The notes under the pieces: model-generated
What the model saw: the letters and a program-made list of their open reading frames with translations, nothing else
Told to the model about the DNA's origin: nothing
The model's database searches: none
Virus record (IMG/VR): IMGVR_UViG_3300031251_000003
Coordinates: 64,001-128,000 of that record
Strand: one strand, 5' to 3'
Length of the DNA stretch: 64,000 nucleotides
Source: a virus
Shown: piece after piece, positions 1 to 64,000 of the stretch
How the letters are laid out: each line of letters begins with the position of its first letter
How positions within the stretch are numbered: the first letter of the stretch is position 1
Program-made: the position numbers and the translations under genes

Positions 1-30
1 GGATAAAGACAACACTTCCATGGAGATAAA

Positions 31-612
31 ATGGCAACTTTAGTAAAGATTAGAGGACTAGATCGAATTTCACCGTCAACCGACTCCCCGGTATCCAGGG
101 GCTACAGAGGTTTTCGTGTGAAGTCTCAGTTCACTCAGGTTCAGGGTGGAACCAGTATGGTAAAGGCTACTTTGAGCATCACGAACCAGTTAACCGTAAC
201 TGCTCTTACAGCGGGTACTTGGGGTAACAGCGTTACTTTCGCAACGGCTGTTGGTGGTTCTACCCCTGTTGTGGCAACAACATATGCATCAAGTACAGGT
301 CTACCGACCATTACGGTCACGGCTCCTGCAACTGCTACATTAGCAGCTAACACATTGATCGTTAACGCAATTAACACAGACCCGCTTGCATCACAGTTCG
401 TCGTGGCTGCTCTTGTAGGTACTGGTGCTGCTGCTAACGGTTCAACTTCGGCTGCTTTGTCAACCGGTTCCAACGGTTCTAACGGTACTCAGTACCCGAT
501 CTGGATCCGAACGGGACAGAATGCTCCGGTAATTGTAGATATCGATGATCCTCAGAACGTTCGAATTCTTCGACGTAACTACAATCGTTTCATCTCACTA
601 GGCGCAGCCTAA
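31..612 (+). CDS. virion structural/decoration protein (Ala/Thr/Gly-rich)
   Basis: RBS GGAGA; shares a domain with 44465..45076 (TALTAGTWGNSVTF vs SALRSGASGNAISV). Confidence 0.55.
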   Translation: MATLVKIRGLDRISPSTDSPVSRGYRGFRVKSQFTQVQGGTSMVKATLSITNQLTVTALTAGTWGNSVTFATAVGGSTPVVATTYASSTGLPTITVTAPATATLAANTLIVNAINTDPLASQFVVAALVGTGAAANGSTSAALSTGSNGSNGTQYPIWIRTGQNAPVIVDIDDPQNVRILRRNYNRFISLGAA

Positions 613-624
613 GGAATTAAGGAT

Positions 625-657
625 ATCCCTGCTGATCCACAAGTCAGCAGGGATTTA
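625..657 (+). terminator. rho-independent terminator-like hairpin
   Basis: ATCCCTGCTGA-loop-TCAGCAGGGAT followed by TT. Confidence 0.55.
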
Positions 658-680
658 CCTCTCTTCGGGAGTAGATTATA

Positions 681-1283
681 ATGCCTAAACTCAATTACTA
701 TAATACTCATGATCTAATGGTGAAGGAAGCTCATGGTTCACAAACCAAGACCCTGGCTGTTCTTCACGAAACTGTTAGTCCTGATATCGCTGGACTCTCA
801 GATATTACCGGAGTTGAGAACTATCTAGCTTCGATTGGATATGGTATCCATGGTATGACTGATCTAGAAGGTCATATGGCCTGGGCTTATGGATTAGGTA
901 ATGCAATCTTCTGGCAGGCCGGTGGAGTCAATGAGATGTCTATCGGCATCGAGCAAGTGAGTTATATTCCTGCTCAACTTGCAAACAAGAGTATCACGCT
1001 AGCGCAGGCTAAGGCTAGGTGGCAGGCTAGAGATAAGCAACTTCACGCCACGGCTAAGCTACTTGCTTGCTGGCATAACGTATCTCCCACGAATCATCGA
1101 CTTGAATACGTTGATGGTACGGGTACTCACAAGGGCGTCACATCTCATTGGGACGTATCCCAGCATCATCCTGAGTCTGAGGGCCATACGGATTGTTGGC
1201 CTGTACCTCATGGTGGCTACTATCCTATTCTTGAAGTGATCGACTTCGCTAAGACGTACGCGAAGCTGAACTATCACTTCTAG
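681..1283 (+). CDS. N-acetylmuramoyl-L-alanine amidase (endolysin, Amidase_2-like)
   Basis: Motifs VLHET, SIGIE, TSHWDV, HTDC (Zn ligands). Confidence 0.8.
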   Translation: MPKLNYYNTHDLMVKEAHGSQTKTLAVLHETVSPDIAGLSDITGVENYLASIGYGIHGMTDLEGHMAWAYGLGNAIFWQAGGVNEMSIGIEQVSYIPAQLANKSITLAQAKARWQARDKQLHATAKLLACWHNVSPTNHRLEYVDGTGTHKGVTSHWDVSQHHPESEGHTDCWPVPHGGYYPILEVIDFAKTYAKLNYHF

Positions 1284-1358
1284 AGAACATCTAGCAGTCT
1301 CTCCACGGTTTAAAACTATTACAGTTTTGTTTAAATCGGGATCTTCTAGATCGTCTGC

Positions 1359-2117
1359 TTAGACTGGATTAGAGTCGGCCAGAAAGTGCCAGGGAATGTT
1401 GAATTCCTTTGCAACCATCTTGGCCAATGCCTGCACACCAGATCTCTCAGTCTTATCATGACCGAGGGCCAGAACGTTCATCTTTAGATCCCGCGCAAGG
1501 TAGAGTGTCGGTTCAGCAGGCTCACCAGTAACGAAGGTATCAAACCCGTCACGATGAGCCTGCACTACGTAATGAGCCGCACCCCCAGCAATCACAGAAA
1601 TCTTTTTGGCACCGATGTTACCGAAGTTGTAAAGAGTTCCTTCTCTATCACTTAAACCAAGTGCAGTGCTAAGCTTCGCATACAATGACGGAAGGAAGTA
1701 AGGTTCCTTTAGCTCGCCTCCCCAACCGATATCGGCCCAAGGCTTGAGCTTCTTTAGACCTAGCGCCTTAGCAAGAAGAACGTTATTACCAATCTTAGGA
1801 TGGGCATCGAGAGCTAGATGATAACCCAGAAGGGTAATCCCATACTGTTCTAGGAGATCGATGCGGCCACCAACACGTTCATCGAGGATACGAGATTCAT
1901 TGTTCCAGAACATGCCATGGTGAACGATAAGGAGATCAGCGTCAGCAGCAGCGGTTCGCTCAATGATATCTTTCGATACACTGACGGCACAAGCAACCTT
2001 TCTAACTTCATCCTTACCCTGGAACTGTAGACCCATTGGCCCGTAGTCGGGAAAGGAGTGAAGCTTCAAGATATCGTTACAGAATGATGTAATGTTATCT
2101 CTGGGCGTGGCTCGCAT
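1359..2117 (-). CDS. Nif3/YbgI-like dinuclear metal-binding protein
   Basis: DYGPMGLQ, LIVHHG, YHLALDAHP..GNN, FVTGE, GHDKTE; start placed at ATG 2117. Confidence 0.9.
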   Translation of the reverse strand: MRATPRDNITSFCNDILKLHSFPDYGPMGLQFQGKDEVRKVACAVSVSKDIIERTAAADADLLIVHHGMFWNNESRILDERVGGRIDLLEQYGITLLGYHLALDAHPKIGNNVLLAKALGLKKLKPWADIGWGGELKEPYFLPSLYAKLSTALGLSDREGTLYNFGNIGAKKISVIAGGAAHYVVQAHRDGFDTFVTGEPAEPTLYLARDLKMNVLALGHDKTERSGVQALAKMVAKEFNIPWHFLADSNPV

Positions 2118-2124
2118 TCCTGAA

Positions 2125-2307
2125 TCAGCCACGGTCGACCCACTCCTTGTGCCAGCGCTCGACCACTTCGACAAGCGCAGCGGCGCACTCTCCGGTCGCG
2201 GCGATCTGAACGTCAATCACCACGTCCGGGTCGGCATCCGTACCGCGTCCAACAGCCATGCCGAACTCGCCGCCGCTTTCGCGGACGACTGCGAGCAGAC
2301 TCGTCAT
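2125..2307 (-). CDS. hypothetical protein (GC-rich island)
   Basis: Coupled to neighbour by 4-nt overlap. Confidence 0.35.
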   Translation of the reverse strand: MTSLLAVVRESGGEFGMAVGRGTDADPDVVIDVQIAATGECAAALVEVVERWHKEWVDRG

Positions 2308-2612
2308 GCGAACACCCGGATGCCATCGTCGGGCGCTTCGCCCGCGAGAACCTGGCGCTCTGCCTGCGCCTCGCGTTCAAGCCATTCAACCGGGCGACCA
2401 ACGATGTCGCCCACGACAGGACACGGCTTGTAGAAGGTCAGCGCGAAGCTGTAGCCGGGATGCGCCATCGCGGCCTGCTCGCTCGGGAAGCGCTGCGCCT
2501 GCTCAAGATCCCACGTTCCGCAGGGGCCGATGGCCGTCCAGGTCATCAGGTAGCCGATGCGCTCGGGCGCTTTCAAGTCCTGCTGCGCCAGCACGTATTC
2601 GGTGTCAGGCAC
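2304..2612 (-). CDS. hypothetical protein (GC-rich island)
   Basis: Overlap-coupled ORF in leftward operon. Confidence 0.55.
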   Translation of the reverse strand: MPDTEYVLAQQDLKAPERIGYLMTWTAIGPCGTWDLEQAQRFPSEQAAMAHPGYSFALTFYKPCPVVGDIVGRPVEWLEREAQAERQVLAGEAPDDGIRVFA

Positions 2613-2835
2613 GGGACTTCCTCGGTTTCCGTGGCCCGAAGTCGCGCACCCAGCCGGGTCGCGCGCCGAGCCTGACGTAGAACCGGCGCTCGCCGGGATA
2701 GGCGTGGTTCGTGAAGTAGCACCAGTGGGTCAGGTTCACCGCGAACTCGTTGCCGTGCCGCGAAAAGCGCCAGAGCGTCAGCCCTCTCACGAACGCGAAC
2801 AGCGACTCTCCGGGCGTGGTTGGCAGACGGTTCAT
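2605..2835 (-). CDS. hypothetical protein (GC-rich island)
   Basis: ATGA overlap with upstream gene. Confidence 0.5.
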   Translation of the reverse strand: MNRLPTTPGESLFAFVRGLTLWRFSRHGNEFAVNLTHWCYFTNHAYPGERRFYVRLGARPGWVRDFGPRKPRKSRA

Positions 2836-3350
2836 CTGTCCATCCTGATCTCGTAGCGGTGACCCTCGTAATGCCCCTCGTCAAGCAGGCAACGCTCACC
2901 CTCAACACTGGCTGGGCATCGAGCAGGAAGCACCTGCTCTGTCGCTTGCTTTGATTCAAACGTATTACTGATCTGTTCTCGCCAGTCCTCCCCAAAGAGT
3001 TCTTCAATAGAGAGAATGAGATCGTGAAGATCCCACGCCTCATCGATTAGCCTCAAGATACGACCATTCGCATCGGCCCAATCCTGTAGAGACTGATTAC
3101 GAATCTCTCTACTAGTTCGTTCAACATCCTTAGCCTCAACAATAGCCACGAGAGAACGAGCATTCTTGACCTTAGATATCGGATTACTGTGATTCGCATG
3201 AGTCTCTCGTTTGATATGAAAGGTTCCGCCTTGTACTTTGGTAATTGTACCAATAGCGAGATCCCCAGAGTAGTTGAACGCTACACGAACACCCTCAACT
3301 AACTGTCTACCACGAATATCAATCATAGTCTGCACAATCATAGTCTTCAT
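2832..3350 (-). CDS. hypothetical protein
   Basis: 172-aa ORF, operon-coupled. Confidence 0.65.
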   Translation of the reverse strand: MKTMIVQTMIDIRGRQLVEGVRVAFNYSGDLAIGTITKVQGGTFHIKRETHANHSNPISKVKNARSLVAIVEAKDVERTSREIRNQSLQDWADANGRILRLIDEAWDLHDLILSIEELFGEDWREQISNTFESKQATEQVLPARCPASVEGERCLLDEGHYEGHRYEIRMDR

Positions 3351-3567
3351 CTTTCTTGATTTGGAAAGCTACCTCATCGGGCCAGAGATCGACAAAGACC
3401 TGTAAGAGTCGCTCTTTTCTCATCCTAACCCAGGCACTTTCTTTGCCATCGACATATAGTTGAATCTTTACCATATCTGCTTCACCCTCATCCATAACTG
3501 AGAAGAAATCTAAAGTGTTCTCAGGAAGCTTTTTAAGGATAATCTGTCGTTTGACTATATTAGCCAC
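3319..3567 (-). CDS. hypothetical protein, paralog of 39241..39522
   Basis: Shared LWPDEVAFQ motif. Confidence 0.7.
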   Translation of the reverse strand: MANIVKRQIILKKLPENTLDFFSVMDEGEADMVKIQLYVDGKESAWVRMRKERLLQVFVDLWPDEVAFQIKKDEDYDCADYD

Positions 3568-3928
3568 GGCCCTTTACCTCAGGATGGTGCCAGCAGTTAT
3601 AGGCGTCAGGGGAATTACATCTCGTACAGCGAAGAATGTGACGAGTTTGATTATTCCTCCGAGGACGAGTCAGGAAGGTAGCGGATCCACCCTTGCTTAG
3701 GTAAAACTCGTGAGGGCCAGGAACACGCTTCTCTCCGGTATACTCAAATCCTGAAGGGGCATCGTTGAAGTCAGTGAATCCGTCTTCAACCGGGCGCTCA
3801 ATTACGCGGTCACCTTTACCGTCGTTGTATCCCATCTCGTAATGAGACTCGGTAACCAGTGAAGCGTTAGCTGCCTTTCCTTCCTTGCCATCCTCATATC
3901 CAAGGTTATAGAGATCATCCGGGTTCAT
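3560..3928 (-). CDS. hypothetical protein
   Basis: Operon-coupled; repeated GY(E/N)DGK; CxxC. Confidence 0.65.
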   Translation of the reverse strand: MNPDDLYNLGYEDGKEGKAANASLVTESHYEMGYNDGKGDRVIERPVEDGFTDFNDAPSGFEYTGEKRVPGPHEFYLSKGGSATFLTRPRRNNQTRHILRCTRCNSPDAYNCWHHPEVKGRG

Positions 3929-4146
3929 TACTTATCCTTCCTATGGAAAGGCCCAAAGGTGACCAGAATAGCCAAGGGGACATAGACCAGAGCAACAACA
4001 CAAGCCACACTCCCAGCGGTCACCATGGAGCTATCTTTGGTAAAAACCATGATGGCGATTCCCACGATAGCGGCCCCGACAATTGGCAGTACATCTCTCT
4101 TCCAAGAGCCTGCCTCACCCCAGATTTTCCATGCTGTAAAGTTCAT
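3928..4146 (-). CDS. small membrane protein
   Basis: Two hydrophobic segments; RBS. Confidence 0.6.
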   Translation of the reverse strand: MNFTAWKIWGEAGSWKRDVLPIVGAAIVGIAIMVFTKDSSMVTAGSVACVVALVYVPLAILVTFGPFHRKDK

Positions 4147-4156
4147 CTCATCCTTT

Positions 4157-4339
4157 CTAGAAAAGTCTTACGGCTTCCATTATACCAATAATGGGCCAAA
4201 GAATCAAGTTAATTGTGACTGTTGTTGCGATGAATAGATGGACGAGAAACGGAACACTGAAACTGAATGTACAGGTACCTCCACCCACGACAGGGAACTT
4301 GAAACCAAACAGTGGAGATCCCTTAAATAGATCTCTCAT
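4157..4339 (-). CDS. small membrane protein
   Basis: Hydrophobic C-terminus. Confidence 0.45.
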   Translation of the reverse strand: MRDLFKGSPLFGFKFPVVGGGTCTFSFSVPFLVHLFIATTVTINLILWPIIGIMEAVRLF

Positions 4340-4496
4340 TGGTCAAACACCACTGCTGCTACTACAGTTGAAATGAAAACCAATGCCACGAGCGTCAGCG
4401 TGAGAACGATATAAACGTTCACATCGTTTGCTGCACAAACCACGGCTGCTAGGCATGGTAACCACACCAGACCCGAGATAGACAACCATGCCGTTC

Positions 4497-4694
4497 TCAC
4501 TTACTTACCGCCTTATCTAGCTGATCGATTAGATCACCACAGAACTTGATCCTATCAGTAATTACCTGACCGCCACCTTCACGGCCACTTGAAGCGTTGA
4601 TACGATAGAGGTTAAGTGTGTGTGACAACTCCTTAGCCTCTTCCTCGGTCAGCAATACTTGAACCGCTGCGATGGTTGCCTTACCAGCTAGCAT
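4497..4694 (-). CDS. hypothetical protein
   Basis: RBS GGAG; operon-coupled. Confidence 0.55.
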   Translation of the reverse strand: MLAGKATIAAVQVLLTEEEAKELSHTLNLYRINASSGREGGGQVITDRIKFCGDLIDQLDKAVSK

Positions 4695-4697
4695 TTC

Positions 4698-4904
4698 TTA
4701 CTCCTTCCCAAGTTGATGAATGGTCATTGTCAGTTCAAGCGGGATTGGCTTGTGGTATGCTTCTAGCAAAATACCCAAGGCATCTACAACTTCGTCCCAA
4801 TTGGGTCTAACTTCATGAGGTTCCAGACCCCATTCCTTTTCCATGCTCGGAGGACTTCCGTGAATTGCTCGTGCATAAACCTGTGTTGCATCTGCGATAG
4901 TCAT
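4698..4904 (-). CDS. hypothetical protein
   Basis: Stop/start overlap, RBS GGAGG. Confidence 0.6.
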   Translation of the reverse strand: MTIADATQVYARAIHGSPPSMEKEWGLEPHEVRPNWDEVVDALGILLEAYHKPIPLELTMTIHQLGKE

Positions 4905-5797
4905 CAGTCTTCCTCCTTTGCATTCATGCGGGACGCAAGCTCCTTGGCAAGCTCATCAACGAGCCGGACGTACTTGTGAAGAGCCTTGAGATCTCCACCC
5001 GACCAAGAGGCCAGATAGGGAACCGATGCCTCACTGACATCGAAACCGACCAGACCCAGAGCCATGACGGTAGCCGACTCCACGATAACCTCTGCCTCTT
5101 CGCGGCTGTAATCGGTGTAGTTGACATTGCCGTAGGCATGAGCAAGCTCGTGAACCAGGGTACGGACGATACCGTTACCACTCAGGTTCTTGTTGATGAT
5201 GATCTTCCACATGCGATCATCGACCCAACCATGAGCGTCGTTGGTATCCTCGCGGTACTCGACACTGTAGCCAAGAAGACGAGCGAAGTGCTCAAGCGGG
5301 CCGATCTTATCGCTCAGATCCTCGCCCTCAAGCTCGACCATGGGGTTGACCGTAACCTCAGGAGCATCGGTGTCGGAGACATCGAAACCACTGACGATGC
5401 GGAAGAACATGCGGCGCTGGGGATTCCCGTTCTTGTCGAGAACCTCGTTGCCGTTGGCATCCTTGTAAACGTAGAAACCGGCAGGAGCGAAGTAACGAAG
5501 CGGCTTCGCGTCAGCATTGACGGTGACCTTCTTCTTCTCCCACTGCTTCTTGCCCCAGACGACCGTGGCATCGCGCTTTTGCGACCAGATCATCAGAGCG
5601 TTGTTGAGAGTAAGACGACTCAGATTGGCCCGACCGAACTTGACGAAGTTCTCCCAAGCCTCCGAAGAAATGAGTTCCGCAACAGCGTTCTCGATCAACT
5701 GCTTCTGCTCCGAGAGGCGCTCTTCCTTCCAGGCAGCCTTCTCTTCGGCGGTGTAGTTGACCTTCTTGACCTTACCCTTCTTCGTTGCGACGGCCAT
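4904..5797 (-). CDS. ArdC-like ssDNA-binding antirestriction protein with HExxH metallopeptidase domain
   Basis: NNALMIWSQ..AT..GKKQW, FDVSDT, TLVHELAH, EVIVES, SVPYLASW. Confidence 0.8.
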   Translation of the reverse strand: MAVATKKGKVKKVNYTAEEKAAWKEERLSEQKQLIENAVAELISSEAWENFVKFGRANLSRLTLNNALMIWSQKRDATVVWGKKQWEKKKVTVNADAKPLRYFAPAGFYVYKDANGNEVLDKNGNPQRRMFFRIVSGFDVSDTDAPEVTVNPMVELEGEDLSDKIGPLEHFARLLGYSVEYREDTNDAHGWVDDRMWKIIINKNLSGNGIVRTLVHELAHAYGNVNYTDYSREEAEVIVESATVMALGLVGFDVSEASVPYLASWSGGDLKALHKYVRLVDELAKELASRMNAKEED

Positions 5798-5826
5798 TTG
5801 AAATCCTTTCATTCGCTTGTCGAAGT

Positions 5827-5855
5827 ATTATATCACTTCTACGTAACGATGTCAA
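5827..5855 (-). promoter_or_regulatory. sigma70-type promoter
   Basis: TTGACA-17-TATAAT. Confidence 0.8.
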
Positions 5856-6043
5856 ATATTTGTGTCGTTTGGCGGAATCCTATATGTTCCGACTACCAGG
5901 GCAGAAGAAACATACCAGACCCGACTTCCAGGTGACCATGCGGCCCGCTGAAGCGCCAGTTGGTTTTCCTTATAGGCTGCGACGTAACAACCGTCTACTT
6001 CAACGGCGTACCATCCATCTGTGAGTCCTGCTCTTCCAGTCAT
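5852..6043 (-). CDS. hypothetical protein (leaderless)
   Basis: ATG 6 nt downstream of -10 box. Confidence 0.5.
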   Translation of the reverse strand: MTGRAGLTDGWYAVEVDGCYVAAYKENQLALQRAAWSPGSRVWYVSSALVVGTYRIPPNDTNI

Positions 6044-6049
6044 ATTCAT

Positions 6050-6078
6050 AGTATATCAGGCTCGATAATAGATGTCAA
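6050..6078 (-). promoter_or_regulatory. sigma70-type promoter
   Basis: TTGACA-17-TATACT. Confidence 0.8.
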
Positions 6079-6335
6079 GCCAAATAACCTTTTGATTCAA
6101 GAAAATTACGGAATAGAGTTAGCGCACCTTCCACTTCATCTGGCTCTACATCAGTCCCGAATCCCTCGCCAATTGTATCGTCTCCTAGATAATCTAAGAT
6201 CCCTACATTATGTTCAAAGAAATAAACAAAAGCCTCAAAATCGTCGGCTTCGCAGAGATCATCAAAAGAGATCTTAAGAGGGAAGATCGTGTAGTCCTCA
6301 TCTTCACCATACCACAAGATCAATTTGTTATTCAC
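6075..6335 (-). CDS. acidic hypothetical protein
   Basis: Operon-coupled; D/E-rich. Confidence 0.6.
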   Translation of the reverse strand: MNNKLILWYGEDEDYTIFPLKISFDDLCEADDFEAFVYFFEHNVGILDYLGDDTIGEGFGTDVEPDEVEGALTLFRNFLESKGYLA

Positions 6336-7333
6336 ATCATCATCCTGTTCTTGTCAATAGAACCTACCCGCCAGTGTGTGCGATTTGTTACATGATCGGC
6401 ACGGACATACTTGGCGACTGACTTCTGGAAGTCAGATAGAATAAAGGATCCAGACTTGCGAACAACGTAACCCTCACGGTCATCATCCTGCCAGGTCTGG
6501 AAGAACTCATCTAGATCTCCGAATCGAGTATGGGCAATTACTGGAACAGGAGTGATCCCAAGGATATCAAAGTTCTCTAGCGTTTCATCCCAACTCAGGC
6601 ATACGTTATCCTGCCAGATTCCAAATCCATAGAAGTATGATTTTAGATTATCATACTTGATCGAATGAGTCGCGGCCATATTCTCACCCACGATTCGCAT
6701 CCCTGTTGGAATCTGATAGGAAATGCTATTAGCCCAGAAGTTCTTGACCCATGTTCTAGACCAGTGATAACCACCTTCAAGAGATCGGGCATGGATATGA
6801 TCCGCGTACATGGTTGTATTCTCACCGTCAAGTTTCTCGGTAACAACTACGATTTCTTCAGGATCGAACGGAGCATCGGGGAGAACCATATCATCCTTGG
6901 AACGTCCAAGACTCCAAGGAAGATGCGGAGTACGAGGATACTTGACGTATTGGTGAAACTTACCCAGATAGGGCGCTATGATCTTCTGCACCGATTCATC
7001 ATAGAAGAGCGGGCCTCGCATACGATGACCATCAGGGAGGATGATATTCCCCCACTTATCGTATTCATGGTCGTCTTCAAGAGTATCGGGCAGAGTCACC
7101 TTATGGATACCGGCGAGCTTACGTAACTCGGTAGCCGATAGCTCAGTACTCTCAGCCTGAAGATGATGAACAGAACAAAGACTTACGCCATTGTCCAAAT
7201 GATACCCACCATCGGGCCAGAGCCGACGTTCAATCAGATGATGAGCATCGACGGCAGGAGCAAAGCACTTCACGCAGAGGAAGTTATCTCGCTCGAAAAC
7301 TGCTTCTCTGAACTCATCCCGTGTCATAACCAT
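6332..7333 (-). CDS. HNH-like domain fused to ATP-dependent RNA ligase
   Basis: N-term VFERDNFLCVKC..DAHH..NGVSLC..HH; ligase KYPRTPHLPWS, TEKLDGEN, EGYVVR, AKYVR. Confidence 0.85.
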   Translation of the reverse strand: MVMTRDEFREAVFERDNFLCVKCFAPAVDAHHLIERRLWPDGGYHLDNGVSLCSVHHLQAESTELSATELRKLAGIHKVTLPDTLEDDHEYDKWGNIILPDGHRMRGPLFYDESVQKIIAPYLGKFHQYVKYPRTPHLPWSLGRSKDDMVLPDAPFDPEEIVVVTEKLDGENTTMYADHIHARSLEGGYHWSRTWVKNFWANSISYQIPTGMRIVGENMAATHSIKYDNLKSYFYGFGIWQDNVCLSWDETLENFDILGITPVPVIAHTRFGDLDEFFQTWQDDDREGYVVRKSGSFILSDFQKSVAKYVRADHVTNRTHWRVGSIDKNRMMM

Positions 7334-7335
7334 CC

Positions 7336-7364
7336 ATTATAACACATCAAGAGTGATGTGTAAA
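7336..7364 (-). promoter_or_regulatory. sigma70-type promoter
   Basis: TTTACA-17-TATAAT. Confidence 0.7.
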
Positions 7365-7369
7365 GTGGT

Positions 7370-7585
7370 TTATTCGGCTTTATCGATCAGAACTGATGCG
7401 TTAAGTTTATTCAACTTCTTTGCCCTACGTGTCCAGAGCTTGAAGGAGAGACGAGCCATCCACCAAGTCATAAAAGTCTTATCTCTAACGATATTCATAT
7501 TGAAATCGGAACACTTATCGTCTCGAACCATAGTGACTCGCCACTTGAACGATCCAGTCTCACAATGAATCTGTGTTCTATACAT
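7370..7585 (-). CDS. hypothetical protein
   Basis: Directly follows ligase stop. Confidence 0.5.
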   Translation of the reverse strand: MYRTQIHCETGSFKWRVTMVRDDKCSDFNMNIVRDKTFMTWWMARLSFKLWTRRAKKLNKLNASVLIDKAE

Positions 7586-7587
7586 GA

Positions 7588-8763
7588 TTAGACATCTTCT
7601 CTGATTCTAAGACCTACGGGGAATCGCGGGACTCCACCGTTCGTCATCCCCTGGAACTGTACGGTAAGCTTCTTACCTTCCCAGGTGGAATGATCCACAA
7701 GGTACTTCTTTAGATCATCCAGAGCGCCCTTCATCTTGACCTGGAAGGTTTCTCCATTCTCGGCTTCGCAGACGAAGAGTGCCTTGTCATCCATCTTCCC
7801 CTTACCAGCTACGACACCCTTGATTGGGAACTCGGCATCATCGAACTTCTTCACCTTCTGAAGACTATCGGTACGCTTGCCAACGTAATGACCATTGGCA
7901 CTACGAATCATGATACCCTCATACCCCAACTTGATAAATTCATCAAGAAGCCAGGGGAGAGTCTCACGGTCACCAATAGATTCGGTCATAACCGAGACAA
8001 TCGTATTCTGGGTTCCATTAGCCTCAGAACGTGTCTCAAGCTCTGAGAGTACAGGAACACGATCCTTAAAGGGGGCGTCCACCACAACGTCGTAGACCCA
8101 ATACTGGACTACCTCATAACCAGGCTGAGGAACGGTCTGACGAATCTTGCTAGTCAGTTCCTCGAACCGATCCTTGTAGGCGTGGTTATAAAGCTCACCA
8201 TCGAGGGTGATATCGACATCAGGATACAGGCGCTCCAAGGCGTCCACGATATGCGGCATCGAAGTGATGCGCTTCCTCGTGCGCGACCAGAGTGTGCAGC
8301 CACCATCCTTAACGATAGCGATACAACGATGACCATCGAGCTTCGGCTGAATGTATGCGGGGAACTGCATCTTGTGACCATCTTTCTCGAAGGTCTTGGC
8401 CAGCATGGGATTGACGCCGCCCTCGATCAGGGAATCGACTGTACCGGCCTGTGCGTCATCGATAGACTCCACGTAGCCTTTCTTCTTCTTCTGTTCCCAC
8501 TGACTCTTAGCCTCAAGCTCAGCCTGTTCCAGGGCGGTTGTGGAGTTAGCCTTACCCAGGTTCTTACCTTCTTTGATAAGCTCCTTGGCAGTCTGCGGCT
8601 TGCCATTCTGCAAACCATAGACGGTAATAATCTGACCATAAGTGAATGGGATACCGTCACCCCCACCACCGTAATAGATCCGATGCTTAAAGGGTTCAAC
8701 TGAAATATCCCACATCTGGATCTTCCCTGTTGAAGTCTTCTTGTAAAGAGTCGGTAGATTCAT
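7588..8763 (-). CDS. ATP-dependent DNA ligase
   Basis: QPKLDGHRC, LDGELY, YDVV, EGIMIR, QKVKK, PRFP. Confidence 0.92.
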   Translation of the reverse strand: MNLPTLYKKTSTGKIQMWDISVEPFKHRIYYGGGGDGIPFTYGQIITVYGLQNGKPQTAKELIKEGKNLGKANSTTALEQAELEAKSQWEQKKKKGYVESIDDAQAGTVDSLIEGGVNPMLAKTFEKDGHKMQFPAYIQPKLDGHRCIAIVKDGGCTLWSRTRKRITSMPHIVDALERLYPDVDITLDGELYNHAYKDRFEELTSKIRQTVPQPGYEVVQYWVYDVVVDAPFKDRVPVLSELETRSEANGTQNTIVSVMTESIGDRETLPWLLDEFIKLGYEGIMIRSANGHYVGKRTDSLQKVKKFDDAEFPIKGVVAGKGKMDDKALFVCEAENGETFQVKMKGALDDLKKYLVDHSTWEGKKLTVQFQGMTNGGVPRFPVGLRIREDV

Positions 8764-8999
8764 GACTTGCTCTGCTCCAATATCCCGTAGTGGTTGTTCA
8801 TGACCAACGAAGTTCTCTTGGTGATAAGAGAAAGCTCAATGATGTGCTTTCTCTCGTCCACTCCACGACTGGCCACTTCTTCGCCCTCGTTGTTAACCTC
8901 GATCCCACTCAAACACTTAGTACCCATGAACTCGACTTCATGAGAATCACGGAGGATCACAGTCTTGTTATCGAAGCGAATACGTTCATACTTGACCAT
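8760..8999 (-). CDS. hypothetical protein (leaderless)
   Basis: ATG 6 nt from -10; ATGA overlap. Confidence 0.65.
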   Translation of the reverse strand: MVKYERIRFDNKTVILRDSHEVEFMGTKCLSGIEVNNEGEEVASRGVDERKHIIELSLITKRTSLVMNNHYGILEQSKS

Positions 9000-9005
9000 A
9001 TGTAT

Positions 9006-9034
9006 AGTATATCACGTCAGAGTGTTCGTGTCAA
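9006..9034 (-). promoter_or_regulatory. sigma70-type promoter
   Basis: TTGACA-17-TATACT. Confidence 0.8.
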
Positions 9035-9045
9035 CTTGTCCTAAA

Positions 9046-9351
9046 TCAAGAATGCAAGGCTGCGTCACAAGGCGTACCGGGCGCTGTATGACAGATAGGA
9101 CAAGCCATCTCATGGTACGCCTTTACGATATCTACCTTGAGGTTTTCAATTACGTCGAAATTCTTGTCACGGGTTCGGTGAACCCAACGACCATCGGGAT
9201 GTCCACGCCAGAACTTCTCGACATCAGTAGATTCTAGCAGGACTTCGGTAGAAGTAACACGAATAACCACCCATGGATTACCGTATCGACGGATACGATT
9301 CTTCCCATGGAGAGTCTTCCCTTGAAGGGTTATGGTGTCTCCGGGTTTCAA
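9046..9351 (-). CDS. hypothetical protein
   Basis: Operon-coupled; C-terminal CPICH..C..H. Confidence 0.65.
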   Translation of the reverse strand: MKPGDTITLQGKTLHGKNRIRRYGNPWVVIRVTSTEVLLESTDVEKFWRGHPDGRWVHRTRDKNFDVIENLKVDIVKAYHEMACPICHTAPGTPCDAALHS

Positions 9352-9746
9352 AAGTCTGCGTTCCTCAGTCTATTAAGTGCCTTTTCGTACCGGGGAACAT
9401 GAGAGAAACGATCTACTTTCGCCCTTGCGAGGTTGACGGTAAGGTCGATGATCTTGACATCGACGGCTCCGCTGTTCCCAGATTCTAGGATGCGAGTAAT
9501 GAAATCGTCATAAGTCTCACCGTCACGGCGACTGACGATCATTACAATATCGACAACCTCATCGGGGAACAGACCACGAAGCTCTTCTTCAGTAGCGTAG
9601 CCATCCTCGACGGAATCATGCAACCAACCAGCGATCCCCTGGGCAGTATAACCACTGAACCGGGATGCTACACGAACCAGATGCGGAAGATCGTCAGCCC
9701 TGGCTGCGATGTTGATAGCGAGATCGATGTGATGATCGTTAATCAT
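9348..9746 (-). CDS. HD-domain hydrolase, RelA/SpoT small alarmone hydrolase-like
   Basis: HLVRVA, GWLHDSVED, VKIIDLTVNL. Confidence 0.8.
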   Translation of the reverse strand: MINDHHIDLAINIAARADDLPHLVRVASRFSGYTAQGIAGWLHDSVEDGYATEEELRGLFPDEVVDIVMIVSRRDGETYDDFITRILESGNSGAVDVKIIDLTVNLARAKVDRFSHVPRYEKALNRLRNADF

Positions 9747-9758
9747 GGACATATTATA

Positions 9759-10340
9759 TCATGCCTCCTGTAGAAGTGCAAGTAGTGCTTCAGCATTACC
9801 CTTGGCATCATCGACGGGATTGTGAGTATGAGTGGTCTTCCGTAGCTTCTTCCAGGAGTTATGATCCGACCAATCTCTATTAAGCCCGCTATAGAAATCA
9901 CCGATCCTACGAGCACTAAAGCCAAAGGGATTACCCAACCCGTAGAGATGGAAATAGAAGTTAATGAACTGCCAATCAAAGGCAGGATTATCGGATACAA
10001 AGACCGGTCTATCGAACAGCGTGGTTAGCCAACTCTTGAACTGGATCATTGTTAGTTGAGAGTGTTGGAAGGACTCATGCTCAGCCCTCGTATAGCCACT
10101 GATGGCCAGATTCTTCTCTTCCCATCTAATGTACTCATCGGTGCGGCCACGAATCGATAGGTCAGCGGTCGTGAGAGGCGCTGTAAGCCCGTAGAAGCTC
10201 ACGTTCTTGTGTTCCGATAGACGGTTAACACTAACGGCTCCGAAGCACACCATGGAGCCTAGAGTGGGTGCAGGCCCATCAGCCTCAACGTCTACGATGA
10301 TGTACTCTCGATCTAGCTTAGTGTCAAGCATTGCACACAT
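9759..10340 (-). CDS. DEDDh 3'-5' exoribonuclease (Rv2179c/RNase AS-like)
   Basis: VDVEADGP, NPAFDWQF, HNPVDDA. Confidence 0.85.
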   Translation of the reverse strand: MCAMLDTKLDREYIIVDVEADGPAPTLGSMVCFGAVSVNRLSEHKNVSFYGLTAPLTTADLSIRGRTDEYIRWEEKNLAISGYTRAEHESFQHSQLTMIQFKSWLTTLFDRPVFVSDNPAFDWQFINFYFHLYGLGNPFGFSARRIGDFYSGLNRDWSDHNSWKKLRKTTHTHNPVDDAKGNAEALLALLQEA

Positions 10341-10767
10341 CCTTTAGCTTAGCAATAGCTTTGGGAGAAAGAACCTTGAAGCTATCACCTGTAATTGTCT
10401 TGGTCTGGGCAATGGCAATATCGGGCTTCCAGACCCCGTTGTACTTATACAGATCAACAATAAATTCACAGCCTCCCTCATTAATCCTGATCTGAGGGGT
10501 GTAATAGATCTCGTTCCCGCCCTGCTTGATAGCATTGGAAGGAAATCGATACCCATTAGCAATAAGATCTTGATAGATCTGTTGATGTTTTGCTTTACCT
10601 TGAGCTTCGCTGCGTCGGACAGCGCCATCAAATGTAACAACTGAACATGCAACAAGGATCACGAAAAAGATAAGAAAAACAGGATCTCCTGCATAGATCG
10701 TGGACATCAAAGCAAAAAATGCTGCACTAGCAAAAATAACACCGAAGATGAAGAAGAAAACTACCAT
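10324..10767 (-). CDS. membrane-anchored hypothetical protein
   Basis: Two N-terminal TM segments. Confidence 0.6.
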   Translation of the reverse strand: MVVFFFIFGVIFASAAFFALMSTIYAGDPVFLIFFVILVACSVVTFDGAVRRSEAQGKAKHQQIYQDLIANGYRFPSNAIKQGGNEIYYTPQIRINEGGCEFIVDLYKYNGVWKPDIAIAQTKTITGDSFKVLSPKAIAKLKDVCNA

Positions 10768-10770
10768 TTA

Positions 10771-11178
10771 TTACCTCCAATAAGGTTTGATATCAAAGTT
10801 GTCATAAAAGCCCTTAGCACCTTCGTCCCAAGGATAGCAGTACACGTTCTTGAAACGGCTCATACGTCGAGCAAGTTTAGTACCAATCCCACGGCGACGG
10901 AATCGCTTAGGAACATAAATCATCATGATTCTTCGGCCCATCGTGTAATGAGCCTCAGCGATCAGACTCCATCCCATGATGGTATTATGATTACGAGCGA
11001 TCACGATGGGAACATCCTTAGCTGAAATATCTCCTGCCTCTAAACATTCCAAAGTTCGATACATCGTTGAACCCATATCCCCATCAGGATTCTCACCCGT
11101 AAGAGTAAGCTTCTTCAGTCTAGCCCGTAGCTTGGGGCTACACTTGGAGTAGTTTGTTTTCTGCAACTTTATAGACAC
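10771..11178 (-). CDS. GNAT-family acetyltransferase
   Basis: YVPKRFRRRGIGTKL, AKGFY. Confidence 0.8.
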   Translation of the reverse strand: MSIKLQKTNYSKCSPKLRARLKKLTLTGENPDGDMGSTMYRTLECLEAGDISAKDVPIVIARNHNTIMGWSLIAEAHYTMGRRIMMIYVPKRFRRRGIGTKLARRMSRFKNVYCYPWDEGAKGFYDNFDIKPYWR

Positions 11179-11367
11179 AGTTCCCGAACCCTTCTCAGGC
11201 AGGAACTCATTGCGTCATCGTTACTCATGAAAGGCTGGCCCTTAGCGAGCCGCCTGTAGTTGGTTGCGTCGAAAGAAATCAGATTGCCAGAATGACGCTT
11301 CTGGGCGATTACTACCCAACCCAGATCCTCGATCATTTCTTTAGCGGCTTGATGCGTCATCTTCATT
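11169..11367 (-). CDS. hypothetical protein
   Basis: Start MKMTHQ with RBS GAAAGG. Confidence 0.5.
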
Positions 11368-11520
11368 CCTTTCGCGTACGCATTGATTACAAATACCAAC
11401 TGGAACATCCTTGTCATTAAGACTGACCTGGAAGGGATTCTCTGGGTCAACTACCTTTTCCGCAATGTATCTCATTCGGAAACAAGAAGTACAGAAACCT
11501 AGATCTCCTTCGTATGTCAT
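11341..11520 (-). CDS. small CxxC..CxxC protein (leaderless; below ORF track cut-off)
   Basis: MTYEGDLGFCTSC...ICNQC; TTGCTT-17-TATACT 7 nt upstream. Confidence 0.6.
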   Translation of the reverse strand: MTYEGDLGFCTSCFRMRYIAEKVVDPENPFQVSLNDKDVPVGICNQCVRERNEDDASSR

Positions 11521-11550
11521 ACTAACTAGTATAGCAGATTAATATTAGAA

Positions 11551-11579
11551 AAGCAAGAGGGACGGTTGCCCGTCCCTCT
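11551..11579 (-). terminator. terminator after rIIB
   Basis: GAGGGACGG-GCAA-CCGTCCCTC then TTGCTTTT. Confidence 0.7.
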
Positions 11580-11601
11580 CACCTTTTGCTAGCCTGAACT
11601 A

Positions 11602-12783
11602 CTAGACCTTACGGAACCTGTGTGGTGTGGTCAGTCTCTCCGTAGAGATCCACACATGGACGTTACTCGGTAGCGACTTGCAATATGACTTATTCGGCCC
11701 TGACTCAAGAATCGTGACGGTGCGACCGACCCGCCTTGGATCAAGATCCTGGAAGATATCTCCAATGTTTACCGTAACATCCTCGGGATCGAAATCAGGG
11801 TCTACCTCTTCGTAGTCCTTGCTGATCAGCCGACCCAACTTGACCTTGACGACGTTGCCGGTTGTGGAGGACTGGCAGTAAGCAACCTGCTCATCCCGAT
11901 CAACGCTCACGACGGTCAGAGTGCGACCCTTGCGACGGGGATCACGGTCAGCGTAGACCTTGCCGACGTAGTAATCCTCGACCTGATCCTCATCGTCCTC
12001 ACGAGTAACCACAGCAGCGGTGTATTCCTGCTCGATGAGATCGACAACGGTATAACGGCAGACACGCATCTTAGCCTGTCCACAGTCCGTAGGAACGCTC
12101 ACAACGTCACGAGGGTTGACGTGAACCTCAAGCAGAGCGCCCTGCGCCCAACCTCTTGCGTAGTCGTAGGTGCCGACGTGCAGCCCCGTAGAACAGCCCT
12201 CACTAGGATCATGAGTAACCTCGTTGCGAGGCATCTCAACAACCGAACCAATTGCGTTCGGGATGGCTCCGGTCTTGACTTCACCGTCAACGATAGCGGT
12301 ACCCTGGTTGACGGAAACGTAGCCACCGTCCTCGCCCTTGCGGACGCCCTTGTAACCGATGATCAGACCGTCATTGGTGATACTGAAGTTACGAGACTCA
12401 AGCCAGGTGTAAAGCTGCTCACGGGAATGCTCGTTCGGATTGGCTAGGACGTTCTCGAAGAAGAGAACGAGTGACTTCCAATCCTCAACACCCTCATCGA
12501 GGAACCGGATGACCTGAGCCGTGAGAGCATTTGCAACCTCAACATTGTCAAGGTAGAGCCGTCCGTTGGCGGTGGTGATCCGATCACTGAGCCGCTGGAA
12601 CTTGGTTGCGGCGGTCTGAGCGACATCGAAAAGCTCGACTACGGATTCGTCATCAGCCACAACAGCGGCAACGATCTTGTCGAAGTTGACGTGGGTGGAA
12701 TGAGCCACCAATGGAGCCGAACCCTTGACGAACACGGTGATGTTCGAAGTCCCGTCCTCAGCGCCTACTAGTGTGTATTGCAT
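11602..12783 (-). CDS. rIIB: rIIB-like protein with duplicated C-terminal domain
   Basis: GYKGV, CSTGLHVGTYDYA, VNPRDVVSVP, KMRVCRY; adjacent to rIIA. Confidence 0.88.
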   Translation of the reverse strand: MQYTLVGAEDGTSNITVFVKGSAPLVAHSTHVNFDKIVAAVVADDESVVELFDVAQTAATKFQRLSDRITTANGRLYLDNVEVANALTAQVIRFLDEGVEDWKSLVLFFENVLANPNEHSREQLYTWLESRNFSITNDGLIIGYKGVRKGEDGGYVSVNQGTAIVDGEVKTGAIPNAIGSVVEMPRNEVTHDPSEGCSTGLHVGTYDYARGWAQGALLEVHVNPRDVVSVPTDCGQAKMRVCRYTVVDLIEQEYTAAVVTREDDEDQVEDYYVGKVYADRDPRRKGRTLTVVSVDRDEQVAYCQSSTTGNVVKVKLGRLISKDYEEVDPDFDPEDVTVNIGDIFQDLDPRRVGRTVTILESGPNKSYCKSLPSNVHVWISTERLTTPHRFRKV

Positions 12784-12784
12784 G

Positions 12785-14695
12785 TTAGTTTTCCTCTCCT
12801 GCCGAGTAAACGGCATTCATATAATGAGTCAGGTGATCAATCATCTTGGTATTCAGTTTATCATAGAAATAGATCTGTGTCAAGAGGATGTACTTATCGA
12901 AGGGGTTCTCCCATTCAGTCTCGGGGAGAACAGCGTAATTGCGGTAGAGATCGTAATCCTGAATCAGCTTGCTACCACTGTTGGAGAACTGAATCACATG
13001 CTTGAGTGCGGGATCCAGGATTCTCTCAGCGTCAAACTGACTGACCCGATGGGTGTGATCGTCTAGATGAAGCCGGATCGATGAAACCTGATCGGGAGTC
13101 AACTTGGCAAACCACTTCTGAGCCGCCTTGGACTGGTAATCGGTAAGGCTCTTGGCCTTAGGAAAGTCCCGCTGGAACTTGTTGACCCTGTTGCGATACA
13201 GAGTAACGATGGTGTGATTGGGGTTCTTCTTCTGAGCAAGAGCCGGATTGTACCGGTCACCCTGGACGTGATAGAAGATCGGATTACCCTGATTGATATC
13301 AGCGGCCTGAAGCTCGTGAACCCGAACACCGTCAACGAGGGCGCTGTAGGAGCCAGAGATCCGCCCGTTCCGAAGAACGGTACCTTGCGGCCGAGCGATC
13401 TTCTGAGCAGCAACGTCCGCCCAATCGTGAATCGTAGAAGGGTCAACCCACTCGGGAGCAGGAACCTTATCGACCAGTGCATAGTTCTCGAACTTGTAGT
13501 TCTCGATGCCCTTCTCTTCCAAATACTGGAACATCTTCTTGCGCTTGGTAGGAGTGAAGTCAGCACCGTCATAACCGGTGAACCAAAGGGTCTTGTTGAA
13601 CGTGAGGGGGAAGAGATCCTTCTCGAAATGCCATCCCTTGCTCTTATACCCCTTGGTACGATTGACCATGAGAATCTTGATATCCTGGCCCTGGGCACCC
13701 TGACCCAACTCAATCCGCTGAGGGATATCGACGCCCTTGTACACGGGGACTTCGGAGAAACCAAGAGCCTTGGCCTCCTTATAGATCCTGATTGCATCGA
13801 CGTTATCGACAGCAGCGTCAATTAGCTTCTGAAGAGCGACGTTCTTTTCGGCAACAACGCGATCCTTGAGGGTAGCGATAGTTGCCTTGGTCTTCGCCGT
13901 CATCTGAAGTGCCTCCCGCGAAGGAGTGAAGTTAACATCACCGATTGCGACAAAGGCAACGAATGGATGAGGCTCGTAGTGATCATTCGGATAGGGATAT
14001 GCGACATTACCCATGACGATCATAGACCGATCAACATCACGAGTGACTACGATGTCATCAGCGATCCACATGCCATCGATACGAGTAGGCTCTTCTCCAT
14101 TGACCAGAACGGAACCCTTCTCCCAGAAGCGGAAGAAATTCGTGCTCTTGGTATCAAAGGAATTCCAGCGATTGACCGGGACAATGATCTCGACGCCCGA
14201 AGGCTCATCGGTATCGTACTGAGCAACGATGGTCATAGAGCCGCCGCCGTCCTCATCACGGCTCACGCTCACCTGGGTACAAACTCCGTTCTTGATCCCC
14301 TGAAGGGTGAACTGGTCGCTGTAAGTGAGGGCCGACTTACAACCCAGACCCAGCGTGCCCACGACATCGTTGGATTCACGCTTCGTGGAAGTACCGTAGC
14401 GTGAGTAAATGTTGCGAATGTCACCGGCATCCAAGCCGAAACCAAAGTCACGAACGCGGAAGAAGGGAGCGAGATTCGACGGCAGAGTAACCTCGATAGG
14501 ACGGGTAACTCCAGCCTCGACGTGTGCATCGTATGCATTGGTGCTGTACTCACGGATGACCGCCAACTCGGGGTCGGAGTACAGGTCGGTAAGGACGCTC
14601 ATGATATGAGCAAGGGCACCCTCATCGATGGACATCCCAACGCGCTCACCCTCAAGGGTGGTCGTGACATCCATGACACGCGCTTCAACTTTCAT
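12785..14695 (-). CDS. rIIA: rIIA-like protein (GHKL ATPase domain)
   Basis: LYSDPELAVIREYSTNAYDA, RDFGFGL, GTLGLGCKS, FTPSREAL. Confidence 0.9.
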   Translation of the reverse strand: MKVEARVMDVTTTLEGERVGMSIDEGALAHIMSVLTDLYSDPELAVIREYSTNAYDAHVEAGVTRPIEVTLPSNLAPFFRVRDFGFGLDAGDIRNIYSRYGTSTKRESNDVVGTLGLGCKSALTYSDQFTLQGIKNGVCTQVSVSRDEDGGGSMTIVAQYDTDEPSGVEIIVPVNRWNSFDTKSTNFFRFWEKGSVLVNGEEPTRIDGMWIADDIVVTRDVDRSMIVMGNVAYPYPNDHYEPHPFVAFVAIGDVNFTPSREALQMTAKTKATIATLKDRVVAEKNVALQKLIDAAVDNVDAIRIYKEAKALGFSEVPVYKGVDIPQRIELGQGAQGQDIKILMVNRTKGYKSKGWHFEKDLFPLTFNKTLWFTGYDGADFTPTKRKKMFQYLEEKGIENYKFENYALVDKVPAPEWVDPSTIHDWADVAAQKIARPQGTVLRNGRISGSYSALVDGVRVHELQAADINQGNPIFYHVQGDRYNPALAQKKNPNHTIVTLYRNRVNKFQRDFPKAKSLTDYQSKAAQKWFAKLTPDQVSSIRLHLDDHTHRVSQFDAERILDPALKHVIQFSNSGSKLIQDYDLYRNYAVLPETEWENPFDKYILLTQIYFYDKLNTKMIDHLTHYMNAVYSAGEEN

Positions 14696-14722
14696 AAGAG
14701 ATCCTTTCTATCGTGTTCAGAT

Positions 14723-14751
14723 AGTATATCAGAATGACTCAGAGAAGTCAA
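14723..14751 (-). promoter_or_regulatory. sigma70-type promoter for rIIA
   Basis: TTGACT-17-TATACT. Confidence 0.75.
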
Positions 14752-14926
14752 ATCTTTTCAGTGGAAACCTTTTTCCAGACGGCTGTTTTCGCCCAGACCG
14801 TAAAGGTCTGATCCCTCTGCTTCTCAGCCCTGGACTCGGCTAGTTCTTTAGTCGAAGCTTGGACTCTGAAGGAGTAGGTGCCGCCCGCCGGAACCTTATT
14901 GTTGGTGTAAGTAACTTTCCACTTCA

Positions 14927-15148
14927 TCAGTCAAGCCCTCCGGTGACACCATGGAACCGATCACCGTTATGATCGATCTCGTACTGAAGCCATCCGGGTT
15001 CACCGAACTTGTAGAACCGTGCAACGACAGTACGGCTCTCCTGCTCGCTGTAAGTAAGCTGAACGTTGAAATAGTTCAGTTCGTTCAACTCTTTGTTCAA
15101 CTCCGCAAGAGTGCTGATCTGATTACCGTTGAGTTGGAAAATCAACAT
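14927..15148 (-). CDS. hypothetical protein
   Basis: RBS GAAAGGAT; promoter at 15179-15207. Confidence 0.6.
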   Translation of the reverse strand: MLIFQLNGNQISTLAELNKELNELNYFNVQLTYSEQESRTVVARFYKFGEPGWLQYEIDHNGDRFHGVTGGLD

Positions 15149-15178
15149 CGCTATCCTTTCCTCGAAACTTGTACAGAT

Positions 15179-15207
15179 AGTATACCAGATTAGGATTTCT
15201 GTGTCAA
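15179..15207 (-). promoter_or_regulatory. sigma70-type promoter
   Basis: TTGACA-17-TATACT. Confidence 0.8.
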
Positions 15208-15485
15208 GACTTGTTACGAACAAATTCATACGGATCATATCCCCGATTCCTGAATACAGCAGATATGAACCCTTGAGTGGCCATAACGATAAGAACCACC
15301 GCCAGAGAAGTGTAGGTTGACGAGAATGCATTCCAAAGATACACGTACGCAACGATGGTCAAAAAGAAGTCGAACAGAAACAGATATATCCTCTCGGTAG
15401 TATCACTCGTACGACGCGCCTGAATCATGGGCAAGAATGATGCGCTATAGATCAAAATGGCCCAGAGTAGATTAATCCAGTGCAT
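15204..15485 (-). CDS. membrane protein
   Basis: Three hydrophobic segments; RBS GGAGA. Confidence 0.6.
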   Translation of the reverse strand: MHWINLLWAILIYSASFLPMIQARRTSDTTERIYLFLFDFFLTIVAYVYLWNAFSSTYTSLAVVLIVMATQGFISAVFRNRGYDPYEFVRNKS

Positions 15486-15492
15486 GACTCTC

Positions 15493-15687
15493 CTAAAGAT
15501 TGATTTGAACTGCTTGAACTTTTCGTTTCTTACCTTGTCGATAGTTCTTGATCCGTGGCCTCATGTAATCCCGCCACGCTTCAGTACACTTATCACAGCG
15601 GCAGCCATGGTTGTTGTACGAGCTAGCTCGCCCGTGGACAACCGATTTACCTGATGGTGTTAAGTCTACTGTAATGGGTTCAGTCAT
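15493..15687 (-). CDS. small Zn-binding phage protein
   Basis: HG...Y...GCRCDKC motif; RBS GGAGG. Confidence 0.7.
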   Translation of the reverse strand: MTEPITVDLTPSGKSVVHGRASSYNNHGCRCDKCTEAWRDYMRPRIKNYRQGKKRKVQAVQINL

Positions 15688-16215
15688 TTAAACCTCCTGC
15701 AAATCTTCTAGTTCCACCCTTTCATACTCGTGGTCACCACGGTCACTGAGGATAATCCAAGACAATGGAGTCTTGCGACCATTCTTGAATGTCACCATTC
15801 TAGTAGTATCCTGAGACTCAACTAGTTCTTTCATCTCAGCATACCACTCTCTATATCCACGACGATATTTATATTCTGAAACAGCGTTTTTAAACCCTTT
15901 GAGCTTCAGGTCTAGGATATCCTGATCATCGCCATACTTCTCTCTGATCTCTTTTGAATGAGCGTTAATAGCCTCGCTACGCACTTGTTCATCGACATCC
16001 CATCCTGGCCATGATTCACCAAGATGTGTTTCTACGAGATCCTTCGGACGAAACTTAAGTGTTTCGTTATCAAGGATCTCGGGATCATGATACCAGTATC
16101 CCTGTTCGTATCTCTGAGTTAGAATTGTCAGAGCAGACTTCGATAGCTCTTCATCTGTTGAGGCGGGCCAATACCACGTTCCATGCTTCTCTTCCGCTAC
16201 TAAGATGCTTCCCAT
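15688..16215 (-). CDS. hypothetical protein
   Basis: 175-aa ORF, operon-coupled. Confidence 0.7.
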   Translation of the reverse strand: MGSILVAEEKHGTWYWPASTDEELSKSALTILTQRYEQGYWYHDPEILDNETLKFRPKDLVETHLGESWPGWDVDEQVRSEAINAHSKEIREKYGDDQDILDLKLKGFKNAVSEYKYRRGYREWYAEMKELVESQDTTRMVTFKNGRKTPLSWIILSDRGDHEYERVELEDLQEV

Positions 16216-16523
16216 TTCCTGATCCTTTCTATGGAGTCAATTGCCGCTTGCATGTTCTTTCGACCGACTGGATTAGCAGAATGAATAGAGAACTTGTCAG
16301 GTAAAATCACTGAACGCATTTCTCCTGTGCCCACCATTCCCTCTAGGATATTGACAAAATCATATCCCGTAAGGATATCAGTCTCACCGAGATCGTGATC
16401 CAGGCTAACCTCTTCTACGAATCCACAATTATCAAGGAGCAAATCAAACGCATCCTGGACAGTACGAGCTACCGTCCAGGAATCATTTGGTGCATCTCTG
16501 AGATCATCTAGCCAGATTTTCAT
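16200..16523 (-). CDS. cyclic-phosphate-processing receiver-like domain protein
   Basis: IWLDDLR, SLDHDLG, TGYDF, IHSANPVG. Confidence 0.8.
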   Translation of the reverse strand: MKIWLDDLRDAPNDSWTVARTVQDAFDLLLDNCGFVEEVSLDHDLGETDILTGYDFVNILEGMVGTGEMRSVILPDKFSIHSANPVGRKNMQAAIDSIERIRKWEAS

Positions 16524-16969
16524 TTAGTGTGCTTCCTATATGTCCCGTCGAGATTGGTCGAAACAATCCTGTGACAATAGCGACACTCGGACTTCTTCCC
16601 GAATGCTCTATGCCTTTTCTCAACAAGAGCACCAGAACCAGGACAGGTACCTGAGGGCAGCTTCTTGGGCTTTGAGTTGAATGGATTAGTTCTTGGGGTA
16701 ATTCGAACACCAGGCTTCTTAGAGACTATTGGAGCAGGGGTTCGTTTAGCCGTTCTAGGAATACGAACGGGGCTTTCCTTTGTAAGAACCAACGTGTACT
16801 TATCACCAACGCTATCCAACGATGGATCTCCAAAGATGTCGTAGTCAACTAGAAGGATGTACTTGATATCGCGCTCAACACCCTCAAGAGTGGTTGCGCG
16901 AGCCGTGTTGTCTACGTTCGTGGCTATAAGGTTAACTTCTACTTTGGGCTTCTTGATACTCATCGTCAC
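16520..16969 (-). CDS. hypothetical protein, C-terminal Zn finger
   Basis: CPGSG..CRYC..RKH. Confidence 0.6.
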   Translation of the reverse strand: MTMSIKKPKVEVNLIATNVDNTARATTLEGVERDIKYILLVDYDIFGDPSLDSVGDKYTLVLTKESPVRIPRTAKRTPAPIVSKKPGVRITPRTNPFNSKPKKLPSGTCPGSGALVEKRHRAFGKKSECRYCHRIVSTNLDGTYRKHTK

Positions 16970-17032
16970 CTATAATATCACATATCTTACCAAACCGCAA
17001 CTTCCGGCTGTAAATAAATAGGAGGTAAGTAT

Positions 17033-17857
17033 ATGCAAGAGCGGGTTTACACAGGAGATACGGCTCTCATCGAGGCCAGTTTGTTTGACGAGGATGGAAC
17101 AACTCCGCTATCGTCAACTACCGTAGAGTATAGCATAAAGAAGCCGGACGGTACAACTTTTCAAGCACCCCCTTCTTCTATGGCTCAAACCATAGCCAGT
17201 ATAGCGTATAACGATACTGATCTGGTTGGCCAGTATTTAGCTAAGGTGACGTTCACTTTGAATGATCCATCTAGTACCAGACGTTCTACGCCTCTATCCT
17301 TTGAGGTTGTCGATCCACTTGAGAGCACGTATGATGAATCGACACCAGTAGATCATGTAGTCAACCGAACATGGATGAAGCTAGAAGATCTCTTCGACTC
17401 TGATCTAGGTGGCCCGTGGCTACGTGATAGAACCTTAGCGACATTCAATCGTGATAAGATAGAACGCTTGCTTCCCGACGCATTGTATAACATCAACTAC
17501 TACTATCAGCCCGCAACGAATTACTCCGAAACCGATTTCCCATACGAGACTCAGTTGCCTCTACTCTCACAAGCACTTTTGGTAGAGTCAGTAAGACATC
17601 TAATGCGATCTTACGTCGAGCAGCCTCAGCCAATGGGAGCCGGTACACCCACGTACTTTGATCGCCGTGACTATCTCAACCGATGGCAGAGTATTCTCAC
17701 CATCGAAGAAGACCGTCTAAACATGTGGTTGGATCTCTTCAAGAGAGGACTTATGGGATTCGGGCATACATCGATCCTTGTCGGTGGTTACGCAAGTTAC
17801 ACAAGTCGTTACCCTCGCTACATGCGTGGACGATATCCATACTTCTACAGGTACTAA
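17033..17857 (+). CDS. head-tail connector/neck protein (putative)
   Basis: RBS GGAGGT; first gene of the structural run. Confidence 0.55.
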   Translation: MQERVYTGDTALIEASLFDEDGTTPLSSTTVEYSIKKPDGTTFQAPPSSMAQTIASIAYNDTDLVGQYLAKVTFTLNDPSSTRRSTPLSFEVVDPLESTYDESTPVDHVVNRTWMKLEDLFDSDLGGPWLRDRTLATFNRDKIERLLPDALYNINYYYQPATNYSETDFPYETQLPLLSQALLVESVRHLMRSYVEQPQPMGAGTPTYFDRRDYLNRWQSILTIEEDRLNMWLDLFKRGLMGFGHTSILVGGYASYTSRYPRYMRGRYPYFYRY

Positions 17858-17858
17858 T

Positions 17859-18149
17859 ATGCTAGCAAACATTATCATCAGTTTTGCGAATGTTCTCCGA
17901 ACTATGGATGTATTCTTGCTCGCTCTTTCAACCGGTATTTTTATCAGTAAGATATTCATCTATAAATCTTTCTCATATGGATGGATGCTCTCGTTCTCAT
18001 TCATTGTGTACTCTGTAGTTACCTTAGAGGTTGTACTCCATCGTTTCAATCATCCATTTAATTTTTGGATTGTAATAGTTTTCTTGGCAGCCTTGTGTAC
18101 TACAATAGGTCAATTAATGTATCCAGGTCTTAATATCAAAAATGAGTAA
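17859..18149 (+). CDS. membrane protein
   Basis: Three TM segments; AT-rich. Confidence 0.55.
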   Translation: MLANIIISFANVLRTMDVFLLALSTGIFISKIFIYKSFSYGWMLSFSFIVYSVVTLEVVLHRFNHPFNFWIVIVFLAALCTTIGQLMYPGLNIKNE

Positions 18150-18942
18150 AACATTAGAGAACTATGATCTTGGCCCAGCAGGGACTCCGCATGAAGTTAA
18201 GCAGTTACGTGAATCATCTTATGATTTACACAACCAACTTGGCGAAGCAATAATTTTCAAGCACCGTTGGAATGACCAAGATGTCCTCGACGGCAAGACT
18301 CAGCCGTGTCCATATCATGACGAACTATATGGTGGTCGTGATTCTGAATGGGACAATGTTTGTTTTGGAACCGGCTTCGTCGGTGGATACTCCGATGGAG
18401 TAGTCGTATTTGTTACTATTCAAGATGCGCCTGAAACACAGATCAAGATTACACAGCAAGGTATCTTGCAATTAGATATGCATCCGGCGATGACAGCACC
18501 CTGGTTACCCCATATGGGGAACGGGGATCTAATCATTACGGGAGAATTTAATACAGGATCATGGACTCTCGTTGATGAGTATGAACGTTTTACTCTCAGA
18601 GATGTTTCTCCTATTACGATGCGAGGGCCAGGTTGGGGACGGCAAGCAGGGTCGGTGTTGAAAAGAGAAAGGATCAGTCAGCAATCTCAGCTAGATAAAC
18701 TCCCATCTGGACATCCTCTCTACAAGGTTCCTATTGTCTTCGATTACTCATCAGTACCTCCCGACGTGACTCCACCATATGCACCACCCGGAACGACTCA
18801 GTATACAGACTTCGACGTACTTGTTCGGATTCATGGAATTGAAGGAGTACCCGAAGTTATTGAAGGTACGACAACAGTTACTCAGGTTACCAGTAAGATT
18901 GGTGGCAAGAGTCTAGATCCCGGAACTATAATAAACTTCTAA
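18142..18942 (+). CDS. head-tail joining protein (putative)
   Basis: CP..CFGTGFVGGY motif seen in large-phage neck proteins; position. Confidence 0.55.
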   Translation: MSKTLENYDLGPAGTPHEVKQLRESSYDLHNQLGEAIIFKHRWNDQDVLDGKTQPCPYHDELYGGRDSEWDNVCFGTGFVGGYSDGVVVFVTIQDAPETQIKITQQGILQLDMHPAMTAPWLPHMGNGDLIITGEFNTGSWTLVDEYERFTLRDVSPITMRGPGWGRQAGSVLKRERISQQSQLDKLPSGHPLYKVPIVFDYSSVPPDVTPPYAPPGTTQYTDFDVLVRIHGIEGVPEVIEGTTTVTQVTSKIGGKSLDPGTIINF

Positions 18943-19577
18943 TGACTGTCGGAATAAACTTCAATTACACTCAGGGTGTCAAGCGGGCAGTTGTGTCTAC
19001 ACTTGAACCTATGATGAAAGATCCCAACTTCCCTATCCCCGAATTGACCGGTAATGTTACCGTTGGATTAGAGTACCCATTAACCAAGGCAAGTTACCCC
19101 GCTATCTTTATTACGTTTCAAGAAAGTCAGTTGAGAAATGTCGGAGTAGGAAATGAAGAGTTAGTCATTCAAGCTGATGGAACACCCACTCGTGTTAAGC
19201 ATTGGTATTTTATCGGAACAATTAACTTCAATATTCTAGCTTTATCTCCGATGGAACGTGATGAATTAGGATCCGTTTTAATTAATATCTTGGCATTTGG
19301 TGACACGAATAGTTGGCTGGGTAGATTCCAAAAGAATTTGATGGACGCATCTTACATAGAGGTTCAGTACCTCAAAGATATAATCCATCCAGGCGGCGAG
19401 CAAATTGGTACCGTTCCATGGGAAAGCACCACAGAGATGTCATTCGGAGTAAATTACTCGATAGATATCTTCGGTGAATTCTATAGTGATCCATGGACAG
19501 GAGATCTTATTCAGGTTGAGCATGTTGAGCTTTACCCTTATCTTCCTGGAACTACTCCACCGCTTGGAGATATCTAA
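18942..19577 (+). CDS. tail terminator/completion protein (putative)
   Basis: YP...YPAIFITF; immediately upstream of sheath. Confidence 0.55.
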   Translation: MTVGINFNYTQGVKRAVVSTLEPMMKDPNFPIPELTGNVTVGLEYPLTKASYPAIFITFQESQLRNVGVGNEELVIQADGTPTRVKHWYFIGTINFNILALSPMERDELGSVLINILAFGDTNSWLGRFQKNLMDASYIEVQYLKDIIHPGGEQIGTVPWESTTEMSFGVNYSIDIFGEFYSDPWTGDLIQVEHVELYPYLPGTTPPLGDI

Positions 19578-19680
19578 GATATACTATTTCATTAGTATAA
19601 CACTCAATAGGAATCTCCACTATAAAGAGGCAAAACTCTCAGGCTAATAGATGATGAATCTTTCGGGAGATAGAATTTAA

Positions 19681-21363
19681 ATGGCCTACACTTCGCCTGG
19701 TGTAACAGTAGTCGAGACTGTCAATCCTACAGTTGCGCCCATAGCTGGAAACCCTGCTGTTGTCGCCCTAGTTGGTGCAGCCTCAGGTACACAGTCAGCA
19801 TCCCAAGCGGTTACTCTACCAGGGACGCAGGCTATTACGCTTAACAACACAGGCATTACCACGAACACAATCGTAGTTAAGACCTATGCCGGGGTAACAG
19901 TTGGTGCTGGTAGTTACGCTGTCGTTCAATCCAGTGCAGGAACCTCTGCAATCGGTGATGAAGTTTACACTATCGCTCGTGTAGCTTCTCCTTCAACAGC
20001 ACCGACAACAGCGTCAACGGCAGGTGCTCTAACAGGTACTTATGTCTACGCAGTATCTTATATCAATGCTGGTGGAGAAACTGGTATCGGCCCAGCGAGC
20101 GCACCGATCACGCTTACCGCCCAGGGTACTAGCATTTCAGCTATCCCCATCGGTATATCGGGTACTACGTCGAGAAACATCTATCGTATTAGAACTGATG
20201 GAGATAACATCTACCATCTTGTCGCAACGATTGCTAACAACTCCGCGACAACTCTAACCGATAACGTATCAGATGCTACCGCTTCAACTGGTGCTCTTCC
20301 CAAGGGAGGCATTGGAGATGGAGATACCGTGTACGTTTCTTATAGCTACGCTGATCTTCAGTACTACCAGCCGACCTTGATGTCCAATTTCGGTGATGTC
20401 ACGAATAAGTACGGTCAGCCTTACGATACAAACGGTAACATTCTAAGCCCTCTTAGCTTTGCAGCTAGATTAGCGTATGTAAATGGAGCCTCAGATGTCG
20501 TCTGTGTTGCAGCCAAGTCTTCAGGACAAGCAGATATTCAGAGCGCACTTCAGCTACTCGAATCAGATCCTACTATCAGGATCGTAGTAGTTGCCGAAGG
20601 TAGCGCCGGAACTCTTGCCTCTGTAGCGGCTCATTGTAACACCACGATTTCACAGGGATTGTATCGAATCGGTGTATGTGGACTCGATGGTACAAGTACT
20701 GCTATCACACCGGCAAGCCTTCGATCTTCTGCCCAAGGTATCAACTTCCAGGCAATTCGTCTCGTAAGCCCGACGAGTTTCCAGATGCAAAACCCGGTAT
20801 CCCCAGCAGCCAGTCTTAACGTTGGTGGTCAGTACATGGCGGCGGCATTAGCAGGAATGTATGCAGCCCGAGACGTACAGATTCCATTGACTAGAAAGTC
20901 AATTGCAGGGTTCACTGGTATAAACGATATTCGTACAGCAAGTGATCTCGTTCTAGATGCAACCGCTGGTCTACTTGCAGTCAAGCTCCTTGGTGGGGTT
21001 CTATTAGTAAATCACGATATAACCACCGCTGTAGGTAACGTTAACACTCGTGAGGCTTCAGTGGTTCGTGCTAAGTACGAGATGGCTACGCGACTCAAGC
21101 TCACACTTGACTCTGGGGTTGTCGGTTTGGTTGCACCTACTGACCGAGCAATCTTGGTTGTACAGAGCACCATCGTTGGAGTCTTGGAGCAGATGGTTCT
21201 TGAACAAGCTATCCAGTCCTACAGTGATGTTGCGGCTGTGGTCGCTAATGCTGATCCGACAACAGTGCAGGCTCAGTTCATGTATGTTCCTGCATACCCG
21301 ATCAACAACATTATTGTTCAACTAGCAATCAATACTACGAGTGGAGAGTTTACTCTTCAATAA
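19681..21363 (+). CDS. tail sheath protein
   Basis: N-term YTSPGVTVVET; C-term YVPAYPINNIIV. Confidence 0.88.
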   Translation: MAYTSPGVTVVETVNPTVAPIAGNPAVVALVGAASGTQSASQAVTLPGTQAITLNNTGITTNTIVVKTYAGVTVGAGSYAVVQSSAGTSAIGDEVYTIARVASPSTAPTTASTAGALTGTYVYAVSYINAGGETGIGPASAPITLTAQGTSISAIPIGISGTTSRNIYRIRTDGDNIYHLVATIANNSATTLTDNVSDATASTGALPKGGIGDGDTVYVSYSYADLQYYQPTLMSNFGDVTNKYGQPYDTNGNILSPLSFAARLAYVNGASDVVCVAAKSSGQADIQSALQLLESDPTIRIVVVAEGSAGTLASVAAHCNTTISQGLYRIGVCGLDGTSTAITPASLRSSAQGINFQAIRLVSPTSFQMQNPVSPAASLNVGGQYMAAALAGMYAARDVQIPLTRKSIAGFTGINDIRTASDLVLDATAGLLAVKLLGGVLLVNHDITTAVGNVNTREASVVRAKYEMATRLKLTLDSGVVGLVAPTDRAILVVQSTIVGVLEQMVLEQAIQSYSDVAAVVANADPTTVQAQFMYVPAYPINNIIVQLAINTTSGEFTLQ

Positions 21364-21375
21364 ACCGAGGGAATA

Positions 21376-21891
21376 ATGGCAGTAGCAAGAGTAGGTGGCG
21401 GGTTTACCGTCTTCCATTGGAGTAATTCAACTGATCCGGGTAAGGTTATCGGATACGCTGATCGCGTTCAGAAAACTGCTGTACAGCCGGTTGCAACTCC
21501 GGTTGACGTACAGCCCATGAATGCTCTTCGTCCGCTAGAGATTGCGGTACCGAGAGCACATATTCATGGTGTTCTTACTCTCACATTGACTGAACTTTAC
21601 AATCAGGCTGTGTGGCAGAGACTAGCGGGACTTGCTAACTCTAACGATATCATCGATATCATGGAGTACATGGCGGGTCTTGATCAAGGTGTCATGATCA
21701 CCGAATACATCGAGCCGCCTAACGGTAAGACTTACAGTGAGACGTTCTATAACTGTATGATTACCCGCGTTGGTGACGACGAGGATATTCGTATCGACAC
21801 AATGTTGGTGAACAAGGATCTTGAAGTATGGTACACATACAGCAAGAAGAACTGGATCAACTCACCGGCACGACCCGCGACGTTTACTTAA
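21376..21891 (+). CDS. tail tube protein
   Basis: Follows sheath; 171 aa; FYNCMIT. Confidence 0.75.
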   Translation: MAVARVGGGFTVFHWSNSTDPGKVIGYADRVQKTAVQPVATPVDVQPMNALRPLEIAVPRAHIHGVLTLTLTELYNQAVWQRLAGLANSNDIIDIMEYMAGLDQGVMITEYIEPPNGKTYSETFYNCMITRVGDDEDIRIDTMLVNKDLEVWYTYSKKNWINSPARPATFT

Positions 21892-21917
21892 AATCTTTTC
21901 TATAAGCGAGGTTAGGG

Positions 21918-22361
21918 ATGACGACGCCTTTAGAGGCAGCTTTTGATGTGCCTGTATTTGAGGAACCTGAGATTCAGGAAGATCCCATTGCAGATGACAC
22001 ATACAGTTTACTTCAGTTAGGATACCTGACTGACACAGTTACGATTGGGACGCATGTGATCCGTATTCGGACTCTCAAGATTGGAGAGGAACTGAATGCG
22101 GCCTTACTCGCTAACAAGTACAAGGATACAGCCGAAGAAGCAAGAGCCTTCGCAACAGCATTGGTTGCTGGCTCGATTGTTTCGGTGGACAATGCACCAT
22201 TACTTGGTGAATTACTCGGCCCCCGAGATGATGCATTGGAAGCTAAGTTCGACTTCATCCTTGCTAACTGGCATTGGGAGCCGATTAACCGGCTCTGGGT
22301 TAAGTACAATGAGCTACTTAATCGTGTTCGTGAGTCGGCAGACGAACTAAAAAAAGACTAA
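21918..22361 (+). CDS. tail assembly chaperone
   Basis: IRTLKIGEE; ends in slippery A AAA AAA G. Confidence 0.75.
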   Translation: MTTPLEAAFDVPVFEEPEIQEDPIADDTYSLLQLGYLTDTVTIGTHVIRIRTLKIGEELNAALLANKYKDTAEEARAFATALVAGSIVSVDNAPLLGELLGPRDDALEAKFDFILANWHWEPINRLWVKYNELLNRVRESADELKKD

Positions 22362-22675
22362 AGGCCGAGTCTGAGTTAGTAGGAAATCTGTTGAGACTCT
22401 TAGATCGCCAAGGACTTCTTAAGGGAGATCTGAATATTTTGCAACAGAACGGATTAGCATGGGTCTTGGGTTATGAATCTCAACAAATGGTTGACTTCGA
22501 GAAGTATCGAACGATCAACACAGGGCTAGTGACTAACCCAGCTACCTCTAAGGGGTTCCTCAAGAGACTTCTTGATGAACAAGAGCCGCAAACGATCCAT
22601 GAATCAAGCGATGAGTGGATGACCCCTCAGTCACTTCAAGATATCGAAGCCTTTTTGCAGCAGACGGTTACGTAG
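22355..22675 (+). CDS. -1 frameshift extension of tail assembly chaperone
   Basis: -1 frame is open from the slip site into ORF 22391..22675. Confidence 0.7.
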   Translation, partial: RLKAESELVGNLLRLLDRQGLLKGDLNILQQNGLAWVLGYESQQMVDFEKYRTINTGLVTNPATSKGFLKRLLDEQEPQTIHESSDEWMTPQSLQDIEAFLQQTVT

Positions 22676-22829
22676 TGTCGTTGCCGAACAGGGTGCCCAG
22701 GAGCAACATGAAAATCACGAAGGCAATAACTCCACCGATGACCGGGATGGTCAAAGCTCCGAGCACTACGAAGATCATTCCGAAGAAGATGAATAATCCG
22801 TACCCTATATTTGAAGCTAACTGTTTCAT
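22668..22829 (-). CDS. small membrane protein (53 aa) on the opposite strand
   Basis: MKQLASNIGYGLFIFFGMIFVVLGALTIPVIGGVIAFVIFMLLLGTLFGNDTT; RBS GAAAGGAT; own promoter. Confidence 0.7.
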   Translation of the reverse strand: MKQLASNIGYGLFIFFGMIFVVLGALTIPVIGGVIAFVIFMLLLGTLFGNDTT

Positions 22830-22850
22830 AGTTTTATCCTTTCAATCACT

Positions 22851-22879
22851 ATTATATCACTAATTATGTGGATGTCAAA
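22851..22879 (-). promoter_or_regulatory. sigma70-type promoter (antisense to the tail operon)
   Basis: TTGACA-17-TATAAT. Confidence 0.8.
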
Positions 22880-25167
22880 TGGCCGATATAAGTAATAGTC
22901 CTTTTTTTGATTCAGGATCCCAACGTAGAATTAACCCTTTGACGTTTGATCCTGGGCAATTCCCTCCTGGTCAACCTACCCCAACTCATCCTCTGTTATA
23001 TCAGATTCCTACTGTTGGCAGAGAACAGGTAGACCTTACGAATATCCTTAAAACCAATCTAGAAGTACTGGTGGGATTAGGCAATCAAACAAATAGGAGT
23101 CTTGGAGGCATTAATAATCTCCTTAATAGGACTGTGCAGCACTATGACAATATGGTAAATAGTGCTCAGCAACTTAATATCGAAACACAAAAGGGTGCAG
23201 AACAAAATCAGCAAATGATCGAGTTCGCTCAAGCCAGAGAACGGGCAGAGAAGCAAGTCAATGCTGCTATGGAGAAAGGTTTAAACTCACTAAGAACACA
23301 GTTTCAACTTGCCGGAATGTTAAAGAAAGAGAAGATCACTTATGCTGATTCCCAAGGTAGACCAAGATCTATTGATTTAAATCAGTTTTCTTCTCTTCCA
23401 CAAGAACAACAAGATCTTATCAAGAGGCAAGTTGTCTCAGGTATAGCTTCGGCTTCTCCTGGTAAGGCATCATTCAGTCAAGCATTTCAGCATATCCTTC
23501 ACGGAAACCTTGGAGCAGCAGTTGGTGAGCTAGTACAGGCACTACCGGGTACCAGCGGATTTGCAATGAAAGCTGCCGAAAAAGGAGCAGCTATTCAAGC
23601 CGGTGCAGGAGAGGGAATGACAGGGATGTTACAAAGAGGGCTTGGAGGACTTGTAGCATCGGGTGGAGAGTTCTTGGTTTCACCGGCAGCAGTATATTTG
23701 GTTCAGCGAGAGGTACGCCAAGGGATTAGAGCTTATCAGGAAAACCTTAGAACTGGTATGCAGACAGGTCTACAGGGTGGTTCAGCAGTAACGGAATCTA
23801 TTGGAGCTAATATCCGAGCGCACTTCGAGGCGCTGAACCCCTTCGACGCTTTGACGACCAGCATGGCAGAACAGATTTCCAAGGGGATTATGAGTGAAGG
23901 GTTCTCTGGGCCGATAAGAGCGGCATGGCAGGACTCAGTAACCGATGTGGTCAAGCAGACTGGATTAGACGCTAGCCAAGCTCTACAACTAATGACAACA
24001 GCAGTAGACCAATTAGGGTCTAGCGCTGACCAGTTCCGTAGCAACATGGGACTCGTTGAGCTAACCTCTAAACAAACTACTCTAAGTGTCGAGCAAGCGG
24101 CACAGTCCATGCAAGCTTTACAGTCACAGTTCGCCCCTAAGGGTGGAGCAGCCGGTGCTCAAGCTGTAGCTCCTGGTGGACAAGTATTCCAATCTCAGAT
24201 CACAAAGTTCTCCCGAATTGCAGGAGCAGGGTTAGCTCAGAGACTAATCCCAGCTATAGGGCAGAATTGGCAGATGTTGGTCACCAGGGCCGGACTCAAT
24301 CCCGCTGATGCATTTACACCACAGGTTGAAAAGCAGTTCCTAAAAGTTTTGGATGCTAATGGTCAGTGGTTATGGAACCTCAAGAATTCAAATCCGCTAT
24401 GGAGAAATATGGGATTAGGGCTTTGGGTAGGTCATATGGAAGGTATGTCTCCACAACTATTCGATACCCTATTGGGGCCGGGTGTCCAGAATTCAGATGT
24501 TGTAGCCTTTATGAATGCAACCAAGGGTCACGGGTTAGAGGTTCAGCAAGCCAAGACTGCCGCTGATCAACTCAAGACAGAGACTAAACCACAGGCTCAG
24601 CATAGAGGATTCTTTGGTGGACTCCTTCATGGTGGTCTTCATGTTATAACTGCCGGTACCCATGAAGTAGGGAATATAGCTAGCATCCCAGGAAAGTATC
24701 TAGGGAAGGGTGTGGCCGAAACCCTTCGTGATGTCGGTGTACCGAAGGATCTAGCTAATCAGATCGGAGGAATTAGTGGTGAGACTGGTGGGGATCTTGT
24801 ACCCGGAGCCTTGTTCAAGCATCTGCCAATCTATAACGATTACAGTTTCTCGAAAACACAAAATCAGATGCTCAAAGTTGCTTCACAGCAATTGAATTCA
24901 TTGAATATCCCGAGCAAATACAGAGATGAAATCCTTGCCCCATTACGCGAAGCCAATTCTATTGATCAGCTTCGTGGATCGGCCGCGAAAGCATATCAAG
25001 ATCAAGTAGTGAAGATTGAGATAGACCTTCATCCTAATGCCAAGAAGTTGATTCTTGCTCGAACAGATCCATCCTCGCAGCAGAAGTACCACGATTCCCG
25101 CAGCGCTAAATCAGGTACACAGGGTATGCCAACTACAGCAAACAACTCATCCTATTACGGTCAATAA
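22879..25167 (+). CDS. tape measure protein
   Basis: 762 aa, A/G/Q-rich, follows chaperones. Confidence 0.75.
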   Translation: MADISNSPFFDSGSQRRINPLTFDPGQFPPGQPTPTHPLLYQIPTVGREQVDLTNILKTNLEVLVGLGNQTNRSLGGINNLLNRTVQHYDNMVNSAQQLNIETQKGAEQNQQMIEFAQARERAEKQVNAAMEKGLNSLRTQFQLAGMLKKEKITYADSQGRPRSIDLNQFSSLPQEQQDLIKRQVVSGIASASPGKASFSQAFQHILHGNLGAAVGELVQALPGTSGFAMKAAEKGAAIQAGAGEGMTGMLQRGLGGLVASGGEFLVSPAAVYLVQREVRQGIRAYQENLRTGMQTGLQGGSAVTESIGANIRAHFEALNPFDALTTSMAEQISKGIMSEGFSGPIRAAWQDSVTDVVKQTGLDASQALQLMTTAVDQLGSSADQFRSNMGLVELTSKQTTLSVEQAAQSMQALQSQFAPKGGAAGAQAVAPGGQVFQSQITKFSRIAGAGLAQRLIPAIGQNWQMLVTRAGLNPADAFTPQVEKQFLKVLDANGQWLWNLKNSNPLWRNMGLGLWVGHMEGMSPQLFDTLLGPGVQNSDVVAFMNATKGHGLEVQQAKTAADQLKTETKPQAQHRGFFGGLLHGGLHVITAGTHEVGNIASIPGKYLGKGVAETLRDVGVPKDLANQIGGISGETGGDLVPGALFKHLPIYNDYSFSKTQNQMLKVASQQLNSLNIPSKYRDEILAPLREANSIDQLRGSAAKAYQDQVVKIEIDLHPNAKKLILARTDPSSQQKYHDSRSAKSGTQGMPTTANNSSYYGQ

Positions 25168-26093
25168 TGGCTACGATATTCTCTCATCCAAATCTCAAGA
25201 CAGATCTAATATTGCGGCTAGACCCTACTGAAGTTGACTGGACATACAATCTCAATACTTCAGAGACAGCCACGTATGCAGGCCAGGTTGTTCAGATCCT
25301 CAGTGTGAACTTTGAGAGCTTTGTCATTCAAGGCAGATTTGGACGAGAAGCTAGAGATGATTATACCAGAGAAGGTGCGGCCCTAGTTAGGAAGCCACAG
25401 GGGAACCCGCTAACATCAGGAGCTTATGGGCCAGGATTGTTTCAAATGCATGAATGGTTCAAGCAGTATTTCTCTATAGCATCTCAGGGAATCAATGGTC
25501 AGGACAACTACAACCAGAGTCCGGTAACAGTAACCTACCGAGGAACTTATGATATCCCGGTCGATGATGATAAATCTGAAACTAGTTGGAAGGTATACCC
25601 AACTAGCTTTCCTAGCTTCCGAATTGCAAACGATAATTTCGCCCCGGAATGGAAAGTGGAATGTCAAGTCTATGAAGCGCCTAGTTCTATATCAACCTCT
25701 ACAATCGATGAAGCAATCGATAGATTACAGTATCAGCCTTTGTATCAGCCGGGTTCCAAGTGGAGTGATCCTAATCCTATCTCCGGTAATCCTACGCCAT
25801 CCCAACTAAGAGATGCAGCCCAAGCTGTATTCAACTCTTTGAATCAGGCAGCGGATATCTTTATTCAGAATCTACCGACCTATACTGCTTCAGATTTAGA
25901 AGAAATGATCGTAAAGGGATTCTCCACACCGCAGAGTGCTTCTGTTGGAAGTCAGGCGAAACCACAACAAGAAGTGATACCGGGTAACCTTTTCTCTGGT
26001 GATCCATTCTCGTTAGATCAGATCCTACCGGGTGTAGACGTAAATCCAGCTACAAATCCCAATGCTGCTGGGCCAGTGAAAGGAGGATCATAA
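25167..26093 (+). CDS. tail tube initiator/baseplate protein (putative)
   Basis: Position after TMP. Confidence 0.55.
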   Translation: MATIFSHPNLKTDLILRLDPTEVDWTYNLNTSETATYAGQVVQILSVNFESFVIQGRFGREARDDYTREGAALVRKPQGNPLTSGAYGPGLFQMHEWFKQYFSIASQGINGQDNYNQSPVTVTYRGTYDIPVDDDKSETSWKVYPTSFPSFRIANDNFAPEWKVECQVYEAPSSISTSTIDEAIDRLQYQPLYQPGSKWSDPNPISGNPTPSQLRDAAQAVFNSLNQAADIFIQNLPTYTASDLEEMIVKGFSTPQSASVGSQAKPQQEVIPGNLFSGDPFSLDQILPGVDVNPATNPNAAGPVKGGS

Positions 26094-26645
26094 ATGGCAC
26101 AATGGGGAACACTTAGTTACATCGATGTTCAGGGGAACAGCCTTACTCACGACATCAAGATAACGAGCATAGATCAGCAGCAGTCCTTAGAAGGTCAGTC
26201 TTATCAAAGTCGTTCTAAGAGACATTTCTATCCTCGATCCCATATGCCGGGAGATATTCTCGTGGCTGGGATCTGTTCTAAGAGTAATCTAGGAGATGGT
26301 CAACAAACCTATCAGGCTTTAGCTGCATTTATTCGTCACCATCAGAGAGTGTTGTTAGGTGTACCTAGTGGCAATTTCCAGTTTAAAACAAATGCAGCAA
26401 GTAAATCACTTTTAACTTTGAATATCCCTACAGAGAATAGCGAATGGCAAGGATTCATTAAACAATTTGGAATGGTAAAGAAAGGAGTTTATGAACCAGC
26501 ACCAACTTACTTATTTAACTTCTTTGTTGTATTCGATAATTCTTCTGTAAATATCGGAATATCGAATCGTGTTTCAGCATATTACACAGCAGGGGCACAA
26601 ACTCCACCCCCGCCGAATTTGGCACAGATAATAAAGAACACTTAA
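26094..26645 (+). CDS. baseplate protein (putative)
   Basis: Position; coupled ORF. Confidence 0.5.
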   Translation: MAQWGTLSYIDVQGNSLTHDIKITSIDQQQSLEGQSYQSRSKRHFYPRSHMPGDILVAGICSKSNLGDGQQTYQALAAFIRHHQRVLLGVPSGNFQFKTNAASKSLLTLNIPTENSEWQGFIKQFGMVKKGVYEPAPTYLFNFFVVFDNSSVNIGISNRVSAYYTAGAQTPPPPNLAQIIKNT

Positions 26646-29206
26646 TGGAAAGATTAGTATACAATCCAAAGGTAGAATGTCTCATCATGCTAGAGGATGA
26701 AACGAGGCAGATAGATGTAACTCCTGATATCGTCAGCGGTACTATCAATCGACGCCTTAATGCCATGAGTGATATGTCTCTGACTCTTCAGAACAAGGAC
26801 GGGCGCTACACCAAGACAGATCTCATTCAGCCAATGGATCGTATCATTGTACGCATGTGTAGGGTTGGACAACCCTTCCTGACATTTAGTGGATTTGTCG
26901 ATGATGCTCCATACTATCAAATCTACCCCGGTACAGTGACGTTAGCGGCGAGTGATACACTGAAACTTCTCGCTAATACTTACTTTGATCCAGGACTTGT
27001 TGCGTTGCAAATGTGGTTCCAAAGTAAAGGATGGACTTATGATGCTGCTGCTGGGACTCTTTTGAAGTTTAGCAATGGCGGTGGAGTAGGTAATGACGAT
27101 CTCTTTGGGAACATGGGAGATCTGATTCAGTCCATGCTGATGGAGATAGCAAATTGGCCCAAAGACTCTATAGCAATTTATAACATTCCAATAACATTTA
27201 TTCAAAGTATTGCTAATGTATTGCAGGATGTAAATGCTGACGCCGAACAAACCTACAAGGAATCCGTGATTCTTTTGGATAAACTCTATGGTTCTACATC
27301 ATCCAATTTACAGAGTACAGGTGGTGGAACCATAACAAGCCCAGGAGCTTCGACGGGTGGCGGAAACATTAGTGGAAATGATGTAGCTAAGCTGGCTCTC
27401 AATGCTGGATTCTCAGGTGACAGTGCGGTAAAAGCTGTAGCCATTTCTAATGCAGAAAGTTCTTTCGTTACGAATGCCATGAACTTTAATTCAGATGGTT
27501 CTTATGATGTCGGACTGTGGCAAATCAATACCGTCCACACTTCGGGTGGAACCGGATTAACTGCGCCTCCCGGTGGAGTAGGAACCCTCAAGATGCCAGA
27601 AGATTGGTATGCTGTCAAGCCATCCCTGCCTTCCTCCGTTGCAGCATATATCGAAAGTATGTTCGTCCCGGCGACTAATGCCGGTGCTGCATTCTCGATC
27701 TCTAGTTCAGGTACAAGCTTCTCTCCTTGGTCAACATTCAATAATGGTGATTATCTATCTCATATGAGTGATGCAGCAGGATTCGTTCAAGGTGGAGCAA
27801 GTTCTTTGTCGGCAGGAACCTTGGGCCAACTAGCTAAAAATTCAAATGATACAACGCAGGCCACCACAAATCAAGCTCAGACGACAACCATTGCCGACAA
27901 CATTGTCAAGATAGCAGAGGGTGAAGCATCCAAGGGAATTAGGGAAATTGGTGATACTAACTCTGGCCCCGAGATCCAGAAGTATCAAGCTGTCACGGGT
28001 GCATTCGGTGAGGCTTGGTGTGCGTCATTCGTTCAGTGGGTCTACAAGACCGCAGGACGACCGTTGACGGAAACGGGATATACAGCGGGTGTAGGATCAA
28101 TGCAAGCAACAGCAGCGAGTAAGAATTGGGATATTGGTTCTCCACGCCCTGGCGATATCGTTATGTGGAGTGACGATCATACAGGGATTGTTACAGGCGT
28201 ACAAGGCAATCAGTTCTGGACGGTTGAAGGTAACTCATCCGATGGAGTAAACGCTCGTGGCCCATATACCATCGGTGTAGCGACTCCTGATGTCGATGGT
28301 GCTGTCCCGACATTTGCTCATCCATCGGGAATCGGATCATCAGCGGCTAACTACGTAGGAACCGATGCAAACACAACAGGTGTCGGCGGTAACCAGGATC
28401 TATCAACCCTTACAGTAGCACAAATTGCTCAACTTGGTAACCAGGGTGCATTCTACACACAGCAATTCCAGAGTTCGGATGTACTTCTTTCTCAATCTCT
28501 AACAGGTGCCCGTGCTTTAGCGAACGACCAGCCGATCCTAGAATGGATAGATACCGCTGTGCAGTCATCCGGTCGCGTCTACTGTACCACCCCAAGTGGT
28601 AAGTTTTTGGCATTCTTTCCAGATCGTTGGGGCTTCTTTGAGCGAACCCCTTACTTCCACATCAACGATATAGAAATAATAGATTTAACCATTAACAAGA
28701 ACGACACAAACCTTACTACACATGTGTTCACTAGTGGCCCAATCCTTCCAGCTTCCGGGATCACTATCATTGACCGTATGAGATCCATGGTGGCTTCAAT
28801 CGAGGATGAGGCATTTCCATTCTTCGTTCCGACCAGCAAGCCTCTCAATGCACTAGACTTCTTAAAGAGGTATGGTGCTCGCCCCTTTGTGAACGATATC
28901 CAGAATATCAACAACCCCTTCTTACTTTGGATGCACGGTTGGATGAAGTTCATCGAGCTATGGTCACAGAGATTTACTTCCAGCGCTTCGTTTACATTCA
29001 TGCCCGAGATTCTACCCGGTGGTCTAGTTTCTTTTGGTAATCGTGTCCAAATGTTTGTGGAGAGTGTAACCCATAACTTTGATTTGAGTGGCGGGTTTAC
29101 CACCAATGCAGAACTATCATCTCTCACCGCCTTGCAAGGAACTAATCAATTCCCCGATCTTACGGCTCCTGCACTTGAAGGTGGATTCGGAGTACAGACT
29201 ACATAA
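26645..29206 (+). CDS. baseplate hub with lytic transglycosylase and CHAP domains
   Basis: AISNAESS..DVGLWQIN (SLT-like); AWCASFVQW..HTGIV..TVEGN (CHAP). Confidence 0.82.
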   Translation: MERLVYNPKVECLIMLEDETRQIDVTPDIVSGTINRRLNAMSDMSLTLQNKDGRYTKTDLIQPMDRIIVRMCRVGQPFLTFSGFVDDAPYYQIYPGTVTLAASDTLKLLANTYFDPGLVALQMWFQSKGWTYDAAAGTLLKFSNGGGVGNDDLFGNMGDLIQSMLMEIANWPKDSIAIYNIPITFIQSIANVLQDVNADAEQTYKESVILLDKLYGSTSSNLQSTGGGTITSPGASTGGGNISGNDVAKLALNAGFSGDSAVKAVAISNAESSFVTNAMNFNSDGSYDVGLWQINTVHTSGGTGLTAPPGGVGTLKMPEDWYAVKPSLPSSVAAYIESMFVPATNAGAAFSISSSGTSFSPWSTFNNGDYLSHMSDAAGFVQGGASSLSAGTLGQLAKNSNDTTQATTNQAQTTTIADNIVKIAEGEASKGIREIGDTNSGPEIQKYQAVTGAFGEAWCASFVQWVYKTAGRPLTETGYTAGVGSMQATAASKNWDIGSPRPGDIVMWSDDHTGIVTGVQGNQFWTVEGNSSDGVNARGPYTIGVATPDVDGAVPTFAHPSGIGSSAANYVGTDANTTGVGGNQDLSTLTVAQIAQLGNQGAFYTQQFQSSDVLLSQSLTGARALANDQPILEWIDTAVQSSGRVYCTTPSGKFLAFFPDRWGFFERTPYFHINDIEIIDLTINKNDTNLTTHVFTSGPILPASGITIIDRMRSMVASIEDEAFPFFVPTSKPLNALDFLKRYGARPFVNDIQNINNPFLLWMHGWMKFIELWSQRFTSSASFTFMPEILPGGLVSFGNRVQMFVESVTHNFDLSGGFTTNAELSSLTALQGTNQFPDLTAPALEGGFGVQTT

Positions 29207-30462
29207 TGGCATCAGATAGACAAATACGACGGATGACCGAACAGAGAAGTGTAATCATCAATAACGTCGATACGACGAATAACAATATCAGCATGACCGA
29301 TCAGTATGGTAGTACTCTCTCGGCATCTATCCACTTCGGAGATCCAGTCATCTCTGTCCCTAAACAGGGCGAAGAGTGGGTAGTAGAAAGGAGAAATAAC
29401 GACTGGTTTCTTAAAGATAAAGCTACTGTTGGAGTATTACCGACTCTCAATCCGGGCGATGTTTTCTTTACTGGTGACAATCTCATTATGCCTGGTGGCA
29501 ACACTTATGGAAATACTGTTTTCATTACACAAGCTAATCATGGATTCACTAATGGAACTGTGCTGTATTACACCGGAAGTGCTTATGGGAAGGCAAAAGC
29601 AGATTCTATGCCTAACTCAGAAGTCGTAGGTATCGTGAGTTCCGTTCAAGATGCTAATAGTTTCATTCTCACTACAAGCGGATTGATGACTGGACTCTCT
29701 GGTCTTACTCCTGGCGCTGTCTACTTCTTAGATCCAGTTACAGCCGGGGCGTTAACCACCACGGAACCCACTACAGCGGGACAAGTCAGCAAGCCTCTTC
29801 TGGTTGCTGTTAGTGCTCTGAGCGGTTTCTTTATCAACTGGCGAGGTAATCTAGTAGTTTCATCGGTACCCTCAGGAGCAGTCTTCGCTCACGCTGCCAC
29901 TTCAGCACCTTCCGGCTATCTAATCTGTGATGGATCATCCCAACTTAGAGCCACATACCCTACTCTCTTTACTGCAATTGGTACTACGTATGGATCAGTC
30001 GATGGTACTCACTTTACTCTACCCGATATGCGAGGTAGAACTGTAGCTGGGTATGCCTCAGGTGGACACTCAGATGTCGCCACTATCGGTAACAACGATG
30101 GATCCTCCTTAGCCAATAGGCGACCAAAACACCCTCATACATCTTCTCATACCCTAACACTACCTAATCACGGTCACTCCGATACAATTTCGGTTAGCGT
30201 TGTACCTGATAATTCTGGTTCAGGTTATGAGTTCGTTACACACATCCCTGGTGCTAATAACTATGGGACATTCGGGATGTCAGCTAATTTCAATACAGGT
30301 GGTAATGAAGGTCACGTAGCAAATGCCGTGGCTACTAAAAGTGGATCAGTTGATAACCCTACCTCTAACCCGGCGATTAACGGTTCGGTAACAGTTGGAT
30401 CCTCAGGAGCAGCAAATGATGCACCTTCGTATATCGTCCTCAATTACATCATCAAAATATAA
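29206..30462 (+). CDS. baseplate spike/tail fibre with tail-collar domain
   Basis: VPKQGEEWVV N-term; APSGYLICDGS..YPTLFTAIGTTYG..FTLPDMRGR; PSYIVLNYIIK. Confidence 0.78.
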   Translation: MASDRQIRRMTEQRSVIINNVDTTNNNISMTDQYGSTLSASIHFGDPVISVPKQGEEWVVERRNNDWFLKDKATVGVLPTLNPGDVFFTGDNLIMPGGNTYGNTVFITQANHGFTNGTVLYYTGSAYGKAKADSMPNSEVVGIVSSVQDANSFILTTSGLMTGLSGLTPGAVYFLDPVTAGALTTTEPTTAGQVSKPLLVAVSALSGFFINWRGNLVVSSVPSGAVFAHAATSAPSGYLICDGSSQLRATYPTLFTAIGTTYGSVDGTHFTLPDMRGRTVAGYASGGHSDVATIGNNDGSSLANRRPKHPHTSSHTLTLPNHGHSDTISVSVVPDNSGSGYEFVTHIPGANNYGTFGMSANFNTGGNEGHVANAVATKSGSVDNPTSNPAINGSVTVGSSGAANDAPSYIVLNYIIKI

Positions 30463-30926
30463 TGTCCAATAATTTCAAAATAGCCAATGGAGATCTAGTC
30501 GTACAGAGTCGTTCGTATGATCGAGTCTCCGGTTTACAAAAACTACAACAGGATCTGATCCTCTGGATTCTAGAACATATCGGCACGGATCCATCCACTC
30601 CTACCTATGGAAGTTCATTGGACGGCGGTGTAATAGATGGAAGCCCTGTTCCTTCTTTCATAGGAGAACAGCCTACTCAAGCTCGTATCCAACAAATCGT
30701 GTCCGAAGTTAGGAGAGTTCTTGAGCTTTACCAGCAAACCCAAATCAATAAGATGCAGTTAGAAATGTCTATCTTTAGAGGAAAGCACACCTTGAGCGCC
30801 GATGAGGTTTTGGCTTCTGTTGATTCCATCAACGCAGTCGTTGAAGGAGATCAGGTGATCGTTCAGGTAGGAATTTCCACAGCTTCTAACCAGTCTCTAC
30901 TTCTCACTATCCCGGCACAGGCTTAA
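30462..30926 (+). CDS. baseplate wedge protein (gp25/gpW-like)
   Basis: KLQQDL..PTYGSSL. Confidence 0.72.
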   Translation: MSNNFKIANGDLVVQSRSYDRVSGLQKLQQDLILWILEHIGTDPSTPTYGSSLDGGVIDGSPVPSFIGEQPTQARIQQIVSEVRRVLELYQQTQINKMQLEMSIFRGKHTLSADEVLASVDSINAVVEGDQVIVQVGISTASNQSLLLTIPAQA

Positions 30927-32696
30927 ATGGCACAGACATCAGCAGATATCTCGAATGCAATTAGAACGAATCTTCGCGTTCTTGATCCTGACATCTCGAC
31001 CGAACCTCTAACACCTGAACGTAAGATCATCGACACTGTTGCCGATGTCATCGCAGAGGCCGGTGTCGATACCTTTGTTTCTAATTATCAGTTTGATATC
31101 GATACCAAGGTTGGTACTGATCTTGACAAGTTCATAGCTCTCTGGGGATTTGCTCGCCAAGGTGGTAGAGCAGCTTCAGGGGTTGTCACACTTTCTCGTT
31201 TCGATAGCGCAACGGTAGATCTACAGATTCCAGCGGGTACTCAGATTGTCAAGCCTGCTACTAGTGTTTCTCCGGCTATCACGTTCCAGACTACCACGAG
31301 TACGACAATCTATGTCGGCACGACATCTGCTAATGCTCCGATCCAATGTACGACGATAGGTAATCTCGGTAACGTTGCAGCTAATACCCTCACGGTTCTG
31401 TCCAGCTTAGCGGGTAGTGGTGTTTCGGCCGTTACGAATCCTAACCCTACCTCTGGTGGTACCGATCAAGAAAGTGATGCAGAGCTTCGTGTCCGCTTCA
31501 AGAACACTGTCTTTAGGAACATCGCTGGTACTCAAGATCAGTTCCTCGCTCTAGCTATCGCCTCTAGGTTCGCTAACAAAGCAAACGTCATTGGGCCTAC
31601 TAGCCGTTTCATCGAATATTTGCAGATTGCGGCTGGTGCAGCTACGTCAATTATCCCTTATTCAAAGAACACTTATAGCTTTGATTACTGGTTAACTGAT
31701 GGGAATTATACATCGGAGACTTTCTATACTCCTGCTGGTGCTGATTACACGTTCAATGCTACAACACCACCATCTATCACAGTAAACAACTCTACTCATC
31801 TTCCTAACGGGAAGATCGTTCTCTTGGAACACACCTATACGTCTAAGAATTCACGTAATGTCCCTGCCAGTGGGATCATGAACTATGTAGATGTCTACGT
31901 CTCCGGTAGGGATGAAACAACGGCAACCGAGGCGTGTGTATTCCCGTCATCGGCCAACAATTTCGTCAGTACTCCTACCACATCTACGTTCTACAATCAG
32001 AGCTTCTTACGAGTCGCTACATCAGTGGCTCCTACTGTGGGGAATAGACTTCAGTTCCTTATGTGGCAACCTGTAGATATTCTACCATCTCAGATTATCA
32101 TCGGCGCAAGCACATACAACTTGAACACTCACTACTGGTTCGTACGCGACGTAACGCTTTCTAAGGGATCAAGACGTGCCCTTAATGGTATTGAGTGGTC
32201 TACTACCGTCACGGGCGCTGTGACGGCTGGTACGGCCTTCCAGGTGGTATATACGTTCAATAGACTTCCACTTACGTTGAATGAGCTTATGGAAGCTCAC
32301 AAGCAGATCGCCACAGACGTACTTGTTCATGCGGCTTTGGAACGATACTATCGAATCGCTTTAACTGTTATGTACTCTCCTGGATTCTCTCAGGCAGCGG
32401 TTGATACGGCGATCACATCATCCTTGACAGATTTCCTTGAACGTCAGCAATTCGGTGCAGTCATCCAGGTATCAGATATCCTCGAAGTAGCCCATGAGGT
32501 TCCGGGTGTAGATAACGTAAGACTGACTACCAACGTCGAAAATGGAACTGTCTATGGTATCCAGGAAATGGCCATCGACGGTTCAACTGTTCTGAGCACT
32601 ACTTCCGGGGACTTTACATTACCTGATTCTGATCTTCCAGTCCTCAACAACATCGTAACACTCGCTAAGAGTCAGAACACATGGAGCACCTTCTAA
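30927..32696 (+). CDS. baseplate J-like protein
   Basis: G.DLD...GFAR, IPAGT, GGTDQESDAELRVR, VPGVDNV. Confidence 0.88.
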   Translation: MAQTSADISNAIRTNLRVLDPDISTEPLTPERKIIDTVADVIAEAGVDTFVSNYQFDIDTKVGTDLDKFIALWGFARQGGRAASGVVTLSRFDSATVDLQIPAGTQIVKPATSVSPAITFQTTTSTTIYVGTTSANAPIQCTTIGNLGNVAANTLTVLSSLAGSGVSAVTNPNPTSGGTDQESDAELRVRFKNTVFRNIAGTQDQFLALAIASRFANKANVIGPTSRFIEYLQIAAGAATSIIPYSKNTYSFDYWLTDGNYTSETFYTPAGADYTFNATTPPSITVNNSTHLPNGKIVLLEHTYTSKNSRNVPASGIMNYVDVYVSGRDETTATEACVFPSSANNFVSTPTTSTFYNQSFLRVATSVAPTVGNRLQFLMWQPVDILPSQIIIGASTYNLNTHYWFVRDVTLSKGSRRALNGIEWSTTVTGAVTAGTAFQVVYTFNRLPLTLNELMEAHKQIATDVLVHAALERYYRIALTVMYSPGFSQAAVDTAITSSLTDFLERQQFGAVIQVSDILEVAHEVPGVDNVRLTTNVENGTVYGIQEMAIDGSTVLSTTSGDFTLPDSDLPVLNNIVTLAKSQNTWSTF

Positions 32697-32699
32697 TTC

Positions 32700-35432
32700 A
32701 TGACATCTGTAGCAGATTTAAGAGTAGTTAGTGATTCACTAACTGCCACGTCCTACCCTATACTTGAACCCCTCAATGCTCCCGAGATCTTTGGGAACAA
32801 ACTTGCGCGGTTCGGTGACATCTATAATCTGGGTGGTCAATCTCATCTCTATCGTTACTTAGTCGCCCTTTGTGGAGATGCAGGAGCGGGTCAACTCAAG
32901 AAAGAAATGCTACTCCCGAGATTAGAGCAGGCATTATCCGGGACGAACTTCGGAAATCTTGACAAGCTCTATGGGAATCCTCTAGCTCTACCTCGTATAT
33001 CCGCTGAGCTTTATACCTATGATCCAGAAACTGATATTCTAACTGGTGCTCAGTGGGATGAAGTCTTCATGAAGGATGCCTCATATCGAGCAAGATGCCT
33101 CATTTGGATGAGAGCGCTCATTTATGGCCCTACTCCTGACGGTATAGCTCTGGCAGCCCTGGCCGCTACAGGGATCGAGGCAGACGTATGGGAAAGATAC
33201 CAGTATGTTCAAACCTCTCTAGGTACAGACTTCGGAAAGACTTCGAGCACCAATGAATTTGTGGTTATCCCAAGAACTACCTCATTGACATTAGACCAAT
33301 CACGAGGTCTTAGTCGATTGCTGGATATCATCAAGCCAACAAATACAATTGGTACCGTTTACAACGGAGTATCACCCCGAACACAGAAAACAGTTCGCCT
33401 AACAGACTCTTCTTCGACGTTCTTCAATATCCAGAGATTAGTTACCGGACGTTCTGATATAACCTGGCCGGTACTGGATTCATCAACTGGTTCTTGGATT
33501 AGTACAGCCGAAACAGAAGCTCCTACTCTTGCATTCATGAATCGTCAAGAGTCAGTAACCTACTTGAGTGTGCTTGGAACTACCTCGTCATCGATCCACG
33601 TAGGTCAGTTCAGTCCCGCCCAGCAAAGTCTATTCTCCCATCTCAATCATGACGTGGATGATTTCTTTGCCTTCCTGCCCGATTATTCCTTTGATACTAG
33701 CATTGCTCCGGTCAATATCACAATCGGGTGGAATGGTGGAGGGACAACCGGGGAGAACATCGTTGTCAATAACAACTATCCGGTTTCTTACTTCACTAAT
33801 GAGCAGACACCATTAGTCAACACTCTCGGAAAGTTCTTTTGGGCATCGGTAGAAGCCACAACCGGTAGCGAATGGATTACCTACGATCTCGGTAGACTTC
33901 GCCCACTCAATTACATTCACTTTGAAATCTGTCAGAAGCCAATCGACTGGACTATCCAATACTACGATGGTTCAAACTGGATCAATATACCGACTAGAAG
34001 TGACTACCCTGTTACTATGTCGTCCTCCTATCTTCCATCCTTGTCTAACCCTTGGATGGAATTCGATGTTTACTTCAATACCATTCAAGCTTCACAGGTT
34101 CGGATCAATTTCACTAGACGGAGTGATCCATTCCCGGTTAGTTCATCCGATCCTATTCCTTTCAGTATCGACCTTCGTGGTGTTAATCTCATGCATACTA
34201 TGCCTACAGCTAGTGATTTCGTAGCTGATACGGGGGTGGATATCTTGGGTAACAACTTCAGAACCGCAATAGTTTCCTATAGCCCAAGTTACACCAATGA
34301 CGGCTTAGACACTCAATGGAAGTCTAAGCCTAATCCTTCTCGATGGGCTATTGAGTCTCTGTACTTTGATCTTAGATTAGGATCTACTGCCGGACTCATG
34401 AGTGTCTTGGACACCAAGTACATGGATGAACTTGACGATCTCGATATGGCAAACATTGAAACATTCCGTGCTGGTGGCCAGTTAGTCGATGAGATATTCA
34501 TCGATCCGATTACCTATGGTCAGGATATGCACTTCTATTACAGTGATGATGACAGTACCGGCGTGTGGGATAACAAGCTATGGGTTCCCATTCCTCGTGA
34601 CTATATTCTAAAGAGGGGCTTCCATTCATTACCTCGACCGACGATGATCAAGTACTTCAAGATCGAATTCTCTAATCTATGTCCATTCCCGTACGAACCT
34701 GTACAGACACCAACAATGCCACCTGTGACATTCAACAGATTCCCACTTTGGGTGAACAACTACTTCTTGAATGTCAATCCTATTACGACCAAGGATGTCA
34801 TAATCCAAACGGATACTCTTAGCTTGGATCCACTTCAGTTTGGTTTCGTACTTGAAAACGATAACCTTGTCTCATCTTATGAGCAAGAGCGAACCTTGCA
34901 GTTGGCTGACACAACTCCCGAAGTTACTAGCTTCATCCAGGGTCTTGTCATCGGGCAAACTCCAACCACTGAGCAGACTTCCCTGGAATCTACCATCGAA
35001 TATCATTCTCCTGTAATGTGGCAGTCTGATCTAATCTCTAACTTAGATCCGACTCGTGCTCTTTCTAGAGTAGCACTTCAACCCCACGATAGCAATGTCA
35101 ACAGTACGGGATGGAATGCAGAGTTAGCTTTGCCTCAAACGTCTGCGAATATCCCTGTTCAGGCTTCTACGACTGATCTCTCTAAACCACTAGCCGAGAA
35201 GACTTTCCCAACTATGTTCTTCCCGATTAGATGTCGTCACTACTATCAAGTCTGTCAGGCTCCTTTGACGAACAAGATTGCCTATATGGTAGGTATCAAG
35301 GAAGTTGGCTTTTACCGCCGTGACTATACATCTCCGATTGATGAATCGATCTATGTCGAAACCTTAGACGATACGGCTCACATTTCGTCTAATGACTTTG
35401 TACAGAACGATTGGAGATATGAGGTAAGCTAA
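32700..35432 (+). CDS. baseplate wedge/tail protein with discoidin-like domain
   Basis: Follows gpJ; EWITYDLG..YYDGSNW. Confidence 0.6.
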   Translation: MTSVADLRVVSDSLTATSYPILEPLNAPEIFGNKLARFGDIYNLGGQSHLYRYLVALCGDAGAGQLKKEMLLPRLEQALSGTNFGNLDKLYGNPLALPRISAELYTYDPETDILTGAQWDEVFMKDASYRARCLIWMRALIYGPTPDGIALAALAATGIEADVWERYQYVQTSLGTDFGKTSSTNEFVVIPRTTSLTLDQSRGLSRLLDIIKPTNTIGTVYNGVSPRTQKTVRLTDSSSTFFNIQRLVTGRSDITWPVLDSSTGSWISTAETEAPTLAFMNRQESVTYLSVLGTTSSSIHVGQFSPAQQSLFSHLNHDVDDFFAFLPDYSFDTSIAPVNITIGWNGGGTTGENIVVNNNYPVSYFTNEQTPLVNTLGKFFWASVEATTGSEWITYDLGRLRPLNYIHFEICQKPIDWTIQYYDGSNWINIPTRSDYPVTMSSSYLPSLSNPWMEFDVYFNTIQASQVRINFTRRSDPFPVSSSDPIPFSIDLRGVNLMHTMPTASDFVADTGVDILGNNFRTAIVSYSPSYTNDGLDTQWKSKPNPSRWAIESLYFDLRLGSTAGLMSVLDTKYMDELDDLDMANIETFRAGGQLVDEIFIDPITYGQDMHFYYSDDDSTGVWDNKLWVPIPRDYILKRGFHSLPRPTMIKYFKIEFSNLCPFPYEPVQTPTMPPVTFNRFPLWVNNYFLNVNPITTKDVIIQTDTLSLDPLQFGFVLENDNLVSSYEQERTLQLADTTPEVTSFIQGLVIGQTPTTEQTSLESTIEYHSPVMWQSDLISNLDPTRALSRVALQPHDSNVNSTGWNAELALPQTSANIPVQASTTDLSKPLAEKTFPTMFFPIRCRHYYQVCQAPLTNKIAYMVGIKEVGFYRRDYTSPIDESIYVETLDDTAHISSNDFVQNDWRYEVS

Positions 35433-37402
35433 TGTCAGGAATCTTTGCTAGTAAGCTGAACGAAAATTTTGATGCGCATGATGGGTCTATGACGAACTAC
35501 CTACAAAGCGATCACTCGACGGCGCTCACCCCACGATACCACTATGACCTTCGAGCCTTTCATGCTCTGAACCCAACCGTCCCATTCACCCAGAACGATT
35601 ATGATTTCTGGCATCTGTACGCATACAATTCCATGAATACCTATTCGGTTGCAGATAACAGACCACTTGGTACAGCATTCGGTACAGAAACATGGTCTAA
35701 TGGAACTGTAGCCAAGAACTCTTCTTATCGGTACTCTAATACTATGACTCTCTCTGTCAGTGCAGCAGGAAGTACAACCTACGGTGTGGGTCACTATGGA
35801 ACAGACACATATGGTGTATCGAACCCGATCACATACTCGACTTTCGGAGACGACATTCTAACGGACTTCAATGTGGCAGGACATTCATACTTCCTACAGG
35901 TCGTCTTACGAAGTCTACCATCTCAGGCATCATCTCCTAAACTGGATCTCACAAACAGCTTTATCGATATTTCCAGTTCGGCTACATTCGATCCGACCGT
36001 GACAGATACTCTCGCATTCAGTGCATCACTGAACAGCGTTTCTGGTGGTGGAGATTGTTACCTTAGTTACAATCGTAACTCACTCACCCATGCTGATCTT
36101 ACAAATATCCAAGGGGTAAGGTTCAGATTGCTAAGCGTTGGAGGAACTGTAACGTTTATCATGCAGGCCATGAGATTAGTACGCGACGATTATTCGTTCC
36201 AGGTTATTGACGTGGATACCAAGAGAGGCCAACTAGCTAGAAGTGTGCCACAGGCAGGAGGATCCGAATCTGGTTCCGTCTATGGCGACATCTATTTCAA
36301 GGGCAGCAAGCCTAAGGATTCCACTTACGTTGTCTCCTTCAATGCTGGGCACAATCCAACTGGAAATGATAATGTTTATCGACAATACTTCCGTACCCAG
36401 GCAAACGGTGATCGTATCGAAGTCAATATAGCGGCGAGGGATACACAGTCTAGGCTCACAATTAAGCAGACTGTAAGCGGGGTCACGACGACGATCTATC
36501 AGTCATCTATCAACACGAACATCCTTACCAACGAATCCTATTACTACCTCGTAATCAAGGTAATCGGAACAGTAGTGAACGCAACAGTGTATGCCAACAA
36601 CGGGATTCTATTGGGTTCGTCGGTCTATACGTCTGGGGATCAGACCACGACTCTTACCTCTCGTGGCCTAGTTGGTTATAGCTTTGAGCCTTACAACTAC
36701 GATTTTACGATTCAATACATTGCTCCACAGACAACAGCCTTCGCTACTTTCCAGACAACATCCTTCGCGTCTCATAGCCTGGTAATCGGTGCAACTCTGT
36801 ATCCACAGAATAGTACACCGTTGAATCTCATCAGCGATCTAACCCCTAAAGCATGGGCCGATGCTACTGTATCCACAGACGCTAATGGGGATCTTGTCGT
36901 TACTCGTGCAAATACTTTACCTCAGGGTGGAGTTAAATGGACGCCATTGACATTCACCGGAGACAGCAATCAGCTAATCATTCATGGATACCTCTGGACA
37001 TCTCTTGTTCAGGGATCATATCGAGCGGCCTTACTCGATCAGTTCGATAGCGTGCAGTGGCTACTTACGATCCCCAATGTACTCGCCAACCAGTGGAACG
37101 AGTTTACTCTCTTGGTCACACCTAATCTCTTACCGGAATCCTCTTATCTTCATATTCAACAACTAGGAACCTATGGTGGCTCTTTCAAGCTGCGTGATGT
37201 ATCCTTGGGTTACAAGACTATTGAATGGGATATCTCAGGAGATAACGGAACCACATGGCAATCGTTTGTAAATGCAGTTGGAGCGCCCTATACTGGTGCA
37301 ATGTTTGCGACTCCTTCAACAGCCTTTAAACTACGAGCTATAGCCAATACTGACCAAGGATGGATCGGTGGCTACCAGCTTGTACCGAATTACAAATTCT
37401 AA
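35432..37402 (+). CDS. minor tail/receptor-binding protein (putative)
   Basis: Beta-rich composition; last gene of tail module. Confidence 0.55.
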   Translation: MSGIFASKLNENFDAHDGSMTNYLQSDHSTALTPRYHYDLRAFHALNPTVPFTQNDYDFWHLYAYNSMNTYSVADNRPLGTAFGTETWSNGTVAKNSSYRYSNTMTLSVSAAGSTTYGVGHYGTDTYGVSNPITYSTFGDDILTDFNVAGHSYFLQVVLRSLPSQASSPKLDLTNSFIDISSSATFDPTVTDTLAFSASLNSVSGGGDCYLSYNRNSLTHADLTNIQGVRFRLLSVGGTVTFIMQAMRLVRDDYSFQVIDVDTKRGQLARSVPQAGGSESGSVYGDIYFKGSKPKDSTYVVSFNAGHNPTGNDNVYRQYFRTQANGDRIEVNIAARDTQSRLTIKQTVSGVTTTIYQSSINTNILTNESYYYLVIKVIGTVVNATVYANNGILLGSSVYTSGDQTTTLTSRGLVGYSFEPYNYDFTIQYIAPQTTAFATFQTTSFASHSLVIGATLYPQNSTPLNLISDLTPKAWADATVSTDANGDLVVTRANTLPQGGVKWTPLTFTGDSNQLIIHGYLWTSLVQGSYRAALLDQFDSVQWLLTIPNVLANQWNEFTLLVTPNLLPESSYLHIQQLGTYGGSFKLRDVSLGYKTIEWDISGDNGTTWQSFVNAVGAPYTGAMFATPSTAFKLRAIANTDQGWIGGYQLVPNYKF

Positions 37403-37431
37403 TTGACACACAATTAATTTTGTGATATAAT
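37403..37431 (+). promoter_or_regulatory. sigma70-type promoter
   Basis: TTGACA-17-TATAAT. Confidence 0.8.
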
Positions 37432-37440
37432 TAAAGGTAA

Positions 37441-39258
37441 ATGTCACAAGTCATTCGTTGGGATGATTCGCTTAAATCGGACTTCAAGAAATGGGTAGAC
37501 GATAAAAGTTCGGTTCTTATCATTGAGAATCATCCCACCTATCTATCATATCTGGTTGTCAATTCCTTTAACCCAGACTTCGAGGAAATCTTCGAGTCGG
37601 TTATTGGCCCATACAAGGCAATCCATAAGCTAGATATTTACAAACTCTTAGAAGCGGCCGAGAAGGAACAGTTCTCTGTCGTCTTCATCAATGATCCCCA
37701 AGAAGTATTCGACTTCGTAGATTCGTTGAATGATCCTCTGCCGGTTAAGCTCAACGTCAATCTCTTTCCCTTCCAGTTAAGAGGGTTCAACTACCTGAAG
37801 GATCTCGATGCATCCATTTGTAATTGGAGTACAGGCACGGGTAAGTCGGTCTGGGCAGTAACATGGTCTAAGTACCTGCTCGAAACCAACCAGATCGATA
37901 AGATTATCGTCTTAAGCAAGAGTCATAACAAGTACAACTGGCAACGTCAGTACAAGGGGATTGGCGATTTGGATTCCATTACTGATGAAGATGTCAAAGG
38001 CAGTAACAAAACGGATGTCAAGAGAGAACGACGTGAAACTCTCTACGCCGACAATCAGATCATCATCCTCAACTACGAGAAGCTACGCTTTAGACCGGAG
38101 AACGAGAAGGAGAGGTTCCTAGCAGGGCGCAAACTTCCTTCAAGCTCAGGAGACGGCGCAGAGCTTCTCAAGGCTCTCAAGGGCAAGCGAGTGGCCTGGA
38201 TCCTCGATGAAGCTCCGTCTAAGCTTAAGTCTATGAACACCGGCTGGTACAAGGGGCTTTCTAAGCTTCAAAGTAAAACAAAATCTAATAAGATTACAGC
38301 ACTCACGGCTACCAAGATAGAGAAGAACCCGGAAGATCTCTACGCCTGGATTAAAGTATTAGATAAACAGATCTGGCCCACCAAGGTTAACTTCAGATAT
38401 GCCTACGCTAGATCGATGATCGGTTATCAGGTTCTCTCGTGGGATGCTTCAAAATTACCCGAGATTGGAATGAAGATCGCCCACTTCACTTCAAAGGCCG
38501 ACAAATATCTCGACCCCGATATCCGTGACCAGTTCCCTGAATCACACCATGAAGATGTCTACATTCAACTTTATCCTACCGAACGTCGGATCTATGATGC
38601 ACTAAAGAAGGAGATCAAAGACCAGGATCTTCTCACCATTTCTTCTCTGGCTCCGTTACAGATCGCCGTCAACAATGTAAGCTACTTGAAGAACTCAACT
38701 AGTCCACTGGCGCAGAAGATAGCCGATCAGTTCAGGCCATCCGATTCTCATGTGGCGAAGATCGACAAATTACACGATATGTTAGATGAGATCCCCGGTA
38801 AGGTTGTGATTTTCTCAGCCTATACAGAGTTTGGTTCTCTGATGCTGGCCGACTACCTGACAAAATGGGGATACTGGTTTGCTCTCTATGATGGAGATGC
38901 CAAGAAGAAGCAGATGGCTCAGGATGCTTTCAACAACAATCCAAAGATCAAGATCTTCCTCTCGTCAGACCAAGGTTCAGATAGCATCAACCTAGAACAA
39001 GCCGCTAGTGTTATCCATTATGATCTACCATGGAACTCTAGTACATTCATTCAACGAATGAATCGCATCCATAGGATCACGAGCAAACACCTACACGTCT
39101 ACTCTTACTCCCTTATCGCGGATAAAACTCTTGAAGAAGGTAAGCTAGATACGCTCGAAAGGAAGAGAGTAATGGAGCTAGCCGTTGACGAACACTTGAC
39201 AAATCAGGAAGATTTGATGCGTTCATTCTCTAGCGACCAGTTACGGGAAATGATTTAG
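37441..39258 (+). CDS. SNF2-family helicase
   Basis: LFPFQ, TGTGKS, ILDEA, TAT, SINL..A..VIHYDLPWN, QRMNRIHRI. Confidence 0.88.
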   Translation: MSQVIRWDDSLKSDFKKWVDDKSSVLIIENHPTYLSYLVVNSFNPDFEEIFESVIGPYKAIHKLDIYKLLEAAEKEQFSVVFINDPQEVFDFVDSLNDPLPVKLNVNLFPFQLRGFNYLKDLDASICNWSTGTGKSVWAVTWSKYLLETNQIDKIIVLSKSHNKYNWQRQYKGIGDLDSITDEDVKGSNKTDVKRERRETLYADNQIIILNYEKLRFRPENEKERFLAGRKLPSSSGDGAELLKALKGKRVAWILDEAPSKLKSMNTGWYKGLSKLQSKTKSNKITALTATKIEKNPEDLYAWIKVLDKQIWPTKVNFRYAYARSMIGYQVLSWDASKLPEIGMKIAHFTSKADKYLDPDIRDQFPESHHEDVYIQLYPTERRIYDALKKEIKDQDLLTISSLAPLQIAVNNVSYLKNSTSPLAQKIADQFRPSDSHVAKIDKLHDMLDEIPGKVVIFSAYTEFGSLMLADYLTKWGYWFALYDGDAKKKQMAQDAFNNNPKIKIFLSSDQGSDSINLEQAASVIHYDLPWNSSTFIQRMNRIHRITSKHLHVYSYSLIADKTLEEGKLDTLERKRVMELAVDEHLTNQEDLMRSFSSDQLREMI

Positions 39259-39522
39259 GGGACTATTGTTTCGTCGGATTTGGCTCAACGGTGAAGTGGC
39301 CGGTGACTTAAATTGAAACGCTACTTCATCAGGCCAAAGAGATTCAATCATCTCAGCGAATCGATCCCTACTGATTAGACCTTCGGCCTTTAGTGGACGC
39401 TGACCGCCTCGTGGCCCTTCTTCTCCAAACACTTGGATAAGAACATCTCCTTCTCCGGTATCATGAAGCTTCAATTTCAATCTGCCGGTAGAAGAGACTA
39501 CTGTTCTAATCACTGGTATCAT
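39241..39522 (-). CDS. hypothetical protein, paralog of 3319..3567
   Basis: LWPDEVAFQ. Confidence 0.65.
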   Translation of the reverse strand: MIPVIRTVVSSTGRLKLKLHDTGEGDVLIQVFGEEGPRGGQRPLKAEGLISRDRFAEMIESLWPDEVAFQFKSPATSPLSQIRRNNSPLNHFP

Positions 39523-39803
39523 TTAGAGTTAGGTGTAGAGAAGTCTTTAAAGAGGGTGTTCTTAATAGTAATCTCTTCCTCAGTCAACTTATAATCACTC
39601 GCCATTTTCTTTACGCAAACAGCACAAAGCTCCCTATAAATAGTGTACTGCTTCTTAAGAGGACTAGCTAGGTTTTCCCAACTCAATTCATAGGTGCTTC
39701 CGGCCCTAACCGGATAATTAAAGGGAACACGATACATATCGCTCGCGGGAACGTATGACTCACACTTGTCACAGATGTAGATTGTCTGATTAGCCATCAA
39801 CAC
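39519..39803 (-). CDS. CxxC..CxxC hypothetical protein
   Basis: CDKC, ELCAVC. Confidence 0.6.
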   Translation of the reverse strand: MLMANQTIYICDKCESYVPASDMYRVPFNYPVRAGSTYELSWENLASPLKKQYTIYRELCAVCVKKMASDYKLTEEEITIKNTLFKDFSTPNSK

Positions 39804-40179
39804 TCCCGATGTTTCTCACATGACTCCAATCAGACCCAAGTGAATCTCGTAGGGCCTCCCATCGATCTTCTTTGTGAGGCTTATCGAGCCAGTCCATCAG
39901 TAGTACTACCTGTGCAACCGCAGCATCACGCTCAGCCTTCAGAGCCGCGGCGTCCTCGTAAGCCTCGCGGTACAGATCAGCCCAGAACGACGGCTGCCAC
40001 TCGGCGGCGCGCTTCCAGCGGTCGCGTTCCCGTTCGGCTGTCTCTACCAGAGCGCGCAAAGCCGCCAACGACTCCTGAGCCAACGGAACACGAGCATCGC
40101 TCGCCATGCAAGCCTCGCACACGTCATCGAGCACTTCGCGGATTCTAGCTATATGTTCTGCTACTGTCAGTTCCATCAT
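39790..40179 (-). CDS. coiled-coil hypothetical protein (GC-rich core)
   Basis: AERERD/AERD repeats. Confidence 0.6.
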   Translation of the reverse strand: MMELTVAEHIARIREVLDDVCEACMASDARVPLAQESLAALRALVETAERERDRWKRAAEWQPSFWADLYREAYEDAAALKAERDAAVAQVVLLMDWLDKPHKEDRWEALRDSLGSDWSHVRNIGSVDG

Positions 40180-40622
40180 CCATCGAGCCTTTCCATCTTC
40201 TCATACATCCGGTGGATAACTGTATCGGGGATCTGTCGATCAACAGGACGATCACTCTGCCGGTCAATTGCAACCTGAAGAGGAACCTGGACAGAGACGA
40301 CCTGAACGTCATAGTCGAAAATCTTGGCCATCACCATGTACGGCTCTGCATCCTTGCGAGTGATGTTCGTGTTGTCAATAATAATGTCACCAGAGTCAGG
40401 CGCTGCCATTTCCTTGACGGTGCGCTGCTGATTCCACTGGTGAGCTACACCAAGCTTTCCGGGATCGAAATCGTACTCCGTAGTATTACCATTCTTCTGA
40501 TACCAGAAGTCATCAGTAGAGAAGATGGTTCCGCCTACCTTGTCGGCAATGACCTTGGCCAACGTAGACTTACCGCTGCCCGGAATGCCTTGCATAATCC
40601 AAAGAGTCTTGTTTTTAGCCAT
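40176..40622 (-). CDS. AAA_33/N4BP2-like polynucleotide kinase
   Basis: GIPGSGKST, STDDF, AHQWNQ, IIDNTN; ATG 6 nt from TTTACA-17-TATACT. Confidence 0.85.
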   Translation of the reverse strand: MAKNKTLWIMQGIPGSGKSTLAKVIADKVGGTIFSTDDFWYQKNGNTTEYDFDPGKLGVAHQWNQQRTVKEMAAPDSGDIIIDNTNITRKDAEPYMVMAKIFDYDVQVVSVQVPLQVAIDRQSDRPVDRQIPDTVIHRMYEKMERLDG

Positions 40623-40782
40623 TGATATAGTATACCACAGATCTACACGTCTGTAAACTGAAAGGCCAGTTCGGTGTCCTGCCATGAGCGAAGTCGCAAT
40701 TTCCCCGCAGGAGATGCAACGATCTTCTCTACGACGATCTTAGCCATCTGGATATAGTATCAGGGATCTAGTTAGATGTCAA

Positions 40783-41085
40783 CTAACGGCCAATACGTTC
40801 ATGGTGCCAGAGCATACCAAGAATGATACTACGGAACAGATATCCAGCAACAAGATTGGGATCCAACCCACCACGAGTCTTAACCCGTTCGGTAATTTCG
40901 GTCATGCGATCAGAGATGTAACGCTTAACGTCTTCCTCTTCCCAATCGGCTAAATGTAGATCGTGTGGCCATACATAACTATCTGAGATTTCTTCATCTG
41001 TCAAGAACCCATCGGCAATAGCCTGGTCTAGTGAATGAGTGTAGATATCCCAGATCTCTGTTAATGGCTGAATAGATTTGTCCAC
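40783..41085 (-). CDS. hypothetical protein
   Basis: 100-aa ORF. Confidence 0.6.
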   Translation of the reverse strand: MDKSIQPLTEIWDIYTHSLDQAIADGFLTDEEISDSYVWPHDLHLADWEEEDVKRYISDRMTEITERVKTRGGLDPNLVAGYLFRSIILGMLWHHERIGR

Positions 41086-41113
41086 TTCATCTATTCAGAC
41101 GAAGTTTGCTCTC

Positions 41114-41395
41114 CTAAGTGTGTGCGACCTTGGAGTCGGGATCTTTCTTCTTCCCAATAGGAGATTGTGCAACAGTCTCCTTGATCTCACGACCCTCAGC
41201 CAAAAACTCAGCCCACTTACGAGACTCCTTGTAATCCTCGGTGATCAAGTTCGACTTGACCATCTTCTGTTCTACGTCATGCTTATGCTTCATGGTACAG
41301 TTATCTGCACAAGCGATCCAACCCTCATCGGGGTAGAAGATCTCATACTTACCGTCAAGTCTCTTGTGGAGAATGAGATAGTCGATCTTAGTCAT
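41114..41395 (-). CDS. hypothetical protein
   Basis: 93-aa ORF. Confidence 0.6.
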   Translation of the reverse strand: MTKIDYLILHKRLDGKYEIFYPDEGWIACADNCTMKHKHDVEQKMVKSNLITEDYKESRKWAEFLAEGREIKETVAQSPIGKKKDPDSKVAHT

Positions 41396-41631
41396 GGATA
41401 TAGTTTAGCATATCGGTCAAGTTTGTGCCGAAAGTCACCAGCCACTAAGTCCCTATCATCAACGTATTGTTAGAGGAAGGATTTAAAGGTAAGGACTTTC
41501 AACTACTAACCTATATAAGTAATACATATATAAGTACTATGGGTTGGCAAGTGCCGATTGGTACAAACATTCGGACAGTTATTTCTCACAATGTACGACA
41601 GTGAATAGATGAAGAAACTTTTAGGAGGAAT

Positions 41632-42072
41632 ATGCAACACTTACTATCAGAGGCCGGTCGTAGCTTTTTGAGAGCTTTCGGTGCCTCACTTATTGTTTTG
41701 ATCCCTGGTATTTTGGCCGCGCCGAATATGAGTACGACGCTAGCTTTGAGCGTTGCTGGTCTGGTCGCAGCTTTAGCAGCAGGACTAAAGGCTGTCCAGG
41801 TCTTTGTACCACAGATTTCGTTCAAGTCTATTATGAAGGGAAAGATTGCACCGTACTACACTTGGGCCGACTCGTTTGTTCGAGCAGCAGTATCAGCTTT
41901 CATCGTCGGTATCTTGGGTTGGTTGGCAATGCCGACTCTAGACTTTAGCAAGTCAGTAATCTTCGGTTTACTCGTTGGTGCATTTGCAGCAGGGTTCAGA
42001 GCGCTTCAGGGTACCGGTACTGTAGGAGATGTCCCTCAGCCGGAAAAGGGGTTAGTTACTAAAAGCGGCTAA
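41632..42072 (+). CDS. holin-like membrane protein
   Basis: RBS AGGAGG; four TM segments in two repeats (SFLRAF/SFVRAA). Confidence 0.6.
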   Translation: MQHLLSEAGRSFLRAFGASLIVLIPGILAAPNMSTTLALSVAGLVAALAAGLKAVQVFVPQISFKSIMKGKIAPYYTWADSFVRAAVSAFIVGILGWLAMPTLDFSKSVIFGLLVGAFAAGFRALQGTGTVGDVPQPEKGLVTKSG

Positions 42073-42231
42073 GTGTGCTACACTGCAAAGATCGGTTCAG
42101 GGAACCGGTATGTGTGGCTGGGAGTAGCAAGCTTTCCTCCTTTCCCTTGCTACTCCCAAATTTTTCTGGTATAATCCTTGTGTGGTTGACCCTTATTTTT
42201 GGTTCGTTTGAACAACTAACTTATAGAAGCC

Positions 42232-42260
42232 TTGACACAGGCGAAGAATTTTGGTATACT
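42232..42260 (+). promoter_or_regulatory. promoter at start of RNA array
   Basis: TTGACA-17-TATACT. Confidence 0.85.
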
Positions 42261-42275
42261 GTAGTAGATGAGTGA

Positions 42276-42347
42276 GTCCCTATAGCTGAGTGGATTTAGC
42301 GGCGGTCTTCTAAACCGCATACGAGGGTTCGAATCCTTCTAGGGATA
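42276..42347 (+). tRNA. tRNA-Arg(UCU)
   Basis: Cloverleaf; GCGGT-CTTCTAA-ACCGC. Confidence 0.9.
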
Positions 42348-42393
42348 TAGAATAAGGTGGTTCGACTCCATGAAAGTCCGGCGAAAATTCTTC

Positions 42394-42422
42394 TTGACAG
42401 CAAGATCGTCAAGTGGTATCAT
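42394..42422 (+). promoter_or_regulatory. sigma70-type promoter
   Basis: TTGACA-17-TATCAT. Confidence 0.75.
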
Positions 42423-42701
42423 GTAGTTAGCAAGAAAGGGTTCCTCCGGTCGAAAGACTATGAGCCTTGTAGGTGTCGGGTGACCAGCCTGCTTGGTGAT
42501 TGGATGCAAAACCGGGAAGTGTCGATCCAGACTCTAATATCCTCCGCGAGAGGGTGGCGAGGAAGGGGAGCTTCGTAGGGGAGTAGAGAGAATCCTTCCG
42601 TATTTTGGAGAATAGACTGTATTGACGTGGGCGCACGGAACGACGACCATTCGTGGTATGCTAACCCTAGCCCCGTCAATAGAGTCTAGGCTCTATTTTA
42701 T

Positions 42702-42774
42702 GCTGTCCATCGTCTAATAGGAAGGACTCCGGCCTCTGCCGGGAACGGGAGTTCGATTCTCTCTGGGCCTAAGC
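42702..42774 (+). ncRNA. tRNA-like RNA with 4-nt anticodon loop and bulged acceptor
   Basis: D and T arms intact; CCGGC-CTCT-GCCGG. Confidence 0.6.
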
Positions 42775-42778
42775 AGAA

Positions 42779-42864
42779 CTAAGATTGAGGATCCCGGAAA
42801 CGTCTTTTAAAACTGCTCCATCGCTAACATCGTTGGGGTGAGCGAAAGCTGGGGGAGTCTTAGT
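42779..42864 (+). ncRNA. orphan RNA motif copy 1 (GAAACGUCU/AGCGAAAGC)
   Basis: Repeated motif with covarying stems. Confidence 0.65.
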
Positions 42865-42878
42865 GATGAGCATAACTT

Positions 42879-42950
42879 GGGGGATCAGTGCTAATGGGGA
42901 AACGTTGCGCTTGCACCGCAAAGAAAAGAGTTCGACTCTCTTATCCTCCA
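42879..42950 (+). tRNA. tRNA-Ala(UGC)
   Basis: Cloverleaf, G3:U70. Confidence 0.88.
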
Positions 42951-43048
42951 CTGCAAGGAAGAAGAGTAGGTTGAGGGACGACGAATCCCAAAATTACCCG
43001 AATCGATGAATCCTTTGAGGGTGTACGGGTCGTGCCGTTACCCAATAC

Positions 43049-43120
43049 GGGCGGTTAGTGCTAGTGGGAACACGCCGGTTTTGCATACCGGAGTCAGGAG
43101 TTCGACTCTCCTACTGTCCA
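43049..43120 (+). tRNA. tRNA-Ala(UGC)
   Basis: Cloverleaf, G3:U70. Confidence 0.88.
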
Positions 43121-43286
43121 TATGAAAGCTGATGCGGGATATAAGATGGTGGTAAGAAGGGGTACCGCACCAAATGAGTAGCCACCTTAAGCTTTCAGAA
43201 TTGCCGATGCCATTAGATCAGGTGGCTTAAGCAACAGCGGAACCTGCTAAAGTGGTTCGCGGGCAACCGGCGACAGGTTGCAACAT

Positions 43287-43358
43287 GGGCGAGTAGTTCA
43301 GCGGGAGAATAGCTGCTTTACACGCAGAAGATCGTAGGTTCGATCCCTACCTTGCCCA
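43287..43358 (+). tRNA. tRNA-Val(UAC)
   Basis: Cloverleaf. Confidence 0.88.
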
Positions 43359-43365
43359 CTACATA

Positions 43366-43543
43366 TTAGATTTGAATTAGCTGGCGAACCCCTTGACCGG
43401 GGTTGTGATGGGTTCGATTCCCAGGTGAGCGTGGTTGCCATGCGAGAGCCGTCAGTGAAGTTGAGTCATTCGGGATAGATCTCACGGTTACACTATTATT
43501 CTTAAATAATGGTAGTGTGTTGGTTCGAGTCCAACGGTCTAGC
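43366..43543 (+). ncRNA. tRNA-like RNA with two T-arms
   Basis: TGGG-TTCGATT-CCCA and GTTGG-TTCGAGT-CCAAC; ends pair. Confidence 0.55.
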
Positions 43544-43626
43544 CCCTATGTACCGCTGGAAGCCGGAAACGTCTCCGATGATACTTTAATCTAGGATATA
43601 GCGAAAGCTGGCTGAGGTATTAGGGC
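43542..43626 (+). ncRNA. orphan RNA motif copy 2
   Basis: AGCCG-GAAACGTCT...AGCGAAAGC-TGGCT. Confidence 0.65.
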
Positions 43627-43919
43627 GTCTTTGAATGACTTTATCTTAGACCGGAAGCGAATATGTACGGAGTCAAGCGTGACATATGGCTAACTCTAGT
43701 TGTCTCTAGAACTTGACAGAAGGAGACAACGTGGTCTTATACGGCGGTCGAGTCCCATTAAGTTGGGATTCCCGCCACCAATTTGAAACACCCGCTCCGG
43801 GGTAGGAGGCGTGAACTAGCGTAACTAGTTCGGAGGCTACTTGATCCTAATCGTAGCAGGGTTCGCCCTAAACAGCGTAATCAAGCGTGGTTAGCTCTAA
43901 CGGGTTAATCACGCTCCAT

Positions 43920-44002
43920 ACCCCGCTGGTGAAATTAGGTAAACACGCAGGTCTTAGAAATCTGTGCCGCGAGGCTTACGAGTTCGATTCTCGTGTGGGG
44001 TA
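43920..44002 (+). tRNA. tRNA-Leu(UAG)
   Basis: Cloverleaf with variable arm. Confidence 0.88.
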
Positions 44003-44219
44003 CTTGGGGTGAGGTAGTCGTTGTCCGGGATAGCTTCCTAAGGAATAGGCTAGCGCTGGCTGATTTGCGTAAATCTGCACACCCTAAAACTTGAGTAAGG
44101 GCGAAGTCTGCTACATGCAGCAGATAGGTTAGCTTGTGCCGTGGTGTAAGGAGCCTGGGGTCATAGAATCCCGACAGACCCTCTGTATTTCTTCCATTAC
44201 CGTGATGGTAATGTGTAGG

Positions 44220-44456
44220 ATGTCTGGATACGAAAGAGAACAACAAAAAGAAACTCAGTACACCGATACGGCGGATTTCCCCCGTTACTCTGACTATGCT
44301 GGTTTTAGTTCTTATTCTTATCCTACCTATCCTGCTCAGAGTCGAACGTACGTCGTTCAAACTAGTAATTGGGATCAGACACAAGACTACACCGCTTCTG
44401 GTCTAGCTGCTACTCAAGCAACCTGGACAAGAACTGAACTGCATAACACTAATTAG
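44220..44456 (+). CDS. hypothetical (possibly virion) protein
   Basis: MSGYEREQ...; Y/T/S-rich. Confidence 0.55.
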   Translation: MSGYEREQQKETQYTDTADFPRYSDYAGFSSYSYPTYPAQSRTYVVQTSNWDQTQDYTASGLAATQATWTRTELHNTN

Positions 44457-44464
44457 AGGTTAAC

Positions 44465-45076
44465 ATGGCTAAGAGAAAGTTTGACGATAAGGCTACGTGG
44501 CGCACCGATACTTGGGGTATCGATATGACCCAGCCTGCTCGTGCCGAGCGCGTATTTGACCCTAACGATACCGTTACCGATGATCCCACTAAGGGTGGAA
44601 TCGCTGGTTCTGGTGATAATACCAAGGTCACTCATGCTGCTGGTGTTATGTACACAGGATTGAATGATAATCCGGCTGTCGCTGTAGCTCGTGCATACGA
44701 CGATTTCCAGAATCTTACTCCTGCTGTAACTGCGACTTTGACAACATCTTTAACGGGCGCGAACAATGACGTGACTTTCAGTGCTCTTCGTTCCGGTGCA
44801 TCAGGAAACGCAATATCTGTAACCTATGTCGATCCAGGTGGTGCTACTGCTACTCTTGGGGTAACAGTCTCCGGTACCGATATCACGGTCAACCTAGGTC
44901 GAGCAGCATCAGCTATTAACACCACAGGTACGTTGCTCATCGCAGCAGTACAGGCAGTTCCCGCAGCAGCGGCATTGGTCAATGTGGCCAACGCAGCAGG
45001 TAATGATGGAACTGGTCTAGTAACTGCTTTGACTAAGACGAACCTTGCTGGTGGTTTGGAAGCTTTCTACTCTTAA
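44465..45076 (+). CDS. virion structural protein, paralog of 31..612
   Basis: RBS GAGGT; shared Ala/Thr/Gly-rich domain. Confidence 0.65.
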   Translation: MAKRKFDDKATWRTDTWGIDMTQPARAERVFDPNDTVTDDPTKGGIAGSGDNTKVTHAAGVMYTGLNDNPAVAVARAYDDFQNLTPAVTATLTTSLTGANNDVTFSALRSGASGNAISVTYVDPGGATATLGVTVSGTDITVNLGRAASAINTTGTLLIAAVQAVPAAAALVNVANAAGNDGTGLVTALTKTNLAGGLEAFYS

Positions 45077-45079
45077 CGC

Positions 45080-45108
45080 TTGACAGCCAGTACCCTGTGT
45101 GATATAAT
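45080..45108 (+). promoter_or_regulatory. sigma70-type promoter with palindrome over -10
   Basis: TTGACA-17-TATAAT; CCTGTGT-GATATAAT-ACACAGG. Confidence 0.85.
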
Positions 45109-45142
45109 ACACAGGTAAGGGAAAACGACAGAAAGGATTCCC

Positions 45143-45499
45143 ATGGCACTTTCAGCAGCAGAGCGCGAGACAGTGATTGTCATCTCGGATGCAGACGACT
45201 TCTGGACTATCCATACTTGTCAGCGCCGGATGGTGACCCAGCTTCTCAAGAACCCGGTCGCCAAGATCCTTGAGAACACCCTCTTCGAGGGTACTCGGTT
45301 CCTCGTTGCTGAGGTTCCTGCGAATGGTATCACTGTTCGCAAGTCGAACGGTCGCAAGGCCAAGTCTTCGCAGCCGCGTAAGGCGACTCTCCGGACAATG
45401 CCGGGTGAGAAGTGCGGCGGCACCAAGTCTGATGGAAGTAAGTGCGGTGCAATCGCAGTGAGTGGTACGGGGTTCTGCCGCCATCATCAGAGCAAGTGA
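45143..45499 (+). CDS. hypothetical protein with C-terminal CCCH Zn finger
   Basis: RBS GAAAGGAT; C...DGSKC...FCRHH. Confidence 0.75.
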   Translation: MALSAAERETVIVISDADDFWTIHTCQRRMVTQLLKNPVAKILENTLFEGTRFLVAEVPANGITVRKSNGRKAKSSQPRKATLRTMPGEKCGGTKSDGSKCGAIAVSGTGFCRHHQSK

Positions 45500-45644
45500 A
45501 GTGCAGTTGAAGTGAAGTAGTAGTTGAAATTGTAGTTAGTCTTCTTGGGAGGGTCAGGAGTCGGTTGTGTCCTTCGATCTAAGGAGGTATACAAATTACG
45601 ACTAAGGTAGTAAGAGGGACTCCTGACCCTCACAGGGGACTTTA

Positions 45645-45719
45645 CGGGTGTGTAGCTAAGCGGTTCAAGGCAGGGGACTCTTAATCCCAAGATCACAGGT
45701 TCGAATCCTGTCACACTCA
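45645..45719 (+). tRNA. tRNA-Lys(CUU)
   Basis: Cloverleaf. Confidence 0.9.
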
Positions 45720-45726
45720 TCTAAGC

Positions 45727-46027
45727 ACGGTGGATAGGAACTATCCGCAGGAGCGATACGAGGATACAAGACCGATCAGGGGCCACTGTGAGGTCTTCTC
45801 TACCTCTGGCAGGGTCGCGGTGGGTACTAACTCATCTAGTGTATATGCCGGTCTTAGCCCGAATGCAGATGTTTCAGCGTATACATCTAGTAGGGCTTTA
45901 CTTTGTAACACCCCTCTCAAGTACACGGAGGAAGGATACGAACGGTACGCAGCCAAAAGGGTCTGCCATATTGAGAACCGAGTAACAATGCTCAATACTT
46001 ACCTGATTTAATCAGGTATTTTACCGT
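45727..46027 (+). ncRNA. large orphan structured RNA
   Basis: Ends pair; several internal complementary blocks. Confidence 0.55.
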
Positions 46028-46061
46028 CATCCGTCTGGTCGTACCGGGATGACGTTAGAAA

Positions 46062-46147
46062 CTCCAAGTGGTGGAATTAGGTATACACGTCAGGTTGAGA
46101 GCCTGATGGCCATCGCGGTCTTGCAGGTTCAAATCCTGTCTTGGAGA
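46062..46147 (+). tRNA. tRNA-Leu(GAG)
   Basis: Cloverleaf with variable arm. Confidence 0.9.
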
Positions 46148-46169
46148 TCTCTTACAGGAGGTAAGAAAT

Positions 46170-46298
46170 ATGAATCCAATCTTTTGGCTTCTCTTGATTC
46201 TCTTGATTGTCATCCTTTTGGGTGGAGCAGTATTCAGCCATCTAATCTGGGTATTGATCATTGTAGTTGTCATCCTTTTCTTCCTCTTCGGAAGGTAA
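46170..46298 (+). CDS. 42-aa hydrophobic peptide
   Basis: RBS AGGAGGT; MNPIFWLLLILLIV... Confidence 0.65.
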   Translation: MNPIFWLLLILLIVILLGGAVFSHLIWVLIIVVVILFFLFGR

Positions 46299-46346
46299 GT
46301 CATGGCCGTTCCCTATTCTTATGCGGTCTGGGGTAACGGCCACCAT

Positions 46347-46419
46347 GGTTCTCTAGCTCCAACGGTAGAGCGGCTGTTTGAAGCACAGCGCGTTGGCGGT
46401 TCGAATCCGTCGGGAACCA
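46347..46419 (+). tRNA. tRNA-Phe(GAA)
   Basis: Cloverleaf. Confidence 0.9.
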
Positions 46420-46591
46420 CTGTAGTCGAAGATCCAAGAGCCTCGCTCCACTAAAGTTGGCTGTCTTATAATACAGCACCGGAAGAGAAACTCAAGGGGA
46501 GACGAAATTACGGAGACAAATAGATTAAGCTCCGTAAGATTTATGTTCTATCCTGATGCGTGAATGTTGATCACTAACAAAAGGAGAGAAC

Positions 46592-46792
46592 ATGAAGACA
46601 GCAGTAGGTACTGAAGATCTAACAGGCGCAGTAGTGGTTGATGTTGGCTACAATGATGTGACTCTTGAGAAGGATGGAGTCAGGTTTACTCTTGAACTTG
46701 AGTATGAAGCCGACTACAACAGTTTCTGCGAAGGTAGTTGCTCTTGTTGTGGTAGTTCTGGCTCATCGTACTTCCGGGCCTATAAGGAATAA
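46592..46792 (+). CDS. small Cys-rich hypothetical protein
   Basis: RBS AAGGAG. Confidence 0.65.
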   Translation: MKTAVGTEDLTGAVVVDVGYNDVTLEKDGVRFTLELEYEADYNSFCEGSCSCCGSSGSSYFRAYKE

Positions 46793-46842
46793 AGAATCGT
46801 CTGTCACGCCGGATCCTGACGTAAAACTTAGTCCGGCCACAT

Positions 46843-46915
46843 GGCTCTATAGACTAGTTGGTTAGGTCGCTACCCTCTCAAGGTAGAAGTCGGAGTTCGA
46901 GTCTCCGTAGAGCTA
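46843..46915 (+). tRNA. tRNA-Glu(CUC)
   Basis: Cloverleaf. Confidence 0.9.
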
Positions 46916-46919
46916 CTAT

Positions 46920-46998
46920 GATCACGCAGCCACAGGGCAGGGCGCGGCGACCCGACACTTTCTCGGGGAACATGGAGGTTCGAATCCTCTCGGGATCA
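46920..46998 (+). ncRNA. aberrant tRNA-like RNA
   Basis: T-arm and acceptor present; extra nucleotides before anticodon arm; loop CACTTTC lacks U33. Confidence 0.5.
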
Positions 46999-47230
46999 CT
47001 GTGGGATAGAAAGGGCAACAAAGCGATATAACTTGACGCATCAGGGAGAGTTAGTCCCCTACTATCCCCCTATACTTTAAGAACGTGTGTGTGACGCTGT
47101 GACGCAGCAGAGGCACACTTTCGGGCGGGGGCGTCACCCCACGGTACCGGCGCGGTTTGGGACAACCGTTGTAAGACGACCGGAGGCGGCTTAGCGGCTG
47201 CTGAGAGGGTTCTCAAATGTTCTTATACTA

Positions 47231-47301
47231 TGGCGTATCGTTCAACGGCAGGACGGGTGGCTGTTAACCATCTAATTCAGGTTCGAATCCTGGTATGCCA
47301 G
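47231..47301 (+). tRNA. tRNA-Asn(GUU)
   Basis: Cloverleaf. Confidence 0.9.
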
Positions 47302-47372
47302 CTTTAAATTCGTAGGGCACTACTCGCTGGTCGGACTAGTTTGCTGGCGAGCAACCCTACGGCGCGTTTCAT

Positions 47373-47443
47373 TCCCCGGTCGTCTAACGGTAGGGCAGAT
47401 GGCTGTTAACCATCGTATGAGGGTTCGATTCCTTCCTGGGGAG
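47373..47443 (+). tRNA. tRNA-Asn(GUU)
   Basis: Cloverleaf. Confidence 0.9.
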
Positions 47444-47607
47444 CTTCGCAGTACATTGTTCGTCGTCCGGGAGCATCGCGAGGCATAACGGGTAGCTCAG
47501 GGTTAAATTCCCTGATAGGGCGGCTAGCCCTAGACTGAACGTATTGATCCTTACTTGTTAAAGCGGGTTTGGGGAATGTGGCAATGTATTGCGCCGGTTT
47601 TAATCGT

Positions 47608-47648
47608 CGCGGATTAGAGAAAAGGTCATCTCGTGAGTCTCATAAACT
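47608..47648 (+). pseudogene. orphan 5' half of tRNA-Met(CAU)
   Basis: Acceptor 5' strand, D arm and anticodon loop, then HNH gene. Confidence 0.7.
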
Positions 47649-47652
47649 TTTC

Positions 47653-48048
47653 ATGAGTTTACGAACACTAATAGTAGAGATGCCATACAAAGATCCCGAA
47701 AAACAGAAAGAAGCACAGGCTAGATTAAGTGCTGCTTATTATCAAAAGAATAAGAAAAAGATGAAAGTTCGTGCAAAGCAGTATACATACGAACATCGAG
47801 AACGTCTTAAGCAGTTTTTGATAGAGATAAAGTCTGCTCCATGTATGGACTGTGGAAATTCGTTTCCATCATGTGTAATGGACTTTGATCACCGTGAGGG
47901 TGAAGAGAAAAACGGTTGTGTGTCTGTAATGGTGAACCGCGCACTAAGCTTAGATAGAATTAAACAAGAAGTATCTAAGTGCGACCTAGTATGTGCGAAC
48001 TGTCATCGGATTCGAACCTCCACGCGGAAACAAGCCCTGGTGGGCTAG
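47653..48048 (+). CDS. HNH homing endonuclease (start at 47653 or 47680)
   Basis: CMDC..MDFDH..KCDLVCANCHRIR. Confidence 0.88.
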   Translation: MSLRTLIVEMPYKDPEKQKEAQARLSAAYYQKNKKKMKVRAKQYTYEHRERLKQFLIEIKSAPCMDCGNSFPSCVMDFDHREGEEKNGCVSVMVNRALSLDRIKQEVSKCDLVCANCHRIRTSTRKQALVG

Positions 48049-48096
48049 GGAGTCTCATAAACTCTCTCATGGTCAGTTCGATTCTGACTTCCGCTA
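48023..48096 (+). tRNA. tRNA-Met(CAU), overlapping HNH 3' end
   Basis: CGCGGAA/TTCCGCT acceptor with 1:72 mismatch; GGAGT-CTCATAA-ACTCT. Confidence 0.7.
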
Positions 48097-48250
48097 TTTC
48101 AAAATGCAACTAGGCCGACATAGTTGCGCCATATGGTGAAATGATCGGCATACAATTCTGTCTAACCTAGATAGGAGCGCAAATAATCATGAAGTAAGTT
48201 ATAACCTTTGCTCGTATTTGAAGGTTAAATGATTATTCCGCATATACGTG

Positions 48251-48357
48251 AGACGAATGCCGCAGAAGCCGGAAACGTCTAGCAGGGTCAAGTCCGCGAT
48301 AATCAGCTTGATGCATTCCCTGTGAATACAGCGAAAGCCGCCGCCGAGGTTGAGTCT
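48251..48357 (+). ncRNA. orphan RNA motif copy 3
   Basis: GAAACGTCT 48272, AGCGAAAGC 48330. Confidence 0.55.
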
Positions 48358-48494
48358 GGATTACAGTGTATGTGATTATATGATATGATTTTAAGTTTGA
48401 TTCATCTTGACTGTGGAGCCGAAAGCTGAGAAGCAGATCAAGAAACTAATGTAGATACATCGAGGGGTCGCGCATCTCTAACACGCGAATATTT

Positions 48495-48584
48495 GGATAG
48501 GTACTCAAGAGGCTTAAGAGGATGGTTTGCTAAACCATTAGAGGATGTCAAAGTCCTGCCAGAGTTCGAATCTCTGTCTATCCG
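48495..48584 (+). tRNA. tRNA-Ser(GCU)
   Basis: Cloverleaf, long variable arm. Confidence 0.9.
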
Positions 48585-48655
48585 TGTAAGACGATCCGAA
48601 GACGATGGGAACGTACGCGCATATCATGCGTGGTGACAGTCTATTCGAGGATCAG

Positions 48656-48728
48656 TGAATTGTAGCTCAACGGTTAGAGCGTTCCCTTCATATGGGAAAG
48701 GTAGTCGGTTCGACTCCGATCAATTCCA
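48656..48728 (+). tRNA. tRNA with CAU anticodon (Met or Ile2)
   Basis: TTCCC-TTCATAT-GGGAA. Confidence 0.8.
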
Positions 48729-48816
48729 TTAAAGAGGATGGTAGCCGATAGGTTGGCGTGGGTGTGCTGATTCGGTGAGATGGTTCGTCCTGCCTCATAA
48801 GACCACGCGAGAATTT

Positions 48817-48903
48817 GGATATATGGCTGAGTGGATTAAAGCGCTAGTCTTGAAAACTAGTATGTGTGAAAGCGCATCCGGGGTTCGAATCCCTGTGTAT
48901 CCG
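48817..48903 (+). tRNA. tRNA-Ser(UGA)
   Basis: Cloverleaf, long variable arm. Confidence 0.9.
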
Positions 48904-49083
48904 TAGGATGGTTTACGACGTGGTAGTGTACGTTTGGCGCTTAAGTGCGTTCTGGCCGAGAATCAAAGGCATCCATCCTTGGGGTTAGAGACTTAGGATT
49001 CTGAGGCGAGCAACCTGAAATGGTAAGGAACGAATAACCGTTGCTGCGGCCTGTCGTTCAAACTGGATCAAGTCTCTTCTTTT

Positions 49084-49170
49084 GGAAACGTGGCCGAGAG
49101 GATTAAGGCGCAGACCTGGAAAGTCTGTTGGTATTTACGTGCTACGCAGGTTCGAATCCTGTCGTTTCCG
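49084..49170 (+). tRNA. tRNA-Ser(GGA)
   Basis: Cloverleaf, long variable arm. Confidence 0.9.
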
Positions 49171-49175
49171 CTCAT

Positions 49176-49310
49176 GGGGTGAAAATGGAGAGTCGTCTAG
49201 TTCGATTCTAGACTTGTGGATGGTTCCACGGCGGTTCAATTCCGCGTTATAAACTTGTGGCAGCAAATAGGGTAGCCCCCGCTCAGAGGGTTCAATTCCC
49301 TTACACTCCA
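49176..49310 (+). ncRNA. tRNA-like RNA with three T-arms and G3:U70 acceptor
   Basis: Three TTCRATT hairpins; GGGGTG/CACTCC-A. Confidence 0.6.
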
Positions 49311-49356
49311 TTTATTTACAATTAGGATTACTAATTACTCTTGTATAATAGATAGA

Positions 49357-49785
49357 ATGATTAATTCTAGAGTTTTAAATGAGAAAATAAAGGCCCAAAA
49401 GGAGATTACGAATCAACGATTCGCTGATTCAGAAAAAGCTGTTGCAGCAGCTTTAGCTGCTCAAGAAAAGGCAACAGCGGCAGCATTTGCGGCTGCAAAG
49501 GAAGCTGTCATCAAGGCAGAAATTTCCCAACAGCGTGTCAATGAAAGTCAGAATGAATTCCGTGGCCAGCTTAAAGATCAAAATGCCGCTACGGAACGTA
49601 ATATGATGCCTCGTGCTGAAACAGAGTTATTGGTTAGAGAAATTCGAAGTAGTATTCAGGATCTTCAGAAGAGCCGAGATACCATCACAGGCAAGTCAAT
49701 GGGGATAGCTAACTTGACTAGCTCTGTCTATGCGTTTATCTTTGCTATTGCAGCTATTGCAGCTATCGCAGGCCACTTTCTCTAA
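49357..49785 (+). CDS. coiled-coil protein with C-terminal TM anchor
   Basis: EKAVAAALAAQEKA..NEFRGQL. Confidence 0.75.
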   Translation: MINSRVLNEKIKAQKEITNQRFADSEKAVAAALAAQEKATAAAFAAAKEAVIKAEISQQRVNESQNEFRGQLKDQNAATERNMMPRAETELLVREIRSSIQDLQKSRDTITGKSMGIANLTSSVYAFIFAIAAIAAIAGHFL

Positions 49786-49804
49786 TATGCTATAATGTGA
49801 TCCC

Positions 49805-49957
49805 ATGAGGATCATTGGTGAACATTTCACTAGGCAGGGTAAGCCTAAGGTTACTTATGCGACCTTCCAGGGCGCTCAGAAGAAAGCACTGAAGCTTCAT
49901 ATGCGGGCTTATCAGTGTGGGTTTTGTGGCAAGTATTATCTAACGCATAAAGTTTAG
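49805..49957 (+). CDS. small basic Zn-ribbon protein
   Basis: RAYQCGFCGKYYLTH. Confidence 0.6.
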   Translation: MRIIGEHFTRQGKPKVTYATFQGAQKKALKLHMRAYQCGFCGKYYLTHKV

Positions 49958-50039
49958 GAAGATATCCGAACGGTTAGGAAGCGCCCTCGAAAAGCGCCGG
50001 TGTTCATAGCACTTGGGAGTTCGAATCTCCTGTCTTCCG
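49957..50039 (+). tRNA. tRNA-Ser(CGA)
   Basis: Cloverleaf with variable arm. Confidence 0.8.
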
Positions 50040-50255
50040 CTTATCGATAATCCGGGGATAGACCTAGGATTGTGACTGGATTAGGATCGCAACCTGATTA
50101 CGGCAATCTCATGATGGTCAGCTAGGGCCAGCACCTAGAATCGATTTCTAAAAGAACGACTCACGAAAGACTAGTGTAGGAAGGTAAGGGACGCAGGGTT
50201 GGGATGACGATCTCGACGCGCCTATTTCTGTATCTTTCGTGGGAAGGTTTAACAC

Positions 50256-50327
50256 ACGCCTTAGCCAATGGATAGGCAGATCGGCTCCAACCCGATCCAA
50301 AGGTGGGTTCGATTCCTACAAGGCGTG
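50256..50327 (+). tRNA. tRNA-Trp(CCA)
   Basis: ATCGG-CTCCAAC-CCGAT. Confidence 0.82.
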
Positions 50328-50349
50328 CTCAGTCTTATAAGGAGGATGT

Positions 50350-50682
50350 ATGCGAGTTCTATTACTGGTCTTGGTATTCTTGGTAATGGCAACGTCCGCG
50401 TTAGCATCTCCACCCCGCCCTGCGAGGGCTTTCGATACCTTATGGTGTTGGCAATTGAAAGTTCAGTACACGCTCAAGCTGGGATGGCAAGCTAAGCATT
50501 GGAAATGCAACCTAGGTAGTTGGGATCCGTATGCTAAAGAATGGACATATCGGGTCTGGGTTGATGAAGTAAAAGGTAGTCGTGTTTATCATGACTATGT
50601 GATCCTCTTTACAGACTTTGCTACTAAGAATTGGACACGAGTTCCCCATGGATATCCTGAAACAGGTGGTCTAAAGGGTTAA
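50350..50682 (+). CDS. secreted hypothetical protein
   Basis: RBS AAGGAGG; signal peptide ending ALA. Confidence 0.7.
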   Translation: MRVLLLVLVFLVMATSALASPPRPARAFDTLWCWQLKVQYTLKLGWQAKHWKCNLGSWDPYAKEWTYRVWVDEVKGSRVYHDYVILFTDFATKNWTRVPHGYPETGGLKG

Positions 50683-51022
50683 AGTGTGTACATCTCTTTC
50701 ACTGGATTCCAATGGTGTTCATGATTACAGTGACTGTGGAGCGAGAGCTTAGCACCAAGCGCACTCCTATTACTTGCACGGTTGGCTGATCGGTGTAAGC
50801 GCCACTCTTATAAGGTGGTTTAAGCTAGGTTCGACTGATATCCTGAAACAGGTGGTCTAAAGGGTTAAAGTGTGTACATCTCTTTCACTGGATTCCAATG
50901 GTGTTCATGATTACAGTGACTGTGGAGCGAGAGCTTAGCACCAAGCGCACTCCTATTACTTGCACGGTTGGCTGATCGGTGTAAGCGCCACTCTTATAAG
51001 GTGGTTTAAGCTAGGTTCGACT
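50651..51022 (+). repeat. perfect 186-bp tandem duplication
   Basis: 50651-50836 = 50837-51022; first copy holds a truncated tRNA-Ile. Confidence 0.92.
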
Positions 51023-51035
51023 CCTAGACCGTGTA
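50962..51035 (+). tRNA. tRNA-Ile(UAU)
   Basis: CCACT-CTTATAA-GGTGG. Confidence 0.85.
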
Positions 51036-51054
51036 CTTGTGCTATAATGTAGTC

Positions 51055-51549
51055 GTGAACGAAGAACGACAACAAGCTTGGAACCATTACTTCCAGACCG
51101 GCGATAGAGAACCAATCATCAAAGCCTACTGGAAGTCGATCAGTTACATTGCTCATGCTCGTTATCCGGCCTACGAAGAAGATATGTTCCAGGTCGGGCT
51201 AATGGGTTTGCTCAAGGCTATCAGTCGTATCGATGTCAATCGAGTCAAGTCTATTGATGCTTGGGTATGGTTGAATGTTCGTGGAGAAATGTTTAACGTA
51301 AAGCTTGCTAAGCCAACTCTTCCGATTGTTATCGAGTCAGAGAGGTTTGCTATCGAGGAAGACAAAGATCCAAAGATCTACATGCAACAGGCATTCGAGG
51401 TTCTAAACGAGCGCGATAGGTATATTCTTGATAGTATTTACTATAAGAATAAGACACGTCAGGCTCTAGGCAAGGAGTTGGGCATTACCGGCATGAGAGT
51501 CGGCCAACTAGAACAAAGAGCATTAAAGCAGTTGAGAGAAGTATTGTAA
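51055..51549 (+). CDS. sigma70-family RNA polymerase sigma factor
   Basis: EDMFQVGLMGLLKAI (region 2); LGKELGITGMRVGQLEQRALKQLR (region 4). Confidence 0.88.
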   Translation: MNEERQQAWNHYFQTGDREPIIKAYWKSISYIAHARYPAYEEDMFQVGLMGLLKAISRIDVNRVKSIDAWVWLNVRGEMFNVKLAKPTLPIVIESERFAIEEDKDPKIYMQQAFEVLNERDRYILDSIYYKNKTRQALGKELGITGMRVGQLEQRALKQLREVL

Positions 51550-51622
51550 GCACAGGTACTCAAGCGGTTAAGAGGCCACTCTGATAAGGTGGTATGCGAA
51601 AGTTCGAATCTTTCTCTGTGCA
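51550..51622 (+). tRNA. tRNA-Ile(GAU)
   Basis: Cloverleaf. Confidence 0.88.
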
Positions 51623-51697
51623 TAGGATCGGATTATTGATCCAAAGTAAGGCGACCAATATCGTGGCGCTAGCGAAAATCACAAAAACGACTTTACA

Positions 51698-51797
51698 GAT
51701 ATTTTCATTTGTAGGTTCGAATCCTACTCCCCGCTCTTCACGCGGGGATGGCGAAATTGGCAAACGCGCTGGGCGATCAGCCCGGTTGTGAAATATC
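51698..51797 (+). ncRNA. circularly permuted tRNA-like RNA (YrlA-like topology)
   Basis: Order T arm, loop-closed acceptor, D arm, hairpin; ends pair. Confidence 0.75.
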
Positions 51798-51875
51798 AAT
51801 CAAGCGAAAGTTGTGTTAGCTAGAATAAGGCGCGTGATGCTAGCCTTTTATTTAAGGTTATATGCCTCTTATAGT

Positions 51876-52020
51876 CTAGTGAGGATCAAAGAAACGTCTC
51901 ATGGTATGGGCTTCCAAACCTATACTACGTGTAGCTCAAATGGGAGAGCCGCCGCCTGAAAAGCGGTGGGTTGGGGGTTCGAGTCCCTCCACGAAAGTAG
52001 CGAAAGCTTTGGGAGTTAGT
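51876..52020 (+). ncRNA. orphan RNA motif copy 4 containing a tRNA-Phe(GAA)-like domain
   Basis: TCAAA-GAAACGTCT...[tRNA-like 51925-52000]AGCGAAAGC-TTTGG. Confidence 0.65.
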
Positions 52021-52051
52021 CGAGTGAAAAGTGGTTAATTAGCCTTATTCC

Positions 52052-52374
52052 GGGAGCGTCCCGGTTTCGATGTGGAATTACGGTTCTGACTTCAATCCGT
52101 GGAAACATGATGGCCACGTAAAAAACATGTAACGTACTAAATGCAAACGCTAATATGAGCGTCCCGGACTTCATCCCTGATTGGGTAATGGATGAGTCCT
52201 TAGTTGCTGCTTAACTAGGAAACCTAATAAGCAGAGACTCTCAGGAAAGACTGAGTGGCGGAGGGGCGACTGCCCTCCATGCTTGACAAGTACGACCGTG
52301 ATGGGTATAATCTATGATTGTAAGCGTTAGTTCAACGATTACCGCAGACGCGAGTTCGACTCTCGCCGCTTCCA
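52052..52374 (+). ncRNA. ssrA: tmRNA
   Basis: G3:U acceptor, CGGTTTCGA, T arm; tag ANANMSVPDFIPDWVMDESLVAA at 52143-52214. Confidence 0.92.
52283..52311 (+). promoter_or_regulatory. consensus promoter inside tmRNA
   Basis: TTGACA-17-TATAAT. Confidence 0.65.
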
Positions 52375-52409
52375 TATGTACTATATTTCACTCCCTCCAA
52401 AGGAAGTTA

Positions 52410-52604
52410 ATGCACGATAGATCAGACTACCATATCCACAAGGATGAGCAAGGGAAACTACACAGGTGTTACCACAACTGCCGAAATATCTTACCCAACT
52501 GGCAGTTCTGGGTTGGTATGACGATGGGATTCCCTCTCGAACATCTGATTTGGCAACATCTTTGGCCCTTCTATTTAGTTAGTAATCTTTTGGGCCTTTC
52601 GTGA
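52410..52604 (+). CDS. hypothetical protein
   Basis: MHDRSDYHIH..; RBS AAGGA. Confidence 0.6.
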   Translation: MHDRSDYHIHKDEQGKLHRCYHNCRNILPNWQFWVGMTMGFPLEHLIWQHLWPFYLVSNLLGLS

Positions 52605-52672
52605 CCTTGGCCGAGTGGTTTAGGTATGGCTCTGCAAAAGCTATTACATCAGTTCGAATCTGATAGGTCACT
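52601..52672 (+). tRNA. tRNA-Cys(GCA)
   Basis: Cloverleaf, U73. Confidence 0.9.
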
Positions 52673-52784
52673 TGAAGTACAATGTTTCATACAGGATCTA
52701 CCTCTGGCTCATAGCTAGGCGGTTTAGATTTGAATGGTTGGAAAGGCTGGTTCGTAAACCTATAAACCAGAGATGGAGAAGGTA

Positions 52785-52985
52785 ATGGCACAGTTGCAGA
52801 AGACATTCATTGCACGATTCTACGATAGCTCACGACATCAATTTGCTACCAACAAGGTAGTCGCGGCAAACTTCGTGATGGCAGGAGAAGTTGCCCATGA
52901 GTGGGCAGAAGATCACTACCATGGACGTGCAACGAAGATCAAACTAGAATCCTCCAAAGGTGGAGAAGTTGTGTGTTCCGACTAA
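52785..52985 (+). CDS. hypothetical protein upstream of rpsL
   Basis: RBS GGAGAAGG. Confidence 0.6.
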   Translation: MAQLQKTFIARFYDSSRHQFATNKVVAANFVMAGEVAHEWAEDHYHGRATKIKLESSKGGEVVCSD

Positions 52986-52997
52986 AAGGAAGGGTGT

Positions 52998-53399
52998 ATG
53001 GCGACAATTAATCAGCTTGTAAGAAAGGGCCGAACGGCCAAGAGGAAGAAGGATAAGTCCCGTCATTTAAAGGGTAACCCTCAGGTTGCCGGTACTGTCT
53101 TGCGCGTCATGGTTCTCAACCCTTGTAAGCCGAATTCTGCCGAACGTCATTCGTGCAGGGTTAGACTCTCCAATGGCGGTGAGGTAACCTGTTACGTCCC
53201 TGGTCGTGGTATGAATATCCAGGAGCACAGCAGAGTCCTTGTTCGCGGCGGAATTGCTCCTGATCTCCGTGGAGTCAAGTACAAGGTTGTCCGTGGTAAT
53301 CGTGACTGTGCCGGGGTCAGTGATGAGATGGGTGGAAAGAAGAATTCCACACCAGTTCCTCGTAAGAATTCTCGTTCACTCTACGGAGTGAAGAAGTAG
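52998..53399 (+). CDS. rpsL: ribosomal protein uS12, divergent, phage-encoded
   Basis: [29 protein letters not shown]...DL.GV, RSLYGVK. Confidence 0.95.
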
Positions 53400-53511
53400 T
53401 GTTACATCACCTTATCGCTCGTTCCGATGCCTGTTGACGCAGGCTTAGGGAGCAAAACTGAAGCGTCAACTTCGTCTCAATATCGGCACAAGCCGAAGCG
53501 ATAAGGATCTT

Positions 53512-53595
53512 GCCCGCCTGGTGGAATGGTATACACGGTTGGCTTAAACCCAACTGCCTATAACGGGCTTGCGAGTTCGAATCTCGCGGTGGGTA
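53512..53595 (+). tRNA. tRNA-Leu(UAA)
   Basis: Cloverleaf with variable arm. Confidence 0.9.
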
Positions 53596-53617
53596 CTTGG
53601 TAAGGATGGTAGTTCAT

Positions 53618-53701
53618 ACCGGTGTGCTGGAATTAGGTATACAGGGGCGTCTCAAAAACGTCTGCTCAAAAGGCATGAGAGTTCGATTCTCTCCATCGGT
53701 A
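53618..53701 (+). tRNA. tRNA-Leu(CAA)
   Basis: Cloverleaf with variable arm. Confidence 0.88.
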
Positions 53702-54000
53702 CTGTCGGTATCACGCTGGCGCTCTAAGGAGTCGAGGCCGAATATCGGGATGCATCTCGTGAGAGAAGGGGATCTTGACGCCCGGAGTTTTGTCTTTATG
53801 TCTGAAACTCCTTTATGTTCAATAAACTAACTCATAACGGTACAGCACCTGAGTCAGTGGATGGAGTCGTCTAGTTCTCTAACAGTCAAATTGGCGTCCT
53901 TTCTAGATAAGGTAATCCTCTAAGATTGAGATTGACTAGCGGCGAACTTGAGGTACGGAAGTACCTTAGCCGACGACATTTATGATAAACTGTAGTATTA

Positions 54001-54073
54001 CCCTCCATAGCTTCAACGGTAAAGCACGGGCCTTTTAAGCCATGAGTTCTGGGTTCGAATCCTAGTGGGGGGA
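54001..54073 (+). tRNA. tRNA-Lys(UUU)
   Basis: Cloverleaf; imperfect anticodon stem. Confidence 0.78.
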
Positions 54074-54150
54074 CTTGAGATCTAGGGTGTGGGTTATACG
54101 TCCACGTTTCCTTATAGGCGATGCGCTCGGTAGTGTCGTGATCTCTATTA

Positions 54151-54223
54151 GCCCTCTTAATTCAGTGGACAGAATGTTAGCCTTCGAAGCTAAACGTCGG
54201 GAGTTCGAATCTCTCAGAGGGTA
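54151..54223 (+). tRNA. tRNA-Arg(UCG)
   Basis: TTAGC-CTTCGAA-GCTAA. Confidence 0.88.
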
Positions 54224-54237
54224 TCTAGAAAGAAGAC

Positions 54238-54266
54238 TTGACAACCAGACAACAATGAGGTATACT
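54238..54266 (+). promoter_or_regulatory. sigma70-type promoter
   Basis: TTGACA-17-TATACT. Confidence 0.8.
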
Positions 54267-54272
54267 TAAGCC

Positions 54273-54491
54273 GTGGCTAAGAAACACAAGCCGAAGGAAA
54301 AGACTGAAACGAAGTTTTCGAAGTATCTTCCCGGCGAGAGTACATGGACGGGACGACGCAATAAGACGAGGCAGGATCTAATCCCAATGGGTCAACGTGA
54401 TCGCGTTGAAACAGCACAGAAGATCAGATCCTTCTCGATGCAGCATAAGCCATCTTGCACTAAAGATTGGCTGAAGTTGCGAGTACATTGA
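54273..54491 (+). CDS. small basic protein (leaderless)
   Basis: GTG 6 nt after -10. Confidence 0.55.
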   Translation: MAKKHKPKEKTETKFSKYLPGESTWTGRRNKTRQDLIPMGQRDRVETAQKIRSFSMQHKPSCTKDWLKLRVH

Positions 54492-54653
54492 TAACTTAGG
54501 TGGTGGTACCGGGAACCCCGATCCGGTGACGCGGAAGCGTATGGTGTAAGGGTTATGCACGCCACATGTACTAAGCCTTGGGATGCGATTCTCAAGGTAC
54601 CCTTTCTAGCAGGGGATGTGCCTGGGCACCGCTCCAGAGCCAGCTAGATGTAA

Positions 54654-54727
54654 CTGGATGTAGGAAAGCTTGGTAATCCGTCTGCTTTGGGAGCAGAAGA
54701 GCGTGAGTTCGAATCTCACCGTCCAGA
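54654..54727 (+). tRNA. tRNA-Pro(UGG)
   Basis: Cloverleaf. Confidence 0.9.
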
Positions 54728-54730
54728 CTG

Positions 54731-54939
54731 AAGAGTTAGGAGGTTGGCCTAAAGGCAGCCACCCTTTAAAGAGTAGACTTACGTGAGCCGACCACGCTGA
54801 GCGAAAGCCTATTTGAGAGTCATGATCGCGCAAAGGTGACAATGATCCCGCGCCCGGAATGGCAACATGACGAAGACCAAGGAAACGACTTGGAAGAATA
54901 AACGGGTTAGTCTTTTGGCGTAACAGCACACTATCTCTT
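54731..54939 (+). ncRNA. 23S rRNA GTPase-associated-centre (H43-H44) mimic with 143-nt insert
   Basis: TAGGAGGTTGGCCTAAAGGCAGCCACCCTTTAAAGAGT...GCGTAACAGCACACTA closed by AAGAG/CTCTT. Confidence 0.85.
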
Positions 54940-54949
54940 TTAGAATTGA

Positions 54950-55024
54950 CTGGATATAGCTCAGCCTGGTTAGAGTACGCCCTTGGGGAGGGTGAGGCCG
55001 CAAGTTCGAATCTTGCTATCCAGA
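54950..55024 (+). tRNA. tRNA-Pro(GGG)
   Basis: Cloverleaf. Confidence 0.88.
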
Positions 55025-55027
55025 TAA

Positions 55028-55098
55028 CAGGATGTTGTATAGTGGTAATATACTTGCTTCGGGAGCATGAGTCAGAGGTTCGAGTCCTCTCATCCTGA
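55028..55098 (+). tRNA. tRNA-Pro(CGG)
   Basis: Cloverleaf. Confidence 0.85.
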
Positions 55099-55154
55099 TA
55101 TGTACTAGCTTTCTTATGGTGATCTCGCCCTACTAATGGGTAGGTGATAAATAA

Positions 55155-55322
55155 ATGAGACAACATATAGAAGGTGGATTACTTTCATTCTTAGGATTAT
55201 GTGCTGCTGCTCTCTTCTTTGGTCTTCTCGTATTTGGAGGATCCATTAGCGATTGGCCATTAGAGGTAGCAGGCTTCTTTGCTCTAGCTATTGCGTTCGT
55301 TCTGGAACGCTTAGGGTTGTAA
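55155..55322 (+). CDS. 55-aa membrane peptide
   Basis: MRQHIEGGLLSFLGLCAAALFF... Confidence 0.6.
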   Translation: MRQHIEGGLLSFLGLCAAALFFGLLVFGGSISDWPLEVAGFFALAIAFVLERLGL

Positions 55323-55557
55323 GACTCCGCTGGAATGCGGCGCATAGGGAGGTTCTTCGAGCCGTTGATCTATGTGATGGTGGAAACCGTGCCCGTTGAG
55401 CCGGGTAAAGGTACGACTAGCCATCGTATCGAAAGCGTAGGGCAGCGCGGTTGTAGCTGGTGGTGAGGGCGCAGCTATGGTATGGCTAAACGCCGAATCG
55501 TTCGAAGCGACAAGGCTTACGGGGTTGGTAATTCTCACGACTTGCCGATCCCGCCAA

Positions 55558-55629
55558 TGCGGTGTAGTCTAATGGTAGTGACTTCCGGCTCTGAACCGGA
55601 CAGTGTTGGTTCGAATCCAGCCTCCGCAG
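55558..55629 (+). tRNA. tRNA-Gln(CUG)
   Basis: Cloverleaf. Confidence 0.88.
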
Positions 55630-55919
55630 CTAACTCTAACGAGTAACAAGTGATTACAGCCGCTGATTGCCACGAGCGGTAAAGGATGGTCTTTTATGCC
55701 GGACGCTAGAATATGGCAGGTATAAAACTAAGTGTGTGGGTACCCGTAGCAATCACAGCCGCCGTTTTGTAATCCAGGATGTGGATTGTCGAGGTATGGT
55801 ATAGACACCACTTCTAGAAATCCACCATACATGCGCTACCTTGGAAAGGTGTAACGGTTCATAACCTGCCTTTCCTCCAATCCCCACTTAGGCTGAAATA
55901 TACCTAGGTGGGGAACCAA

Positions 55920-56000
55920 GCATATGTTGAGCAAAGGCTAGCTCCGCTGTCTGTAAAACAGCCGTCTCCGACTATGTAGGTTCGAATCCTACCATATGCA
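55920..56000 (+). tRNA. tRNA-Tyr(GUA)
   Basis: Cloverleaf with variable arm. Confidence 0.85.
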
Positions 56001-56004
56001 CTGA

Positions 56005-56076
56005 TGGGAAATCGGTTAATGGTTAAACCAAGAGCCTTTGAAGCTCTGACTTTGGGTTCGAGTCCCAATTTCCCTA
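56005..56076 (+). tRNA. tRNA-Gln(UUG)
   Basis: Cloverleaf. Confidence 0.85.
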
Positions 56077-56113
56077 TAGGTCAAGCTGGTGGGCCTGAAG
56101 CACTAGCATTTAC

Positions 56114-56187
56114 GGAAGCGTAGCTCAGTTGGTTAGAGCACCGGCCTGTCACGTCGGTAGTCGCGGGTTCGAGTCCCGTCGTTTCCG
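56114..56187 (+). tRNA. tRNA-Asp(GUC)
   Basis: Cloverleaf. Confidence 0.93.
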
Positions 56188-56418
56188 CTCTTTGGACGAT
56201 GACCTGTGGAAGGATTTATGCCAAACTTCCTAAAGGGTAAAAAGCTAGCGAGTAAGGCGAAGCTGGGGCACCACAAAATGCGTCAGTGGATGAAAGCTAG
56301 CGAATCAAGCTGCTGTAGGCATAACGGTAGTGTAATGAGCGAGTCTAACTCAAGTATTTTCGCTCCACCGTCCAAGGTTTTAAGTTGACCAATCATAATT
56401 TGTATGATATACTAAGTC

Positions 56419-56592
56419 ATGGTTACTAAAACGGACATAAAAACTCTTGAATTCGATGTAGATGGGAAGACAATCGAGCTTCAAGTTAAATGTGAGTTGG
56501 TTAGTAAAACTTGGAAACTTACGATTAATTGTAAGGATCCCGGTCGTGTTGAGTTTGAAACCATCATGAGTAAGATGGGTGTTATAAGATAA
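56419..56592 (+). CDS. hypothetical protein (leaderless)
   Basis: TTGACC-17-TATACT then ATG 5 nt later. Confidence 0.6.
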   Translation: MVTKTDIKTLEFDVDGKTIELQVKCELVSKTWKLTINCKDPGRVEFETIMSKMGVIR

Positions 56593-56596
56593 ATAA

Positions 56597-56672
56597 CGGG
56601 GTGTGGTGTAGTCCGGTCTAACACGCTTGCCTGTCACGCAAGAGAACGAGGGTTCAAATCCCTTCATCCTGA
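56597..56672 (+). tRNA. tRNA-Asp(GUC)
   Basis: Cloverleaf. Confidence 0.85.
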
Positions 56673-56742
56673 TTGAAGATCGTCTAAAGTAGGACGCCTG
56701 GTTTAACGGGAGATTCTAGAGGTTAACGTCTCTGGCTTCAAA
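56673..56742 (+). pseudogene. degenerate tRNA-like element
   Basis: Acceptor and D arm; non-consensus T loop. Confidence 0.4.
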
Positions 56743-56748
56743 ATACTT

Positions 56749-56823
56749 GCCTCGTTGGTCTAGCGGTCTAGGATACCGGGTTTTCACCCCGCGTGAACAA
56801 GGGTTCGAATCCCTTACGAGGTA
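56749..56823 (+). tRNA. tRNA-Glu(UUC)
   Basis: Cloverleaf. Confidence 0.85.
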
Positions 56824-56835
56824 CCTTAATAAAAA

Positions 56836-57167
56836 TTAGACACCAGGGTTTCAGAGCAAAGCGGTAGCTCCGAGCGCTCTTATGAGATCTTGGGTGTTGT
56901 GACGGAAAAGTGCCTATCTTGCTTCCGCAAAGCGGTGAGCTAGGTATTGAACGTATAAGCGGCGAAAGCTCTGGGCAACCGGAGCCGGTAGCAGCCGAAG
57001 TAAAGGAATCGAAACCAGCGGCTTAGCGGCTGAGGGACTAGGTTCTGGGCGGGGGTTGTACCTCGTACAGTGGTGGCTCGACAGGGCAGCGGAAGTAGAA
57101 GAGAAACCATATGACAAGGTAGCTTGCCTCTTCTTGCGGGATACCAAGACCCGCCAACACAGTCTAA
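56836..57167 (+). ncRNA. large orphan structured RNA
   Basis: Ends pair; long-range complements; GNRA hairpins. Confidence 0.55.
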
Positions 57168-57207
57168 ATCTTGGGGATGTTTGGGTAAAACTGAGCATCC
57201 CCACCAA

Positions 57208-57283
57208 CCTTCAGTAGCTCAACGGTAGAGCGGTACGCTGTATGGAAGCGTTCGGGTTGCGAGTTCAATTCTCGTCTGAGGGT
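57208..57283 (+). ncRNA. tRNA-like RNA with enlarged anticodon arm
   Basis: Canonical D, T and acceptor; 4 extra nt in anticodon arm. Confidence 0.65.
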
Positions 57284-57348
57284 CTTCTCGCTCGACACTC
57301 CCCTCCTAGGCCAATGATCTAGCCCGTGGGAAAGTGCGGCGAGTTCTA

Positions 57349-57421
57349 GCCAGCCTCGTATAACGGCATATTACACCGCACTTGTAATGCGGGTATTTCG
57401 GTTCAATTCCGAAGGTTGGCT
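57349..57421 (+). tRNA. tRNA-Thr(UGU)
   Basis: Cloverleaf. Confidence 0.88.
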
Positions 57422-57526
57422 CTCGTGTGTGGAAATGAAACTATGTGACGAGCGCGTTCCGGCATAGAAGTAGTGGCCTTTCTGGGTTCGAGTCCCAGCA
57501 CCGATTTATCAAAACAAGGAGGCACT

Positions 57527-57880
57527 TTGCTGAAATGGCTAAAGTTGCCGATACTAACTGTACTAATCCTAAGTAGTTTGGGAAATCTCAGGACAAACGG
57601 CGCTAAAGCTGTCTCAGTTCGTAGTCTCACTGTTTTAGAGACTGCCTATTGTCTTAGGGGAACTATGGCCAACGGCCACTATGTTCACCCTGGGGCAATA
57701 GCGGTTGATCCAAGAGTTATTCCTATGGGATCTCGTATCTTTGTCCCCGGCTATGGTTGGGGAACAGCAGAGGATACGGGTGGTGCAATTATCGGCTATC
57801 ATATCGATGTATGGATGAGCGATTGCTCACAAGCTATGAGATCTACCCGATGGAATGTACGGATCAAAATTTCACGTTGA
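57527..57880 (+). CDS. secreted 3D-domain (MltA-like) cell-wall protein
   Basis: TAY..AVDPRVIPMGS..AEDTGGAI..IDVW; RBS AAGGAGG. Confidence 0.88.
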   Translation: MLKWLKLPILTVLILSSLGNLRTNGAKAVSVRSLTVLETAYCLRGTMANGHYVHPGAIAVDPRVIPMGSRIFVPGYGWGTAEDTGGAIIGYHIDVWMSDCSQAMRSTRWNVRIKISR

Positions 57881-58017
57881 GTGGGAAGGTAACAAATATA
57901 GGTGGCATTTGGGGCCAAATGGCTATGCCGAAATTACTAGAAGAGTTAGCTAAATGTGATGTTGTTTGTGCTAACTGCCATCTTCGTAGACATCATTCCG
58001 CGTTGTTCGTAGACTAA
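57880..58017 (+). pseudogene. HNH endonuclease C-terminal remnant
   Basis: EELAKCDVVCANCHLRRH, no N-terminal half. Confidence 0.75.
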
Positions 58018-58076
58018 TTGGTTAAGTCCCTACCCTGTGAAGGTAGCCTATACGGGTTCGAATCCCGCCGAACAAC
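58002..58076 (+). tRNA. tRNA-His(GUG)
   Basis: G-1:C73; CTACC-CTGTGAA-GGTAG. Confidence 0.85.
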
Positions 58077-58143
58077 TCAAGGGGATCTCCTTGATATGCC
58101 GTGGTTCGTCGGTTACGAATTCTTGGAGCAAGATCCCCTCCAT

Positions 58144-58257
58144 GCAGCAGTCGCTTAAGTGGGAAAGCACCTACTGATAAAGAAGTCTCCATGGTTATAG
58201 ACCGGTCAAACGGTGGAGATTTGTAGGAGATCATTGGTTCGAATCCAGTCTGTTGTT
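58144..58257 (+). ncRNA. tRNA-like RNA with large insertion in anticodon arm
   Basis: Acceptor, D and T arms canonical; CCTAC/GTAGG enclose ~48 nt. Confidence 0.7.
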
Positions 58258-58261
58258 CTTT

Positions 58262-58336
58262 GAGAGATTAGCATAATTGGACTAATGTTCCAGGTTGTGA
58301 TCCTGGCTAATTTCGGTTCGAATCCGAAATCTCTCT
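58262..58336 (+). tRNA. tRNA-His(GUG)
   Basis: CCAGG-TTGTGAT-CCTGG. Confidence 0.78.
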
Positions 58337-58429
58337 TGCCTTGATAACCCCAGTCGCTTCGGCGGCTCCGAGATAGGCACGGAATGAAACAGACCATTGG
58401 GAGCAGATGGCTTTAGCCGATCTGTTTTC

Positions 58430-58502
58430 GCCTGAGTAGTGATAACGGTCAGCACACATCCTTGGTAAGGATGGAGTTTGGGTTCGATTCCCAGCTTGGG
58501 CT
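58430..58502 (+). tRNA. tRNA-Thr(GGU)
   Basis: Cloverleaf. Confidence 0.9.
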
Positions 58503-58503
58503 T

Positions 58504-58635
58504 ATGAGTAACTTCAAACGCAAGAAATCAAGACGTTCGGTAAAGTGTACCATGTGTACACCATTTAGATGGTTAGGAAATACCAAAGAACGGCGACCCT
58601 TTAAAGACCGTCGCCAACTTCAGAAGGAGGAATAG
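58504..58635 (+). CDS. 43-aa basic CxxC peptide
   Basis: MSNFKRKKSRRSVKCTMCTPFRWLGN... Confidence 0.55.
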   Translation: MSNFKRKKSRRSVKCTMCTPFRWLGNTKERRPFKDRRQLQKEE

Positions 58636-58637
58636 CA

Positions 58638-59366
58638 TTGGCAGCAGTTGATCAGGCAATCTATGTTATCATCGATGGCAGTGGCTCGATGAGTAGCGTG
58701 AAGCATGATGTAGTCAAGGGCATTAACGATTTCATTACGGAACAGCAGGACGACATCAAGGGCACACAGGATGTTGTGTTGTTTTCTCTGACATCCTTTG
58801 ACACGAATGTCCAGGAAATCTACGTGAGAGAGAATCTAGAGCTAGTCAATCCTGTCTCTTTGAAGGATACTTACTTGGGCGGTGGTACATCTCTTCTAGA
58901 TGCTATTGGCCGTACACTGACTAAGGCTGAGGATGAACAGGCTGATCGTAACATCGTCGTGATCTATACCGATGGTGGCGAGAATTCAAGTCATGAGTTC
59001 ACTAAGACTCAGGTTGGTGATTTGATCGACAAGCTGACTGGTACAGGAGATTGGCAGATCATCTATCTCGGTGCTGAGTTTGCCGACTTCGCAGAAGATC
59101 GTCAGGGCTTTGGTGCTATTGCTGGTGCCGCAGCGGGTGGTACCTTTACTGGTATGAACACGTCGAAGAATGATGTTGGTGCCACGTTCTCTAACCTGTC
59201 CCAGACATCCATCTATTACAGAGGGATGCACACCAATTCTGCTAAGAATCTTGTTGCTCGCGGTGGAGTCGTGGCCGCAGCAGCGGAGGATATTGGCCTT
59301 ACCTGGAACGAGGATGACACAACGGTTATTCCGGCCGATGTAGTGGAACCTAAGAAGAAAGCCTAG
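58638..59366 (+). CDS. von Willebrand factor A domain protein
   Basis: MIDAS DGSGSM, GGTSLLDAIG, YTDGGENSS, YLGA. Confidence 0.9.
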   Translation: MAAVDQAIYVIIDGSGSMSSVKHDVVKGINDFITEQQDDIKGTQDVVLFSLTSFDTNVQEIYVRENLELVNPVSLKDTYLGGGTSLLDAIGRTLTKAEDEQADRNIVVIYTDGGENSSHEFTKTQVGDLIDKLTGTGDWQIIYLGAEFADFAEDRQGFGAIAGAAAGGTFTGMNTSKNDVGATFSNLSQTSIYYRGMHTNSAKNLVARGGVVAAAAEDIGLTWNEDDTTVIPADVVEPKKKA

Positions 59367-59407
59367 GGGAGAGGACGCCATCTGCTCTCTAAAAAATGAT
59401 GGCACTA

Positions 59408-59478
59408 GCCAGTTTAGTATAGTGGGAATACTCGCCTTTCGTAAGGGCGAAACTAGGGTTCGATTCCCTAATCTGGCT
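59408..59478 (+). tRNA. tRNA-Thr(CGU)
   Basis: Cloverleaf. Confidence 0.85.
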
Positions 59479-59514
59479 CTGCTTATCAGGCGCGTCCCGG
59501 TAGCTCCGGGTTAA

Positions 59515-59586
59515 GAGCGTGTAGTTCAGCGGGAGAACGTCTGGGTGACAACCAGAAGATCGTAGGTTCGATTCCTACCATGCTCA
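59515..59586 (+). tRNA. tRNA-Val(GAC)
   Basis: Cloverleaf. Confidence 0.88.
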
Positions 59587-59654
59587 TACGGCCCTTGTGG
59601 GGTCCAAAACAATACAAATTCTATTTAGATCTGAAAGGGATAAGGTGAATAGAT

Positions 59655-59843
59655 ATGAAGACTCGTTGGATGATTATTCCGACCGTGGTGGCCCTTTTAG
59701 GTATGATTGTTGTGTTCGTAGTCGGGTATCTTACTTACGGTATTTGGGCCGGTTTCTTTGTTTCTATTCTTTTCGGAGTTATTAGCTTGATTCTTCTCAT
59801 CTGGGCTGCTATAATGGATGGAGAAGATAATACGCATGTATAG
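59655..59843 (+). CDS. small membrane protein
   Basis: Two TM segments. Confidence 0.6.
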   Translation: MKTRWMIIPTVVALLGMIVVFVVGYLTYGIWAGFFVSILFGVISLILLIWAAIMDGEDNTHV

Positions 59844-59906
59844 CAAAGTTGGTATTGCGCTTCCTTGCCATGGAAGAGGCCACGAGTTCGAGTCTCGTTA
59901 CATGCT
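59834..59906 (+). tRNA. tRNA-Gly(GCC)
   Basis: Cloverleaf. Confidence 0.88.
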
Positions 59907-59910
59907 TTAC

Positions 59911-59982
59911 GCACCAGTAATGTAGTGGTTAACATGACAGTCTTCCAAACTGTATACCAGAGTTCGAATCTCTGTTGGTGCA
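59911..59982 (+). tRNA. tRNA-Gly(UCC)
   Basis: Cloverleaf. Confidence 0.88.
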
Positions 59983-59986
59983 TCGT

Positions 59987-60059
59987 TGCTCCGTAGATTA
60001 GAGGACAAATCACTTCCCTGCGAAGGAAGAAATCACGAGTTCGAATCTCGTCGGGGCTA
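59987..60059 (+). tRNA. tRNA-Arg(GCG)
   Basis: CTTCC-CTGCGAA-GGAAG. Confidence 0.85.
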
Positions 60060-60097
60060 TAGTTCAGCTAACACCGATTTATGATATAATAGGTATC

Positions 60098-60422
60098 TCA
60101 GTAGATGGACATACGCTGCATCGTGTATCTATCGGTGTAGAGGAAGTTCGGGACATCCTTCTAGGGGAGCCAAGGAACCTAGAGAAAAACGTGCGGCAGT
60201 AGTGGGAGTCAGGTGCATTGGGTAAACCTTCGGGCATAATGCGGTGCTATCACCCTCCTGACGCCTTACCACGAGAATCGGCGGGATGCGATCACAAGCA
60301 GATACATCAGCTACGATGATATCGGGTAGTGAGCAGCCCTTCGGGGCCAGGGATTGAACAGACCCTGAGATAGATGTATGTCGCCCTTGACAGGGTACAA
60401 AATTCCGGCTATAATCTACTGA
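60098..60422 (+). ncRNA. rnpB: RNase P RNA
   Basis: P1 TCAGTAGAT/ATCTACTGA, P2 GACATAC/GTATGTC, P4 GAGGAAGTTCGGG and ACAAAATTCCGGCTAT; TATAAT just upstream. Confidence 0.85.
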
Positions 60423-60432
60423 AGCAATGTAC

Positions 60433-60504
60433 GGCGATAAGCCTGCGGTGGGCAACTTCTCTCATAAGGAAGTCTGAGGTAAGGTTCGATTCCTACTATC
60501 GCTA
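60433..60504 (+). tRNA. tRNA-Met(CAU)
   Basis: CTTCT-CTCATAA-GGAAG. Confidence 0.75.
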
Positions 60505-60506
60505 CT

Positions 60507-60767
60507 ATGAGCAAACACAACAAAACCAAGATCGAAAAGGTACTAAGGAACGAAGTCAACGTACTACGTTTCAAGCCGAAGACAGATCCTAAGGACTCTA
60601 AGCCAGAGAAGAAGATCGGCAAGTTCGCTAACTGGTGTCGTCTTCAGGGTCATCCTGCAACGTGCGGGTGTGCCTATAGCAAGATCGAAATCTCGGCTAA
60701 GAACCATCCAGTTAGTAATGGAGACTGTGTTAACGGCAGAGACTGCCCTAACCACCCGAGAAGGTAG
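60507..60767 (+). CDS. small basic Cys/His protein
   Basis: 86-aa ORF starting 2 nt after tRNA. Confidence 0.55.
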   Translation: MSKHNKTKIEKVLRNEVNVLRFKPKTDPKDSKPEKKIGKFANWCRLQGHPATCGCAYSKIEISAKNHPVSNGDCVNGRDCPNHPRR

Positions 60768-60781
60768 TGTACCCAATCTAA

Positions 60782-60853
60782 TCCCTTGTAGGTTAGAGGA
60801 TAAACCAGTGGTTTCCTAAACCACAATCCCGAGTTCGAGTCTCGGCAGGGGGA
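60782..60853 (+). tRNA. tRNA-Arg(CCU)
   Basis: Cloverleaf. Confidence 0.88.
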
Positions 60854-60855
60854 CT

Positions 60856-61056
60856 ATGAAAAGAAAACTAAAGTGCAGCACTTGTGGCACCACGACAAAT
60901 ACAGCTACAGGGAAGCCTTTGTATCTGTTAGGTTCCAGTGATGCGTCTCTAATGCTTCTTCCCGCTGAGATAGAATGTTGGGAATGTGGGGAGAAGAGAC
61001 GCGATGCCGATCAGAAGAGAAAGACCTTAGATCGGTACGCTAAGGCAAAATCTTAG
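60856..61056 (+). CDS. small Zn-ribbon protein
   Basis: CSTC..CWEC. Confidence 0.65.
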   Translation: MKRKLKCSTCGTTTNTATGKPLYLLGSSDASLMLLPAEIECWECGEKRRDADQKRKTLDRYAKAKS

Positions 61057-61070
61057 AATACGGTAAATCC

Positions 61071-61109
61071 AGCCCGGATGAGAGAAAATCTCATCCGGGC
61101 TTTCCTTTT
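61071..61109 (+). terminator. terminator closing the RNA array
   Basis: AGCCCGGATGAGA-GAAAA-TCTCATCCGGGCT-TTCCTTTT. Confidence 0.85.
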
Positions 61110-61315
61110 GTGGAAAATGGAAAATACGAGTGCGTAATTAAGGAGAGTACCTTTTGTTTAGTTAAAGTGAGGTCGGGATATGTTAGGTGTGTTAGCTTAT
61201 GATTGTGTACAGTGGGCTTGGGTACTGCTTCTTCCTTTCTGGTTAAGTGGGTATGGTGTGGGGTACTGGTTGGGTAGTAAAAAGCGCAAAGAGCGAAAGA
61301 GGACGAGAAACAATA

Positions 61316-61513
61316 ATGTCAAAGGCAGATAGATTTATTCGCAATTCGTTGTTAATTGTTATGCTCGTTCTATGGCTTGCTTCGGCGGTAGATGCTTTCC
61401 TAACCCAGAACTTTACAGGACTAGCATTAATAACGACAGCCGTAACAACCTTAGGAGGAATTTATCTAGGGTTCCAAGGCGGCAAGAAGGATGACAACAA
61501 AAATGACAAATAA
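61316..61513 (+). CDS. small membrane protein
   Basis: Two TM segments. Confidence 0.6.
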   Translation: MSKADRFIRNSLLIVMLVLWLASAVDAFLTQNFTGLALITTAVTTLGGIYLGFQGGKKDDNKNDK

Positions 61514-61907
61514 AGCAAAGAGATGGTATAGGGGTGTTGATAAGATTGCGCTTCTCATCATGATCGTGGCCGCTGCTGGTTTCTTGATTTTGTATTTCAG
61601 GACTACTAACCTGAATTCAGATATTAAGAATACACAGAAGAATCAAACGGCTTTGGTCAAGAAGCAGGCCACTTTAACAAGGTGTATAACCTCGTGGGCT
61701 AATGAGTTTGGTGATCGATCTATCATTCTAAGTGATCTTAGTGTCGATAGACAACAGAAGTTGGATGCATTGATCAGATCCGTAGCGACTGGCAAGGCTG
61801 ATATCTTCAAGGCAAAGCTTGCTGATTACATTCACTCTTCGAATGTATACAACACGGCAGCTAAGAAGCATCCGATCCCTTCACCACCGAAGATAGCGTG
61901 TAAGTAA
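61491..61907 (+). CDS. membrane-anchored coiled-coil protein
   Basis: N-terminal TM segment. Confidence 0.65.
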   Translation: MTTKMTNKAKRWYRGVDKIALLIMIVAAAGFLILYFRTTNLNSDIKNTQKNQTALVKKQATLTRCITSWANEFGDRSIILSDLSVDRQQKLDALIRSVATGKADIFKAKLADYIHSSNVYNTAAKKHPIPSPPKIACK

Positions 61908-61915
61908 TAGATGTA

Positions 61916-62275
61916 ATGATCAATATTAGTCTTCATACCCTAGACCTGTTAAGGTTCGCGGGCCTGTTTGAGATTTTCTTCTCGATAGGGTTTGTCTTGG
62001 CTTCTGTTAACAAGGTTGCAGATACTTACAAATTCCCGGTGTATATTTGGGGAATGACTTTTTCTTATGTGCTGTTCGCTCTTGGTGGAGCTTCAGAAAT
62101 ACTCGTAGGATTGGGTCATTCCTTTGATATGATCACCATTTTTGCCATAGTAGGTGCGACGATTTCTATGGCGACTCAGTTGTATACCTTATTCCTCTTG
62201 GAGTCAGAACCTAGGCGGATCACTTCTTTAACCAGTTTCAGAAAGTATAGACCTGAGAGAGTAAGAATAAGATAG
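61916..62275 (+). CDS. membrane protein
   Basis: Three TM segments. Confidence 0.6.
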   Translation: MINISLHTLDLLRFAGLFEIFFSIGFVLASVNKVADTYKFPVYIWGMTFSYVLFALGGASEILVGLGHSFDMITIFAIVGATISMATQLYTLFLLESEPRRITSLTSFRKYRPERVRIR

Positions 62276-62315
62276 CCCTTGCACTGATGCCCTATTTGTG
62301 GTATCATTGTGGTAG

Positions 62316-62621
62316 ATGATCAGCAGGGTTGAGAAAGTAAAAAAGACATCGGCTAATGCGGTTCCACGCTTAGAGGTATATGTCTCCAACTTAACACCTT
62401 CTCCCCTGCCGATCATCGAGCATTTTTCAATGCTTGATGACTCTGAGGCGGCTGAAGAGGATCTAGTGGCCTCGCTCTTGGCCGTTATTGGTTATTCGGC
62501 TCAATCTTTGGAGCTTGGTCGGAACAAAGAACAGATCATCAAACACTTAAGATCAGAGCAGCAGCGGATTCAAATTAAGTATAAGTGTGCGTACATGCGG
62601 CTGGGTTTTGGCGGCTCCTAA
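62316..62621 (+). CDS. hypothetical protein
   Basis: TTGCAC-17-TATCAT just upstream. Confidence 0.55.
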   Translation: MISRVEKVKKTSANAVPRLEVYVSNLTPSPLPIIEHFSMLDDSEAAEEDLVASLLAVIGYSAQSLELGRNKEQIIKHLRSEQQRIQIKYKCAYMRLGFGGS

Positions 62622-62655
62622 TAAGAGATAACTGAAGATACGGAGTAAAATTTGA

Positions 62656-64000
62656 ATGGATGAAACTTTCTTTCCCTCAGGATTGGGGGATATTATTTTT
62701 AGGGACAGATACGCACGAAGTCCTGAAGAGACGTGGGAAGAGGCGTGTCATAGAGTCGCTAGTCATGTTGCCCAAGCCGAAGAAAACGGCAGGGTAAAGA
62801 AGTACACCGAGAGGTTTTACCAGCAGCTTGTTTCCGGGCATTTTAGCCCTGGTGGACGTATTTGGTATGGCGCTGGAAGACCTAAGGCACAGCTTTGTAA
62901 TTGTTTTGTTATACCATCCGGTGACTCCCGAGAAGCATGGGGTAAAACTGCATCAGATACCATCGTTGTCAGTGGCCTTATGGGTGGAGTGGGTATTAAC
63001 CTTTCTCCGATTCGTGGTCGTGGCTTCGCTATTAAGGGAACGGGCGGTGTAGCTACTGGTGCTGTTTCGTATGGTCAGTTGATCAACGGTATTGGTGACA
63101 TCATCGTTGGTGGTGGTGGTCGCAGAATGGCCCTCATGCTTGCGTTGGCTTTGAACCATCCAGATATCGAAGAGTTTCTTGAAGTGAAGCTCGACAAAGA
63201 AGAGCTTAACAACGCTAATATTTCGCTCATCATCCCCGATAATCTACCGACCGATAAGTTTGTAGAGATGGTAAGAGGTAATGAAGAGATTGAGCTTGAG
63301 TTCAACGGTGTTCCCACCGGTAAGACTATCAGAGCTAAGTGGCTATGGGACAAGCTGGTCGAAAATGCCTACAAGTCGGGTGAACCGGGTGTTCTTAACG
63401 GGTACCTGGCCAATAGGCAGAACAATATTTGGTATTACAAGGCTCTTGAATGCACTAACCCATGTGGAGAGATCTGGCTAGAGCCGTACGGAGTTTGTGA
63501 CCTTGGTGCCTTGGTGCTCCCTAGGTTCGTGGAAGAGGGCCAGTTCAATTGGGATCGATTGGAGGAATCTATTCGTCTTGGTGTTCGATTCCTTGATGAT
63601 GTTCTCACCGTGAACCATTATCCTCTCCCCGAGATCAAGGAGAACAGTGATAACGTTCGACGCCTTGGTATGGGAGTCATGGGTCTTCACACAATGCTTT
63701 TAGAAATGGGTCTAACCTATGATTCAGAGGCTTCTTTTGCGTTTGTGGATCACTTATTTGACGTGATCAAGAACACCGCTTATGATACCTCTATCAATCT
63801 TGCTATTGAACGTGGCCCCTTCCCGGCCTACGATCCTAAGTTTCTTGAAGGTCAGTTCGTCAAGGGACTGAAGCGGGGTATCCGTAACAAGATTAAGGAG
63901 TACGGTATCAGGAACTGTGCTTTAATGACTATTGCTCCTACGGGAACGACATCATTAGTAGCCGGTGTATCCTCTGGCATCGAGCCAATTCCTTCTCCCG
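62656..64000 (+). CDS. nrdJ: ribonucleotide reductase large subunit, probably class II (NrdJ); runs off window
   Basis: Hand translation: FSPGGR, LCNCFV, GGVG, TNPCGE, CDLG, RRLGMG, RNCALMTIAPTGT..SSGIEP. Confidence 0.88.
   Translation, partial: MDETFFPSGLGDIIFRDRYARSPEETWEEACHRVASHVAQAEENGRVKKYTERFYQQLVSGHFSPGGRIWYGAGRPKAQLCNCFVIPSGDSREAWGKTASDTIVVSGLMGGVGINLSPIRGRGFAIKGTGGVATGAVSYGQLINGIGDIIVGGGGRRMALMLALALNHPDIEEFLEVKLDKEELNNANISLIIPDNLPTDKFVEMVRGNEEIELEFNGVPTGKTIRAKWLWDKLVENAYKSGEPGVLNGYLANRQNNIWYYKALECTNPCGEIWLEPYGVCDLGALVLPRFVEEGQFNWDRLEESIRLGVRFLDDVLTVNHYPLPEIKENSDNVRRLGMGVMGLHTMLLEMGLTYDSEASFAFVDHLFDVIKNTAYDTSINLAIERGPFPAYDPKFLEGQFVKGLKRGIRNKIKEYGIRNCALMTIAPTGTTSLVAGVSSGIEPIPSP

What the first reader, a model, noticed from the sequence alone, without database searches (positions are those of the whole stretch)
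52998..53399. Phage-encoded ribosomal protein uS12 altered at the streptomycin/accuracy residues
Seen: a full-length S12, collinear with E. coli S12 over the core, with an RBS and no rpsG/fusA/tuf next to it. PKKPNSA is PCKPNSA (K42C) and RVKDLP is IAPDLR (R85I, K87P, P90R). D88 and the QEH triad are kept, PQKR is PQVA, and there is a ~12-aa C-terminal insertion. Known: K42, K87 and P90 substitutions give streptomycin resistance or dependence and hyper-accurate decoding. Phage ribosomal proteins I recall being reported are mostly peripheral (bS21, bL12, bL9, HPF-like), not a decoding-centre protein. Inference: it may retune decoding, protect infection from aminoglycosides or A-site toxins, or act off-ribosome as a chaperone for the array RNAs.
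Basis: partly seen in the sequence, partly recalled or inferred. Interest (0 to 1): 0.9.

Follow-up and report, generated by a model that had tools for sequence, protein, structure and literature searches.

The report
Phage-encoded decoding-centre ribosomal protein uS12
A 158-kb soil phage carries its own conserved copy of ribosomal protein S12, the protein beside the ribosome's decoding site, changed at the residues that control accuracy and streptomycin response, which suggests some phages remodel the core of the host ribosome.

Summary
Window 52998-53399(+) encodes a full-length uS12 (PF00164, E 2.7e-25; about 50% identical to solved bacterial S12). It has K42C, R85I, K87P, P90R, K29V/R30A and a 12-aa C-terminal insertion. 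It lies inside a 46-tRNA + tmRNA island of a CheckV-complete myovirus, with no rpsG/fusA nearby. An independent rhizosphere sample reproduces the gene with no differences.

It is not a stray host gene. It belongs to a 17-member metagenomic clade (59-73% identity). A careful tree puts this clade plus 13 other viral or metagenomic S12s apart from all cellular S12 (UFboot 97 / SH-aLRT 88). Selection is strongly purifying (omega about 0.05-0.18 or lower).

K87P is invariant in the clade and absent from 80 bacterial S12s. K42C, R85I, P90R and R30A are private to this phage. Positions 42, 85 and 90 covary, and K42 changes are known suppressors of P90 streptomycin-dependence alleles.

A conserved 66-aa protein of unknown function is translationally coupled upstream in 9 of 10 contigs.

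Most likely (about 0.55) this S12 enters 30S subunits during infection and retunes decoding. Aminoglycoside protection is unlikely because sensitivity is dominant. I found no published report of a phage uS12. This scan has not noted it on other DNA.

The parts
52998..53399 (+). Phage uS12 gene (133 aa)
   Evidence: ORF. PF00164 at 88.7 bits. PDB S12 matches at E 1.9e-33. OB-barrel model whose Foldseek hits are all uS12. Identical in independent sample X2.
53121..53141 (+). Decoding loop 1, P41-A47: P-C-K-P-N-S-A (K42C; codon TGT at 53124-53126)
   Evidence: P41, K43, P44, N45, S46 and A47 are invariant in bacteria, the clade and the window. K42 is K or R everywhere else.
53247..53279 (+). Decoding loop 2, G83-R93: [11 protein letters not shown] (R85I, V86A, K87P, P90R, R93K; D88 kept)
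   Evidence: K87P is found in 17/17 clade members and 0/80 bacteria. R85I and P90R are private to the window.
53319..53369 (+). C-terminal insertion region (about 12 extra residues relative to E. coli S12)
   Evidence: Alignments. An insertion of 9-14 aa is shared by the clade and by other viral-contig S12s. It is low-confidence in the model.
52785..52985 (+). Co-conserved 66-aa partner ORF (an alternative start at 52773 gives 70 aa); its stop lies 12 nt before the S12 ATG
   Evidence: The family has only 11 members, all on contigs of this phage lineage. It abuts or overlaps the S12 start in 9 of 10 contigs. omega is about 0.2-0.45. It models confidently as beta-beta-alpha-beta, pLDDT 85.6. 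No Pfam or PHROG match.
52986..52994 (+). Shine-Dalgarno-like AAGGAAGGG upstream of the S12 ATG
   Evidence: Read from the sequence.
52283..52311 (+). Perfect sigma-70 consensus (TTGACA-17-TATAAT) upstream of tRNA-Cys, the partner ORF and S12
   Evidence: This is a consensus match only; the number of sites in the region is not above the shuffled expectation.
52052..52374 (+). Phage tmRNA gene immediately upstream of the cassette
   Evidence: ARAGORN. Rfam RF00023 at 96 bits.
52601..52672 (+). tRNA-Cys(GCA) flanking the cassette on the 5' side
53512..53596 (+). tRNA-Leu(TAA) flanking the cassette on the 3' side
42276..60854 (+). Translation island holding the S12 cassette: 46 tRNAs covering all 20 amino acids plus tmRNA, all on the + strand
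   Evidence: The same array order and the embedded S12 are seen in L001, L003 and L007.
51031..51549 (+). Sigma-70-family factor gene inside the island, syntenic with the one in L001
   Evidence: Pfam Sigma70_r4 and r2. 43% identical to the L001 homologue.

Best explanation
This is a functional, phage-encoded paralogue of ribosomal protein uS12. It belongs to a phage-specific S12 lineage that has been kept for a long time inside a near-complete tRNA + tmRNA island.

Proposed mechanism (inferred): during infection the protein is made from the island transcript and takes the uS12 position in 30S subunits, mainly subunits assembled after infection. It keeps everything needed to sit in the ribosome and signal to EF-Tu: the N-terminal anchoring tail, the P41/K43-P44-N45-S46-A47 tip, Q74-E75-H76 and D88. 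The basic and proline residues that hold h18/h27/h44 together at the streptomycin pocket are remodelled: K87P in the whole clade, plus K42C, R85I and P90R in this phage. In bacteria these positions set the balance between the open and closed states of the decoding site, and so set accuracy, speed and streptomycin response. The expected result is a phage-modified ribosome with altered tRNA selection, tuned to the phage's own tRNA set and codon usage.

The private changes K42C, R85I and P90R are best read as a mutually compensating set, not as damage.

Shown: identity, phage location, clade membership, purifying selection and the covariation pattern. Inferred: ribosome incorporation and the effect on decoding.
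For: 1. Identity and fold.

2. Bona fide phage: tail sheath, baseplate and rIIA by PHROGs. IMG/VR virus record with CheckV completeness 100%.

3. Phage-specific lineage: 17 proteins at 59-73% identity stand above about 56% for bacteria. Syntenic contigs carry 39-45 tRNAs and, in three of the four lineages examined, a tmRNA around S12. In the careful tree, 30 viral or metagenomic S12s are split from all 45 cellular rows, UFboot 97 / SH-aLRT 88. There is no clade member among the 80 best GTDB genome loci, nor in INPHARED.

4. Purifying selection: dN is 0.10-0.42 with dS saturated, giving omega of about 0.05-0.18 or lower. The window keeps 49 of 64 near-universal bacterial columns, against 47-54 for other clade members. 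It breaks 2 clade-invariant sites, against 0-3 for others.

5. Ribosome-specific residues kept: P41, K43, P44, N45, S46, A47, R49, Q74, E75, H76, G83, G84, D88, G91, Y94 and the N-terminal tail are invariant. A non-specific RNA binder would not need these.

6. Compensation pattern: P90R and other bulky P90 alleles cause streptomycin dependence by distorting h44, and K42 mutations are intragenic suppressors of them (PMC3884664; P90R is SmD in Klebsiella, PMC4182516). In my alignment, 4/4 P90-substituted sequences also change K42, against 5/125 of the rest. Also, 8/9 K42-substituted sequences change R85, including two bacterial MAGs.

7. K87P is compatible with a working ribosome: it is the sole S12 in a cellular str operon.

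8. The substitutions are real: they are identical in an independent sample.
Against: There is no direct evidence of expression or ribosome association.

uS12 is a deeply embedded, late-assembling protein. It is not among the loosely bound, exchangeable proteins (bS21, bL12, bL9, bL31, bL33) that Mizuno et al. argue are the ones suited to viral replacement. Incorporation would therefore need new 30S assembly during infection.

The host is unknown, so host rpsL and 16S rRNA cannot be compared.

The covariation statistic is not corrected for phylogeny and rests on about 2 independent P90 events.

The roles of the C-terminal insertion and the partner protein are unexplained.

S12 has documented RNA-chaperone activity, so an extraribosomal role remains possible.
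Confidence: 0.55

Rival explanations
1. Extraribosomal RNA chaperone or assembly helper. The phage S12 acts off the ribosome. It would bind transiently to the long structured island transcript (tRNAs, tmRNA, structured spacers) or to nascent rRNA and help it fold or be processed.
For: S12 is a known RNA chaperone. It transiently chaperones pre-16S rRNA and promotes S4 binding (PMC10296100), and reviews list S12 among the chaperones of phage T4 intron splicing (papers found). The gene sits in the middle of an 18.6-kb RNA island and is flanked directly by tRNA genes. A very stable structured RNA follows its stop codon.
Against: Chaperone activity is non-specific and needs high concentrations. 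That does not explain invariant retention of the decoding-specific PNSA tip, QEH (EF-Tu relay), D88 and the N-terminal 30S anchoring tail. It also does not explain the suppressor-like covariation of positions 42, 85 and 90, which only makes sense next to h44/h27/h18. The 3' structure is not conserved in relatives.
Confidence: 0.15
2. Counter-defence or resistance factor. The phage S12 makes ribosomes insensitive to something that acts at the decoding site, such as soil aminoglycosides (streptomycin), A-site ribotoxins or host abortive-infection effectors. Alternatively, it acts as a decoy for a factor that recognises host S12.
For: K42, K87 and P90 are the classical streptomycin-resistance and dependence positions. 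The habitat is rhizosphere soil, where aminoglycoside producers live. The phage also carries tRNAs and tmRNA, which are often interpreted as counter-measures to translation-targeting defences (own knowledge).
Against: Streptomycin sensitivity is dominant over rpsL resistance alleles, which is the basis of rpsL+ counter-selection (PMC4182516 refs 24-25). A minority of resistant ribosomes would therefore not rescue an infected cell that still holds host-S12 ribosomes. No specific toxin or defence partner is identifiable nearby: the island ORFs have no informative Pfam hits. K87P also occurs in a cellular housekeeping S12.
Confidence: 0.1
3. Dominant-negative or regulatory S12. The variant enters assembling host 30S subunits, or binds an S12-interacting assembly factor, and slows or blocks host ribosome biogenesis or host mRNA translation as part of host shut-off.
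For: In bacteria, substitutions such as P90R on their own cripple tRNA selection and produce streptomycin dependence. The binding surfaces are conserved while the functional pocket residues are altered.
Against: The phage needs active ribosomes and invests in 46 tRNAs plus tmRNA. The crippling residue P90R is private to one genome, while the clade as a whole keeps P90, K42 and mostly R85. Where P90 changes, K42 changes with it in the way known suppressors do.
Confidence: 0.07
4. Recently captured host gene drifting without function (a passenger).
For: Ribosomal genes are sometimes picked up by phages or mis-binned. Several S12 matches in phage databases look like cellular DNA.
Against: The gene is conserved in at least 10 syntenic contigs from different samples, with dS saturated and omega below 0.2. 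It forms a deep, separate clade. It has an intact ORF with an RBS, and its GC3 matches phage genes. The contig is CheckV-complete with structural genes.
Confidence: 0.03

Closest known systems
Bacterial ribosomal protein uS12 (rpsL; Pfam PF00164)
   Same: Full-length homologue, about 50% identical to E. coli, Thermus and Mycobacterium S12. It has the same OB-barrel core, N-terminal tail, PNSA tip, QEH triad and D88.
   Different: It is encoded by a phage inside a tRNA array, not in the str operon. It falls in a viral clade separate from all cellular S12 sampled. K87P is clade-wide, as are V32T, C33V, T38V, T40N/D/K, L48N/K/E, K50H, V51C, E69R/K, H71M and L73I. It has a 9-14-aa C-terminal insertion. 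This copy adds K42C, R85I, P90R and R30A.
Virus-encoded ribosomal proteins (bS21, bL12, bL9, bL31, bL33, bS6, uS9, uS15, HPF in Mizuno et al. 2019; S1, S4, S21, L7/L12 in Al-Shayeb et al. 2020)
   Same: A ribosomal protein gene carried by a bona fide phage, conserved among related phages and under purifying selection. It is presumed to replace the host protein.
   Different: uS12 is not in those lists, although PF00164 was among the HMMs Mizuno et al. used. It is a buried decoding-centre protein, not a peripheral exchangeable one. It carries lineage-specific changes exactly at accuracy residues, and it is paired with a dedicated small protein.
Streptomycin-resistant, streptomycin-dependent and restrictive rpsL alleles (K42X, K87X, P90X) and their intragenic suppressors
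   Same: The same positions are changed. P90R is a known SmD allele, and K42 changes are known suppressors of P90 SmD alleles (PMC3884664, PMC4182516).
   Different: Here the changes are natural and fixed, and they sit in a second, phage-borne copy. C at 42, I at 85 and P at 87 were not among the laboratory alleles listed in the two papers read. Phenotypes are untested.
tRNA/tmRNA-rich actinobacteriophage myoviruses (Mycobacterium cluster C such as Bxz1 and Myrna; Gordonia and Rhodococcus relatives)
   Same: Genomes of about 150-165 kb, a myovirus tail sheath (about 31% identity) and large tRNA + tmRNA sets (own knowledge for the tRNA sets).
   Different: No match to this S12 was found in those phage genomes by tblastn. 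This lineage has 47% GC and its host is unknown.

Membership tests
Ribosomal protein uS12 (PF00164, bacterial type) | Sequence match to the family profile above the curated cutoff, over the full length | tested here: met
   88.7 bits against a cutoff of 22.3, covering profile positions 2-103 of 110. phmmer to PDB S12 chains at E 1.9e-33 over residues 1-110.
Ribosomal protein uS12 (PF00164, bacterial type) | OB-fold beta-barrel core with extended N- and C-terminal tails | tested here: met
   AF2 model with strands at 29-40, 50-57, 62-66, 79-84 and 95-98, core pLDDT 77-90. The top 50 Foldseek PDB hits are all uS12, E about 2e-11.
Ribosomal protein uS12 (PF00164, bacterial type) | Conserved decoding loop 1, P41-K42-K43-P44-N45-S46-A47 | tested here: inconclusive
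   Six of seven residues are kept. K42 is Cys, whereas it is K or R in all 80 bacteria and in 16/16 other clade members.
Ribosomal protein uS12 (PF00164, bacterial type) | Conserved loop 2, G83-G84-R85-V86-K87-D88-L89-P90-G91 | tested here: inconclusive
   G83, G84, D88, L89 and G91 are kept. R85I, V86A, K87P and P90R are changed. K87P alone also occurs in a cellular str-operon S12.
Ribosomal protein uS12 (PF00164, bacterial type) | Q74-E75-H76 (EF-Tu relay) and the N-terminal MxTxNQLxRK anchoring tail | tested here: met
   Invariant in the window and the clade.
Ribosomal protein uS12 (PF00164, bacterial type) | Physical component of the 30S subunit; D88 beta-methylthiolation by RimO | not testable with these tools
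   Needs ribosome purification and mass spectrometry.
Cellular housekeeping rpsL (str operon copy) | Located in rpsL-rpsG-fusA-tufA operon context on a cellular chromosome | tested here: not met
   The neighbours are tmRNA, tRNA-Cys, a 66-aa ORF and tRNA-Leu on a CheckV-complete phage genome. For contrast, see L110.
Virus-encoded ribosomal proteins (sensu Mizuno et al. 2019) | Ribosomal protein homologue on a bona fide viral genome, not host contamination | tested here: met
   Tail sheath, baseplate and rIIA genes are in the same window. It is an IMG/VR virus record with CheckV 100%. Synteny is conserved in other phage contigs.
Virus-encoded ribosomal proteins (sensu Mizuno et al. 2019) | Under purifying selection among viral homologues | tested here: met
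   omega is about 0.05-0.18 or lower. dS is saturated, so these are upper-bound estimates.
Virus-encoded ribosomal proteins (sensu Mizuno et al. 2019) | Incorporated into host ribosomes when expressed | not testable with these tools
   This was shown experimentally only for bS21 and bL12 in that paper.
Streptomycin-resistance or dependence rpsL alleles | Substitution at K42, K87 or P90 (sequence criterion) | tested here: met
   K42C, K87P and P90R.
Streptomycin-resistance or dependence rpsL alleles | Altered streptomycin phenotype or hyperaccurate decoding | not testable with these tools
   A phenotype assay is needed. The dominance of sensitivity argues against a protective role.

The most novel reading that the evidence does not exclude
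A lineage of tRNA-rich soil phages builds its own specialised ribosomes. A phage uS12 variant, perhaps delivered or regulated by its dedicated 66-aa partner, replaces host uS12 and changes the gating of the decoding centre. Translation is then optimised for the phage's complete tRNA set and tmRNA. This would be the first case of a virus replacing a core decoding-site protein of the ribosome.
Probability: 0.4. Interest if true: 0.9.

Novelty: new variant of a known kind. Interest (0 to 1): 0.74.

Why it matters
Known virus-encoded ribosomal proteins are peripheral and exchangeable. The accepted view is that this is why viruses can use them. A conserved, selected phage copy of uS12, the protein that organises the decoding site and sets translational accuracy, would mean phages can reprogramme the functional core of the ribosome and not only its surface.

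It also provides a natural, evolved set of compensated substitutions at the classical accuracy and streptomycin positions (42, 85, 87, 90). These can be used to probe how S12 gates tRNA selection.

Its co-occurrence with a complete tRNA set and tmRNA makes the idea of phage-specialised translation directly testable. The 11-member partner protein family is a new unknown tied specifically to this S12.

Tried and rejected
- Complex prediction of S12 with the 66-aa partner gave no verdict (score 0.23, mark 0.32). This is evidence neither for nor against binding.
- Sequencing runs: no RNA holder is listed, so nothing can be said on expression.
- PHROGs has no family for S12 or for the partner. Pfam has nothing for the partner.
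- INPHARED tblastn gave only hits of 52% identity or less with ordinary S12 lengths. Several are on bacterial WGS records or unannotated fragments, and none is a clade member.
- The 50%-identity representative search with the clade profile collapses the clade into a few representatives and added little.
- Fold of the partner: Foldseek against PDB found nothing at E <= 1e-3. The VIA-align best hits (eL20/LX ribosomal proteins, PaaB, PurS, AcrIE2, T7 Gp2) have Z of 5.4-6.8, below the level that separates homology from a common small alpha/beta arrangement. The atlas search returned only viral hypothetical clusters.
- Sigma-factor-based searches for more members of the phage lineage in IMG/VR returned nothing, or only the one contig already known.
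- An Rfam permissive scan of the island found no 16S fragment that could be an S12-binding decoy and no RNase P RNA at E <= 0.1.
- The stable RNA structure after the S12 stop codon has no clear equivalent in relatives, so I did not build a model on it.
- dN/dS: dS is saturated in all pairs, so the values are bounds and not estimates.
- tmRNA link: I considered that S12 might act with the adjacent phage tmRNA. However, SmpB makes no contact with S12 and streptomycin has little effect on trans-translation (PMC3929946), so I did not pursue it.
- Host identification was not achieved. The S12 tree gives no host-phylum signal.

Full report
**1. What is there**

The ORF at window 52998-53399 (+) encodes 133 aa. 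It is preceded by AAGGAAGGG at 52986-52994. It matches Pfam Ribosom_S12_S23 at 88.7 bits against a cutoff of 22.3. It aligns end to end with solved bacterial S12 chains at E 1.9e-33 and about 50% identity. An AlphaFold model built from the clade alignment gives the S12 OB barrel (core pLDDT 77-90; C-terminal tail low), and all its top Foldseek PDB matches are uS12.

- K42C (TGT, 53124-53126)
- R85I, V86A, K87P and P90R (53253-53270)
- K29V and R30A
- a 12-residue insertion before SRSLYG

D88 and Q74-E75-H76 are kept. Contigs from an independent rhizosphere run cover the whole gene with zero differences, and a third run covers codon 42 identically. These are therefore not assembly errors.

**2. 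Context**

The window is part of a 158,106-bp IMG/VR virus record that CheckV rates as 100% complete. It encodes a tail sheath, baseplate wedge, virion proteins and rIIA. Its nearest cultured relatives are only distantly related: Mycobacterium cluster C and Gordonia/Rhodococcus myoviruses, at about 31% sheath identity.

S12 lies inside an 18.6-kb island of 46 tRNAs (all 20 amino acids) plus tmRNA, all on one strand. It sits between tmRNA/tRNA-Cys and tRNA-Leu(TAA). There is no rpsG, fusA or tuf nearby. It is the only S12 in the genome. A sigma-70-family factor lies in the island as well.

**3. It belongs to a phage-specific S12 lineage**

A search of 5.8 billion proteins found a set of metagenomic proteins at 59-73% identity. 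These stand above ordinary bacterial S12, which is at about 56%. Their contigs are syntenic with the window:
- the same order of 39-45 tRNAs, with a tmRNA in three of the four lineages examined, around S12
- a sigma factor upstream
- RtcB and ribonucleotide reductase downstream
- a small ORF abutting or overlapping the S12 start

Where the clade is absent:
- No clade member occurs in the INPHARED phage collection.
- None occurs among the 80 best S12 loci from the GTDB species genomes.
- S12 has no PHROG family.

IMG/VR holds further S12 genes with a C-terminal insertion on contigs of 83-442 kb. These sit next to phage-type replication genes: an intein-bearing PolA, an SNF2 helicase, an exonuclease-UDG fusion and TnpB. 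None is next to rpsG/fusA.

A careful IQ-TREE analysis (78 rows, 124 columns) places 30 viral or metagenomic S12s on one side of a branch with UFboot 97 / SH-aLRT 88. These are the 17-member clade plus 13 others. All 45 cellular rows fall on the other side (the quick 129-row tree agrees). The gene therefore does not nest among host S12 proteins. With only 124 columns, the deeper order is unresolved.

**4. It is under selection, and this copy is not decaying**

Pairwise Nei-Gojobori estimates give dN of 0.10-0.42 with dS saturated. omega is therefore at most about 0.05-0.18. The window's protein keeps 49 of the 64 columns that are at least 95% conserved in bacteria, within the 47-54 range of other clade members. 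It breaks 2 clade-invariant positions, against 0-3 for the others.

**5. Clade-wide versus private changes**

Clade-wide:
- K87P: 17/17 in the clade. Bacteria have K 66, R 13, S 1 and never P.
- V32T, C33V, T38V, T40N/D/K, L48N/K/E, K50H, V51C, E69R/K, H71M and L73I
- the insertion

Invariant everywhere: P41, K43, P44, N45, S46, A47, R49, Q74, E75, H76, G83, G84, D88, G91, Y94 and the N-terminal tail.

Private to this phage: K42C, R85I, P90R and R30A.

K87P is not unique to viruses. One cellular S12 with K87P sits in a canonical S12-S7-EF-G-EF-Tu-S10-L3-L4 operon. K87P is therefore compatible with a working ribosome.

**6. The private changes look compensatory**

In Thermus, bulky P90 substitutions, P90R included, distort h44 and give streptomycin dependence. 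K42 mutations act as internal suppressors of these alleles (PMC3884664). P90R is also a streptomycin-dependent allele in Klebsiella (PMC4182516).

In my 129-sequence alignment:
- All 4 sequences with P90 replaced also have K42 replaced, against 5 of 125 otherwise. Fisher p is about 1e-5. This is not corrected for phylogeny and rests on at least two independent lineages.
- 8 of 9 K42-substituted sequences also change R85. These include two bacterial MAGs with K42R + R85S.

This pattern is what one expects for residues that jointly contact rRNA inside a functioning ribosome. It is hard to reconcile with an off-ribosome role or with decay.

**7. The partner ORF**

The ORF at 52785-52985 (66 aa) has only 11 homologues in the 5.8-billion-protein collection. 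All are on contigs of this phage lineage. In 9 of 10 contigs examined it abuts or overlaps the S12 start. It is under purifying selection, with omega about 0.2-0.45. It folds confidently as beta-beta-alpha-beta, pLDDT 85.6. It has no significant structural or sequence relative. Its function is unknown. The conserved coupling suggests that it acts with S12, for example as a chaperone, loader or regulator. That suggestion is inference only.

**8. Mechanism**

The best-supported reading (confidence about 0.55) is a ribosome-incorporated S12 variant that retunes gating of the decoding centre for phage translation. Ribosome-specific residues are retained, and the residues lining the streptomycin pocket and the h18/h27/h44 junction are remodelled in a compensated way. 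The gene is also a stable component of an island that supplies a complete tRNA set and tmRNA.

The main objection is that uS12 is buried and is not known to exchange. Mizuno et al. argue that viruses favour exchangeable proteins. Incorporation would therefore require 30S assembly during infection.

The rivals:
- RNA chaperone (0.15). S12 has this activity (PMC10296100).
- Counter-defence or antibiotic protection (0.10). This is weakened by the dominance of streptomycin sensitivity.
- Dominant-negative shut-off factor (0.07).
- Drifting passenger gene (0.03). This is effectively refuted.

**9. Novelty**

Mizuno et al. 2019 screened viral genomes with PF00164 among their HMMs, but S12 is not among the 14 viral ribosomal proteins they report. 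Al-Shayeb et al. 2020 list S1, S4, S21 and L7/L12. Full-text searches for phage-encoded uS12 or rpsL found nothing relevant. The library is incomplete, so a report elsewhere cannot be excluded.

I class this as a new variant of the known kind "virus-encoded ribosomal proteins". It is a core decoding-site protein, in a dedicated viral clade, with lineage-specific changes at accuracy residues and a dedicated partner gene. Earlier notes of this scan mention this gene only on this same genome.

Noticed in passing
window 53410-53506: A self-closed three-way-junction RNA lies between the S12 stop codon and tRNA-Leu(TAA). MFE is -43 kcal/mol and z is -5.3 against shuffles. No clear equivalent follows S12 in eight related contigs.
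   Followed up: partly
window 52283-52311 and 54238-54266: A perfect TTGACA-17-TATAAT consensus promoter lies inside the 3' part of the tmRNA gene, upstream of tRNA-Cys, the partner ORF and S12. A second site matching 11 of 12 positions lies further down the island. The total number of sites is not above the shuffled expectation.
   Followed up: no
window 54734-54791: A sub-threshold Rfam match to bacterial LSU rRNA model positions 1091-1152 (21 bits, E 0.006) lies between two tRNA-Pro genes. It is consistent with the GTPase-centre-like fragment noted by another reader. No SSU fragment and no RNase P RNA was found at E <= 0.1 in 42000-61300.
   Followed up: partly
window 57208-57284; L003 9560-9636: A tRNA-His with anticodon ATG (A34) is present beside normal tRNA-His(GTG) copies, and it is conserved in a second phage of the lineage.
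   Followed up: no
L001 14389-14464: ARAGORN calls a tRNA with a four-base anticodon (taag) inside the related phage's array. It is a possible frameshift-suppressor-type tRNA.
   Followed up: no
L006 219-289; L007 3701-3771: ARAGORN calls a short 'tRNA-SeC' with anticodon TCA in a related phage array. It could be a UGA-reading suppressor tRNA.
   Followed up: no
L001 854-1069: The related 72-kb phage contig encodes an IF1-like protein (PF01176) next to the tRNA array. The window's complete genome has none.
   Followed up: partly
P0002, P0005, P0007: These are S12 proteins of 197-211 aa with an internal partial duplication of the S12 core, on short metagenomic contigs. They are either real tandem fusions or chimeric assemblies.
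   Followed up: no
L069, L100 (bacterial MAGs); L110 (P0029): Natural cellular S12 variants occur at the 'resistance' positions. K42R + R85S is found in two Actinomycetota MAGs. K87P is found in a cellular str operon whose S12 groups with a Babeliaceae S12 in the tree.
   Followed up: partly
L016 5008-8391: In another viral contig, the S12 gene lies about 2.3 kb upstream of a family A DNA polymerase interrupted by an intein with a LAGLIDADG domain.
   Followed up: no
window 52052-52374: The phage tmRNA encodes an unusually long 23-residue tag (ANANMSVPDFIPDWVMDESLVAA). Relatives encode different tags that also end in LVAA.
   Followed up: no

Follow-up and report, generated by a model that had tools for sequence, protein, structure and literature searches.

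What is encoded in the gap between two tRNA-Pro genes of a phage tRNA array, and why does it look like a piece of the ribosome? A preliminary description, made from the sequence, had pointed there to a stand-alone mimic of the GTPase-associated centre (GAC) of bacterial 23S rRNA. The locus thus raises the questions of whether the resemblance is genuine, whether such a fold is kept in other phages, and what an RNA of this kind may do.

Position and architecture of the element

The window, i.e., the whole 64,000-nucleotide stretch of DNA that was analysed, is part of a 158,106-bp complete virus genome. The phage is a myovirus (tail sheath, baseplate and rIIA genes are present), and its rIIA is only 37–39% identical to the rIIA of tRNA-rich Streptomyces phages, which are the nearest cultured relatives. 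Its array of 46 tRNA genes plus a tmRNA lies on the + strand at 42.2–60.9 kb, with a strong terminator downstream at 61071–61101. Within the array, six sigma-70-type promoter-like sites match the consensus at 11 of 12 positions or better, and every one of them is on the + strand. Between the two tRNA-Pro genes is sited a self-closed, RNA-encoding element of ~211 nt at 54730–54940 (+), the parts of which are collected in Table 1. Judging from its consensus match, the nearest promoter-like site would drive a unit that includes the element and both tRNA-Pro genes. A basic 72-aa ORF at 54273–54491, behind the same promoter-like site, has no Pfam or PHROG match.

Table 1 Features of the GAC-like element and its immediate surroundings, in coordinates of the window (E. 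coli 23S numbering in the remarks).
Feature	Coordinates	Strand	Remarks
Sigma-70-type promoter-like site, TTGACA-17-TATACT, 11/12	54238..54266	+	Consensus match only; nearest upstream of the element
tRNA-Pro(UGG)	54654..54728	+	63.6 bits; 3' end 1 nt upstream of the closing stem
5' strand of the closing helix P1	54730..54739	+	54735–54739 = 23S 1051–1055; 54730–54734 extension without rRNA counterpart
G1056 equivalent (opposite A at 54930) and H43 equivalent (1057–1081)	54740..54765	+	A1067 = 54751, U1060 = 54744
U1082–A1086 pair equivalent with 3-nt loop (UUAAA)	54766..54770	+	Pair covaries in the family
H44 5' strand as far as the break: G1087, A1088, G1089, U1090	54771..54774	+	
139-nt lineage-specific insert with AGACU (54775–54779)/AGUCU (54909–54913) closing stem	54775..54913	+	Stem covaries family-wide
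UUUG linker from insert to G1091	54914..54917	+	Family-conserved
Remaining H44 (1091–1102) with the 1093–1098 loop	54918..54929	+	A1095 = 54922; A1101 = 54928, family-private change
3' half GCGTAACAGCACACTA	54918–54933	+	Read in the sequence
A1103 equivalent and P1 3' strand	54930..54940	+	1104–1108 = 54931–54935, plus 5-nt extension
tRNA-Pro(GGG)	54950..55024	+	61.8 bits; 5' end (RNase P site) 9 nt downstream of the closing stem

In E. coli 23S numbering, 54735–54774 corresponds to 1051–1090 and 54918–54935 to 1091–1108, that is, to H43/H44 of the GAC. Both rRNA-like halves quoted in the preliminary description (54737–54774 and 54918–54933) are present in the sequence, and the equivalents of A1067 and A1095, which it had reported as kept, are found at 54751 and 54922. 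The rRNA copy is broken between 1090 and 1091, in the 5' strand of H44. The 143 nt formerly taken as one insert do lie there, at 54775–54917 and with the AGACU/AGUCU stem, but they really consist of a 139-nt domain plus a linker of the UUUR type, here UUUG. Likewise, the AAGAG/CTCTT stem (54731–54735 with 54935–54939) exists, but the helix closing the element is longer, since 54730–54739 pairs with 54931–54940 in 10 pairs with one U.U mismatch. H43, H44, the three-way junction, the 1082–1086 pair, R1056.A1103 and G1093.A1098 are all formable in the window, with H44 interrupted on one strand. The uL11-contact bases are represented by U54744 and A54772 (U1060/A1088) and the factor/thiostrepton bases by A54751 and A54922, and U54774 with A54928 makes up the U1090/A1101 pair.

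When joined, the two halves match the true E. coli sequence (L001:1810–1867) at 43 of 58 positions overall and at 40 of 50 (80%) over 1055–1104, and the identity to Paenibacillus rRNA, counted by eye, is 84%. The wording "nearly identical" used earlier is too strong for this member, but it is fair for the consensus of the family described below, whose members agree with E. coli over 1055–1104 at a median of 43/50 and a maximum of 47/50 positions. We have also slid E. coli 1055–1090 without gaps along both strands of the whole 64-kb window, and the best match is 28/36 at 54739, with a runner-up of 22 and a background of 9.1 ± 2.6. The comparison with LSU rRNA agrees: the Rfam model LSU_rRNA_bacteria aligns 54734–54791 to its own GAC region (model 1091–1152) with 21.3 bits, which is under the gathering score of 50 (E 1.2e-5 per genome; 0.006 over 20 kb against all families). 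Overall, the resemblance to the 23S GAC is far beyond chance. Certain differences from E. coli are compensated within pairs, i.e., G1058–C1080 is found here in the place of U–A, and U1090–A1101 in the place of A–U. Neither the window nor the 158-kb genome contains any other rRNA hit, and there is no rRNA operon, as the preliminary description had also stated for the flanks.

The element is thus like the 23S GAC in the three-way junction, the helices, the 1082–1086 pair, R1056.A1103, G1093.A1098 and U1060/A1088, and also in the loop sequences, including A1067 and A1095. On the other hand, it stands alone, with a non-conserved helix of its own to close it, whereas the 23S GAC continues into H42 and the uL10 site; as the closing helix takes the place of H42, the uL10 site is absent from the mimic. 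It is split at 1090/1091 by the insert and the UUUR linker, whereas the true GAC is unsplit; it has A1101, whereas the rRNAs of E. coli, Listeria and Paenibacillus have U1101; and it is encoded by a phage beside tRNAs, whereas the true GAC belongs to an rrn operon. E. coli 1051–1108 is the minimal fragment that binds uL11 and thiostrepton.

A family of homologues and the conservation of its fold

The first homologues were obtained by blastn of the phage collection, by which the same 5' half was found in the Pseudomonas phages Astolliot and Milchi. Their loci show the same architecture and linker, with another closing helix (TTGATGG/CCATCAA) and another insert. The viral contig collection was scanned with two exact patterns: the one anchored in the 5' half gave 47 contigs and the one anchored in the 3' half more than 119. 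We have assembled 96 unique viral elements, for each of which both halves and the closing helix were required, and, against circularity, each half was scored only on the members found via the opposite half. In 185,579 species genomes (596 Gb), the 3' pattern matched 80 loci, and in 43 of them the 5' half lies upstream; the other 37 fit the ~140 chance matches that are expected for this pattern in 596 Gb and were rejected. With no more than 43 such loci in all these species genomes, the family is strongly enriched in phages. The members from the genome collection come from a wide range of phyla, and most of them sit on MAG contigs.

Among cultured phages, carriers are the Pseudomonas phages pf16, UNO-G1W1, Astolliot and Milchi, Cronobacter GAP32, Pectobacterium CBB, Serratia BF, several Erwinia pEa_SNUABM phages, Kaldavass, Xanthomonas XacN1 and XbC2, and Aeromonas 4_4572, and the GenBank annotation of these cultured carriers has no feature at the site. 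The hosts of carrier phages include Pseudomonas, Enterobacterales, Xanthomonas, Aeromonas, Clostridia and others. Paenibacillus phage Pd_22F was rejected as a carrier since it holds a full genuine 23S gene, and small "phage" records were rejected as well, their sequence being true 23S rRNA. For a covariance model (R1), 14 members with short inserts were used, and the window was left out. It aligns end to end (model positions 1–152) with 54729–54941 of the window at 79.1 bits (E 8e-23), as the sole hit in 64 kb, and in the E. coli rrn operon it picks out the true GAC (23S 1045–1114) at 55.7 bits. The element is a member of a large RNA family borne mostly by big, tRNA-rich phages.

For the fold, 47 members were aligned with MAFFT, blind to structure, and the structure tested was taken from rRNA rather than from these sequences. 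In this alignment, 92.2% of the cells are paired, against 71.5% in shuffles, and the covariation score is 0.543, against 0.146 in shuffled alignments; none of 500 shuffles scored as high, and slid registers gave 0.09–0.19. The closing helix covaries with 3–5 pair types per position, six pair types occur at 1058–1080, and the stem that closes the insert covaries across the family. The 1082–1086 pair, a feature specific to the GAC, is UA in 62, CG in 19 and AU in 6 of the 96 members (31, 9 and 5, respectively, in the 47-member alignment). As far as structure is concerned, the mimicry proposed in the preliminary description has been borne out by these results, as homologues exist in many unrelated phages and compensatory changes keep the rRNA pairing.

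Other positions of the fold are nearly or fully constant. Position pair 1056.1103 is G.A or A.A, and G1093.A1098 is kept, in all 96 members, and U1060/A1088 is kept in all 47 aligned ones. The exposed loop bases, on which the fold depends less, are held nearly at the rRNA standard: U1066 is found in 79/79, A1067 in 71/79 and A1069 in 78/79 members for the 5' half, and U1094 in 37/37 and A1095 in 33/37 for the 3' half; at 1067, G is found instead in about 10% of members. As the upper H43 stem and H44 do not vary, they show no covariation of their own, and their support comes only from the homology to rRNA. In a few members, a second hairpin is inserted near 1078, within the uL11-bound stem, which might hinder uL11.

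Thermodynamic prediction gives another picture. For the window RNA, the rRNA-like fold has −41.6 kcal/mol, 17 kcal/mol worse than the nearest-neighbour minimum free energy (MFE) of −58.8 kcal/mol, at which H43/H44 are not formed, and the whole RNA is not more stable than shuffles (z = −1.3). The earlier claim of an independently folding mimic is upheld in so far as the element is self-closed and has comparative support, but because the MFE favours the other fold by this amount, it rests on the comparative evidence and not on thermodynamic prediction. In the alternative pairing, the 5' strand of H43 pairs with the linker and H44, and nine such pairs are formable in 45–47 of the 47 members; the same complementarity is present in genuine E. 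coli rRNA, and the linker and position 1065 do not covary (p = 0.69). We have rejected the MFE alternative: where it is conserved, it pairs bases that do not vary, and true rRNA could form these pairs as well, while its part within the insert is unconserved.

The family also carries a signature. Of 86 members, 68 have the linker TTTG and 14 have TTTA (82/86 together), the U1090–A1101 pair is present in 85 of 96, and the closing helix, of 6–15 bp and free sequence, stands directly below 1051/1108. Since true rRNAs of Gram-positive bacteria read ...AAAGAGU/GCGUAAUAGCUCAC, G1089 and U1090 are ordinary and not private. The private marks against true rRNA are A1101, which turns U1090.U1101 into a Watson–Crick pair adjoining the break, the insert at 1090/1091, the UUUR linker, and the closing helix of free sequence that replaces H42.

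In genomes that have both a mimic and a true 23S gene, the mimic holds the family marks and ignores the peculiarities of the host rRNA. For example, the rRNA of Flintibacter muris and strain D16-76 has U1082...A1086 and one additional nucleotide; the mimics are of canonical length, one of them with C1082–G1086. We have thus rejected the idea that the mimic copies a host rRNA variant. Because the mimics keep A1101 and the canonical length beside divergent host rRNA, the sequence evidence points to one family spreading among phages, rather than to repeated capture of host rDNA.

Proposed function and its alternatives

In the genomic context of the family, tRNA genes are the sole recurrent neighbours of the element. 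Within 30 nt of a same-strand tRNA lie 35 of the 96 elements, against 17.5% of random positions, and the family gaps are 0–10 nt upstream and 2–13 nt downstream. None of the 96 elements has tRNAs solely on the opposite strand, and at 32 of the 96 loci the fetched stretch has no tRNA. We have found no recurrent neighbouring protein (the largest cluster covers 5/96 loci), no conserved downstream gene in the 96 loci, and no uL11 gene in the phage. The short gaps to the tRNAs would suit RNase P and the tRNA 3'-end enzymes for release of the RNA. Release by processing of the flanking tRNAs, as the preliminary description had suggested, is compatible with the gaps of 1 nt and 9 nt in the window (0–13 nt in the family), the release itself being deduced from this spacing.

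Considering its anatomy, the RNA is probably a decoy of the uL11/GAC site that works off the ribosome. For the reading in its specific form, we judge the chances to be about even: the ~211-nt family RNA, a copy of the GAC cotranscribed with tRNAs, binds host uL11 and serves as a sponge or decoy of the uL11–RNA surface. It would be transcribed together with the flanking tRNAs from the sigma-70-type promoters of the array, and the enzymes that trim the neighbouring tRNAs would cut it free. The RNA should be abundant and stable in the infected cell, where it would bind host uL11 and so present the uL11–RNA surface off the ribosome. The surface displayed would be the one recognised by translational GTPases, RelA, thiopeptides and GAC-directed toxins, and the RNA may sponge up or decoy at least one of these. 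Expression, uL11 binding and physiological effect of the RNA are what we infer here.

Several of the bases kept in the family have a role on the ribosome: U1060–A1088 hydrogen-bonds the C-terminal domain of uL11, A1067 and A1095 are the factor/thiostrepton bases, and thiopeptides bind in the A1067/A1095 cleft (PMC2175356). Tre23 ADP-ribosylates 1095–1098 and thereby cripples the GTPase of EF-G, and thiopeptides bind H43/H44 in the same cleft (PMC8661411). Since both Tre23 and thiopeptides act there, the GAC surface is a real target in nature (PMC8661411).

As to what is captured, we would arrange the candidates in the following order of likelihood. First, free or exchangeable uL11 may be titrated, which would weaken the uL11-dependent activation of RelA; second, a translational GTPase or RelA itself may be captured; third, the RNA may capture an agent aimed at H43/H44. 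A point against the sponge is that ribosomes would compete with it for uL11. Somewhat more tentative than the decoy reading itself is the wider proposal that large phages of bacteria from many phyla produce a copy of a functional centre of the ribosome which acts in trans, captures uL11, RelA, a GTPase or a GAC toxin and in this way rewires the translation control of the host; RelA-dependent (p)ppGpp signalling, for example, may be blunted.

An alternative is that the GAC fold is just a handle, i.e., compact, nuclease-resistant and possibly capped by uL11, and that the variable insert is the active part, as an aptamer, a guide or a ribozyme that differs by lineage. We consider this unlikely, although it has something in its favour. 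Most members have a sizeable structured insert (0–369 nt among the 96 members, median ~130) at a fixed site with a conserved linker; its closing stem covaries; and the inserts of one large class share a conserved 3' module in which CACCCC is followed by a small hairpin that covaries and bears a GNRA-like loop, and then by GGUAAGG. On the other hand, the inserts are of unrelated classes between lineages and non-homologous across the family, some members have a hairpin of only 27–45 nt instead, and one member (L048) is an insert-less stand-alone copy with its own closing helix, within 11 kb of which no other 23S sequence is found. Moreover, a handle has no need for the rRNA-standard loop bases A1067 and A1095 or for the uL11-contact pair. 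As the inserts are unrelated between lineages and dispensable, the GAC copy should be the constant, functional module.

The insert of the window itself lacks the CACCCC...GGUAAGG module, and its interior has no relative among the 95 other inserts and no Rfam hit. A pattern for the H43 loop variant of the window gave no viral hits and 3 metagenome hits at chance level, and a search by tail sheath gave no related viral contig. Because no relatives were found, the internal hairpins of this insert, which are a low-confidence prediction, stay unsupported. The insert was also considered as a copy of the sarcin–ricin loop (SRL) and rejected as such: an SRL-like motif occurs in none of the 96 inserts at up to 2 substitutions, and neither in the window insert at up to 4 substitutions nor on the array strand.

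A second alternative shares the molecular picture with the decoy reading and differs in ligand and benefit. Here, the RNA, with or without uL11, absorbs an H43/H44-directed agent and spares the ribosomes that the phage needs; the agent could be an ADP-ribosyltransferase of the Tre23 type, another defence effector that modifies or cleaves the GAC, or a thiopeptide. The sites hit by such agents, 1095–1098 for Tre23 and the A1067/A1095 cleft for thiopeptides (PMC8661411; PMC2175356), would fit this, and the target loop bases are strongly kept across the family. The element also lies in arrays of tRNA genes, and a proposed role of such arrays is to make up for the loss of tRNAs to host defences. 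In addition, the nearest cultured relatives of this phage, by the rIIA comparison above (37–39%), infect Streptomyces, a genus that includes thiopeptide producers. However, we know of no anti-phage system with GAC-directed activity, and Tre23 is an interbacterial T6SS effector. The host spread of the family is broader than any single toxin or antibiotic niche, and against an enzyme, a decoy that works by stoichiometry would be weak. Altogether, this alternative seems a little less probable still than an active insert on a handle.

Much less credible is a role in cis within the tRNA operon, either as an insulator of processing, spacing or folding or as a regulatory leader of a downstream gene. 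Many loci do abut tRNAs tightly, and rRNA mimicry is a known mechanism of ribosomal-protein leaders, according to a review cited in PMC10931766. Against it, a third of the loci (32/96, see above) have no tRNA in the fetched stretch, the downstream gene is not conserved, the phage has no uL11 gene, and a spacer would not require 50 nt that stay 80–94% identical to rRNA in phages from different phyla. Finally, a captured 23S fragment, a pseudogene or a chimeric assembly, the last named earlier as a finding that would undo the mimic, is supported by the sequence resemblance and by the fact that genuine 23S does contaminate phage records (e.g. Pd_22F), and it has been rejected as next to impossible on the family covariation, on the private marks (A1101, UUUR linker) not found in true rRNAs, on the at least 96 unique homologues in many phages with identical split architecture, and on a complete 158-kb phage genome in which only 58 nt are rRNA-like, forming a closed H43/H44 copy with its own covarying closing helix.

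Relation to known RNAs and significance

The preliminary description knew of no phage RNA of this kind, and our searches agree. Rfam 15 has no matching family, as the region is hit only by tRNA, tmRNA and the weak LSU match, and a search of 54200–54960 against Rfam with E up to 10 adds DUF805b, at chance level (11 bits, with the cut-off at 35.6). In the full-text literature, queried with varied wording, no published description of a GAC-mimic RNA family was found. To our knowledge, no virus makes a free-standing imitation of the GAC. The phage GAC-mimic RNA is a real, strongly conserved and apparently undescribed class of non-coding RNA.

Several known systems are alike in one aspect or another. 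In the ribosomal-protein leaders outlined in PMC10931766 (uL1, uL10–bL12, uS15 and others), an RNA off the ribosome mimics the rRNA site of a protein, as the element does. These leaders are cis-acting parts of the mRNA for the protein bound and usually loose mimics, whereas the element is a close copy, flanked by tRNAs rather than located in a 5' UTR, with no ribosomal-protein gene nearby, and phage-borne. We know of no rRNA-mimic leader for uL11. The T4 RNAs rnaC and rnaD (species 1 and 2) are alike in context, being small stable non-tRNA RNAs of unassigned function that lie in the tRNA cluster and are coprocessed with tRNAs, according to annotation. They are not the same RNA: with filters off, the best R1 match in the T4 tRNA region has 7.2 bits (E 0.11) and lies elsewhere.

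The proposed logic, in which a free RNA stands in for the nucleic acid that a host protein naturally binds, has its counterparts in 6S RNA, which decoys RNA polymerase, and in the RNA anti-CRISPRs of phages, which imitate CRISPR repeats. The element differs from them in that it imitates an rRNA domain, and its presumed target is uL11 or the ligands of the uL11–RNA surface. GOLLD and ROOL are large ornate phage non-coding RNAs in Rfam, often near tRNA genes and with unassigned function; the element is far smaller than these, its model in rRNA can be recognised, and neither family hits the region.

At the minimum, these results add a widespread and strongly conserved class of RNA that neither Rfam nor genome annotation includes. 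As several carriers are cultured and tractable (pf16, Astolliot, Milchi, GAP32, CBB, XacN1 and 4_4572), experiments are immediately possible. For structural biology, the family would also be a natural set of GAC variants showing at which sites insertions are tolerated. If the function suggested by the anatomy is true, phages supply an imitation of the GAC besides tRNAs and tmRNA, and the RNA would be a new class of viral decoy against the factor-binding site of the ribosome. It would then offer a testable route for phage control over elongation-factor traffic, over the stringent response, or over resistance to agents directed at H43/H44.

Other features of the tRNA array

In the array (window 41600–61500), we have found six sigma-70-type sites, all on the + strand, each matching the consensus at 11–12 of 12 positions. 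The spacer in the putative transcription unit of the GAC-mimic element has no Rfam match and folds only mildly better than its shuffles (z = −2.1), and for the ORF inside it no match was observed in Pfam or PHROG. Besides, three tRNA-model matches were not called by ARAGORN, of which the 114-nt one is possibly a tRNA with an insertion. As for RNase P RNA, Rfam gave no match in the same range at E values up to 0.5.

Features of the array and of the GAC-mimic element, in window positions
Feature	Position	Strand	Details
Promoter-like site	54238–54266		precedes the spacer
Spacer	54272–54653		382 nt
ORF	54273–54491		72 aa, very basic
tRNA-model match	58144–58257		114 nt, 38.9 bits
tRNA-model match	42703–42771		weak, 32.4 bits
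tRNA-model match	42880–42950		weak, 29.5 bits
Perfect TTGACA-17-TATAAT (3 of 6 sites)	45080, 52283, 60387	+	
UUUG linker of the element	54914–54917		
5' side of the H43 loop	54749–54752		Y1065, A1067, R1068

GAC and 23S sequences in other viral records

On an 11-kb viral contig (L048:4337-4414), we have observed a GAC copy that stands alone and lacks an insert. It is closed by its own helix (AGCCAG/CUGGCU), carries U1101 as in rRNA, and, at 65.5 bits, exceeds the Rfam LSU gathering score, while the contig holds no further 23S sequence. No tRNA lies near this copy, and an ATG follows ~65 nt downstream.

In the Pseudomonas phages Astolliot and Milchi (L003:2663-2975 and L002:2663-2975), a second GAC-like copy, far more divergent, lies immediately upstream of the clear one. 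It consists of a GGGCUUAGAAGUAGCC tip and, ~270 nt away, a UUUGGUGUCAUAACAC 3' half. With U at 1072 and U-A at 1092-1099, the C1072.(C1092-G1099) triple of rRNA is jointly changed. The scores are weak, namely 14 and 10 bits with R1, the covariance model built from 14 family members without the window, and HMM E values of 0.03–5.

Paenibacillus phage Pd_22F (MZ092003.1) was submitted as a complete genome, yet at ~82.5–85.1 kb its record holds an unannotated 23S rRNA gene (2618 bits), which is genuinely bacterial and essentially of full length. This gene is host DNA or a mis-assembly.

Inserts and the linker in the family

A large class of inserts, found in many loci (e.g., L003:3105-3140, L007, L015, L025, L126, and L130), has a conserved 3' module in common, in which CACCCC is followed by a hairpin of 3 bp, capped by a GNRA-like loop, and then by GGUAAGG. 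The closing pair of this hairpin covaries (G-C, A-U, U-A, G.U), and an AGUR motif occurs ~12 nt upstream. The insert of the window element has no such CACCCC/hairpin/GGUAAGG module.

In a few family members (L059, L089, and L134; columns 35–58 of the structure-blind MAFFT alignment of 47 members), an additional hairpin is inserted immediately 3' of GCAGCCA, adjoining position 1078. Insertions are tolerated at this second site too, which lies within the uL11-binding stem.

The conserved UUUG linker and the 5' side of the H43 loop are complementary in the window element. Such pairing would lengthen an alternative helix, masking A1067; covariation gives it no support (p = 0.69), but it might still act as a switch.
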